In this document: piece after piece, positions 1 through 64,000 of the stretch
Position numbering within the stretch: position 1 is the first letter of the stretch
Layout: every line of letters begins with the position of its first letter
Source: Haliotis cracherodii
Taxonomy: Eukaryota
Length of the DNA: 64,000 nucleotides
Reading direction: 5' to 3'
Assembly: GCF_022045235.1 (NCBI RefSeq)
Contig: NW_027266300.1
Coordinates: 310,001-374,000 of the forward strand
Notes under the pieces: model-generated
Databases searched by the model: none
The model's input: the letters and a program-made list of their open reading frames with translations, nothing else
Told to the model about the DNA's origin: nothing
Position numbers and translations under genes: made by a program

Positions 1-1847
1 GCTCAGGTCTTAAGTTTGATTAATTATGTGATGACGATCTAATGATCGTCATATTATCAAGATGACCTATATTGAGGAAATAATTTATTCGTATTCCTTG
101 GTTTTGGTACGGAATGCGTAGCATGCTTGTCCTATGAAGTTGTTTTTCTCATCTTCATCAGTGCCACAGTCTAGTGAGAATTTGTCTGAATCTCTGTGTT
201 GTAATTAGTGAGCTCTGACAATACTAAACGAAGCTCTTCCTCAGATATCTTACCATTAGCTTGTGCTGTTGAGATATGATCCTCAATGCTATTTAATTTT
301 ACTTCAGTCAGCACACAAATACTATCATGTTTTAAGGCTTGCTTTTGCATCCAGGGGGAAATATATTAAGAGCTGTTCCTGCCACTCCAGAGACTCTGGC
401 TGCTACTTCCCTTCCAAGTACGACACGCACAGCGATAACAGCTGATTAAAAGCCAACACCGTCTTCACCAAGACCCTACTAGTTACTAAAAGTACAGTGT
501 CCTTTCCATGAAGAGCAGTCACAGCTCTATGATACTTTATATACAACTCAATTCTCCAGTTGCTCTTTAATTCCACTTATTTGTTGTAATTGAAATTCAT
601 TTACAGTATCCATCTTTTCAAACACTTCATGGAGTGCAGGATATAAATTCATTATGTATAATATATAAGAGTGTTCAACTGTTCCAATGGCAATTTCTTG
701 AGACTATGCATCATAGGCAGTTTGGCGGGGTATAGGTTTTAACATGGAGTCTATAAGTTTCATGTATTCCCTCTGTTAAGTTAAGTTGCTCATATCTATT
801 TAAGTATTCACAGTGCTGCCAATACAAATTATAACAGCGGCTGGGGTATCATTACCATGGCCAGCAGCACAGAGTCAAGTGGTTGTAATTGTGGATGAGG
901 TGCGGGATACTGCATGCTGACAATTAATGTAACGTAAAACTATACATGGCAGTCTGTGAGTCGAGACTTGACCCTTGGACAGTGGCTAGGCTGGTGGACC
1001 CTCTAGCTTACGTCTCCGAGAGGCTTACTACATGGATATGATGTAGCAGGATACTATCAGAGAATAAACATTGTTGGCCCTCAGACAGACTTGTGTTGCA
1101 GAAATACCCGGTAGAACACGAACTTCTTACTGAGATATATGCATTAAGCTTATTATTATATTATAAGGCATAAATATTTTAGTGAGTCAAATGATCCCTG
1201 CATAAAAAACAAACGTATATGGTAACTCTTGATGATTTCAAATACTGCTACAAATATGTCACTCTTGTTTTTTTTTGTCTCAGTTAAGCCTTAGACCCAG
1301 TCATAACTCGAGATAATCTTCTGGTGGATCCCCAAGCAAGACTTCGATAAAAAGTGTAGAGCCTCCAGCTAAAGATCAAACTTAAGCCAATATTTTTAAT
1401 GTTGGGCGGCTCATCAACATATGGTTTCTTTGGCATTGGAGCAATGAAAACACTTTTTCTGTTGGGATATAAGCCTCCCACTGTTCATTATTTTATCTCA
1501 ATCATGTGTCTTACCCTTTGGCATTACATGTAGTTGACTAACGGTGATATTTAGTAGCCAGTCGATGTTTGCTTCAAGCATAATCCGTTGATAACATCAT
1601 TGAGGGCAAGATTGTACAAGGTGTTATAACTGGGAGTTCAAACCTCAAGATCTTGTAAATCTCCTATATAACTTGCCACACTAGCGGCAGTAAATATAAC
1701 CTCTTCCACTTGTTTATACCATCTTGCAAGTGTAAAGCATATAACATGTCTTGAATTACAGGTCTATGAAATCCTTCAGTGTCTCCAAGATCAGAAAGTG
1801 CAATTGTATTACATTGTTTAAGGTGATGCATTCCAGGACCTGCAGAA

Positions 1848-2330
1848 TCAACCATTATTAATAATATGAAGTGACACGCTCAAATATCCTATATGGACAG
1901 GTTGATGTTTTATATCTAAAACAGAAACTTTGAGTTCTGTATTAATGCCTTTCCTTAACTTCTTATACTGCAAAGATAAGAAAGATTCTGTTCTATCACT
2001 GTTGTATTTTTCATCTTTGACTGGAATAGCCCTCAGCAGAGTTGGAAGACTTTCATGTTGGATATTATCTGTTGTACTGATCTGGTCAAAGGGATGCACA
2101 AGTCTGGAGAGGGAACTAAATTGGTTAGTCTTTCCCCACTCTTACTTGTGCTTGGTCCAACTTCTTTTCCTGCAAATCCAAGTATATTTGCAAATTCACC
2201 AGCAAGTTTTATACTATTTTGTATTGATATTTTGCATTTTGTGTGATACTAGCACCATAAGGCTTACACATTTCAGTATTGAGTATTAACTTCAGTTGAA
2301 GCAGCAGTGTCTGTTAGGTCATCAAGTTTA
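1848..2330 (-). pseudogene. Polinton minor capsid (penton-like) protein remnant
   Basis: Frameshifted translation ...FANILGFAG...DQISTTDN...LLRAIPV...QYKKLRKGINTELKVSVLD resembles Polinton/adintovirus minor capsid proteins. It lies divergent to the major capsid remnant. Recognised by eye only. Confidence 0.55.
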
Positions 2331-2376
2331 AAATCCGTTTTATATTAGATATTAAAAATATGTGTTTAACACAATC

Positions 2377-3450
2377 ATGTCTTTGCAATACAGACGCAAG
2401 TTAAATCCACAACGCAGACTGCACAGCCCATCAGGTGCCAAAGCTATTCACCAGTCTGTAACTATACTTAATAATCCGAGTACCATTGATCAGAATCAGA
2501 CACTTCTGGTTCGCTTTCCAAATATCGGTACTCATTATGTGATGCTTCCAGGAACTGCGCAACTAGCTTTAAGTTTGATGTATACTGATGATAGCAGGGA
2601 GCTTGTTCAATACATAGGTCGAGCAACTGTAAAGAAAACCCCGATTAAAATGAGTGGTTATGAGGTCTTGAGTATTGATGACAGTGATGTATACTACTGT
2701 TATATGGATCTCTGGAGAACGGCAGGAAAACGGAAAAACTTCCATTACCAAGGTATAGATACAAGCAATCACCGGAAATTCAACGAGACTCCGTGTAGGT
2801 TCCTCTATTGGCCCTGATCATCTTTGAGTTGAGGTGAAATGGGGTTTAAGGTCGCGTCCAAGATTATTGCACTTATATAGCGACGCGCATGTACGTGTGT
2901 GTGTGTGTTTGTGTGGCTGCTTGTACTAGTCCGGACTGATGCAGATTTATAGTGCTAGCTCACTGAGATACCATGCGGCAATTTAACATGAATACCCCAC
3001 TCAGACACAGTATACTGACTCCGAGCCGACCAGTCCTTGTTTTAGCCCCTTAATGCCGAGCGCCAGACAGGGTAACAACAAGTACCATCTTTTAACGTCT
3101 TTTGGTATGACGCGGTTGGGGATCGAACCCCGGACCTTCCGCTGATCGTTTTTGAGAAGACGAGGCTATACATGATGCATCAGGTAACCGATTCTATATT
3201 CCACTTGAATTTGAATAAGTAGAGAGGCACATGCCCTTCTACAAAGCATCACTAGGTGATATGTTAGAATATGAACTTACTTTTAATGACTACCACAGAG
3301 TAATCAAAACCACCGGTGAAGAAGCTAGCTTTACATTAACAATATCTCACTGGAGTGTGAGGCTGGTAAATAAAACTTATATTTGTATGTGATTATGGAT
3401 GTTCAACTTAATAAACAAAATGGATGGAACATTCTATTAATATTCTTTTA
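2377..3450 (+). pseudogene. Polinton/adintovirus-like major capsid protein remnant (SINE-interrupted, internally deleted)
   Basis: RKLNPQRRL...NNPSTIDQNQTLLVRFPN...IGRATVKK...SIDDSDVYYCYMDLWRT. After the SINE it continues RFYIPLEFE*...LEYELTFNDY...NISLE, then the C-terminal LYVIMDVQLN. Confidence 0.65.
2820..3141 (-). mobile_element. 5'-truncated tRNA-derived SINE in the capsid gene
   Basis: B-box GGTTCGATCCC on the minus strand near 3120-3130. Similar to the 48876-49127 copy. Flanked by CTGATC (2814-2819 and 3142-3147), a possible TSD. Confidence 0.8.
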
Positions 3451-3990
3451 CTATAGGATCCTCACTGCACTATCATATGTGGGCAAATTGGTTTTGGTAA
3501 AACAGCTTATATTCTCGAAATTTTATGAGGCCATTTTTACAATTTTTTGTGCGTGTCATTATTCAAAGTCCAACCATAAACGTTCATAAAACATACCCAT
3601 GAAGAAAATGGAGAATGGAGGTTCCCTAGGTGTACAAAATTGACCCAGGTGAACATCTCCAAGAATAACGGGAGAACCAACCCATTTTATTATAGACGAC
3701 TTCAATGCGAGAACAAAACTTTCAAAAAAAAGAAGATATACTTTCTCAGGTTAACCTATGAAACATAGTGTTTGGGTACTTTCTCAAAAATGCAATTCAG
3801 CCCTGAAAGATCTCAGAGAGCAGACGCGTTGGATTGTCCTGTTTCATTGCAAGGATCAAGATTCATTTGAGGAACGTCTACGTGAAAATGATGTTATTCC
3901 TACTAAGAGCGAGCGACAACAATTTCGAAAACTGTTAGCGGAAACCAGGCACTCTAAACTCATATGAAAAACTGACCAACCACCTGCTTA
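3424..3990 (+). pseudogene. A32/FtsK-like DNA packaging ATPase remnant
   Basis: Walker A ICGQIGFGKT (G at 3481), Walker B FIIDD (about 3688-3700), then KHSVWVLSQK...LREQTRWIVLF...LRENDVIP. Contains stops and frameshifts. Confidence 0.8.
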
Positions 3991-4649
3991 TGCAATTGCT
4001 TAGCAACTGCTTAGCAAAATATAACAACTGCTTAGCCAATTGAACACCTACAACCATTTGCTTATACAATAATGTTGTGGCAAATACTCATTCCTTTTCA
4101 ACAGGTTATTATGTCTGGTTGTATTGTTAATTTCATTTTAAAAAAATATTAAATATAAGCTATTGTATTACGCTAAGAAGATGGAATGCAATCAACTTCT
4201 AAAACAACTGCTCCTAGACATAAGTACCCACCTAATAGTACTGGAAGCGGAAACACTGACACAACAAGTTGTGTAAATACCAACACTGGTGGAAAGAATG
4301 ACTGAGACCCTAAGAAAGTAGCAATGGTTAAAGAAGTGGTTACGGATAAAAAGGCAAAACTACTACAACACAGTTCATACACTGAGTGGATTACAACTTG
4401 GGCTCTATATGCACTCGCTACGGTTGTAGAATGGTAGAATGTTGGTATCCTTCAGCAGTTGCCAGCAGTTTAGCTATCGACTATGCTCGAATAGGTAAGA
4501 TGACTACTAAAGCTAGAACTGGAATACATGTCATGGCAATAAGGAAAGGACATATTAGCTATCCATACTCTGTGTGTGGAAGTGGGGTCAAAGGTCAGTT
4601 TTGTTTAATTAAATAAATCGATCTAAACCCTTTCCACGTCCAATAGAAA

Positions 4650-5200
4650 TCTCTGCATAAAGCAGAGTCGATTGTACAGTTCCTATATCTATATCATGAG
4701 CATGTGTTTATGAATCACTTTCGAATTGTAATGATACCAGGTGTTCGCGAAAAGGTGAGCGTATCCTGCCCCACCTGTGGCACCCATAACAAACACACGC
4801 AAAGGCAATTCAATTGTTCACCTGACAAACACATGGGAACATATGGTACAAGTCAAAATAGGGAATTGCATCGGACACAATTTTTGTCACTGATGCGTCA
4901 AATGTCCTCCACATGTCTACCATAAAACATTTTGAAAGCTTTTCTGGGGCCTTGAATGTTGTAACATTGATCAAACAACTTCTGAGCAAGAGGGGTATGA
5001 CGCTCTTTGAAATCTTGTTAGAAAGAGCATGCTCGATTTTATCTCAAAAGTTGTCAAATGTAAACACCAAAGGCTGGAGCTACTAGAATATTGCTCGACA
5101 TGAAGGGAAAGTTGACTATTGGAAAGTTGAAGTCATCCCTCTTGCCGTACAGTCTTGTGGTGAGTGTTTTGTCACTCTGAATCTTTAGGCATAAAATATC
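4650..5200 (-). mobile_element. Penelope-like retroelement 3' fragment
   Basis: Minus-strand translation TRLYGKR/DDFNFPIVNFPFMSSNILVAPAFGVYI*QLLR...KAFKMFYGRH matches the C-terminal RT region of Penelope-like elements. Boundaries are approximate. Confidence 0.7.
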
Positions 5201-6982
5201 CCCTTTAAGCAAGGCCCATGGGTCTGACAAAAAACGGCTCCAGATTAATTACGATAGTAAGAGGGAGTACGTCAATGAGAGAAATAGTCTGTGTGGAATC
5301 AATATTTTTTATTACATTGAAAATAAACCAGACAGTTCACATGTAATTATACTGTACCATGACTTCTGTCAGAGAGCTGAAAGCCTTGGCAAAACACTGG
5401 GATGACTTGAGAGGTTATTCACGAATGAGAAAAGCTGACCTTACTTGGTCTGAACTACAACAAACCCCCGACTGTCAGAAAACTCAAAGCCCAGGCAAGT
5501 AGTCGTGGGCTGAGAGGTTATATTCTTAAGAGAGAAAAGCTGAATTGATTGATTTACTGAATGACAACAAAAAACCAAATGATGAACCAGTCGAGTTAAG
5601 ATTTGTACCCACAAACCATACTGGTGGTAGATATCTAGGAGGTTGGAAGATGGATATTAATTCCAACACGGATGTTGATGAAGTTAAACCCATCATTTCA
5701 AGGAAAATTAACGAGGAGGTAGATGATTTGAAAAGTATAAAATATCAGCTAACTGTTATAATGTCTAAAAATAACACCGAAGATAGCGTTGAATATACTG
5801 AACCTTATTTCATGAACAACCATGAAGTAACAACTGAATCGAGTTCAATAAGTTCATCATTAGGTACATCACTTCAACAGAAACAAGAAACTTTGGAGGA
5901 ATGGACTATTGGAGGTTCAGGTGGAGTTGTGGATAGATTTGATACTTTATATTTAGTTATAGCAGATTATATGCCTTGGAAGGTGGATCTTATATAGATT
6001 TACCCCCATATCATAAGAAAAAACATGCCATAATTAAAGTAAAAAATAATGATAATAATTGTTAATATTGGGCATTAGGATCTGCCTTATTTCCTGCAAA
6101 CAAACATTCCGATAGACCTACGAGCTACCCCCCAAAATGATGGACTCAACTTTAAAAGTATAGATGCACCTACAGCAATCTCGCAAATTAATAATGTAGA
6201 AAAGCAAAATAATTTAGGTATAAATGTATTCAGACATTTAAATCTGTTGTACACAAGAGAAGCTCTGCCCTAGAAAATATTCCCAGAATAAATTTATTTC
6301 TGGTTAAAAAAAGATGGTAAATATCATTATATGTGGATAAAGAGTTTAAGTGAGCTGTTATACGGTCAATCAACCCACACAAAAAAAAGAAATATTTCTG
6401 TGAAAGATGTCTGCATGGATACAGCAGGCAAGATCTTTGCATAAAGAAGACTGTAGAAGTGTTGGGCAGACTGCTGTCAGGATCAATATGTCCAAAGAGG
6501 ATAAAAATATAAAAAAAATGATTGTTATTGTAATCAAAAGCCAGTGACATAACATAATAAATGCCGATTTGAAGCACTTATAACAAAAGTTGAAAATACT
6601 GAATACAGTACTGAACGCAGTCACACATACAACGCACAAGAACATAAGGCGCTTCATAGACTGCGTGCTTAACGCAAACAACGGTGGAACCCGCCTATAA
6701 TTGTAAGGTTTGTGTCAAGGGATGATAAAGCATCTGTAAACTTCAAGGCCAAAGAGCAGTTAAAGGGAACTACCGCGTTTGTTTTTACTTATTTTGTTTA
6801 ATTTCAGTCAGTTCGACCTACAGAGAAAAAGACAGGTCACAACAGTGGAGGTGTCGCGGTATGTGTTAGTGATAAACTTTCATCCTATTGTTCACGGATA
6901 CATGACGAATAGGTTGACTGTGTTTTATTGTGTCCAGTGATGTGCTTATTACTGGTAGAAGGCTAATTTTGGACACACACAC

Positions 6983-7117
6983 TCTCGTCACGCCGAAGAC
7001 CCGGGTTCGATTCCCGACATGGGTACAATGTGTGAAGCTCATTTCTGGTGTCCCCCGCCGGGATATTGCTGGAATATTGCTAAAAGCGGCGTAAAACCAT
7101 ATTCACTCACTCACTCA
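6983..7117 (+). mobile_element. tRNA-derived SINE with (ACTC)n tail, inside the LINE
   Basis: B-box GGTTCGATTCC, body ATGGGTACAATGTGTGAAGC, tail CACTCACTCACTCA. Similar copy at 58503-58652. Confidence 0.8.
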
Positions 7118-7430
7118 TTTATATTTTATTGCAAAATGGTATTCACGGCGTTTTGGTATTATCCGGAGCAAGTACAATGATGTTAACGCAACTGTAACAT
7201 TCGATGAGTATGTTGATAGTTCATGTGGGGTAAGACAAGGTTTTACTCTTAGTCCAGTACTGCTTTCTTTGTTTATCAACGAATAAGTTATACTTTTGGT
7301 AAGTAAATTCGATGATGGCGTTTTTTCATCTCAGAGGAAATGTAAAATATTATTGCCATATTGTTTTCTGGCGATTTATAACTTGTTGCAGACAGTGTCT
7401 TAAAATTACAAAAAACGTCTTTATGAATTA

Positions 7431-9001
7431 TACTCCTCACAAAAAGTTAAACAACAAGTATTATTTTCCGTGCAACATTCTCATCAGTGTTGAATGCCAT
7501 CCAATGAGAACAAATTCAGGCAGGAGAATTACCTACGAATACTCGACTTAAAGCCTTCTCCATGTAGAGTTTCCTGATAACACTGATAACATCGCCTGAA
7601 CACAAACACACATGCAAAATGCACGACATGCATGTTTTAAACACTTCACCCATGCACCCTGATTGCTTAAAAACTGCCAGCAAGGGCAATTTGTCCACAT
7701 TAACACTTTAGACATGGCTAGGCGTCACTTAACGCCAACTGAGGTTGCTCAGATTGTTGGAATGGTACAGGGGGGTCTCACCCAAACTGCTGTTGCCAAT
7801 CATTTTAATGTTCACAGCAGTGTCATCTCAAGAGTGATAACTCGATACCATCAAACTGGACCGATGACAGAGAGACCACGCACAGGTCGTCCAAGGGTGA
7901 CAACTCCTCGTGAGGACCGGTATTTAGCCACCCTGGCCCGGAGAAACAGGTTTACTATGGCCAGATCTCTCCAGAATGACCTTCAGAGAGTTGCAGGAAA
8001 CAGAGTCTCAACACAGACAGTGAGACTTCACACTCAGGATCTGAGGTCAAGACGACCAGTACGACGTATCCCACTGCCTGCACACCATCGACAACAGAGA
8101 CTTGCTTGGGCCAATCAACGCCGTAACTGGAGGGTCAATCGCTGGCGTAACGTTCTCTTCACAGACGAGTCAAGATTCTGCCTTGACTTCAACTATGGTA
8201 GGGCACGTGTGTGGAGAAACCGTAATGAACGATACGCCAACTGTACAATTGTTGAACACGACCAGTACGGAGGTGGAAGTTTGATGATCTGGGCTGGCAT
8301 CAGGGTTGGACACAGAACTGATCTTGTGGTCACCAGACGTGGTACCATGACTGTAGTACGGTACAGGGACGAGATTGTCACACCTGTGATCATTCCCCTG
8401 GCACAACAAGCAGGTCCTAACTTCATCTTTATGGATGATAATGCTCGTCCACATCGAGCAAGAGTTGTCACTGATCTTCTTCAGACCAACAACATCACGC
8501 ATATGGACTGGCCTGCAAGATCTCCGGATCGTAATCCCACTGAACATGCATGGGACATTCTTGGAAGGCGTGTTTATGGTCTTCATGTTCGTCCTCAGAA
8601 TCTGGATCAACTTGAACAGGCCTTAAGGAGAGAATGGCAGAACATTCCACAACAGACACTTGATAGGCTAATCTGGTCAATGCCAAGACGTGTAGAAGCT
8701 TGCATCCAAGCCAATGGTGGACATACACGTTACTGAACATTGGATCATTGTTTCAAAATGACTTAAACTCAAATTTAAAGATTTTCATCTTTAAGTGCAG
8801 CACATTTTACACGAGTGTTTTCATGATACTGTTTTTGATCATTTGTTAACCTGTTAGGCATAAACGCTTTTCAGTTCTCTTTGAGGACAATGTGTGTTTG
8901 TGATCTTTCTTTGTATTGCTTTAGTCAGTTTTTAGGTATTGGAATATATGAACATGGACTTAAACATAATATATTTGTTGCTTAACCTTTTGTGAGGAGT
9001 A
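7431..9001 (+). mobile_element. Tc1-family DNA transposon, full length
   Basis: TIRs TACTCCTCACAAAAAGTTAA and TTAACCTTTTGTGAGGAGTA, with TA TSD at 7429-7430 and 9002-9003. Removing the element restores the LINE frame YELYSYCYEW. Confidence 0.95.
7714..8736 (+). CDS. Tc1 DD34E transposase (340 aa, open frame)
   Basis: N-terminal paired-like HTH with GRPR, FTDESRF, MDDNARPH, WPARSPDRNPTEHAW and GGHTRY; 34 residues between the second D and the E. Confidence 0.92.
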   Translation: MARRHLTPTEVAQIVGMVQGGLTQTAVANHFNVHSSVISRVITRYHQTGPMTERPRTGRPRVTTPREDRYLATLARRNRFTMARSLQNDLQRVAGNRVSTQTVRLHTQDLRSRRPVRRIPLPAHHRQQRLAWANQRRNWRVNRWRNVLFTDESRFCLDFNYGRARVWRNRNERYANCTIVEHDQYGGGSLMIWAGIRVGHRTDLVVTRRGTMTVVRYRDEIVTPVIIPLAQQAGPNFIFMDDNARPHRARVVTDLLQTNNITHMDWPARSPDRNPTEHAWDILGRRVYGLHVRPQNLDQLEQALRREWQNIPQQTLDRLIWSMPRRVEACIQANGGHTRY

Positions 9002-11448
9002 TATATTCATACTGTTATGAATGGGGTATGGATATTGATACTGAGAAGGGTAAAATTATTGTTTTTAAAATGGGATTCTAATGGTGAGCGAATGAAAACA
9101 ATTAATGCCTGTAAATATTTGGAACTTATTTTCTCTCCCAGATTAATTTGGAGCTTTATATGAAACTTTACATGAGCATAAGGAAGAGAGCAAACAAGCA
9201 TTTCGGCCAGTTAAACCGTGTATAAGACATTAGGATACCTCGGTTCCGGAAGCCGTTTTTAATATTTGATAAACAAATTGTTCCGATATTCATGTAGGAT
9301 GCTTAGATTTGGGGATGCAAATAATGGGATGGTATTGAAATAATGCTTTACACATTTTTGTACATTTTTACTTCACACGGGCTACAGAACTGCAGATGCA
9401 GTGGCCTATGGTGAATGTGGCAGGTATCCACTTCATACTATTTACCTTACAAATACACTAAATGTTGGATTTTGCAAATGACTCCAAACAGATACCCACA
9501 CCAGTGTTATAAAATGTTATCCATTGCTTATAGAAAACGTCTTAACTGGGCATCGCATATCAGACTTTTGCTAAGTCGTTATGGTTTTGGGGATGTATGG
9601 GCTGCACAAAGCGTTGGCAATACAGAAATATTTGTACATATGTTCAGCGAAAGAGTTAAAGATTGTTCGTACAAGATTGGCATGCATATCTAGGCAGCAA
9701 TGCCCTATCAATCATTAAACTGGATAAATCTTACACTGTTTGCGAAAAATATTGAGCAAATATTAAGCACTGTGTATATAGCAGGTTAATAACCAAATTT
9801 AGATGTGGACAAAATACTCTTGGTATTCAACTTGTCCGTAGGGGTGTTGCTAAATTTGAGGGTGATACCGTCGTCGTATGTTAACACTGTCAGTAATTAA
9901 GGATGAACGCCATGACAGTTACAATTGTCCTCTTTATGCAAATCAGTTAATCATCCTTTTTGTTAAGAAAGACTCTGTCAATTATATAACATTGATACAA
10001 TGATACATTTAGCAAGATTTCTAATGTACGTGTTCTCAACCAAAGAAATGATCAATTACCTAACTCCCAGATAAAAATATATGTGATGTAAATGTATTTT
10101 GTACAATGGGTCAATTGGCCTTTATACAAATAAATATGTCTGTGTATAAGGCTTGTGGGTTTGGATATATGGTTGTAAAGTACGACAGAAAAGCAAATGC
10201 CCCTGTGATTTACATGATGCAGCAGAAACGTTCCTAGAATCACTACCAAATAAACAGATAATAATCAGGGATAATTTATCGCATTCGAAGCCCATGAGTG
10301 TGACAAGGACGGGTAGGGAACCTGTGAGAAGGCAACAAGTTGTCAGCTGGTAATAAACCCATGAATGGGGATACTGTAAGAGATCATTGCCACATCACAG
10401 GTCAAAAACAGAGGAGCCCGGCATTATAAGTGTAACATAAAGCTTAAAATAAATCCCCAAACAAGACCAATGCCCCTTGTATTTCCTCATCTTCGAGGTT
10501 ATGTTTCTCATCTCATCTCCTCATACAAGCTATCTCAGAGACTGATGGAAGTTTAACATGTATTCCTAATAACATGGAAAGACATATATCCTCCTTTTGA
10601 GTCAAACTATACATAATTCAGACAGGGATGCGAAAGCAAGAACAAAACAAGGTAATGAACATAGATTCATAGATAGCATACAGTTTCTGTTATCTTCTCT
10701 GGACAGTTCAGCTAATGCAAACAATCCCGAAGACTTTGCTATAACAAACCAATATGCTGAAAAACTCGTACCAAATTTGATGGATAAGACAAAATATATA
10801 GTCTACTGTAGAAATCTCTAGTTATATCTATCATAGAGCTCTCAAGTTTGATCAAATCCCTTGGATGGAGCGCTATATGAGGCTGAACACAGATAAGAAA
10901 GCAGGCAACTGGTGATTTCGAAAAGAAATTGTATGAGCTCATGAATAACTCAGTATTTGGTAAAACTATGGAGAATCTAAGGAAACGTGTTGATGTTAAA
11001 TTTGCCAGATCTCACGAGGAAGAACGATTTAGTAAACTAATGACTAGTCCAGCTATTAACAGAAGTAAGATATTTGATGATGACTTAGCAGCATTACATA
11101 CGAGGAAGAGTAATACAAACTGCAACAGACGAGTAAACGTTGGTATGAGTAATCTTGAATTGTCAAAACAATTAATGTATGACTTGTATTACAATGAACT
11201 CAAAAAGCAATATGATGATAGGTGTGAGGTGTTATATACCGATACAGAGTCTTTGTTAATGGAAATACAAACTGATGATGTGTATAGAAGTATGACAGAA
11301 AAAATGAATACATAATATCCAAGTTACTACCCAAATGATAATCCATTGCTCAGCACAGTCAATATAAAGGTATTATGTAAGATGAAGGGCGAATGTGCTA
11401 GAACTCATATTGCTGAGAATGTTGGATTAAGACCGAAGATGTATTCTA

Positions 11449-12183
11449 TACTCACACGCAAAAGAAACGCAAGTGGTTTTAAGCAAATAGGTAACAAACA
11501 CGGAACCATAAATTGATACGAGTTTTAACATGCAGTGAAACCTGAAGGTGTTATCAATATTTTTGGTTGTATTTTGGAAGCCCCTGAGTAAAGACGCAAC
11601 ATAAAAAACGAATCGCCAAAACGCACCATTTCAATGTATATGTGGGTATCATGCGCCCATTTCTCGCGAAATCGATAATGCACGAACTGTCACGAACTAT
11701 AGTGGGTATAAAACTGTAGCCGATTCTTGGGCCTACCACTCCTTGGTCAACAATGCCACGCCTAACTCAAATTCAGAGAAACCAGGCTATCGGACGTTTG
11801 GAAGCTGGAGAGTCCAACCAAGATGTTGCCCGTCATTTCAACGTTAACATAACCACAATTTACCGTCTCCTGCATCGATACAATGCTACACAGACCACAG
11901 ATGAGCTTCCTCGGAGCGGTCGGCCTAGGGTCAACATACCTCAACAAGATCGGCAGATTACCCGTCAACACCAGCGACATCCGTTTCTAACTGCAAGTGA
12001 AAGTGCTCGACAGACCATAGGAACACATAATCGACACATTAGCGGGGACACTATGATCCGATGTCTCCATTCCAACAACCTCAGATGTAGCCGACCAGCA
12101 CGCCGTCCTGTTCTACACGGCACGACTTCAGTGGGCACAGGGTCATCGCAATTGGCGTCATCGTGAGTGGAGGCGTGTGAGTA
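11449..12183 (+). mobile_element. Internally deleted Tc1-like element in pPolB
   Basis: Ends TACTCACACGC and GCGTGTGAGTA with TA TSD (11447-11448, 12184-12185). The N-terminal transposase ORF starts at 11753 (MPRLTQIQRNQAIGRL...SGRPRV) and has no DDE domain. Confidence 0.9.
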
Positions 12184-12436
12184 TATAAAGAAGTCTGATA
12201 ATGAGTAGATAAGAAACGCTAAAGGTGTTAAGAAGTATGTGGTTACAAGACATGTAAAACAAGAATACTATAAAGAGGCATTATTCAATGGTAGAACATT
12301 CAAACATGAGTGGAATACTTTAAGAAGTGTCAATCACAGGATATATAGATTCAGAATGAACAAGACATCATTATCCCCCTTTGATACAAAGACATGGATT
12401 GACAATGACGGTGTCACTACCTATGCTTATGGTTAC

Positions 12437-13100
12437 TTAGGGAGGTATTACTGTATCGCTTGGAAATATAAGCAACTCTTCTCGCACAAATCCTCTGCCT
12501 GGCCCATCTTTAAGATGATATAAAAAAGGCCCACCTTTTTTCATAACCAATAGACTAATGTTTTATATCTTAAGATGCCAAACTGGATCAGTTGCAGGAC
12601 GTTGGCCTCCTTCAAGTTCACCAGGCTGGTATAAATATTTTACACTTACTCTACCTGGACGTTTTTGTTCTTTACCTCTCCGTGGTGTTGAAGATTCAGA
12701 AGTCACAGATTTCATTTTAACAGCATCAGAGGTCATCCATTCCGTTGATTTTTTTCAATCAGTCATCATCATCTCCTGAGCATATTGATATCCAAAACAA
12801 GCATTCTGATAATGTTCAGTTAAATCTTTCAACAATAGATTTGCTACGGTGGGCTCTTTTTCGCCACACCTGATTGCAACATCGTGTTTTGTTAATAGTT
12901 TAGTTACTGATCCCATAAACTCGCGTCCAGGATTTACTTGGAATAACTTATTCCTCAGAATATATCGTTGGGGTGGCAAGTATATTTGCATTATTGCTTG
13001 TTTCTTTAACCAATCCTTAGCAACATCTTTAGATACTTTAGCCACTGCAACTAATTTTGTATTGTATCCTTTACCTTTCCAATATCCATGTTAATTACTA
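12437..13100 (-). pseudogene. Retroviral-like (rve) integrase of the Polinton
   Basis: GYWKG...WLKKQAIMQIYLPP...QVNPGREFMGSV...IVERFNRTL...GYQYAQEM...YLYQPGELEGG...TDPVW...GFVREELL. Convergent with pPolB; deletions and frameshifts present. Confidence 0.85.
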
Positions 13101-13980
13101 TTGATTTTCCTTTAATACAACGAAAAAAATCATGAAGATAAATGTTACATTAGTGTATAACAATGGACAATTACTAGACAACAAAAGAACTTGAGAATGC
13201 TGCCAGGGCGTTCATGTGCCCCTCCAGAATGATCAAATAGTGAGAATTACCGCAAGGCAAATATCTTATCACGGATGTAAAACCATGCAAATAAGGTTAT
13301 CAATTGTATATTAGTAAAATAACAGAGAATATTTTCATTATTATGTGGTTTAAAAGTTTCGTCATTATGGGATGGCATCTTGCTGGCGATCCACATAGTT
13401 AATAAAACTTAAGACTACACTACGCACAAACTACTCATTCCAATGTTATCAAGGGTGGTGAGGCAGAGTCTGAACATCAGTATGTCGGCTGATTCAATCA
13501 ATACTGAATGTAATATTCCAATCTCATTAAATTCATTTCCTCCCTTTGAAGTGATTCCGTCAAAAACCATCGTCTGTCTCTTGCTTCAGTGGGATAAACA
13601 TTTGAAACAGAAGAAACAACTTTAGATATCTTCTATTCCAAAAATGTCTTTTTTTTCTTATTTCGTGAACATTGTCAAACTATGTTTCAAAGCTCAGCAG
13701 GGAATGGAATTCAAACAGTTCGAAACTAGTGCTGTAAAGCTCGAAAAACATGCTTCTGATTGGCTAATGACGATACTTGTTAATGATTTCATTGGTCGGT
13801 CAAAGTTCGCGAAAGGTCGCATTACCATGTGTATTAACATTTGATGTTACAACAGCAGGTGTACTGTTTCCTATTAGAACTAATCAACGTTTTGATCATT
13901 TTGAAACCAACAGTTACCCATTAGAACAAAGAAGATTGAAGAGTTTGATATCTGTTTAGCTCAATAGTTCAGTGTCAATC

Positions 13981-16377
13981 AGACAGACAGACAGACAGTG
14001 GTTTGTTTTTTGTATCAACATTGTACAGACCCGTGTAGGTCATAATAAGTTTACATATAATATCAACGTCTAATTTCAAAAATCTTCTTCAAGAATATTG
14101 ACAGAGATGATATTGTATTAGCATTGCGGGAGTTCAAAAAAAACCATTCATTAGTTGTTCATCTTTGTACATAGTTGAAATCATAGGGAGGTATCTATTT
14201 CTAAGAAACTGATAATATTTACAAATGAGAAGTACATGAAACTCATCCTCAACATAGCCTTCATTACAATAACGGCATAAACTACTTTCTTTATCTTGTA
14301 CATTTTTGTACATTATCTTTCTAAGATTATCAACATTAAAATTATGTAATGATATACGTAATTTACACAAAGATCTTCTCAAAGTTCTATCCTGAAGTAC
14401 AGATACATATATTTCAGGAACAAGTAATGATTTTATATTCGTATAATGGCATAAAAACCTTGAGGATGATATTTGACAGTGCCAATCTTGTGAAAATATA
14501 TCAAGTAATCTTTGCTTAAGCATGAAGATAAATAATTTACCATTTCCAACATCTTGAGATATCCATGCAAGAGAAAAACCAGACATACAAAGAATATTCC
14601 TGATATCAGACACCCATAAACAATATTTACCTTTTTCATCCAAGGCTTTTAACATATTATAACAATGAAGAGGAAATCTATTTGAGCTTTATCCAGTATT
14701 TAACTGCCCGTAGCTGGGATGAAACAAAAAGACTGGTACGACCAGTTTCTCCTAGAATGGCTTTGTTAGAGGTATATTTACCGACACCTAAAAAACGTTT
14801 AAATGTTTTTCTATCGAATCGTTATAATGACATCCCCATATTTCTGAACCATACAGAAGAATTGGTGCTATTTTTCTGTCAAAAATGTCCGAAACAACTC
14901 GGAAAGATATAAATTTGTTTTCTTTAAAAACTCTATAGACAGAAATCAAGGCTTTAGATGCTTGCAGAGCCAACTGCTTACATGCTGTTGACCATGCTAA
15001 TCGAGAAGATACAGTCAATCCTAAATATTTATAATATGAAACAACATTGACTGTCTTATTACAATACGTCCATTTTTCAAATTTATGTAAAATACCATCT
15101 TTCTGAAAACAATAACATTTGTCTTTTTCAAATTTACTTCAAGGCCCCATTTCTCACAATATAGCTGGAGAACATTTAACTGTTTCTGGAGGCCACTGAC
15201 TGAAAATGATAATAAAGCAATATCATCAGCAAATAGTAACAGCATTATATCAATTATATCTTGTGACACAAAGACATTTCAGTTACAAGTTCATTTATGA
15301 AAAATATAAATAGGACAGGGCTGAGTACACATCCCTGTCTTACACCAGCTGAAGTTCTGAAACATTCAGTGATTCCTTTATCTGTCTTGATACATGCCTT
15401 AACTGATGAGTACATGCTCTGTAGAACGTTTGACAACTTGCCTGGTAATCCTTTAGTAATTCATAAAAAAACCCATCATTTTCTTTCTATCCACATAGTC
15501 AAAAGCCTTTTTGAAATCAATAAAGGCACAATAAAAACGAGCCTTGGATTTAATAAGATATTTTGTCCACACAGATTGAAGAATAAATATATTGTCTGAT
15601 GGAGAATAGTTGGGTCTAAATCCAGCTTGGGACAGGTCATTCACATCTAACCATGTTCTAATACGTTTTTCAATTACAACAGAAAACAATTTGCCAGTCA
15701 CATTTAAGAGAGAAATACCTCGATAGTTGCTTGGATCAGATATGTTTCCAGATTTATGTAAAGAAATAATCATTCCTGTATTCCAGGAATCTGGAAAAAC
15801 ACCAGTACCTAGAATTTTATTAATAAGCTGCCCAAGATAAGGGTTTATGAAATTTGTTATACTTTTCAGATATTCAGGGGGTATACCATCCTCACCTGCC
15901 GCCTTACCCACTTTTAACTCATTTAAAGCTTGTTTAATTTCATTTTCAGTAATTTCACCCGATAAGAGCCGGTCAGTAAAAGGCATATAATTACAATGTT
16001 GACATGAATGGGAATCTAAACATTCCTGAACTGATTTATCAAATTCATTTACATCTCTGTTAAAATCTGGATTTAATAAATTCTTAAAATATCTAAACCA
16101 AGTGTCAGGGGTTATATCACCTTGTCGTGCGTTACTTCTCAAATAGAGCTTTATAGTATTCCAGAACTCTTTACAATCATTCATATTTGCAGCCTCGGTT
16201 AATTTCTGACTCATATGTCTTTTATACTCATTTTGTTTAATTTTACACTTCTTTCTGAATTCAGTTTTTGCACATAAATAGTCTTTTAAGTTTGAGTCAC
16301 TCTTGAATGATCTGAAACGATTTAGTAGCATGTATTTCTTAGATTTAAGTTGACAGCACTCTGCATCAAGCCATAAC
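13981..16377 (-). mobile_element. 5'-truncated LINE (RTE-X-like), RT plus C-terminal zinc finger
   Basis: NYRGISLL, QAGFR, FIDFKKAFD, GVRQGCVLSP, LLFADD and CRYC...EDEFHVLLIC. (TCTG)n tail. 11-bp TSD CAGTGTCAATC at 13970-13980 and 16378-16388. Confidence 0.92.
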
Positions 16378-16502
16378 CAGTGTCAATCTAATGTAATTAA
16401 GATTGATCAGATAGGAGTAGAACATATCACTCTGATTGTAATATTCCAACTGCTTGACCTCTTTTCTGATTCCTACCTGGACTTCCCCTTCCCCCTGTAA
16501 GC

Positions 16503-18344
16503 GCTGAGTGTAGACGTATCACCCTACAGGCGAGTTATCTCTACCCGCTGAGTGTAGACGTATCACCCTACAGGCGAGTTATCTCTACCCGCTGAGTGTA
16601 GACGTATCACCCTACAGGTCATTTTATGTGTTACAGTGCTGCCTGAGTGTAGACGTATCACCCTACAGGCGAGGTTATGTGTTACAGAGCTGCCTGAGTG
16701 TAGACGTATCACCCTACAGGCGAGTTATCTCTACCCGCTGAGTGTAGACGTATCACCCTACAGGCCATTTTATGTGTTACAGTGCTGCCTGAGTGTAGAC
16801 GTATCACCCTACAGGCGAGGTTATGTGTTACAGTGCTGCCTGAGTGTAGACGTATCACCCTACAGGCGAGGTTATGTGTTACAGTGCTGCCTGAGTGTAG
16901 ACGTATCACCCTACAGGCGAGTTATCTCTACCCGCTGAGTGTAGACGTATCACCCTACAGGCCATTTTATGTGTTACAGTGCTGCCTGAGTGTAGACGTA
17001 TCACCCTACAGGCGAGTTATCTCTACCCGCTGAGTGTAGACGTGTCACCCTACAGGCGAGGTTATGTGTTACAGTGCTGCCTGAGTGTAGACGTGTCACC
17101 CTACAGGCGAGGTTATGTGTTACAGAGCTGCCTGAGTGTAGACGTGTCACCCTGCAGGCGAGGTTATATGTTACAGTGCTGCCTGAGTGTAGACGTGTCA
17201 CCCTACAGGCGAGTTATCTCTACCCGCTGAGTGTAGACGTATCACCCTACAGGCCATTTTATGTGTTACAGTGCTGCCTGAGTGTAGACGTATCACCCTA
17301 CAGGCGAGTTATCTCTACCCGCTGAGTGTAGACGTGTCACCCTACAGGCGAGGTTATGTGTTACAGTGCTTTCTGAGTGTAGACGTGTCACCCTACAGGC
17401 GAGGTTATGTGTTACAGAGCTGCCTGAGTGTAGACGTGTCACCCTACAGGCGAGGTTATGTGTTACAGTGCTGCCTGAGTGTAGACGTGTCACCCTACAG
17501 GCGAGGTTATGTGTTACAGTGCTGCCTGAGTGTAGACGTATCACCCTACAGGCGAGTTATCTCTACCCGCTGAGTGTAGACGTATCACCCTACAGGCGAG
17601 GTTATGTGTTACAGTGCTGCCTGAGTGTAGACGTGTCACCCTACAGGCGAGGTTATGTGTTACAGTGCTGCCTGAGTGTAGACGTGTCACCCTACAGGCG
17701 AGTTATCTCTACCCGCTGAGTGTAGACGTATCACCCTACAGGCCATTTTATGTGTTACAGTGCTGCCTGAGTGTAGACGTATCACCCTACAGGCGAGTTA
17801 TCTCTACCCGCTGAGTGTAGACGTGTCACCCTACAGGCGAGGTTATGTGTTACAGTGCTGCCTGAGTGTAGACGTGTCACCCTACAGGCGAGGTTATGTG
17901 TTACAGAGCTGCCTGAGTGTAGACGTGTCACCCTACAGGCGAGGTTATGTGTTACAGTGCTGCCTGAGTGTAGACGTGTCACCCTACAGGCGAGGTTATG
18001 TGTTACAGTGCTGCCTGAGTGTAGACGTATCACCCTACAGGCGAGTTATCTCTACCCGCTGAGTGTAGACGTATCACCCTACAGGCGAGGTTATGTGTTA
18101 CAGTGCTGCCTGAGTGTAGACGTGTCACCCTACAGGCGAGGTTATGTGTTACAGAGCTGCCTGAGTGTAGACGTGTCACCCTACAGGCGAGGTTATGTGT
18201 TACAGAGCTGCCTGAGTGTAGACGTGTCACCCTACAGGCGAGGTTATGTGTTACAGAGCTGCCTGAGTGTAGACGTGTCACCCTACAGGCGAGGTTTTGT
18301 GTTACAGTGCTGCCTGAGTGTAGACGTATCACCCTACAGGCGAG
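16503..18344. repeat. Composite minisatellite with 44-bp and 51-bp units
   Basis: Shared core CTGAGTGTAGACGTRTCACCCTACAGG followed by one of three recurring variable segments. Confidence 0.95.
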
Positions 18345-18658
18345 ATTAATCTGTTACGGTGGTTCATAAGTTTTTATATATGTACATGCTATATGTTGTA
18401 CTGTATGCGTGTAAGGAAAACAAGTAAATTCAACTAAATATTGCTAAAGTAATCTACGAGTAAATCATCACTGACTCAAGTTTCAATTTAGTTAAAGCTA
18501 CACTGGTTTGAGTAGAACGTCTGAAATAACTTATCTAATTCATGTAAGTATTTCCCAACGAGTGAATTATTGTAGTTTTACTGAATGAATTCATGTTTGA
18601 GAGAAACGAAAGAGTACATGTGAAATGTTAATTTAAATGTACCATCAGCTTAAACTGT

Positions 18659-18805
18659 NNNNNNNNNNNNNNNNNNNNNNNNNNNNNNNNNNNNNNNNNN
18701 NNNNNNNNNNNNNNNNNNNNNNNNNNNNNNNNNNNNNNNNNNNNNNNNNNNNNNNNNNNNNNNNNNNNNNNNNNNNNNNNNNNNNNNNNNNNNNNNNNNN
18801 NNNNN
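18659..18805. other. Assembly gap (147 N)
   Basis: Run of N followed by (GA)n and poly-G. Confidence 1.
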
Positions 18806-18859
18806 TGAGAGAGAGAGGGGGGGGGGGGGGGGAGAGCGATATATATATACAATATACAT

Positions 18860-20790
18860 TATTGAATGAACACTTCATTACTCAAATCTTTTAGTTGTAC
18901 ATATAGAATGTTGTACTGCCTTAAATATAGCTTCATTTTCTGTAACAACGTGATCTGCTTTGCCGTATAACAGTAAGTGTACATCAACAGGTATGTTATG
19001 AACAATATTTTTAAGGCTGTTTAACATAATTTCACGCTGATGACTAAACAATGTACATTCCCTGAAATAATGATATGCATTTTCACATGTATTCGAACAT
19101 GTACAGTTCGGGTGATCTTTTATACCAATTCTATATAAATCATAATTCAATTGACTGCACATGTACCTCAGTATTGTGTGTAAGATATCATATTTTCTTT
19201 TTCGTATGCAAAGTACGTAGTTGACGTGGGGTGGTGCTTTTGTAACGGATTTTTAAAACAAGAACTCGTAGAATTTCGATCTGATAACGGAATAGAGTTC
19301 CACAATCGGATAGACGATGGGTAAAAGGATTCACACGAATGTCTTAGTCTTGTGAGAGGAACACTGATGTTTTCAGAGTTTCTGAGACTGTATGAGTTTT
19401 TTGCAGCAACGGTTTTGGGTAGAATATATGTTAGATAGGAAGAGGCCATGTAATGATTAATTTTAAAGAAAAGACAAAGCTTACGTTTCTTTCTACGCTC
19501 AACTAAGGGTTCCCAACCGGTTTCGTAATATAATGAATGCCTGGGGGCATATTTAGGTAGACCAGTTACAATGATTTCAGCTTCTAATTGTAATTGTTCT
19601 AATTTCTCACTTCGTCCTTCGGTGCAACCATCCCTAACCTCACATGCGTGGGATCTTATGAACATTTTATATATATTGTTCATAGTATTTCTGTGAAGTA
19701 GATGTTTGAGTTTTCTGATTGAGTAAATCATCTTGGAAGTTGTTTTAATTATGGTATCTATATGACAAGACCATTTGCCACTGGCTTCAAGTATAACACC
19801 CAAATTCTTATGACAGAGCTGATTTCCTTTCCGTTGAAATATAGTTTTAGACCTCCATTGTTGTCTTTGCGAGAGAATAGAAGAACCGATTTAGTCTTTT
19901 CGGGATTGTAAGTTATTAGCCAAAGTTTCGCCCATTCACTTAAGATTGCTAAATTTGTGCTTAAGGAACGTTCCAGTACACTGTTATCATTGGATATGAC
20001 ATGCCAATCGATGTATCGTCGGTAAACAGCCTTGTCATACAGTCTAATGTATCAGCAATGTCATTTACATAAACAATAAAGAGTATAGGACCAAGCACGG
20101 ACCCCTGTGGCACGCCAGCCTTCATGTATCTTGGTTTGGATATTTCCCCATTCACAAATACGCCTTGGCTACGATAACTTATGTAACTGGTAATCCATTT
20201 TAACAAATAGCCCTTTATACCATACCTCTCTCATTTAAACACATCCCCACTGTGCCATACACGATCAAAGGCTTTTGATACATCACAGAATACAAAACAA
20301 TAGTTTTCTTTGTTATCTAACGCTGTACAATTTTGGTGGTAAAGTTCTATTAGTTGATGGGCAGTTGAGTGACCAGCCTGAAACCCAGATTGGTACTTAT
20401 ACAACAATTTGTTCTCATGAAAATAATTATATAAATGTTTGAACACAAATCTCTCAAACAATTTTCCTAAACAGCTAATAAGTGATATCGGTCTATAATT
20501 AGAAACGATAGTGTGATCACCTTTCTTAAATAATGGCACAACATTTGCTTTTTTCCACACTGATGGAAATATACTTGATTGTAGTGACATATTGAACAGT
20601 AAACACAATGCTTCGCTAATAGCATATACAGTTTTCTTTAATAATTTACAAATTTTGTCCGGTCCGGAGGCTTTGTTTGTATTATGTCTTCAATTTCCTT
20701 TTTAGATATGATTATGTTGTTCATCTCTGTCTCTGTACGAAATGTGAAGTCGGGCATAGTTGTTCTTGTATCATAGACATCATGTTTCTG
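18860..20790 (-). mobile_element. Degraded CR1/L2-group LINE fragment
   Basis: NYRPISL, QSGF, FCDVSKAFDRVWH, GVPQGSVLGP, LFTDDT and a C-terminal CTC...HYFREC. Contains frameshifts. Confidence 0.9.
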
Positions 20791-21139
20791 TGATATTGAA
20801 TTGGACATGTGCGTTGAATTAAGATGTCCGTCTCTATGAACTATATTTATTTGGTTTGTATGAGTCGATCCTGAATTTATCCCATCAAAAAAGGTTCATA
20901 AGCTGTCTGAATTGTATAACATCAAACTGACGTAATGACTTTTTCCGGGACAATGTAATTTTTGGAGTAAACTCCCAGACTACCCTGACTTCTAGCAATC
21001 TTCCCATGTGCTACTCCTTGCAGCGATCATTGACCACGCAATATTCCCCCTGGGTAACGCGGGGGCCGCCACTCAACTCGCTGGTCTTCAGAGTTTGGTT
21101 AGAAACAAGTACGCCATCTATAATGTGAAACCAGGAAAT

Positions 21140-21340
21140 TGAGTGAGTGAGTGAGTTTGTTATAACATCTAACGCAGTATTTCAGTCATATCACCTTGTG
21201 ACAACCTGATGCGAGAGGAAAGCCGAAGGTTTTTTGTTCTTAGACAATTACCACTTTTGTGAAACCCGACAGCACAGATATGGCGGGGACAATCAAGCTC
21301 TCATAAACAGGTCGACTCTGGGATTCGAACTCACGATTAA
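21140..21340 (-). mobile_element. Degraded tRNA-SINE with (ACTC)n tail
   Basis: (GAGT)n at 21141-21156 and a minus-strand B-box GTTCGAATCCC at about 21320-21331. Confidence 0.55.
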
Positions 21341-21624
21341 ATTGTCATGGCACATACGAAGAATGCGACTCGGCAGAACGGTTTGCGTCGATTAAGATAT
21401 ATTGACCTCCCGTGCTCCGTATGTGAGTTTTCGACTTCACAGGACTGAAAGACTTATTGGAATGATGAGACTGAGTGAGGTACAAAGACATTAAGGCGGC
21501 CACGCCCCAACCTGTGTTACGCCAGCTTCTTAACGTGGAAGCAAACGTCTTCCGCGGCTCTTTACATTTCGCGTTGATATGTGCTGATACAGTAAGGCAA
21601 TGTTTCTAATACACCCCGGATGCT

Positions 21625-24075
21625 CGCGACAGAACAGTATGTGTAGTGCGTGTGACAGACAGTGGATGTAGTGTGTGTGACAGAACAGTGTGTGTAGTGT
21701 GTGTTACAGGACAGCGTGTGTAGTACATGTGACAGACAGTGGATGTAATGTGTGTGACAGAACAGTGTGTGTAGTGCGTGTGACAGAACAGTGTGTGTAG
21801 TGCGTGTGACAGACAGTGGATGTAATGTGTGTGACAGAACAGTGTGTGTAGTGCGTGTGACAGAACAGTGTGTGTAGTGCGTGTGACAGACAGTGGATGT
21901 AATGTGTGTGACAGAACAGTGTGTGTAGTGTATGTGACAGAACAGTGTGTGTAGTGCGTGTGACAGACAGTGGATGTAGTGTGTGTGACAGACAGTGGAT
22001 GTAGTGCGTGTGACAGAACAGTGTGTGTAGTGCGTGTGACAGACAGTGGATGTAGTGTGTGTGACAGACAGTGGATGTAGTGCGTGTGACGGAACAGTGT
22101 GTGTAGTGCGTGTGACAGAACAGTGTGTGTAGTGCGTATGACAGACAGTGGATGAAGTGTGTGTGACAGAACAGTGTGTGTAGTGCGTGTGACAGACAGT
22201 GGATGTAGTGTGTGTGACAGAACAGTGGATGTAGTGCGTGTGACAGAACAGTGTGTGTAGTGCGTGTGACAGACAGTGGATGTAGTGTGTGTGACGGAAC
22301 AGTGTGTGTAGTGCGTGTGACAGAACAGTGTGTGTAGTGCGTGTGACAGACAGTGGATGTAGTGTGTGTGACAGACAGTGGATGTAGTGCGTGTGACAGA
22401 ACAGTGTGTGTAGTGCGTGTGACAGACGGTGGATGTAGTGTGTGTGACAGAACAGTGTGTGTTACAGAACAGCGTGTGTAGTGCGTGTGACAGACAGCGG
22501 ATGTAATGTGTGTGACAGAACAGTGTGTGTAGTGTGTGTTAGAGAACAGCGTTTGTAGTGTGTGTGACAGAACAGCGTTTGTAGTGCGTGTGACAGACAG
22601 TGGATGTAATGTGTGTGACAGAACAGTGTGTGTAGTGTGTGTGACAGAACAGCGTTTGTAGTGCGTGTGACAGACATTGGATGTAATGTGTGTGACAGAA
22701 CAGTGGATGTAACGTGTATGACAGAACAGCGCGTGTAGTGCGTGTGACAGACAGTGGATGTAATGTGTGTGACAGAACAGTGTGTGTAGTGTGTGTGACA
22801 GAACAGTGTGTGTAGTGTGTGTGACAGAACAGCGTGTGTAGTGTGTGTTAGAGAACAGCGTGTGTAGTTTGCGTGTGACAGACAGTGGATGTAATGTGTG
22901 TGACAGAACAGTGTGTGTGACAGAACAGCGTGTGTAGTTTGCGTGTGACAGACAGTGGATGTAATGTGTGTGACAGAACAGTGTGTGTGACAGAACAGCG
23001 TGTGTAGTTTGCGTGTGACAGACAGTGTGTGTAGTGCGTGTGACAGAACAGTGGATGTAATGTGTGTGACAGAACAGCGTGTGTGACAGAACAAAGTGCG
23101 TAGTGTTTGTGACAGGACAGTGTGTGTAGTGTGTGTGACAGAACAGTGTGTGTAGTGTGTGTGACAGAACAGTGTGTGTAGTGTGTGTGTGACAGAACAG
23201 TGTGTGTAGTGTGTTAGAGAACAGTGTGTGTAGTGCGTGTGACAGACAGTGGATGTGATGTGTGTGACAGAACAGCGTGTGTGACAGAACAAAGTGCGTA
23301 GTGTTTGTGACAGGACAGTGTGTGTAGTGTGTGTGACAGAACAGTGTGTGTAGTGTGTGTGACAGAACAGTGTGTGTAGTGTGTGTGTGACAGAACAGTG
23401 TGTGTAGTGTGTGTGTGACAGAACAGTGTGTGTAGTGTGTGTGTGACAGAACAGTGTGTGTAGTGTGTGTGACAGAACAGTGTGTGTAGTGTGTGTGTGA
23501 CAGAACAGTGTGTGTAGTGTGTGACAGAACAGTGTGTGTAGTGTGTGTGTCAGAACAGTGTGTGTGTGACAGAACAGTGTGTGTACTGTGTCTGACAGAA
23601 CAGCGTGTGTTGTATGTGTGACAGAACAGTGTGTGTAGAGTGTGTGACAGAACAGTGTGCGTAGTGTGTCTGACAGAACAGTGTGCGTAGTGTGTCTGAC
23701 AGAACAGTGTGTGTAGAGTGTGTGACAGAACAGTGTGTGTAACAGAACAGTGTGTGTAGTGTGTCTGACAGAACAGTGTGTGTAGAGTGTGTGACAGAAC
23801 GGTGTGTGTAGTGTGTCTGACAGAACAGTGTGTGTAGAGTGTGTGACAGAACAGTGTGTGTAACAGAACAATGTGTGTAGTGTGTCTGACAGAACAGCGT
23901 GTGTAGTGTGTGTGACAGAACAGTGTGTGTAGTGTGTCTGACAGAACAGTGTGTGTAGTGTGTGTTAAAGAATAGTGTGTGTAGTGTGTCTGACAGAACG
24001 CTGTGTGTAGTGTGTGTGGCAGAAGAGTTGGTGTAGTGTGTGTGACAGAACAGTGTGTGCAGTGTGTGTGTGATA
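21625..24075. repeat. GT-rich minisatellite (about 25-28 bp, GTGACAGAACAGTGTGTGTAGTG)
   Basis: Tandem array directly downstream of the LPMO stop codon. Confidence 0.95.
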
Positions 24076-24156
24076 CAAGTGCTCGTGCCAAAGTATGTGA
24101 ATTAAAAAGCTCATGCAAAGAGAACATATATTTATTCCCGGTTTTGCTTTACGTTT

Positions 24157-37208: not shown

Positions 37209-40200
37209 ATGTCGCAAGGCGAGGAGCAGACGACACCCGTACAGGGTTTAACAAGGAAATTATTTCAGTGTGTGGATTTTATTCAGGGCTATTTTGTAGA
37301 CGCTGCCCTGTTTTGTTTCTTTCTCTCGCGGCACATGTCTCTGCCGTTATTCCAGGAATATGTTCAAGATCAAATCCACAAAAAACATAACCTCAACTTG
37401 ATAGACATCCAGAAAGGCATGAGTGGGAATGAGACAAGCTCCTGGCACGAGGCTCAGCAGGAAAGTGTGCTCGCAGTGTTAGGACTCCAGATTGCGGAGG
37501 GTTTACCGGCCATCATCACCGTCCTCATCCTGGGGGCTGTCAGTGACAGAACAGGCAGACGGAAGATCCTTCTGTGGCTTCCCTCGCTGGGGAGTGTTGC
37601 ACATTCTCTCATCTATGTTCTGATTCTGTACACCGGATGGAACCTGGATGGCCTGTTTATGGCGTCGGCCCTCAGGGGAATCAGTGGGAGTATGACTGCC
37701 TTCTTGGCGGGATCAACTTATTTTGCGATTAACAGTGTTAAACCAAATCAAAGAGCCTCGCGCCTTGCTATCCAGGAGTTTTTGAACGGCGGTGCATATG
37801 CTCTTGGTAATATCATGGTTGGATTCTGGGTCAAGTCCAGTGGATTTTTGCAACCATTTTGGTTCACTTTGATCTGTGGAGTGATCGCCTTCTTGATATC
37901 CTTCTTCCTGGTACAGGAGTGCCCACTCAGCGAAGCAGACCGACCGGTTCGACACAGAAGGACTGGAAATTGTTGCAAAGATTTGTTTGCACCGATGGCC
38001 AAAATATTCAACTGTTGTAAAAACCGAGGCCTGATTAAAGTCTGGATGGCCATTTTAGCTTTCCAGACGTACGCCGCAGTGCATATTGGGCAGGAGAATG
38101 TCTTAGTGTTGTATCTTAGTGGACAGCCGTATTTGTATTCCTGGCGTACGGATGTGACGGGGCCTGGGCCGTACGTGAAGATCGGCCTGTTCTTGTCCGT
38201 CATCATGGCTGTGGCAGCTGCGGCCGTAGCGCTGAGTCCACCGATAATGAGGAGGTTTCTGACAGAATCAAACATCGCCTTCATTGGATACTTCTCCAAG
38301 GCCCTGGGCACCCTCTGGATTGCTGTTGTTCATAATGAAACAATTTTATATTTTGGTAAGTCAAATAAGGTCAAGTCTGTATAGAAATTAACAATTTGCT
38401 TTCAACACTCCCTAATTCTGTAAGTTAGAAGAAGTTCTATCATTGGGATCAAATGAAGACTGAACAACTGTTGACCTGTGAAGATCCAGGGTAGAATAGG
38501 TCTTCAGCATCCCATGCTTGCCGTTAAAGGCATCTATGCTTGTCGTAAAAGGCATCTATGCTTGTCGTAAAAGGCATCTATGCTTGTCGTAAGAGGCAAC
38601 TAATAGGATCGAGTGGTCATCCCCATTGCGTGGATCGATGCTCATGATGTCAATCACTGGTCGAGACTCAATTATTTACAGACCACTGTCATATAGCTGG
38701 AATATTGCTGAGTGTGGCGATAAACAACAAAGAAACAAACAAAACTGAACAACTGTCAATCATGTATGTATCAAAACATTCATCTACCATCTCTATGGCA
38801 CAGTTGTGTTAGATACTGGCATCCCCTTGTCGTGTCAGGATCCACTGATGCTGCATCAAGTGTGTTGGGGTCCTGGTGAGCACCATACTTGTAACATGTG
38901 TACTCAACACTTTCACCAGTGCTAAAATCTAAAACTTGTGCCTTGTTTGCCTTCCTCCCCTTTTTAAAGGCAAATAAGCAGTTACAATGGTTGCAGCAAG
39001 TTTCTTTTAGGTCATTTAAACACCAAGTCATGTCTCTGCCAACTTGAGTATCTTATTATATATCAATTAATCTTACAGTTAATGATTACCCTAATCTCAG
39101 ACACTATGTCTGCTTCACACTAATGAAGTAATTACATCTTGACCTGAAGCTATGCTGAATACATGCTGAAGCTGGGCAGCAGAGAAGTCTGTGAGCTGAC
39201 ATGTTATATATGCCATGGTAAGACTGTTCCACTCAACTTACCAACGGTGAGGGATGGCTGGGTAGCGTAGTGGTTAAAGGCAGCCTTCGAAATTCACACT
39301 GCTACATATTTTGTGCTGAGGACAAGTAAAGATCTCATAACATTGTAAACATTTTGTCCTGGTTCAGGACTAGCTACAAACTCTTGACAGGTGAAAAGTG
39401 CAAACTAAGGTTTCCCCTGGTACTCTGGACTGGTCTTTCCACCCACACAACTGCTCCCACCCCTAACCCTGACTAGTCTTACCACCCACACAACTGCCCC
39501 CACCCCTAACCCTGACTAGTCTTTCCACCCACACAGCTGCCCCCACCCCTAACCCTGACTAGTCTTACCACCCACACAGCTGCCCCCACCCCTAACCCTG
39601 ACTAGTCTTACCACCCACACAGCTGCCCCCACCCCTAACCCTGACTAGTCTTACCACCCACACAGCTGCCCCCACCCCTAACCCTGACTAGTCTTACCAC
39701 CCACACAGCTGCCCCCACCCCTAACCCTGACTAGTCTTACCACCCACACAGCTGCCCCCACCCCTAACCCTGACTAGTCTTACCACCCACACAGCTGCCC
39801 CCACCCCTAACCCTGACTAGTCTTACCACCCACACAGCTGCCCCCACCCCTAACCCTGACTAGTCTTACCACCCACACAGCTGCCCCCACCCCTAACCCT
39901 GACTAGTCTTACCACCCACACAGCTGCCCCCACCCCTAACCCTGACTAGTCTTACCACCCACACAGCTGCCCCCACCCCTAACCCTGACTAGTCTTACCA
40001 CCCACACAGCTGCCCCCACCCCTAACCCTGACTAGTCTTTCCACCCACACAACTGCCCCCACCCCTAACCCTGACTAGTCTTACCACCCACACAGCTGCC
40101 CCCACCCCTAACCCTGACTAGTCTTACCACCCACACAGCTGCCCCCACCCCTAACCCTGACTAGTCTTACCACCCACACAACTGCCCCCACCCCTAACCC

Positions 40201-43200
40201 TGGTACTCTGGGGCCCGTTTCACAAAGAGATCGTAGCGCTAAGACGGTCGTAAGTCTATGTTAAAGTATAGGAATTACGGTAGTCGTACCGCTACGATCG
40301 CTTTGTGAAACAGGCCCCTGGACTGGTCCATATACCCACACAACTGCCCCCACCCCTAACCCTAACCCTGGTACTCTGGACTGGTCTTAAGACCCAAACA
40401 ACTGCCCCCACCCCTAACCCTGACTTGTCTTAACACCCACACTACTGCCCCCACCCCTAACCCTACCCTGTCCCTCCCTTGGAATTTCTATGGTTGTTAA
40501 AGTGCTCCCTTTTGAATCCCCACAAGGGGACCATGTGTGAAGCCCATTTCCATTGTCCCCGACCATTTCCGATGTCCCCTGCCATTTCCGGTGTCCCCTG
40601 CCATTTCCGGGGTGCCCTGCCATTTCCGATGTCCCCGACCATTTCCGGCGTCCCCTGCCATTTCCGATGTCCCCTGCCATTTCCGGGGTGCCCTGCCATT
40701 TCCGGTGTCCCCTGCCATTTCCGTTGTCCCCTGCCATTTCCGGTGTGCCCTGCCATTTCCGGTGTCCCCTGCCATTTCCGGTGTGCCCTGCCATTTCCGA
40801 TGTCCCCTGCCATTTCCGGGGTGCCCTGCCATTTTCCGGTGTCCCCTGCCATTTCCGTTGTCCCCTGCCATTTCCGATGTCCCCGACCATTTCCGGGGTC
40901 CCCTGCCATTTCCGGTGTCCCCTGCCATTTCCGGTGTCCCCTGATAGCAGAACTTCCCTGGATTCAGAGGAGGTCACTTGATAAGGCTATAGGCAGGGAG
41001 TAAAGCAGGCCTGACAAACACGTTGACCCACTGAACAAATCTGTTGACCCACTGGAAAAGCACAACTAAACTTAACATGATAAAAAATCAGTCAAGACAA
41101 ATAATTTTGATCCAACTGACTAATGAAAATATGAAATGTAGGTCTCCTTATTTAGCCATGTTTAGTGTACTTTTCAAACAGAATACAACATAATTTGGAA
41201 GTACATGGTTAACAGTCTGTGCCAAAATCTTTTGAGGCTACCAGCTTAAACCTGTCAATCAACATCATTCTCAGTAGATCTTAGTGTTACTGTGTCATGT
41301 GTATGGGCTGATACAAGACTACAAGATAGTTTACTGCACAGAGGCTTCGAACAAGTGGCTAAAGTCACAGACTGGCTGACACAGTAACACATGATTAACC
41401 ATGAAAATGTGTAACTTTAGTTGTCTAGCAAGTGTTCAGGGATTATTAAAACACACCTGTGACGTCATTCTATTGTTTGAGCGCTCCATTAGTTTCAGGG
41501 AATGGAGAGTTGATTGTGTTCTCCTTCAAGGCTGATCAATACTCTGCATGTTTCATGGCTCTTTAGAATGTTTTGTCAAATTGTAAAAGTAGAGATGTGT
41601 TTAAAGTAGGGGAATATCCTCATAACTCTCCACTGCGCCATTATTTTTAAATAATAGAGAGTTACTCGGACATTCCCCTCTACGTAATATTTCTGAGAGG
41701 CAGCTCCTGTTGGTGGACAGAGGAGATTTGTCAAACCCACAACAGACTCAAGGGTCTGTGCATATATTGTCAACTTGACTGTCAAGAGATAGACTTTATC
41801 AGTGTCACTTGTGGGCTGGTAATCCATCATTTTGGTCAGTGGACAGTTTCCAGTCAAGACCAGGTCAGGTAGATGTATTACGTTCACTGACGGGCATGGA
41901 AATACCTCGAGGGCTCCTTCAAGTACAGTCCATCATCATGATGCAAGGTTTCAGTAAACTCTGTGTGTGATATTCGAGTCACTGTTCAGTTAATATTGTT
42001 TGTACTCCTGACATTGGGGACCAAGATAATTTCTCAGTTTGGTTACTGTGTTGTAATCAGGGTTGTTTGTTGGTTCACATGTAGTTATCATGGTTAGATG
42101 TACACACCTAGCTGTTGGCTGGCAATGTGTAGGGTTAATGTTTACGATCATGCCGCAAGGCAGGGACTGTGGTCAGGAGGAGGACCTGGTCCTTGATACA
42201 CTGGATAAGTACATGTATTCGGGCAAGCTGACATCACAGATGGATTGTGCATCATATCTATGACTTGTGACTTTAAAAGATATGTACATTCAAAAATGGC
42301 ATTGTTCTTTGCTTAGTTCTAGAAAAGCAAACTATTACACTACATTTAAGACTACTATTATACTAGAACCTTATCTATTAAGTGTAAATTTACATAAGTT
42401 TAGAACAGCTCTTTCTCGATTCCGTTGTGGCTCACATGATCTATTTATTGAAACAGGCAGATATGAAGGTATTGCAAGAGAACACAGACCTTGTAGGATT
42501 TGTAAAACTGATTGTACTGAAGATGAATATCACTTTTTATGTGTATGTCCAGTGTATGAAGATTTAAGAGCAAAATATCTAAATAACTATTTCTACCGCA
42601 ACCCAAACGGTAACAAATTTTGTAAATTAATGACTTGTGATTGTACAGAAACTATTAGAAATCTATCAATGTTCATTTATCACGCCATGAAACTAAGAAA
42701 ATGTATGAATTTGTAACATGCCCCACACATTGTACTATAGGCCTTTGGCCTCATAAGTACCATGAATAAAGATTGATTGACTTGTGTCTCAGCTCAGGAG
42801 TGATGGGGCCTCCGCTGCCTGGGGCATGGCAGTGGTCAGCTTTCACAAATACAGAGTTACCCATGGTTACAGGTTGGGCAATTCTTTCTGCATGGAGAAA
42901 CAGGTGTTTTTGTTCTTATGGGGACAATGATGTCATTAGTCCAAACCACTGTTGGCAAGTTAGTGTTATGAATGTTAATGATACTATTTGATAATGCTTT
43001 AAACTGTCTGATTCTGTGTATATGATGAAGGGCCCTGGGCCCCGTTCCATAAAGCCATCTTAGTGCTAAGGTTATCATATGTCCCATACTTTAACACTGG
43101 CTTACGATAGTCGTAACGCTAAGATCGCTTTGTGGAAAGGTGCCCTGGGCCTGTTGAGTATTGATAATGAGACCTGTATAAGAATGCCTGCCTGAACAAA

Positions 43201-46200
43201 TGCATTGCATGAGATTCATACTGCTCGCTCTGTTGTTTGTATAAGACATTAGAGAATCTAAGTGTGATGTTACAGAGTGTGCCATGGTCCACTGGACTAT
43301 GATGTGGATCGGTGTGTGGTTACTTAAGTCAAGATAGAATCACTCAGTTCATGATACCATGATATGACAGTCAGATGAACTGACATCCTTGTGAGGACTT
43401 GATGTGGCCTACAGGTGATATGCATCAATAGATTTTGGTGAAAATCATTCACAAAGTAACAGGAAAAACTGTCATATACAAAAGATCTGGCTCTTCTTAT
43501 TAACTTTAGAATCTAGAATCGAGATCAGTGTTGATCCGTCATGTTGTCCAGTCTGGGAGACACTGGGACAGGGTATTTCTTCCTGTTGATCTGTCATGTT
43601 GTCCAGTCTTGGAGACACTGGGACAGGGTATTTCTTCCTGTTGATCTGTCATGTTGATCAGTCTTAGAGACACTGGGACAGGGTATTTCTTCCTGTTGAT
43701 CTGTCATGTTGTCCAGTCTTGGAGACACTGGGACAGGGTATTTCTTCCTGTTGATCTGTCATGTTGTCCAGTCTTGGAGACACTGGGACAGGGTATTTCT
43801 TCCTGTTGATCTGTCATGTTGATCAGTCTTAGAGACACTGGGACAGGGTATTTATTCCTGTTGATCTGTCATGTTGTCCAGTCTTGGAGACACTGGGACA
43901 GGGTATTTCTTCCTGTTGATCTGTCATGTTGTCCAGTCTTGGAGACACTGGGACAGGGTATTTCTTCCTGTTGATCTGTCATGTTGATCAGTCTTAGAGA
44001 CACTGGGACAGGGTATTTATTCCTGTTGATCTGTCATGTTGTCCAGTCTTGGAGACACTGGGACAGGGTATTTCTTCCTGTTGATCTGTCATGTTGTCCA
44101 GTCTTGGAGACACTGGGACAGGGTATTTCTTCCTGTTGATCTGTCATGTTGTCCAGTCTTGGAGACACTGGGACAGGGTATTTCTTCCTGTTGATCTGTC
44201 ATGTTGATCAGTCTTAGAGTCACTGGGACAGGGTATTTCTTCCTGTTGATCTGTCATGTTGTCCAGTCTTGGAGACACTGGGACAGGGTATTTCTTCCTG
44301 TTGATCTGTCATGTTGTCCAGTCTGGGAGACACTGGGACAGGGTATTTCTTCCTGTTGATCTGTCATGTTGTCCAGTCTTGGAGACACTGGGACAGGGTA
44401 TTTATTCCTGTTGATCTGTCATGTTGATCAGTCTTAGAGACACTGGGACAGGGTATTTCTTCCTGTTGATCTGTCATGTTGTCCAGTCTTGGAGACACAG
44501 GGACAGGGTATTTCTTCCTGTTGATCCGTCATGTTGTCCAGTCTTGGAGACACTGGGACAGGGTATTTCTTCCTGTTGATCTGTCATGTTGTCCAGTCTT
44601 GGAGACACAGGGACAGGGTATTTCTTCCTGTTGATCTGTCATGTTGTCCAGTCTTGGAGACACTGGGACAGGGTATTTCTTCCTGTTGATCTGTCATGTC
44701 CAGTCTTGGAGACACTGGGACAGGGTATTTCTTCCTGTTGATCCGTCATGTTGTCCAGTCTTGGAGACACTGGGACAGGGTATTTCTTCCTGTTGATCTG
44801 TCATGTTGTCCAGTCTTGGAGACACAGGGACAGGGTATTTCTTCCTGTTGATCTGTCATGTCCAGTCTTGGAGACACTGGGACAGGGTATTTCTTCCTGT
44901 TGATCTGTCATGTTGTCCAGTCTTGGAGACACTGGGACAGGGTATTTCTTCCTGTTGATCCGTCATGTTGTCCAGTCTGGGAGACACTGGGACAGGGTAT
45001 TTCTTCCTGTTGATCTGTCATGTTGTCCAGTCTTGGAGACACTGGGACAGGGTATTTCTTCCTGTTGATCTGTCATGTTGTCCAGTCTTGGAGACACTGG
45101 GACAGGGTATTTCTTCCTGTTGATCTGTCATGTTGATCAGTCTTGGAGACACTGGGACAGGGTATTTCTTCCTGTTGATCCGTCATGTTGTCCAGTCTGG
45201 GAGACACTGGGACAGGGTATTTCATCCTGTTGATCCGTCATGTTGTCCAATTTTGGAGGCACTGGCCTACTTATTGTCTTCAAACAATCTACAATATTTG
45301 AATGGTTATTTCAGTTTTTTAATTGTTTTTTTATTAATCTTCTATAGCTTCTTAATATTAAAATTCATAACAATGAATGTGGTTTGCAAGCCTCATATAT
45401 GAGAGGAAATGTTTCATCAATCTTTTTCAACATTTAATGCCTCATGTGACTATTTTAGTCTGAACTGGTATTTACGTCAAGAATTAACTGAAACAGGTTC
45501 TGCAGGCCTCAGAAGCAGCTTAGCATTACTGAAATGCTCCCTGTTGAACAATTTCCATCCTGCTTGTTTGATTAAGCTGTAACCGTTGAAGGAAAATAAC
45601 AAAGCATATTTACACCATAGGTGGCCATGTTGAATGTCCATGCTATATTCCAGTTTGAGTATTTCCCTTTATAAAGCGTACCATGCTTGCCTTGCCACGC
45701 ACGTTTGCCGGCTGCGCAGGGGAGCCTGCCCTGTACGCCACGGAATCGGAATTGTCGGCTCACCGCTCAGGTGGCAGTTGGAAAGTTGCAGGACCAGAAC
45801 ATATATGTACTGTATCAGTTGGACGTGTTAACTATTGATCTTTGATATTTGGTAAAAAAAAGTATTTTGTGTATGTTCCAGAATTTAAATAGGATGTCAC
45901 GATCGTGATGATGCAGAAATGATCTCGCCCAGAGAAAAGTGCCGTATTTGTTGTAATATAGGGTGATGCTGTCTTATATCAAGGATGGATTAATGGATAA
46001 ACATAAGAAATATTACTGATGAGACGTGGTCATCCATCAAGGCAAAACTTGGCCACTTCAAGCATGTGCCATTGTTTCAAGTCTTTGTGTCTGCAGATGA
46101 ACATCGGTTTACATTTACAGCTTTAGGGAGTTGATATATTATAGTGGAGATAATGCAGGGTTTGCCTGGCCTTTTAAAACTTGGGTCAACATGGCCCCCA

Positions 46201-49200
46201 AGCTGTGTCACAGGGAGTCATAGGTCTTTGTATGGGTCACTCTTACAACATATTTATTGATGTCCTTCTTTTATAATAAATTACCGATGATTGTGGACTC
46301 GGACCTGGTTTGCCCCTGTTATATTTCTAGGTTTGTCAGCTCCATACCCATGGGTTTTACCAAAGTAGTAAACATTTGAGACCTGCATCACTTCTGGTTT
46401 TCCTTCTACATTAAGCTGACACGCCGTGATAAAACTGTAAGACTGTTAAAACGGCATACCAACTCACTCACACCACAAATTATTTTTTTAATCTAAAACA
46501 TATTCTCTTCTCCCCCTAATCCTGCAGCTTCTATATAATATCATAACCCTTCACATGTGACTCGCCACACTCAGTACACAGTTCAGTACACAATAAATTA
46601 TGTTGTTATTGATTGAACCACAAATCATGATCTGAAACAAAAATAAATTCAATTGACTTGCAAACATCAACACAATATCAGGGGTTGGCTTGTTGTCTCG
46701 CACTTTGAGGTATTATGATTACGATTTGCTGTTTATTGGAATCCACGACGTTTCGGTTTAACATCAAAACTTGAAATGTGGTGACGTATATTTTCTTGAT
46801 TGGCTTGATGTGGGAGTTCCCTGTGATGAGTTCCAAGTGATGTAGCAAACACAAGCACCCCTGTAGGCAAGTAATCCAACGTAGTTCTGATTGGCTGCCA
46901 CTGATAGCTTGGTTAGAAGGCTGTTTGTATATAGACGTTGGCTTTTCCACATTTAAACAAAGCTGATATTGGTAGTAATATCGTCACATAATTTGTCAGT
47001 TTAATTTTAATGTTCTGACAATGTAGTGCAATTAAATTATTGATTTGGCAGACTGAACGATCTGCATTACAACTGAGGCAATGGGGAAATGATGTTGCAG
47101 GTAACTTGAATGTGGCAGGTAACTTGAATGTGGCAGGTAACTTGAATGTGGCAGGTAACTTGAATGTGCCCCAAGTTGCTTCTGCTGCTGGTGACAGCAG
47201 TCAGTTGGGGGAATTAGGCTTTTGTTTCCGTGTCTGACACATACATATTGCAGAGAGTTTAATGATTAAACTTTGCCGAGGTGATAGCTTGTGCTTAATG
47301 TGCCCCAGGCATGGAAGCAATGGGCAGGGATGTTTGCCAGAATCAATTAATTTAAATCAGGTGACCATTGATCAGGGAGCAGAAGGACAAGACAGTGAAC
47401 CTGATGTCGTGGACACACATCTCTCAGTTTCCCTTCACTCAAGTCAAGCTGCAGTGTTCCTGCAACCTTTTGAAACTGCCAGTCCTGGTGGACTGGCAAC
47501 TCTAAAAATTGTCAAGTCCCCCTAATTTTTGTCAAATAACAAAATGTATGAAAAGTACCTGGTTTTAATTCTTTCAACATCATGTTCAATGCAATACATC
47601 ATCTCTGAAGAAACTTAGTTAGATCTACATGTCATTCACACAAACTTCAGTCACAATTTTCTCTGTTTTTGGTGAATATTTCGAGACTAAGTCGCTTTAC
47701 TACGAAACAAAGCGAAATGTTAGTCAAGGGGAAGCCATGATGGTAACCATGGTAACAGACAAGCTGAATTCATTCAAAAAAAATACTTACAGGTATGTTC
47801 CTGATGTTTTCTTGAACAAAAAAGATTTATAAGGTATTGTCCGGTCCACAGGGACTGACAGTCACCATGGTCACATGAATTACTTGTCCAAGCCTAATAC
47901 TACCGCTAAAAGACTGGTAATTACCAGTAAACGGGAACACGACTGCTTCACTGCATTTTCTTGTCATGTTAAAAGATTTTTTCCTTATTTTCCAGCCATT
48001 CTGCTGTTGGCGTTTGAACTTCTACCATTCCCAATGATGAGGTCCATCGTGTCAAGAGGAATTTCCCCATCGGAACAAGGTGAGAGTCTCCCCTACATGA
48101 ACAGACAGTAAAATACTTATATAATGAACACACTTGCAACGAACTGATGGATACAACAAACTTAATTTTTGGTGCCGGCCATTTGTGATGAAATAAAGTT
48201 TAGATAAGCAAAACAGACTTCTTTCTTAATTGTCATCCCCCCGACTCACCTGTCTGTCACACCCGTCAGCTGGGCAGGTGACTGGGGTCAAGTCATCCCC
48301 CCGACTCACCTTTCTGTCACAGCTGGGCAGGTCACAGGGGTCAAGTCATCTCCCCGACTCACCTGTCTGTCACACCTGTCAGCTGGGCAGGTCACTGGGG
48401 TCAAGTCATCCCCCCGACTCACCTGTCTGTGACACCTGTCAGCTGGCCAGATCACAGGGGTCAAGTCATCCCACCGGCTCACCTGTCTGTCACACCTGTC
48501 GTCTGGGCAGATCACTGGGGTCAAGTCATCCCCCCGACTCACCTGTCTGTGACACCTGTCAGCTGGGCAGATCACTGGGGTCAAGTCATCCCCCCGACTC
48601 ACCTGTCTGTCACACCTGTCAGCTGGGCAGATCACTGGGGTCAAGTCATCCCACCGGCTCACCTGTCTGTGACACCTGTCGTCTGGGCAGATCACTGGGG
48701 TCAAGTCATCCCCCCGACTCACCTGTCTGTCACACCTGTCGTCTGGGCAGATCACTGGGGTCAAGTCATCCCCCCGGCTCACCTGTCTGTGACACCTGTC
48801 AGCTGAGCAGATCACTGGGGTCAAGTCATCCCCCGACTCACCTGTCTGTTACAGTCTGTTCATCAATAGTCGACTGACCACCTCCATGGTCAAGTGAGAG
48901 AGGAAGGTCTGGGGTTTCATCCCCGGCCGGGTCGTACCAAAAGACATTAAAAGATGGTACTTGATGTTACCCTGCCTGGCTCGGCATTAAGGGGATAAAA
49001 CAAGGACTGTTCGGTTGGAGTATACTGTGTATGAGTGGGGTATTCATGTTAAACACACACATGCATGCATATCGCTGTATAAGTGCGATAATCTTGGACA
49101 CAAAGTTAAACCCCATTTCAACTCACCTCAATAGTCGACTCTCAGCACAAAATGACATTTGACTTGACTGTGTGTTGCCTGCTAGATAATCTGTGACAGC

Positions 49201-52200
49201 TGTAACAGGAAGTTAGCAGTTGTGCAACATGTGCCGTCACGCCTCAAGGCAGGACTGCACTTCCCACTCTACAATGACTATCTGCTCTGCCCGCCCCTCC
49301 CTCCCTGGCTTACAGTGGGGGCATGATGACATTGTCACACATGACTGCACTTCCCTCTCTACAATGACTATCTGCTCTGCCCGCCCCTCCCTCCCCAGCT
49401 TACAGTGGGGGCATGATGACATTGTCACACATGACTGCACTTCCCTCTCTACAATGACTATCTGCTCTGCCCGCCCCTCCCTCCCCAGCTTACAGTGGGG
49501 GCATGATGACATTGTCACACAGGTCCTCTGATTCAGGACAGCGGGACAACGTGACAACGTGAGGCAGGTACAGGACAAGAATGGGATTGCTTCGTCATGG
49601 GCCCCTCCTTGACACAGACTTGTTATTGTCAATCATGTCAATTGTCGAGGACAGAAAGCAACTGTTTTTGTTGTTTCTTAAATGTCCACAAAGCAATCTA
49701 TGCATAAATGTGTCACAACTCACCAGTGGCGGAAAATATGTTGATTAGTTTGGGGACTTTCTTGCACATTTGGGGGCACGTGTGGCCCAGTCGTCTAAGG
49801 CGCCGCGATTTGCTGTGCAGAGTTGCGTCCCCTGGACACGCCAGAAACCTATGATTGTGGGTTCGAATCCCGGTTCACCCCAATTATGTTTCTAGGTTTG
49901 TCAGCATCATACCCGTGCTCGTGGGTTTCACCGAAGTGGCAAACGTCTGAGACCTGCATCACTTCGGGCTTTCCTCCCACATTAAGCTGACACGCCGTGA
50001 TATAACTGGAATACTGTTAAAAGCGGCGTTAAAACCCTTTTCACTCACTCACTCACCCACTCTTGCACATTTGCTCGATGTTACTTCTCCGATATTTATC
50101 GAAAATTGATCGATACTTAGTTAGAGATTATCAATCTCTGTGATCTATATCGATAGCCAGCACTACTGTTTAGTGTTTAGGGAGCGGGTATAGGTGGGAT
50201 TCATGACAATAGTCATTTCCTGTTGTCTTGCGATGTCATGCACAGCGAGAGTTTCACAGAAACCCAACATTACAGCGTGTCTCTGACACACTATGGACTG
50301 TATAATAATTAATGCAGGGAAATGTAAGTAGAAGTTCATCATGCTTAGTCAATATATCTTAAACAGCAGCTGATTGGTGATTAAAACAAAGGGCCTCTTT
50401 CACAGTGCCAGGTTTTCACACAACAACAGCTTCCCGGAGAGCGAGATGCAACCAGATGCAGAAGTTTAAGCTACTGTTCATTTAGTTTTAGAGGATTTAC
50501 AGGGATTGGTATGAAACAGGTTTTCAAGTTAAAATACAAGTGGGTAAAAACAATGTGAATACCTAAAAATTGTGGCTTTCCAATCAAAATCAAACCCCTG
50601 CGTAAAACACCCAATAACCAAAAGATTATCATGAGTTTAGCACATTGCTCCAACTTTAGGGTATAACTCCAATACAGCTTAAAACAGAATTCAGCCAACT
50701 CCCTTTTCATGCTCACTCATTTGGTCCGTTTATTCTTCATGATTTTATTTCTTGTTATTACCATGATTACAGGTTAACATTTGCTCTTGTTGCAGGGTCG
50801 CTGTTTGCTGTGATGCATTGTGGGGAGAGTATAATTTACTTCCTGGCTCCCTTCACCTTCACGGCAATCTACGCTTCTTCGCTGCACTACTTTGGTGGCT
50901 TCGTCTTCATCGTGTCTATCATCCTGCTGTGTCTGCCGACAGGATTCACAATGTAAGTACATCATCCTGCTGTGTCTGCCGACAGGATTCACGATGTAAG
51001 TACATCATCTTGGTGTGTCTGCCAACGGGGTTCACAATGTAAGTACATCATCTTGGTGTGTCCGCCGACAGGATTCACAATGTAAGTACATCATCTTGGT
51101 GTGTCCGCCGACAGGATTCACGATGTAAGTACATCATCTTGGTGTGTCTGCCAACGGGGTTCACAGTGTAAGTACATCATCTTGGTGTGTCTGCCAACGG
51201 GGTTCCCAGTGTAAGTACATCATCTTGGTGTGTCTGCCAACGGGGTTCTCAGTGTAAGTACATCATCTTACTGTGTCTGCCAACGGGGTTCACGATGTAA
51301 GTACATCATCTTGGTGTGTCTGCTGACGGGGTTCACAATGTAAGTACATCATCTTCCTGTGTCCGCTGACGGGGTTCACAGTGTAAGTACATCATCTTAA
51401 TGTGTCTGCCGACGGGGTTCACAATGTAAGTACATCATCTTGGTGTGTCTGCTGACGGGGTTCACAGTGTAAGTACATCATCTTACTGTGTCTGCTGACG
51501 GGGTTCACAGTGTAAGTACATCATCTTGGTGTGTCTGCCGACGGGATTCACAATGTAAGTACATCATCTTGGTGTGTCTGCCGACGGGGTTCACAGTGTA
51601 AGTACATCATCTTACTGTGTCTGCTGACGGGGTTCACAGTGTAAGTACATCATCTTGGTGTGTCTGCCGACGGGATTCACAATGTAAGTACATCATCTTG
51701 GTGTGTCTGCCGACGGGGTTCACAGTGTAAGTACATCATCTTGGTGTGTCTGCCGATGGGGTTCACGATGTAAGTACATCATCTTGGTGTGTCCGCTGAC
51801 GGGGTTCACTATGTAAATACATCATCTTGGTGTGTCTGCCGACGGGGTTCACAGTGTAAGTACATCATCTTGGTGTGTCCGCTGACGGGGTTCACAATGT
51901 AAATACATCATCTTGGTGTGTCCGCCGACGGGGTTCACAGTGTAAGTACATCATCTTGGTGTGTCCGCTGTTGGGGTTCACAATGTAAGTACATCATCTT
52001 ACTGTGTCTGCCGACGGGGTTCACAGTGTAAGTACATCATCTTGGTGTGTCTGCCAACGGGGTTCACGATGTAAGTACATCATCTTGGTGTGTCTGCTGT
52101 TGGGGTTCACAACGTAAGTATATCATCTTGGTGTGTCTGCCGACGGGGTTCACAATGTAAGTACATCATCTTGGTGTGTCTGCTGTTGGGGTTCACAACG

Positions 52201-53270
52201 TAAGTATATCATCTTGGTGTGTCTGCCGACGGGGTTCACAGTGTAAGTACATCATCTTGGTGTGTCTGCCGACAGGATTCACGATGTAAGTTTATCATCT
52301 TGGTGTGTCTGCCGACAGGATTCACGATGTAAGTTTATCATCTTGGTGTGTCTGCCGACAGGATTCATGATGTAAGTTTATCATCCTGCTGTGTCTGCCG
52401 ATGGAGTTAACGATATAAGTACATCATCTTCCTGTGTCTGCCGATGGGGTTCACAATGTAAGTACATCATCTTGGTGTGTCTGCCGACGGGGTTCACAGT
52501 GTAAGTACATCATCTTGGTGTGTCTGCCGACGGGGTTCACAGTGTAAGTACATCATCTTGGTGTGTCTGCCGACGGGGTTCACAGTGTAAGTACATCATC
52601 TTGGTGTGTCTGCCGAAGGGGTTCACAGTGTAAGTACATCACTCTGTGGCAGGTAGTTCACACCAGGGGGACACGGGTGGCCCAGCAGTTCACTGTGCAG
52701 AGTTGCATCCCTTGGGCATGCCAGGAACCTATGATCACTGGTTGTAATTGTACCAGTTTGCCATGATTATGTCTGTATGTTTGTTAACACCATAAACATG
52801 CTCATCTGATTGACATATTTTCCAGTGTTAAGCTCACTCACTCGCTCATTCACAGCATGGGAACAGTTTTGCAGACGTTTCGGCTTGTTATCTTTGTTTA
52901 TGCAGGTTTCCAATGTTTCAAAACAGTAGTGAGTTAGCGGGGAACTTCTGTGGTATCTTGTTTTACAAATCACCTTGCTCCAGTGTGTTGGCATACAAAA
53001 TGTGAAGTTGTTTCGTTATTTCCTAACTGAGCCGATGCTGTGAGATATATTAGCAACTCACTACTTGTTGATGACTTGTTGAGGATGTATTTGTGTGTTT
53101 ATAGAGCCCTTCGTTATCTGGAGAGCAGGGAGCCCCAGGGATACGAGCCCATGGATGGAGCCGATCTGCAGCCGGAGGAGGAAGGACCATCTGCAGCACC
53201 CAGCGAATCGGAGACCGACAGACTGGCACAGGAGCCAATCAGCTTCATTCAGCTTAGTCAGGATGCATGA
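37209..53270 (+). CDS. SLC46-family (PCFT/SLC46A3-like) MFS transporter; exons 37209-38355, 47996-48079, 50796-50952, 53105-53270 (517 aa)
   Basis: MFS motif A GAVSDRTGRRKIL, multiple TM segments, MMRSIVSRGISPSEQG/SLFA and a hydrophilic tail. GT-AG junctions in phases 1, 1 and 2 give 1554 nt including the stop. Confidence 0.9.
38472..38743 (+). mobile_element. SINE-like element, (AAAC)n tail family
   Basis: 13-bp TSD ACTGAACAACTGT at 38459-38471 and 38744-38756, with an internal 23-bp triplication. Confidence 0.85.
39412..40470. repeat. 43-bp C-rich minisatellite containing CCCTAACCC
   Basis: Unit CCCCACCCCTAACCCTGACTAGTCTTACCACCCACACAGCTGC. Confidence 0.95.
40211..40317. mobile_element. 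107-bp MITE (PIF/Harbinger-like), CTG TSD
   Basis: TIRs GGGCCCGTTTCACAAAG and CTTTGTGAAACAGGCCC with CTG on both sides. The empty site TACTCTGGACTGG occurs at 39421 and 40372. Confidence 0.88.
40543..40943. repeat. 19-bp minisatellite (CCCCTGCCATTTCCGGTGT) arising inside a SINE remnant
   Basis: Preceded by the SINE body ATGTGTGAAGCCCATTTC. Confidence 0.9.
42270..42777 (+). mobile_element. LINE 3'-end fragment (zinc-finger region)
   Basis: LSRFRCGSHDLFIETGRY...CRICK...EDEYHFLCVC, an AATAAA(GATT)n tail, and a 9-bp TSD TGACTTGTG at 42261-42269 and 42778-42786. Confidence 0.9.
43038..43144. mobile_element. 107-bp MITE, CTG TSD
   Basis: Same family and length as 40211-40317. Confidence 0.8.
43528..45250. 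repeat. 55-bp minisatellite (about 31 copies)
   Basis: Unit TGTTGATCTGTCATGTTGTCCAGTCTTGGAGACACTGGGACAGGGTATTTCTTCC. Confidence 0.96.
48232..48850. repeat. 60-bp minisatellite
   Basis: Unit TCATCCCCCCGACTCACCTGTCTGTCACACCTGTCAGCTGGGCAGATCACTGGGGTCAAG. Confidence 0.95.
48876..49127 (+). mobile_element. tRNA-derived SINE (same family as 2820-3141)
   Basis: 13-bp TSD TCAATAGTCGACT at 48863-48875 and 49128-49140. Central region ACCAAAAGACATTAAAAGATGGTAC. Confidence 0.88.
49253..49521. repeat. 90-bp unit repeated three times
   Basis: Three near-identical tandem copies. Confidence 0.93.
49773..50060 (+). mobile_element. Full-length tRNA-derived SINE with (ACTC)n tail
   Basis: A-box-like TGGCCCAGTCGTCTAAGG, B-box GGTTCGAATCC and 13-bp TSD TCTTGCACATTTG. 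Related copies at 57167-57434, about 46290-46470 and about 52667-52745. Confidence 0.9.
50918..52640. repeat. 43-bp minisatellite spanning the exon 3 donor of the SLC46-like gene (about 40 copies)
   Basis: Unit ATCATCTTGGTGTGTCTGCCGACGGGGTTCACAATGTAAGTAC. The first copy is the exon end plus GTAAGTAC. Confidence 0.95.
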
Positions 53271-53884
53271 TCCAACCACTGCACCCGAGTGTCCCATCGA
53301 TAGTCATGGAATTTGCACCTTTACCCAGTGATTGCCAACAGAGGAGAGCTAGTCACCCAGATAGTGTATGTTGGACATCAGGAACCAAGGTTCAGTGTAC
53401 CTATAATCAGAAACCCGAGCTTGTCTCGGCTGACGTTATCAGGGGAAGATCAGCTGTAGTTTACACTGCATCGTATTTCTGTTGCTCAAAAGTGATAGTT
53501 GAAGTTGCCTGTTCTAGTGTCAACTCATTTGGAAGATGTTTTCTGCATATTTATCCACAGTGCTTGTGTTAGTTCCACTGTTATATATCTTGTTTAAGAA
53601 CAATCACAAGAGCTTTGTAGTGTGATCTGTGGCTACATCGGTTACTTGGCTCAGACTCGGAGAAGTACAAAAGCAAGAAGCAGCTGCTCAGTAGGAGGCT
53701 GTGTGGATCTTACGTTGAGAATTGTGCATGACGTTTAATTGTGTGTGACAGGTGCTTGGTGTGTTCACACATCTGCATTGTTGCTGTTGTTACTATGTTG
53801 CATGTCATGTGTGTCTTCAGGATATGATGTGTGTTACTCTCCAGCCATAGTGTGTGTAGTGCATGTCTTCAGGTTATAGTATAA

Positions 53885-54023
53885 GTTATAGCAGTATCAC
53901 GGGGGATATATGTGGTTTCGTGCGTCCCGCCTTAGGTTTTATGCCATGAGCAGGAGGCTAGTGGTATAAATCCAAACACAGGACGCATGAAACCACATGT
54001 ACCCTTTGTGAAACTGCTACAAC
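53885..54023. repeat. Imperfect palindrome of about 140 bp (foldback/MITE-like)
   Basis: GTTATAGCAGTATCAC...ATGTGGTTTCGTGCGTCC pairs with GGACGCATGAAACCACAT...GTGAAACTGCTACAAC. Confidence 0.8.
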
Positions 54024-54876
54024 AAATTTATCTTTCTGACATCTTTTAATATGACATTGTAAAAGAATTAAGACAAATTCAAAACTGATAGAAAACAGCT
54101 GTTTGTATGAGCTGTTAACTTGTGCTATGTTACATGACTTTCATTGACTCGGAAAAAGCCTGCGACTTTTTGCTTCAAAGCTGGATATATGAGATTTATT
54201 CTGCCTCTCAGAAATCTGTCTTGTTCATGGCGGGGTATAAGGGATTTTTTCTCTCGCTGAGCAATTTATTTCCCTCCAAAGTGGGATACATAGTATTTTA
54301 TCAAGATCACTTTGAACAATCAGATCTCATCAGATCAGATCAGATCAGATCAGATCATGTGTGTTATTATCCAAACTTAGTATGTGTATGTAATGTTTGT
54401 CTTCAGGATATCTTGAGGATGTAATATTATCCAGATATAGTGTGTTTAATGTGTGTCTTCAGGATTTAATGTGTGCTGTTGTCCAGATGTCGTGTGTGTA
54501 ATATGTGTTACAGGGATATTGTGTGTGGGATTGGACAGTCGAGATTATTCTGTGCTCATATTGTTGCACCACCCACTGAAACTTAAGAAATTATTGTGAA
54601 ACAAAACAGTAGGCTGTGTTGACATGATTGATGAGCATGATGAATATGTTGTTTTCTTCACTGTCCACCATCCTTGATTTCTTCAACCATATGCCGTATT
54701 TCCACAGGTCTGTCTATCCAGGAAAACATAATGTCCGGGATACACCGCTTCCCATCTCACTTTGGATGGAAAGTTAATTTGTTGTGGCCTTATATAACAG
54801 ATGAATTAAAATCAAATGAAGTCAGCATTATACACGATGCCACACAGGCCATGTATGGGGCCAACGCAGGGGGTAA

Positions 54877-55898
54877 AGTCTGTGTAGTACAGGTGAGACG
54901 TCTATAAGCCAGTCTGTGTAGTGCAGGTGAGACTTATATAAGCCAGTCTGTGTAGTGCAGGTGAGACTTATATAAGCCAGTCTGTGTAGTACAGGTGAGA
55001 CGTCTATAAGCCAGTCTGTGTAGTACAGGTGAGACTTATATAAGCCAGTCTGTGTAGTACAGGTGAGACTTATATAAGCCAGTCTGTGTAGTGCAGGTGA
55101 GACGTCTATAAGCCAGTCTGTGTAGTACAGGTGAGACTTATATAAGCCAGTCTGTGTAGTACAGGTGAGACGTCTATAAGCCAGTCTGTGTAGTGCAGGT
55201 GAGACTTATATAAGCCAGTCTGTGTAGTACAGGTGAGACTTATATAAGCCAGTCTGTGTAGTGCAGGTGAGACTTATATAAGCCAGTCTGTGTAGTGCAG
55301 GTGAGACTTATATAAGCCAGTCTGTGTAGTACAGGTGAGACTTATATAAGCCAGTCTGTGTAGTACAGGTGAGACTTATATAAGCCAGTCTGTGTAGTAC
55401 AGGTGAGACTTATATAAGCCAGTCTGTGTAGTACAGGTGAGACTTATATAAGCCAGTCTGTGTAGTACAGGTGAGACGTCTATAAGCCAGTCTGTGTAGT
55501 ACAGGTGAGACTTATATAAGCCAGTCTGTGTAGTACAGGTGAGACGTCTATAAGCCAGTCTGTGTAGTGCAGGTGAGACTTATATAAGCCAGTCTGTGTA
55601 GTACAGGTGAGACTTATATAAGCCAGTCTGTGTAGTGCAGGTGAGACTTATATAAGCCAGTCTGTGTAGTACAGGTGAGACTTATATAAGCCAGTCTGTG
55701 TAGTACAGGTGAGACTTATATAAGCCAGTCTGTGTAGTGCAGGTGAGACTTATATAAGCCAGTCTGTGTAGTACAGGTGAGACTTATATAAGCCAGTCTG
55801 TGTAGTGCAGGTGAGACGTCTATAAGCCAGTCTGTGTAGTACAGGTGAGACTTATATAAGCCAGTATGTGTAGTGCAGGTGAGACTTATATAAGCCAG
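54877..55898. repeat. 34-bp minisatellite (AGTCTGTGTAGTACAGGTGAGACTTATATAAGCC), about 30 copies
   Basis: Tandem array. Confidence 0.96.
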
Positions 55899-56336
55899 GA
55901 AGAATTGAAACTTTTCTTTCCTCTTTTGGCTTGCAGTTGAAACCATACATGACATCTGATGTCGTTGACCTTCCATTTGCAAAGTGCATATTTCATTTCA
56001 GTTAGTATGTGTTGTCTACAGAGAGAGATATTTTTACAGCATGTTCTATGTGTGTTAGGAATTTGTTATTTCCTTGTCTGCTGTTTTCCTTCAACTTCAA
56101 CGAAAGATGATCCTGTAGCCATGGTAGCTTGAATGTGTTACATGAACCAGAATGCATACAGTACATGTCTGTATCCAGGGACGTGTCCTCGCACAGGTGA
56201 TGCAAGGTTTGGTGGTTAATTTAAAAAAAATATTTATATTCCACCTGGCCCGTTTGTAAACTCTAAAAGTTAATCCATGGAAACAACATAAAATTACGTT
56301 TATCTGTAAGCATAGTAATAATGATGATTTCAGAGT

Positions 56337-56525
56337 TTATTTGTTTTTTTGTTTAACGCTGCACCGAGCAATATTCAAGCTATATGACAGCGGTCTGTAA
56401 ATAATCAAGAATGGAGCATACAATCCAGTGATTGACATTCAGAACATCGATCTATGCAACTGGGATACTGTGAAAACCATCCACCAAGTCAGCGAATGTG
56501 ACCACCATATCCCATTGGTTGTCAG
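56337..56525 (-). mobile_element. SINE-like element, (AAAC)n family, diverged
   Basis: GTTTAACGC...AATATTC...CGGTCTGTAAATAATC...CAATCCAGTGATTGA shared with 26507-26775. Confidence 0.75.
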
Positions 56526-57166
56526 GCTATTCCAGTTGATCTACAGGAACATCGACTACATGGTAGCGTATTTGTTTTTTATTTTTTTAAAAACACATCT
56601 TCACTAAAATCAAGATAAAGAGACCAAAGTGATATATTTTGAACTAAGAAAATTTGGAAATCTGTTTTTTTTCAGTAGCTTAGAATTTTTGTAGATAAGA
56701 TATATTTTCCATGACGGTGGAAATAGATTGGTGAGGATTTGAGGATTTATATATGACTGAATGCTATGATGGAGTTGGATGTGTGTGCTGTGAATGTCAC
56801 AATTACTGCAGGAATGTTTGATATTTGTACCCTGTTAGTCCAATATTTGCCATAATCTATACTCACAAAACAGCCAAATGTTACTAGTTAATTTTGTGTA
56901 CATAATTATCCTTGTGTTGTCGACACTTACAGCAGGTCGGGCCTGATAGCCAGGAGGTACTTGACTTGTGACCTCGTAGCACGCAGTATGATAAATACCC
57001 TGTCCCCATCCAGGCCACATGCATTGGCTACTTGCACAACACCAGCTTCGTATGTTTGCCTCGAGTCACTTCTCGTACATGTGGAGGTTACAGCATCAGT
57101 CATTCTCTGACGAAGCACCAGTAATTGCCTGGTATGCATGTCAACTGTGTAAAAAACCTGTTTGTT

Positions 57167-57434
57167 TGGGGGCAGTCGTCCTAAGGTGCCACGATTCACT
57201 GTGCAGAGTTGCATCCCTTGGGCACACAGAAACCTATGATTGTGGGTTGGAATCCCGGTTCGCCTCGATTATGTTTCTAGGTTTGTCAGCACCATACCGT
57301 GCTCGTGGGTTTCACCGAACTGGTAAACGTCTGAGACCTGCATCACTTCGGGCTTTCCTCCCACATTAAGCTGACACGCCACGATTTAACTAATACTGTT
57401 AAAAGCGGCGTTCAATCCAACAACTCACTCACTC
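57167..57434 (+). mobile_element. tRNA-derived SINE (family of 49773-50060)
   Basis: Clear similarity across the body and the ACTC tail. Confidence 0.85.
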
Positions 57435-58502
57435 TTTCGGATGGGTCCTGTTTTCATATGGTTTTGGTCAAGACCTACCTTGATCATTCAGTACCTGGAA
57501 GTGGACAGTGTGATGAGATGGATTCAGGGGCAGACTCCCTCGTTCCAGGTGCCGGTCGTGGGGCATCAGTGTGTGTTCTAACCACTGACATTGATGAGGA
57601 ATTGTAGCAACAAATATTTGAAGTACTATTTACTTCCCTACCATTCCACAGTTGTGAGTTTGTCTTTTACAAGGTGTTGCTGTTACAGATTTGTTTGTTT
57701 CCTACCTTATTATATATATATTATCTTGTTATGCATTCGGGTTGTTGAATATGCATGATCTCAGACCCTTGGTTTTCTCCAGAAATCTGTTAGATGGTAG
57801 TGTACTCTTTGATCGTTTTTGTATGTCCCAAACTAAAACGTTTTGATTTTCATGACTCCATGCTCCTGACCACACTCGGTGTACACATATATAGGAGTCA
57901 GAGTGCATGGGCAGGTGACCAGTTGCACAAAGTAATGGATACTCTAAAGACACGTTTTTCAAGGCCTAAGAAATAACTGTTAGTTACAAAACTAATTTGT
58001 GTAAGTTTGAACATAAATTTGTAAATGCATTTGCTTGGCATTAATAGATTATTGTCATTTTGTATAGCTTTCAAGTTTGGAAATAATTGAATCAAGCTAC
58101 TCAACTGTTAACTTTTGATGAACTTGGTGTGTTTTTTCACTTTGATATGTGTTGACAAGACTCCTTCGAATAATTTCTGTGATAATACTATATTGCCCAT
58201 GTATCATGTCTGGTGTCACTTCGACATGAAACTATGGACAGCAATGTTGTTTATCATTTGTAACTAACACCAGGGCTGTTTCTTGCCCCTGCTTCAACTG
58301 AACAATGATGTTATCATATTCATCCAAGGTCTAACTGCCAATAAAAAATGTGAGTGCATTTATTTCAAATATCCAGGCATCCAGTGTGTTTGGGATCCTA
58401 TGGAGGTGGAGTCTTGGCTCAAGTTATCGATGTAACACCAATGCAACAGGAGGCACCTTGGAATAGTTTGAATGGTAATCAGGAATCTCTCGGACTTCCA
58501 AT

Positions 58503-58652
58503 GGGTTGGTGGGGTAGCCAAATGGGCAAAGTGTTGACTCGTAATGTGGTAGAGCTGGGTTCAAATCCCTACATGGGTACAATGTGTGAAGCCCATTTCT
58601 GGTTTTCCCGCCATGATATTACTGGTGTAGAACCCATCTCACTCACTCACTC
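58503..58652 (+). mobile_element. tRNA-derived SINE (family of 6983-7117)
   Basis: GGGTTCAAATCCC, ATGGGTACAATGTGTGAAGCCCATTTCTGG and an ACTC tail. Confidence 0.8.
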
Positions 58653-60484
58653 TTCATGATGCAAATGAAGCGTTTCATCAAATATAATCAAATACTTTGA
58701 AGTAGGAGATACATCCTGTCCTGTCATCCTGTCACCCCCTCCCTCCCCGACACGGACTCATGGATGCATTTTACTGTGAAATCAAAACAATTCTGGGGCA
58801 TTGTCAGCTTGGCATCTCAAATAGGGAATATGTAATATTGTAAAATTCTCTTTTTATTTGGTGCATTTTATTCCAGTTGAAGAACAGCATAATTCCATGT
58901 TTTGTAAATCTCCTGTTTGCAACTAATATAGTATTTATTTATTGCCGCACCTAATTAACTTGTATAGCTGTGATAGTTGTTTTTGAATATGCTGTGTTTT
59001 ATTGTCAGTGCTTTGAAATAATAATGGACTGCTCTCACAAAAGATGTAGTTGTAATTGTGAGGTCGTTTTTATAACACTTTGGATGCAATTTCAGACATT
59101 GTGTTGGATTGAATTGGCTATCACAACGCTTGAATGGCCATACAGGCTTATTGCTATATGAAGTTTGAATGTCCATTGCTATTTTGTGTTTATGTGTTAT
59201 TGTTATTTGTTTTGTTTGCAAGTAGTTCAAATTAATGCTAATTATGCAGGTGGAAGTCAATTAGCACTATTTCATAATCAGTACACTTTTATACGATTTA
59301 TGCTTTTTATATAAAAAATAATATTTGAATAACTTTTTGTAACACATTTTATTAAACTTTATGGACATCTACCAAAATGGAGCTTGAAAATAACAGTGAC
59401 ACGTACTTAACATTGTCAGTCAGTTGAATTTACATGCTTCCTGAATTATGTACGCTTCAGGGTTACGTCTTCATACTCTCCAAGCCGTTCCTCCTCATGG
59501 ATGTATTTATGTCATCAGTAAAATATTAAAATAACCATGTATGTAGGGGTTTCAAGCATGAAGTTCTAAGGCTCTGGTTTAATTATATTGTATGTGTGCA
59601 TCTTTGATATTCTACTCATGTTACTGTTTTTAACAAGTGGTCATGTTATTCCAGGCCTTGTCCACCACTAGCCAGACTTAGATTAAAAGTGTATTCAAGT
59701 TAGGAGAAACACATAAATGCTGTTAGGTTCTGTTATAAAGGTTTTTGTCACACTGCCACACAGCGGACCGACCACGTGGCCGTAGGGTCAGGTGCCACTG
59801 TACTGCAGTGAGGGCGTGGCAGACAACGACTGGTCATGTGACTCACGTGGAGGGGAGAGCTACAGGTGCACTAGTCCATATGATTGTGAATAAAGTCGAT
59901 GCTGTTGCAACTACACTGTTGTAATGTGTTTTGTTAGCTAAAAAGGATGTTGGTGGGAGCCAGCATGGCTGCATATTGGTCAAACAAGTGAGACCTACTT
60001 CACTCACTGACTCATGTTTTTCCAGAAACAAGCGGGAACTAAGCCCCTTGGTCGCACACTTCATATTGGTTAGAAACTTACAACACCTAATTCACTCCCA
60101 ACCAAAAAAACAAGCTGGACTCCCATATATGGACAGACGCGAGGGCCGGTATGAACGGTGGTGGTACAACTAAACCGCAATCCTCTGTGCCCAACGACGG
60201 CGTGGTCATATTGGTGCCTCGTTTGGGAGTAGAACGGAAGTTATCATTCCCATTTTGCTAGGACACGATGTGACACTGTTGATCTAGTTGAGGTCTGACG
60301 TGTGGTCACCAGACCATAGTGTGGCCGTCCATCAGTAGGCTTAATGCTGGTTCACAGAGACCCCCACATTAATGTGATTAGGATTAATACCCCCGTTGTG
60401 CTTTGCGAACAACAAAAAAACGATATCCAATATATATATCAAACATTTATTTGCGCGCTGTCTTCACGACGACGGCGGCCGCCA

Positions 60485-63248
60485 TCATTGGACGGAGCAG
60501 ACCTTCCCCTGTTGGTGCTTTACCTGATCTGGTAAGTTTGTCCGCCGGTTGTGTGATAGTTTCTCCATCACCTGAAAACAGGACCAGGGATGACATCTGC
60601 CCAGCCGAGAGTAGCACACCTTACACTGCCTCTGGTGATGATGCCGTTTGGTAACCCCTGCGTGTATTTCATTTACCCTGTCGACTTCCCGACCAGTACC
60701 CATGGCAACTGAAGACGCTATGTATTTGGCTTTAACAAACTGGGACCCGTACCACAAAGCTATCGTAGAGCCACGACTTTCGTAAGCTTATATTAAAGAA
60801 TGGGCGTTACGATCATCTTAGCGCTAAGATCGCTTTGTGGAACGGGACCCTGAACAGTTAAGAACCCATACTTTTCTCAACAATAGCCAATATTGCATCT
60901 GATATAACACACTGCACTTTCGACGATGCTAATTGTTGTTTTTCGTGCCTAAATCGAAGCTCTGAAAGCGAATGGATCCAGGATATTTATCCCACGATAA
61001 AAAGTAGATATAACACACTGAATATTCGAGGAGAACCATTGTTCTTTCCCGGAGAGACATCGGTTGGGGTGTCATCCCTAGCAAACGCAGTCGTTCCTGG
61101 TACTGGAAAAGTCAGGGGAAAGATGTCCTGATTTATTTCCTAAAGCTGGTCTGTGTAGAACAGGACCCTTGCCCCCAGGTCGTAAGAGCAGACAGAAATG
61201 GGAATTGGTTGGTTATTGTGTAGTCTTGCGAATTGTGTATCTTCGCGCCCAAAACCACTGGTTTGTCCGAGTGTTCACAGATGGCCGTCACACAACTGGA
61301 CTAGTGATGAAGAAAGTGGGTATCAACAATCCCCTCACGATCCAACAACCGCCCTAAACAATTCCCAATAACATTAGACGTAAGGCAATGGCATCGTCCG
61401 TAGCCAACACATATAATAATACCCAGTTTAAAACAATATTGCTCGAACAGGTGCTTGGCTATAATCAGTTTAACGCGAACAATGAGGCCCTAGGGGTGTT
61501 CAAAACCTGCATAAAATGACATGTTCAATGCAGTGTTTTACAATAGCATCAGGAGATCGCCAAAGTCACACCAATAAAGTAGCATGCAGTCGCCTTTACT
61601 GGCACTCGTATATAATAGACCCATACACTATTGTCCCTGGCCATTGCAGTATATTGATTCAATATCGCTAACACCAATAAATATGTTATTGTTCTGAAAT
61701 AACCAAGGTTCCCATGGTTACAATGTCTCTATCAGCTGTAGGCGATCGTAACAAATGTTTTCGGACTGTTTCGACTGGTGGCTATCGATCCATGCACGTG
61801 TATGCGCTGACCCCGGGGCCAGTAAGCCCAGGGGAGGGGGAGGGGGTCGCTGTGGATGGGCGAGGTTACATATGATGATGTCACAACGCCTGTTATTCCT
61901 GTCGTCCCTACGGTCGTTCAGTTCAGTTATTCTAGTTTAATCTGGTGAATCGCCATTACAGAGCAATCTGGCGAAGACAAATAATAATGAACGGCTGGCA
62001 ACATCTCTCGTCGTGACAGAGACAGCTTACATTGATTTACTCTGGTCAGATTTCGTATCTGTACACATGGCACCGCATTCACCTCCGATATATGATGTGG
62101 GGGCTTACGTAAACTCCGGTTGACGTTTAACACTCGGAAACAATATGCATACACTCGTCTCCTTTCGTGCCTTTCCGTGCACACTGGGACTTCCCCCGGA
62201 ATGACACGGGTGGTTTGTTTGGCTACGCGAACATTGTTTAGTCATTTTCAAATAGAATCGGATTCATATTGTTCATCGTGGTTGCGGCGAATGTCTTGAT
62301 TTACATTAAAGTTTATGAATAAACAGTTTTGAGTTGTCCAGAGAGACACCATTCACAATTGAACAGAATTTTGTACTTGTTTGTGTATCGCCTAGTATCT
62401 CTGTGGCGACACTCTGTGATTCTGTGAATGCTGGTGTATGTCAAAAACCCAGCAGACCAGTTTCCCTTTGGGGATCGGGGGACACAATGGCTGGTACTAG
62501 GGATATAAGTCGGACGGGAAACCGCTCTTAAACACCTACTTCAGCCGCCATAGCGCTGACGAAACCTCCAAATCCCCCACTCACAATGCAGACTTTCCAG
62601 TTCTGCTGCCAGCGCCATGCAAGCCCTCTGATGTGCATCGATCGATTGTGTTTTAATATGGTGAAAACATGCCTGCCTGTCAAGTCCAGTCTGTGTTGAT
62701 GCTCGAGTTGTAATGGCCGTCAGGAACTCCGTACATCAACCCCATGGACAAACTCCACCGCGCTGCGTGCCTGACCCACGCGACATGCGGGACATGCGGG
62801 ACACCAGGAGCCTGTTCACTGCTGGAGGAGTATTGTATAGACACCAGACACCAGGTCCGCCATGACACACCCAGAGGGTATCTCTTCATTCAGAACTTTA
62901 ATAATGGATCAACCTTAACGATTTAGATTTAACAGACCGGAGGTGGAGAAATTGCCCTATTATATGATTCCCCCTTTTTTTTCAAAATTCCAAACAATGA
63001 ACGCAACTTTGACAACGGCAACTTTGATTTGATTGAGAAAAGCGCAAACATTCACCTTAAGATGTTAAGGTTGCGTTTCTATGACAACACATACAGGATT
63101 CGCCATTACTTACAGTGAGCGCCTCCAGGAACTCGATGGTTCCACTCCCGTCTGTGTCCATCTCCTTGAGGATCTCTTCGACCTTGCCGGGGGTGAACAC
63201 GGTCACGCTCACTATCAGCACTCGGTCCAGCTCATCCACATCAATTAC
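60485..63248 (-). CDS. 3' part of an EF-hand Ca2+-binding protein with a C-terminal CaaX motif; exons 63248-63114 and 60571-60485 (5' exons beyond the window)
   Basis: Exon VIDVDELDRVL...EEILKEMDTDGSGTIEFLEALT (canonical EF loop DTDGSGTIEFLE) is bounded by GCAG and GTAAGT. A phase-0 join to TTTCAG|VMEKLSHNRRTNLPDQVKHQQGKVCSVQ* completes the frame. Confidence 0.78.
60743..60849. mobile_element. 107-bp MITE, CTG TSD
   Basis: GGACCCGTACCACAAAGC...GCTTTGTGGAACGGGACC, same length as the other two copies. Confidence 0.82.
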
Positions 63249-64000
63249 CTGCAACCCAGAATACCATCAGAACCCCTCTCACTGCAACCCAAGAACACCA
63301 TCAGAACCCCTCTCACTACAACCCCAGAACACCATCAGAACCCCTCTCACTGCAACCCCAGAACACCATCAGAACCCCTCTCACTGCAGCACAGGACACC
63401 ATCAGAACCCCTCTCACTGCAACCCAGAGCACCATCAGAACCCCTCTCACTGCAACCCAGGACACCATCAGACCCAGAACACCATCAGAACCCCTCTCAC
63501 TGCAAATCCAAACACCATCACTACAACCCCACCCCCTGCAACCCCAAAACACCATCAGAACCCCTCTCACTGCAGCACAGGACACCATCAGAACCCCTCT
63601 CACTGCAGCACAGGACACCATCAGAACCCCTCTCACTGCAACCCCAGAGCACCATCAGAACCCTTCTCACTGCAACCCCAGAGCACCATCAGAACCCCTC
63701 TCACTGCAGCACAGGACACCATCAGAACCCCTCTCACTACAACCCCAGAACACCATCAGAACCCCTCTCACTGCAACCCCAGATCACCATCAGACCTAGA
63801 ACACCATCAGAACCCCTCTCACTGCAACCCCAAACACCATCACTACAACCCCACCCCCTACAACCCCAGAACACCATCAGAACCCCTCTCACTGCAACCC
63901 AGAACACCACCAGGACCCCTCTCACTGCAACCCCAGATCACCATCAGAACCCCTCTCACTGCAACCCCAAACACCATCACTACAACCCCACCCCCTGCAA
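63249..64000. repeat. About 33-bp minisatellite abutting the EF-hand exon acceptor
   Basis: Unit CTGCAACCCCAGAACACCATCAGAACCCCTCTCA; runs to the window end. Confidence 0.93.

What the first reader, a model, noticed from the sequence alone, without database searches (positions are those of the whole stretch)
1..13435. Nearly complete fossil Polinton/adintovirus-like virus with a virion module and termini
Seen in the sequence: remnants of minor capsid (-), major capsid (+), ATPase with Walker A/B (+), pPolB (+) and rve integrase (-), a right end ...GCACAAACTACT, and a 22/24 inverted match between 7-30 and 13392-13415. Established: Polintons/Mavericks carry pPolB, integrase, ATPase and capsids and end in AGTAGT...ACTACT with 6-bp TSDs. 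Inference: this is an integrated, once virion-forming dsDNA virus, about 8-9 kb after removing insertions, and possibly an undescribed invertebrate lineage. I could not recognise a cysteine protease.
Basis: partly seen in the sequence, partly recalled or inferred. Interest (0 to 1): 0.8.

Follow-up and report, generated by a model that had tools for sequence, protein, structure and literature searches.

The report
Decayed integrated polinton-like DNA virus
This is the broken remains of a DNA virus that inserted into an animal genome, probably a mollusc's; it belongs to a little-studied group already annotated from abalone, which seems to lack the usual capsid-maturing protease and carries a possible sugar-binding spike gene.

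Summary
The element is real. It ends in ACTACT, with a 22/24 inverted match at 7-30.

It is not nearly complete. About half the major capsid, the PolB core, the integrase core and three whole genes are missing. Four insertions (about 5.2 kb) split it. About 8.3 kb of an estimated 13 kb remains.

The lineage is not undescribed. Its gene order matches MeldLC027333 (abalone) in the supplement of a 2024 preprint (PMC11071296). That relative and Meld6842 list no adenain protease, and their integrases lack a chromodomain. The capsid resembles Nematostella Polinton-3, which groups with the polinton-like virus PgVV, not with classical adintoviruses. So the missing protease looks like a lineage trait.

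New here: the gene behind the penton (labelled Glycot there) is predicted to have a ConA-like lectin head, a candidate receptor-binding spike. The left end and target-site duplication lie outside the window and are untested. Verdict: a dead copy of a known but thinly described lineage.

The parts
7..30 (.). Left remnant of the terminal inverted repeat; the true left end is outside the window or lost
   Evidence: 22/24 inverted match to 13392-13415, 0 of 300 shuffles; bases 1-6 match 1 of 6
213..650 (-). Broken gene for a hydrophobic membrane-type protein (labelled Slatt in the abalone relative)
   Evidence: tblastn of P0198, E 2e-15, two frames, 5 stops; by-eye match to MeldLC027333_Slatt
660..1100 (.). 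Unassigned stretch; the abalone relative has a second lectin-like paralogue here, but this DNA does not match the family profile
   Evidence: No Pfam or PHROGs match; best profile score -2.3 bits, within the shuffled range
1157..1855 (-). Broken gene for a roughly 280-aa protein with a predicted ConA-like lectin head; candidate receptor-binding spike (labelled Glycot2 in the abalone relative)
   Evidence: 16 of 17 representative hits map here; profile A2 matches in three frames; intact relative modelled at pLDDT 72.6; Z 12.1, rmsd 3.1, 161 aligned to a cyanophage tailspike
1851..2290 (-). Minor capsid (penton) remnant, N-terminal part missing
   Evidence: 42% over 57 aa to P0200, E 4e-13; 46 of 74 C-terminal residues identical to MeldLC027333_Penton by my manual count; upstream limit read by eye
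2377..3448 (+). Major capsid protein remnant in three pieces (about 2377-2800, 3156-3350, 3362-3448); about 190 internal residues, most of the second jelly roll, are absent
   Evidence: intact relative P0001 is a double jelly roll, Z 21.6, rmsd 3.9, 320 aligned to PBCV-1 capsid
2829..3156 (-). Short SINE-like insertion in the capsid gene, flanked by a 13/15 direct repeat; related copy at 48899-49131
   Evidence: the SINE label is my inference from a tRNA box-B-like motif
3460..4003 (+). A32/FtsK-HerA-type packaging ATPase remnant, frameshifted; Walker A near 3481-3504, Walker B near 3686-3700
   Evidence: N-terminus matches P0016 and L001; body matches MeldLC027333_PacK by eye; motif positions counted by eye
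4180..5330 (+). Remnants of three small ORFs of the abalone relative (start of Ayleven, a membrane-tailed hypothetical, a Cys-rich hypothetical), the last split by an insertion
   Evidence: By-eye comparison of the translations; no tool score
4608..5208 (-). Inserted retroelement fragment resembling the C-terminus of a Penelope-like reverse transcriptase
   Evidence: Translation; family label recalled, no Pfam match; boundaries inferred from where the flanking ORF resumes
5359..12448 (+). Protein-primed PolB remnant (about 5359-6650, 10146-11448, 12186-12448) with N-terminal, OTU-like, exonuclease and endonuclease VII-like regions; a block holding Exo III and polymerase motif A is absent; many stops and frameshifts
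   Evidence: relatives P0069 and P0110 pass the PF03175 cut-off
6651..10152 (+). Composite insertion in pPolB: decayed LINE with a SINE-like repeat (about 6953-7117) and a Tc1 element inside
   Evidence: tblastx to the LINE at 14.5-15.4 kb, E 7e-21 and 4e-8; weak RVT_1 hit, E 0.022; the 7-nt flanking repeat is weak evidence (87 of 200 random window pairs give one)
7429..9003 (+). Tc1/mariner transposon with 33-nt inverted ends, TA flanks and an open 340-codon DD34E transposase (7714-8736)
11447..12185 (+). Internally deleted Tc1-type element with 13-nt inverted ends and TA flanks, inserted near the 3' end of pPolB
12437..13093 (-). rve integrase remnant; about 70 residues at the start of the catalytic core are absent and the DDE triad is not intact; it ends without a chromodomain, at the same place as its relatives
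   Evidence: Translation compared by eye with the MeldLC027333 and Meld6842 integrases; no significant Pfam or PHROGs match
13392..13435 (.). Right terminal inverted repeat (at least 44 nt) ending in ACTACT; next six bases CATTCC are the candidate target-site duplication
   Evidence: the (AGT)2//(ACT)2 end motif and 6-bp TSD are described in PMC8097293

Best explanation
A single integrated copy of a polinton-like dsDNA virus of the MeldLC027333 / Meld6842 lineage, now dead. Shown: gene identities, order, deletions and insertions. Inferred from the gene set and from established polinton biology: the intact virus (about 13 kb, linear, AGTAGT ends) replicated by protein priming with its own PolB, whose OTU-like domain would release the terminal protein; it built an icosahedral shell of double jelly-roll trimers with pentons at the vertices, filled by the A32-type ATPase; and its rve integrase inserted it into germline DNA. 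Unlike classical polintons it appears to have no adenain maturation protease and no integrase chromodomain. More speculative: the lectin-fold protein encoded directly behind the penton is the vertex spike that binds host glycans, and the membrane-tailed accessory proteins serve entry or an internal membrane. After insertion the copy lost about 4.9 kb, collected stops and frameshifts, and received a SINE-like element, a Penelope-like fragment, a LINE and two Tc1 elements.
For: Capsid family 59-70% identical and double jelly roll. pPolB family up to 76%, PF03175 in relatives. Gene order read right to left equals the list for MeldLC027333, minus Fus, Cah and Titinmem. Independent adjacency: capsid then ATPase in L001, P0016 and P0053; penton then lectin gene in P0200. 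No adenain among 16 proteins listed for MeldLC027333 or 13 for Meld6842. By eye the capsid shares motifs along its length with Polinton-3_NV, which is scored protease-negative and clusters with PgVV. The window's pPolB branch is 0.38 against a median of 0.048, as expected of decay (quick tree).
Against: Left end and TSD are not in the window, and bases 1-6 do not continue the repeat. The comparison with the annotated relatives is by eye, not scored. Gene order rests on the order of entries in a protein file; Meld6842 has the integrase in another place. Absence of adenain in relatives rests on another group's annotation of two genomes. The lectin match (Z 12.1) is tied with unrelated lectin-fold domains and shows no function; residues 1-77 of that model are low confidence. 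Stretch 660-1100 is unexplained. No virion or expression data were examined.
Confidence: 0.88

Rival explanations
1. A classical Alpha or Beta adintovirus (group 1/2 Maverick-Polinton) whose protease gene and chromodomain were lost only in this decayed copy.
For: The PolB is of the OTU-PF03175 type, and the relative's is labelled PolBa. AGTAGT-type end. The copy has many large deletions, and 660-1100 is unassigned.
Against: Two annotated relatives list no adenain, and their integrases end where the window's does. Their authors filed them as Meld, not Adinto. The 50 best viral-library matches of the capsid model were only 8-13% identical. The capsid resembles Polinton-3_NV.
Confidence: 0.07
2. 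The copy arrived already deleted, as a non-autonomous derivative moved within the genome by an intact helper. The viral ancestry is the same, but this insertion was a transposition and not an infection.
For: Large deletions hit capsid, polymerase and integrase cores while the right end is kept. Non-autonomous Polintons are listed in Table S1 of PMC4028283.
Against: Stops and frameshifts are spread over all genes, and no second copy exists in the 64-kb window. One copy cannot order the events.
Confidence: 0.25
3. A chance pile of fragments from different elements in a repeat-rich region.
For: The window is dense with repeats, and 39% of the span is unrelated insertions.
Against: Pieces of each gene resume in register across the insertions, and about ten genes follow the order and strand pattern of one annotated relative.
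Confidence: 0.02
4. The gene at 1157-1855 is an enzyme (glycosyltransferase or glycosidase, as the label Glycot suggests) or a host-modulating protein, not a virion spike.
For: The label in the preprint supplement. ConA-like folds occur in glycoside hydrolases (rows 5, 6, 15, 22). Atlas hits were under 0.9, leads only.
Against: The model is an all-beta sandwich, not a Rossmann-type transferase fold; no Pfam or PHROGs match; it sits directly behind the penton gene in the window, in P0200 and in both annotated relatives; the top structural match is a phage tailspike.
Confidence: 0.3

Closest known systems
MeldLC027333 (abalone, Haliotis; GenBank LC027333) in the supplement of Buck et al. preprint PMC11071296
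   Same: Same gene order and clearly the same protein families by eye: integrase, PolB, small ORFs, ATPase, hexon, penton, Glycot2, Slatt. No adenain listed, no chromodomain.
   Different: The window lacks Cah (376 aa), Titinmem (391 aa), Fus (141 aa) and parts of five other genes, has no recognisable Glycot1, and is riddled with stops and insertions.
Meld6842 (same supplement)
   Same: Same hexon, penton, Glycot, Slatt, ATPase and chromodomain-less integrase families; Alpha-class PolB; no adenain among 13 listed proteins.
   Different: More divergent; integrase and small ORFs are listed in a different position.
Polinton-3 of Nematostella vectensis and the PgVV (Gezel)-type polinton-like viruses (Aquintoviricetes)
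   Same: Capsid motifs shared along the length by eye. P3_NV is scored protease-negative and clusters with PgVV. Animal elements closest to aquintoviruses are noted for Octocorallia, Hydrozoa and Bivalvia, and cnidarian capsids fall outside the Maverick-Polinton cluster.
   Different: Only distant similarity; not scored or placed in a tree here. PgVV depends on a giant virus; nothing here tests such dependence.
Adintoviruses / group 1 and 2 Maverick-Polintons (Polintoviricetes)
   Same: OTU-bearing PF03175 PolB, rve integrase, ATPase, major and minor capsid genes, (AGT)2 ends.
   Different: No adenain, no integrase chromodomain, capsid not recognisably similar in sequence, terminal repeat short as preserved (44 nt against 100-1500 bp).

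Membership tests
Polinton/Maverick (broad sense) | Protein-primed family B polymerase | tested here: met
   (remnant; core block absent)
Polinton/Maverick (broad sense) | rve-family integrase | tested here: met
   By-eye match to two annotated integrases; the remnant itself gave no rve profile hit
Polinton/Maverick (broad sense) | Double jelly-roll major capsid protein | tested here: met
   Intact relative P0001 (66% identical to the remnant): Z 21.6 to PBCV-1 capsid; the top 14 rows are all double jelly-roll capsid or scaffold proteins
Polinton/Maverick (broad sense) | Single jelly-roll minor capsid (penton) | tested here: inconclusive
   Sequence match to a protein annotated as Penton; fold not predicted here
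Polinton/Maverick (broad sense) | A32/FtsK-HerA packaging ATPase | tested here: met
   (Walker A and B present, frameshifted)
Polinton/Maverick (broad sense) | Terminal inverted repeats with (AGT)2//(ACT)2 or (AG)3//(CT)3 ends | tested here: inconclusive
   Right end met; left side keeps 24 nt only and its terminus is outside the window
Polinton/Maverick (broad sense) | 6-bp target-site duplication | not testable with these tools
   Needs sequence upstream of base 1
Adintovirus as defined in PMC8502044 / PMC11071296 | PolB with N-terminal OTU-like domain | tested here: met
   The region aligns with P0066 residues 1-459 and by eye with MeldLC027333_Otu; fold not modelled
Adintovirus as defined in PMC8502044 / PMC11071296 | Integrase with C-terminal chromodomain | tested here: not met
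   The remnant stops where the two relatives stop; no chromodomain hit
Adintovirus as defined in PMC8502044 / PMC11071296 | Hexon recognisable by BLASTp against Alpha/Beta references | tested here: inconclusive
   No reference hexon was available to the tools; best 50 viral-library rows 8-13% identical; only weak Capsid_N Pfam hits in 6 of 6 relatives
Adintovirus as defined in PMC8502044 / PMC11071296 | Adenain maturation protease | tested here: not met
   None found in the window, with the caveat of decay and one unassigned 440-nt stretch; none listed for two relatives
MeldLC027333 / Meld6842 lineage | Shared hexon, penton, Glycot, Slatt, ATPase and integrase families in the same order | tested here: met
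   P0188 is nearly identical to MeldLC027333_Glycot2 by eye and maps to 1157-1855
Aquintoviricetes (PgVV/TSV-type polinton-like viruses) | Capsid and ATPase phylogeny grouping with aquintoviruses | not testable with these tools
   Reference sequences and the HMM set of 10.64898/2026.06.19.733378 were not available; only a by-eye likeness to Polinton-3_NV

The most novel reading that the evidence does not exclude
The element marks a widespread, still unnamed family of marine-invertebrate integrating viruses. It would join a PgVV-type capsid module to an Alpha adintovirus polymerase and a chromodomain-less integrase, mature without an adenain protease, and enter cells with a lectin-headed vertex spike and several membrane-anchored proteins. 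Surveys baited with adenain would have missed it, and intact members (contigs of 13-20 kb) may still form particles.
Probability: 0.4. Interest if true: 0.6.

Novelty: new member of a known kind. Interest (0 to 1): 0.32.

Why it matters
This copy is a fossil and of little interest alone; most polinton copies in animal genomes are degraded. Its value is as a pointer. The lineage has many close, apparently intact relatives in sequence collections (40 full-length capsids, 29 polymerases of 1150 aa or more in my searches), yet I found it only in a preprint's supplementary files and in passing remarks on animal elements outside the Maverick-Polinton groups. No virion of an animal polinton has been reported in the papers I read. 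A protease-free capsid and a candidate glycan-binding spike give testable handles on how such viruses assemble and enter invertebrate cells.

Tried and rejected
Whole-frame Pfam scan found only the Tc1 transposases. Pfam and PHROGs on penton, ATPase, integrase and small-ORF remnants gave nothing significant. Sequence search of solved structures with A1 and A2 gave no useful hit. No capsid match among phage records. The genome scan gave two loci: L001, a decayed relative in an archaeal MAG, and L002, a chance hit in a bacterial gene. The word-index search with P0185 found only itself among 1059 candidates. The trimer prediction for the lectin-fold protein gave no verdict. Inward extension of the terminal repeat was not significant. 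A second lectin paralogue at 660-1100 was not supported. A 9-nt repeat first taken as the flank of the Penelope-like insert was dropped: 27 of 200 random window pairs give one, and the flanking ORF runs through it. A 9-nt repeat near the second Tc1 was dropped in favour of inverted ends with TA flanks. The pPolB tree is a quick one on 137 columns; it groups the window with four unlabelled proteins (SH-aLRT 98) and names no host. Rfam found nothing meaningful in 1-14000. Motif searches in the supplements of PMC8502044 (text cut before its sequence file) and PMC11131425 (4,040 characters held) found nothing, which says little. The fold matches to neurotoxin binding domains reflect the common ConA-like lectin fold at 5-15% identity and were not taken as kinship. 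The viral and metagenome contig collections stayed unchecked.
Full report
OBSERVATION. The inverted match is real: 7-30 pairs with 13392-13415 at 22 of 24 positions, and 0 of 300 shuffles reached its score. The right end reads ACTACT at 13430-13435, then CATTCC. The (AGT)2//(ACT)2 end motif with 6-bp duplications is one of two known Maverick ends (PMC8097293, passages). The left terminus would fall about 14 nt before base 1. Bases 1-6 match the expected continuation at 1 of 6 positions, and an apparent inward extension is no better than chance (40 of 497 random segments, 63 of 500 shuffles). So one terminus is shown; the other, and the TSD, are untested.

MAJOR CAPSID. The open piece at 2377-2814 found 63 relatives among 190 candidates, 56-70% identical and mostly about 430 aa. 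The named ones are filed under Ca. Thiodiazotropha MAGs, which I read as host DNA from lucinid clams (inference). I folded the intact relative P0001 with a 40-sequence alignment (pLDDT 59.8). It matches double jelly-roll capsids: Z 21.6, rmsd 3.9, 320 aligned to PBCV-1, and Foldseek E 3e-14 to iridovirus, PBCV-1 and mavirus capsids. The window holds three pieces; 40 of 40 full-length relatives are covered only 36-54%, typically missing residues 212-403. Most of the second jelly roll is gone.

POLYMERASE, ATPASE, INTEGRASE, PENTON. The piece at 10890-11312 matched 1154 of 1305 candidates, best 76%; named hits are from Elysia, Thiodiazotropha MAGs and Actinostola. Relatives P0069 and P0110 pass the PF03175 cut-off, and P0066 and P0069 have sub-threshold endonuclease VII hits. 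Against P0066 the window covers 79% and lacks residues 669-913, which hold Exo III and motif A (motif patterns recalled). All 29 long relatives show such a gap. About 25 stops fall in the aligned stretches, some in out-of-frame parts. The ATPase has Walker A and B in different frames; its start matches L001 and P0016. Penton, ATPase and integrase gave no significant profile hit on their own, so their names rest and on by-eye comparison with annotated relatives.

One frame of 2-2371 (minus strand, stops as X) returned 17 representatives. Sixteen map to 1157-1855 and one to 213-646. The first family (about 280 aa, alignment A2, 11 rows) models at pLDDT 72.6, with a confident beta-sandwich from about residue 102 and a low-confidence N-terminus. 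Its best structural matches are ConA-like lectin folds: a cyanophage tailspike (Z 12.1, rmsd 3.1, 161 aligned), tied with neurotoxin binding domains, a carbohydrate-binding domain of an arabinanase and a pilin; Foldseek E-values were only 3e-4 or worse. The gene starts where the penton ends, in the window and in P0200. I infer a vertex spike with a glycan-binding head; a shared fold does not show function.

THE LINEAGE IS ON RECORD. A motif search in the supplements of PMC11071296 hit MeldLC027333, whose host is given as abalone. Its 16 listed proteins run: integrase, PolB (three pieces), Cys-rich ORF, Fus, hypothetical, Ayleven, ATPase, hexon, Cah, Titinmem, penton, Glycot2, Glycot1, Slatt. 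That is the window read right to left, by my eye comparison. The window has no room for Cah and Titinmem (767 codons) between the penton remnant (to about 2290) and the capsid start (2377), and no sign of Fus. Adding the missing genes and gene parts gives about 1640 codons, or 4.9 kb, so about 8.3 of about 13 kb remains (arithmetic). P0011 and P0110 both come with a 13,235-nt longest contig and the same sources, which fits that size if it is one contig (inference). Meld6842 has the same families in 13 listed proteins. Neither lists an adenain, and both integrases end without a chromodomain, as the window's does. The main text defines adintoviruses by BLAST-recognisable hexons and a chromodomain integrase and does not mention LC027333; a library search for the accession found 0 papers.

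PLACEMENT. By eye the capsid family shares motifs along its length with Polinton-3 of Nematostella. That element is scored protease-negative and its capsid clusters with PgVV (PMC4028283). Cnidarian capsids were the only metazoan ones outside the Maverick-Polinton cluster in PMC10120064, and ATPases from octocorals, hydrozoans and bivalves were closest to aquintoviruses in 10.64898/2026.06.19.733378. PMC11131425 also reports coral elements close to polinton-like viruses. The adintovirus survey was baited with adenain. The best 50 viral-library matches of the capsid model were 8-13% identical, and Pfam gave only weak Capsid_N hits. I could not run a tree with reference capsids, so the placement is a lead.

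INSERTIONS. Four blocks total about 5.2 kb: a SINE-like element in the capsid gene with a 13/15 flanking repeat and a relative at 48.9-49.1 kb; a Penelope-like fragment (label recalled); a decayed LINE carrying a SINE-like repeat and an intact-looking DD34E Tc1 element; and a deleted Tc1 element. The host is probably a mollusc, possibly abalone: this is inference from the named relatives and from a repeat type I recall from Haliotis, not from a call.

HOW IT WORKED. Shown: gene set, order, right end, decay. From established knowledge: protein-primed replication with a fused terminal protein and an OTU-like protease (PMC11071308), double jelly-roll trimers with pentons at vertices and ATPase-driven packaging (PMC4028283), and integration by the rve enzyme. 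Inferred: maturation without adenain, and entry through a lectin-headed spike. This copy cannot replicate, integrate or build a capsid. Whether it was deleted before or after insertion cannot be told from one copy.

PAPERS SEEN. PMC8502044: abstract, sections 3.1 and 3.2, passages, first part of the supplement (its sequence file was beyond the cut and could bear on placement). PMC11071296: passages, one section, three parts of supplement file 2 and one naming-key row. PMC4028283: two of four parts of the text, supplements 1 and 4. PMC11131425: abstract, one section, a search of its short held supplement. PMC11071308: abstract and first part of results. 10.64898/2026.06.19.733378: abstract, two sections, passages; supplements not seen, and its HMM set would decide placement. 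10.1101/2023.08.22.554363, PMC8097293, PMC10120064: passages. Others: search listings only. In seven completed searches I saw no title or abstract devoted to this lineage, or describing a lectin-fold spike in it; subscription journals are mostly not covered, and Starrett et al. do label Fiber and Lectin genes in other MELD viruses.

VERDICT. Real, correctly recognised as polinton-type, overstated as nearly complete and as undescribed. A new, dead member of a known but thinly described lineage. Interest 0.32; the lineage-level reading would merit about 0.6 if confirmed.

Noticed in passing
window 31-52: Perfect 9-bp hairpin with a 4-nt loop directly inside the left inverted repeat, with no counterpart at the right end (seen).
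   Followed up: partly
window 7429-9003: Intact-looking Tc1 element (open 340-codon DD34E transposase, 33-nt inverted ends), far younger than the virus and the LINE it sits in.
   Followed up: yes
window 660-1100: Unassigned stretch between the lectin-fold gene and the Slatt-like gene; matches neither Pfam, PHROGs nor the lectin-family profile.
   Followed up: partly
window 24157-30641 (-): Exons of a host gene with a lytic polysaccharide monooxygenase domain (PF03067, E 4e-14 at 26977-27483) and a Thr-rich tail; a Tc1 remnant lies at 28739-29491.
   Followed up: partly
window 37107-38384 (+): Long host exon of an MFS transporter (PF07690, E 6e-20).
   Followed up: partly
window 14134-16382 (-) and 18878-20689 (-): Decayed LINE reverse transcriptase remnants right of the element (RVT_1, E 5e-9 at 15456-16382); a 147-nt N gap at 18659-18805.
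   Followed up: partly
window 16500-64000: Many minisatellite arrays with units of 19-60 nt, several 1-2.5 kb long.
   Followed up: no
L001 1-3100: A decayed relative (capsid end, ATPase start, PolB on the opposite strand) sits in a contig of an archaeal MAG, and several capsid and PolB relatives are filed under Ca. Thiodiazotropha MAGs; probably animal-host DNA binned with microbes.
   Followed up: partly
window 5359-5450: The pPolB N-terminus aligns with P0066, which carries two Rho_N-type small helical domains (E 3e-13), a possible DNA-binding addition to the terminal-protein region.
   Followed up: no

Follow-up and report, generated by a model that had tools for sequence, protein, structure and literature searches.

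A 43-bp minisatellite spanning an exon-intron junction of an SLC46 transporter gene in the abalone Haliotis cracherodii

Junction-spanning repeats in other genes

Minisatellites whose first unit spans a 5' splice site have been described in the human genes F7, IFI6, CBS, LMNB2, and PDGFA, and in these genes only the first site, or the first three, is reported to be used (Borensztajn et al., 2006; PMC1557585). The 37-bp VNTR of F7 intron 7 resembles the abalone array reported here in that unit 1 spans the boundary, the donor is repeated downstream, and the most upstream donor alone is used; it differs in having 4 exonic and 33 intronic nt per unit, 5–9 copies, and support from minigenes, whereas the abalone evidence comes from assembled contigs (PMC1557585). 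According to the consulted part of that report, downstream sites with consensus values of up to 91 failed to compete in the F7 minigenes, where nothing short of a perfect consensus could rival the first site (PMC1557585). IFI6 (6-16), LMNB2, and PDGFA likewise carry junction-spanning arrays, of 10–25 copies; the two nearest pseudo-sites are reported to be used in IFI6, unlike in abalone, while LMNB2 and PDGFA, like abalone, use the authentic site alone (PMC1557585).

The nearest build to the abalone unit is that of CBS, where the 31-bp VNTR of intron 13 is described as c.1444_1467+7(16_21) (PMC2630376). Both units consist mostly of an exon end followed by a few intron bases (24 + 7 in CBS, 35 + 8 in abalone), and both are constant in length with internal substitutions, although CBS has 16–21 copies and abalone 40 (PMC2630376). 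Two CBS pseudo-sites are reported to be used besides the true one, whereas none was seen in use in the abalone contigs (PMC1557585). The 25-bp VNTR of human ABCA7 intron 18 also offers a donor in every unit, with use of donor 2 leading to a premature stop (De Roeck et al., 2018; PMC5954066); unlike the abalone unit, it begins at GT and has no exonic part, and its length acts on the skipping of an internal downstream exon. Retention of one ABCA7 unit was given as about 2% and constant across VNTR sizes, while skipping of the next exon did vary (PMC5954066).

Among invertebrates, the amphioxus "mirages" of Adh3 and globin genes are minisatellite-like boundary duplications that keep their splice signals; they evolve in concert and are reported not to disturb splicing (PMC3087553). 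They differ from the abalone case, which lies in a gastropod, in that length and somatic instability have been demonstrated for them (PMC3087553). A polymorphic 27-bp intronic minisatellite is known from H. discus hannai and is not described as junction-spanning in the consulted part of that report (PMC6905558). The literature searched, which excluded most subscription journals, yielded no published account of the present locus or of any abalone array that spans a junction.

The host gene and its array

The DNA analysed here (the window) is a stretch of 64,000 bases, and positions are counted from its first base. When exons 37209–38355, 47996–48079, 50796–50952, and 53105–53270 are joined, the translation is identical in all 517 residues to P0001, which is RefSeq XP_071078524-27 (proton-coupled folate transporter-like, Haliotis cracherodii), one 517-aa protein common to four accessions of this species. 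Because the joined exons reproduce the RefSeq protein exactly, the authentic donor lies in unit 1 of the array and the acceptor at 53105 is correct, which bears out the SLC46-like exon 3 and the acceptor proposed in a first-pass annotation of this DNA. The encoded protein contains an MFS_1 domain (E = 3e-24), and its relatives are PCFT-like or SLC46A3-like where named and otherwise hypothetical; the gene is an SLC46 transporter gene (PCFT/SLC46A3-like MFS). The full tail of the H. cracherodii protein is equally present in the proteins of H. rufescens, H. rubra, and H. asinina. The read-through stop discussed below forms the protein end in none of five cluster members, the fifth of which (P0063) is an unspliced first exon and uninformative on intron 3. 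The features of the gene and array are as follows.

37209–38355, + strand: coding exon 1 of the SLC46/PCFT-like gene, with its ATG at 37209 (100% identity to P0001; MFS_1; GT donor next to it)
47996–48079, + strand: coding exon 2, 84 nt (exon joining; its end precedes exon 3 in RNA contigs X7 and X8)
50796–50952, + strand: coding exon 3, 157 nt, the last 35 nt being the exonic part of unit 1 (exon joining; RNA contigs)
53105–53270, + strand: coding exon 4, the last one, which encodes the cytosolic tail; acceptor AG at 53103–53104 (exon joining; RNA contigs)
50918–52641, + strand: minisatellite of 40 complete 43-bp units and 4 further nt (Tandem Repeats Finder and in-register cutting)
50918–50921, + strand: ATCA microhomology at the 5' array edge (in-register cutting)
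52638–52641, + strand: ATCA microhomology at the 3' array edge, followed by unique intron (in-register cutting)

Tandem Repeats Finder places the array at 50918–52641 with a period of 43, 40.1 copies, 91% matches, and 0% indels; of the 2152 nt that make up intron 3, it takes up 1689. Unit 1 is made of 50918–50952, the final 35 nt of exon 3, and the 8 intron nt GTAAGTAC; cut in register, the units each show 35 nt resembling the end of exon 3 (exon 50796–50952) and 8 nt resembling the intron start, and ATCA stands at both edges of the array. The two approaches thus agree with the 43-bp unit, repeated about 40 times and built from the last 35 coding nt of exon 3 and the start of the intron, that had been claimed from the sequence. 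Thirty of the 40 units are distinct in sequence. GT is kept in 39 of them (unit 35 carries AT) and GTAAGT is present in 37. The tested unit 14-mers have no match outside the array within the 64-kb window, so the array is not a chance occurrence, and a dispersed-repeat or mobile origin is ruled out within the window by the same result. An exact 28-nt unit pattern gave no match in metagenome contigs, a source that says little on animal sequence. Adjacent units differ less than average (3.85 versus 4.65 differences; permutation p = 0.0016), and the block of units 14–16 is partly repeated at units 17–19; local homogenisation has taken place among the units. The array is an exon-intron-boundary minisatellite of the F7/CBS or "mirage" type.

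Several lines of DNA evidence bear on the reality of the array. Between 0.71 and 0.82 of the sampled words of 50300–53600 were found in six DNA runs from two studies, while the non-array sequence alone could supply 0.47–0.61 of the words of that interval. In X10, a run from a second organism, a contig spans exon 3 and donor 1 and continues into a second unit; many further contigs of this run resemble the array. Since 30 of 40 units are distinct, the words in the DNA runs exceed the non-array share, and the X10 contig crosses donor 1, the array is not an assembly artefact; since that contig runs from exon 3 into the second unit, the array is common to a related organism. The summed contig depth over the array in X10 reaches 3522 versus 39 on exon 3, which suggests many copies and gives no copy number, and the raw DNA run X19 has 17 reads on the stretch, 2 on units 1–2, and 0 on exon 3, too few for a copy number.

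The array also carries some record of its age. All 40 units hold a Cys codon, the residue being Cys also in H. cracherodii and H. rufescens but Phe in H. rubra and H. asinina; judged from these sequences, either the array would be younger than the Cys/Phe change, or exon and array would have been homogenised since. In 17 of 40 units there is a G whose codon would read Val, as in H. rubra and H. asinina; this letter could be either an ancestral state that was kept or a transition that has recurred.

Donor strength, donor choice, and predicted products

The sites that matter for splicing and for its products are these.

50953–50960, + strand: authentic 5' splice site, the intron part of unit 1 (exon 4 start follows 50952 in X7 and X8; RefSeq protein)
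50954–50956, + strand: in-frame TAA, met once a transcript passes donor 1 (reading through donor 1 gives ATG TAA)
50996–51003, + strand: pseudo-donor 2, where a junction would fall 39 nt past the stop (use not seen in RNA contigs)
53142–53153, + strand: codons of Y476-E-P-M479, a Yxx-hydrophobic motif that the downstream-donor product would lose (aligned relatives)

Donors were scored against an 11-nt donor consensus. Donor 1 matches at 8 of 11 positions; of the 39 copies, 17 reach this score, 20 fall one short with 7 matches, and 2 exceed it with 9, so that the decoy donors equal the true one and are not clearly better. The exonic triplets before GT are AAT, AGT, GAT, AAC, or TAT, and G at exonic position -1 occurs in none of the 40 units. 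The description of about 40 near-perfect donors following the true one therefore holds for the intron half of the site; the copies number 39, 38 of them with GT, and none has the -1 G. Selection keeping the decoy donors was considered and is not indicated, as variant letters (2 in the 6 columns from +1 to +6 and 24 in the 37 columns elsewhere) show no clear difference. RNA structure hiding the decoys is likewise without support (no unusual fold over units 1–5; z = -0.56), as are micro-exons or recursive sites inside the array: its 23 CAG words are pyrimidine-poor upstream (6–9 pyrimidines of 15, compared with 9 and 11 at the true acceptors) and show no sign of use. Neither AATAAA nor ATTAAA occurs in intron 3.

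Four of 21 runs (X7, X8, X10, and X19) were compared with 50300–51003, which comprises exon 3 and units 1–2. The RNA label of X7 and X8 is a guess, and their spliced contigs show mRNA content. The main contig of X7 (3351 nt, depth 68.8) and that of X8 (3396 nt, depth 32) both contain 50794–50952 with 0 differences, preceded by the end of exon 2 and followed by the start of exon 4. In both RNA runs the assembly is unbroken at donor 1 and at the exon 4 acceptor, with no branch there. Because single contigs join exon 3 at 50952 to exon 4, the main mRNA uses donor 1 and encodes the full 517-aa transporter; the authentic, most upstream donor dominates splicing. The main contigs of X7 and X8 show no splicing from any downstream donor, although such assemblies drop rare forms and 78 loose ends lie outside the listing.

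Array sequence is nonetheless present in these runs. Short array contigs (63–73 nt among those listed) number 6 in X7 and 1 in X8, and their summed depth at 50967 is 83.6 in X7 versus 6.19 in X8. All array contigs over 50967 and 50970 carry T and G, the letters of internal units, and none has the unit-2 letters of the window; as unit 2 of the second organism differs (T at 50967), this lack may reflect polymorphism. The deepest array contig among the 8 of 19 X7 pieces listed has a depth of 21.4 and, at 7 differences, fits the commonest internal pair, with four other pairs also at 7; the 31-mers of that commonest pair occur 8.9 times on average, giving about 2.4x per copy. Taken over 39 copies, array RNA per copy comes to roughly 3% (X7) and 0.5% (X8) of the mRNA depth, contig depth being a poor measure. 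Unspliced RNA or DNA carry-over would be expected to give array RNA at such a low level. Depth is 0 in both RNA runs over 50636–50779, the unique 3' end of intron 2, whereas each copy of the X7 array stands at about 2x, which leaves room for some excess of RNA from intron 3.

The consequences of downstream donor use can be computed. Re-reading the sequence past the first donor gives the same ATG TAA, with the stop at 50954–50956, as the first-pass annotation, and any donor after the first would yield an identical 463-aa product that ends near the end of the last membrane segment, lacking the last residues of this final hydrophobic segment and the tail. The junction would come 39 nt after the stop with donor 2, 82 nt after it with donor 3, and 1673 nt after it with donor 40. 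As a rule, a junction within 50–55 nt of the stop does not set off junction-dependent decay. With its junction only 39 nt past the stop, donor 2 need not feed decay; by the 50–55 nt rule, its product would escape and those of donors 3–40 would not. The expectation that every downstream donor leads to nonsense decay or a tail-less transporter is thus right as to the 463-aa arithmetic and too broad as to decay, of which donor 2 need not be a target. Y476 and M479 are invariant in all 30 aligned relatives, which are full-length sequences picked from 59 hits plus 8 cluster members. A lysosomal sorting role of such a C-terminal Yxx-hydrophobic motif has been demonstrated only for human SLC46A3, where deletion of a like motif is reported to move the protein to the plasma membrane (PMC9896951). 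By analogy, donor 2 could yield one stable 463-aa isoform without the YxxM tail, placed at the plasma membrane instead of the lysosome, with array alleles setting its share. This is hardly to be expected; if true, it would be a repeat-born switch of transporter location.

Origin and meaning of the array

The locus is best explained as an ordinary intronic minisatellite whose first unit spans the exon 3 donor, with the first donor used and the copies silent or leaking a few percent, as tolerated passengers without selected function; we give this reading a probability of about 0.78. The array would have arisen between an ATCA in the exon and another 43 nt further on, barely within the intron, either by slippage, which can begin at short repeats of this kind, or by unequal exchange, and the first duplication would have been followed by expansion and then local homogenisation. 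The spliceosome would define exon 3 from its acceptor and take the first usable 5' site, as in human F7, leaving the downstream copies, about as strong as the true donor, silent or leaking a few percent at most. This first-site scanning rule was demonstrated in mammalian cells, whereas the host here is a mollusc. The window holds 17 tandem arrays with periods of 18–60, covering 16,527 of 64,000 bases (26%), so an array that touches a junction is unsurprising. The probable acceptor of an EF-hand exon forms the end of a second array in the window.

The alternatives differ in what the copies would do. A small constitutive leak would engage donors 2–3 in a few percent of transcripts, with donor 3 and beyond leading to decay and donor 2 perhaps giving a little tail-less protein, and would not scale with copy number. 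Its basis is that the pseudo-donors match the consensus as well as the true donor does, that array-derived RNA contigs occur in both RNA runs, and that IFI6 and CBS (PMC1557585) and ABCA7 (PMC5954066) are reported as precedents; the unbranched main contigs at donor 1 and the exon 4 acceptor and the likeness of the array contigs to internal units make it unlikely. Less probable still is a heritable dial, in which array length or unit type would determine the isoform ratio or the amount of mRNA, whether by way of downstream donors, by delaying the excision of intron 3, or by an effect on neighbouring exons. The precedent is again ABCA7, where longer VNTR alleles were reported to raise next-exon skipping 3.2- to 4.1-fold (PMC5954066); skipping of that type is impossible in the abalone gene because the next exon is the last one, and the use of repeat donors in ABCA7 was itself reported as constant across VNTR sizes (PMC5954066). 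Under first-site selection as described for F7, distant copy number would be irrelevant (PMC1557585). The invariant YxxM of the tail that would be lost fits a dial, as does the roughly 6-fold difference in array-to-mRNA depth between X7 and X8, although contig depth measures expression poorly. The "splicing dial" is without support here.

The least probable of the alternatives places the role at the DNA level: coding unit 1 would share the turnover of the array, conversion or unequal crossover would move letters between exon and array, and a copy could replace a mutated donor 1. Marker letters of the exon type do recur in units 2, 4, 5, and 32–35, and the 17 units with the Val-encoding G point the same way, but a single transition produces that letter, which may have arisen repeatedly. 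Three of the four differences between exon and array consensus are synonymous, which is not significant given that 14 of 35 possible transitions are synonymous, and a backup donor would rescue nothing unless the stop were also lost. The passenger reading stands ahead of all of these, and the array is most likely neutral.

The locus would gain much greater weight only if donor 2 were used or array length altered expression, neither of which was seen. As it stands, the array adds a gastropod to the known list of junction-spanning minisatellites and might serve as a marker locus in an endangered species. It suggests that 38 intact decoys do not upset first-donor selection in a mollusc, and the locus readily lends itself to a natural test of the scanning model in a non-mammalian animal.

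Ends and introns of the SLC46-like gene

The two assembled mRNA contigs that are spliced at the first donor of the 43-bp minisatellite (X7 and X8) carry approximately 170-200 nt before the ATG of the SLC46-like gene, while the likely acceptor at 37137 leaves just 71 nt (37138-37208) ahead of that codon; there is thus an untranslated exon further upstream, the position of which was not found. Further arrays lie in introns 1 and 2, and another lies near the 3' end:

39428-40202, 43529-45265, 48232-48853 and 49253-49521, arrays in introns 1 and 2
54877-55898, 34-bp x 30 array whose units all contain CAG/GTGAG on the strand of the SLC46-like gene

The intronic arrays, with 92-98% matches, are young, and in two of them the antisense strand contains donor-like words. 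If colinear with the genome, X7 and X8 stop at ~54899 and ~54906, within the first unit of the 34-bp x 30 array, and on that condition the 3' UTR seems to extend into this array of pseudo-donors. An ATTAAA is found at ~54805.

Other genes, mobile elements and the assembly gap

Two other coding loci in the window are accompanied by arrays, and both are on the minus strand:

63249-64000 and 63114-63248, minus, 34-bp array and EF-hand exon (Pfam EF-hand)
24160-24637, 24652-26506 and 26977-27483, minus, LPMO_10 (lytic polysaccharide monooxygenase) gene and array

The probable acceptor of the EF-hand exon is the exact end of its 34-bp array, which contains 13 occurrences of the acceptor word GGTTGCAG. 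Judged by sequence, this array is likely to be an acceptor-side counterpart of the 43-bp donor array, although its unit, unlike that of the SLC46-like gene, contains no exonic bases. The last exon of the LPMO_10 gene encodes a Thr/Ser-rich linker followed by a small Cys-rich end, and its acceptor is directly preceded by a 29-bp x 64 array, half of whose units contain GTAAG. An interspersed repeat at ~26507-26775 seems to have truncated the last unit of this array.

Mobile elements are also present:

7663-8733, 11720-12163 and 28529-29491, three transposase copies of the Tc1/mariner type (HTH_Tnp_Tc3_2, DDE_3), with a 357-aa open frame in the first
15024-16382 and 19964-20689, minus, broken LINE-like reverse-transcriptase (RVT_1) fragments

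An assembly gap of 147 N (18659-18805) is far from the 43-bp array.

Donor-like words across the arrays

In a post hoc test on this single window, GTRAG was present on one strand in at least 40% of units in seven of the 16 arrays other than the 43-bp minisatellite, against ~2 expected (p 0.003, base shuffle). Among 1280 like motifs compared, 22 reach seven or more arrays, and these are mostly TG/CA-rich. This one window, examined post hoc, weakly hints at a preference for donor-like words in abalone minisatellites.
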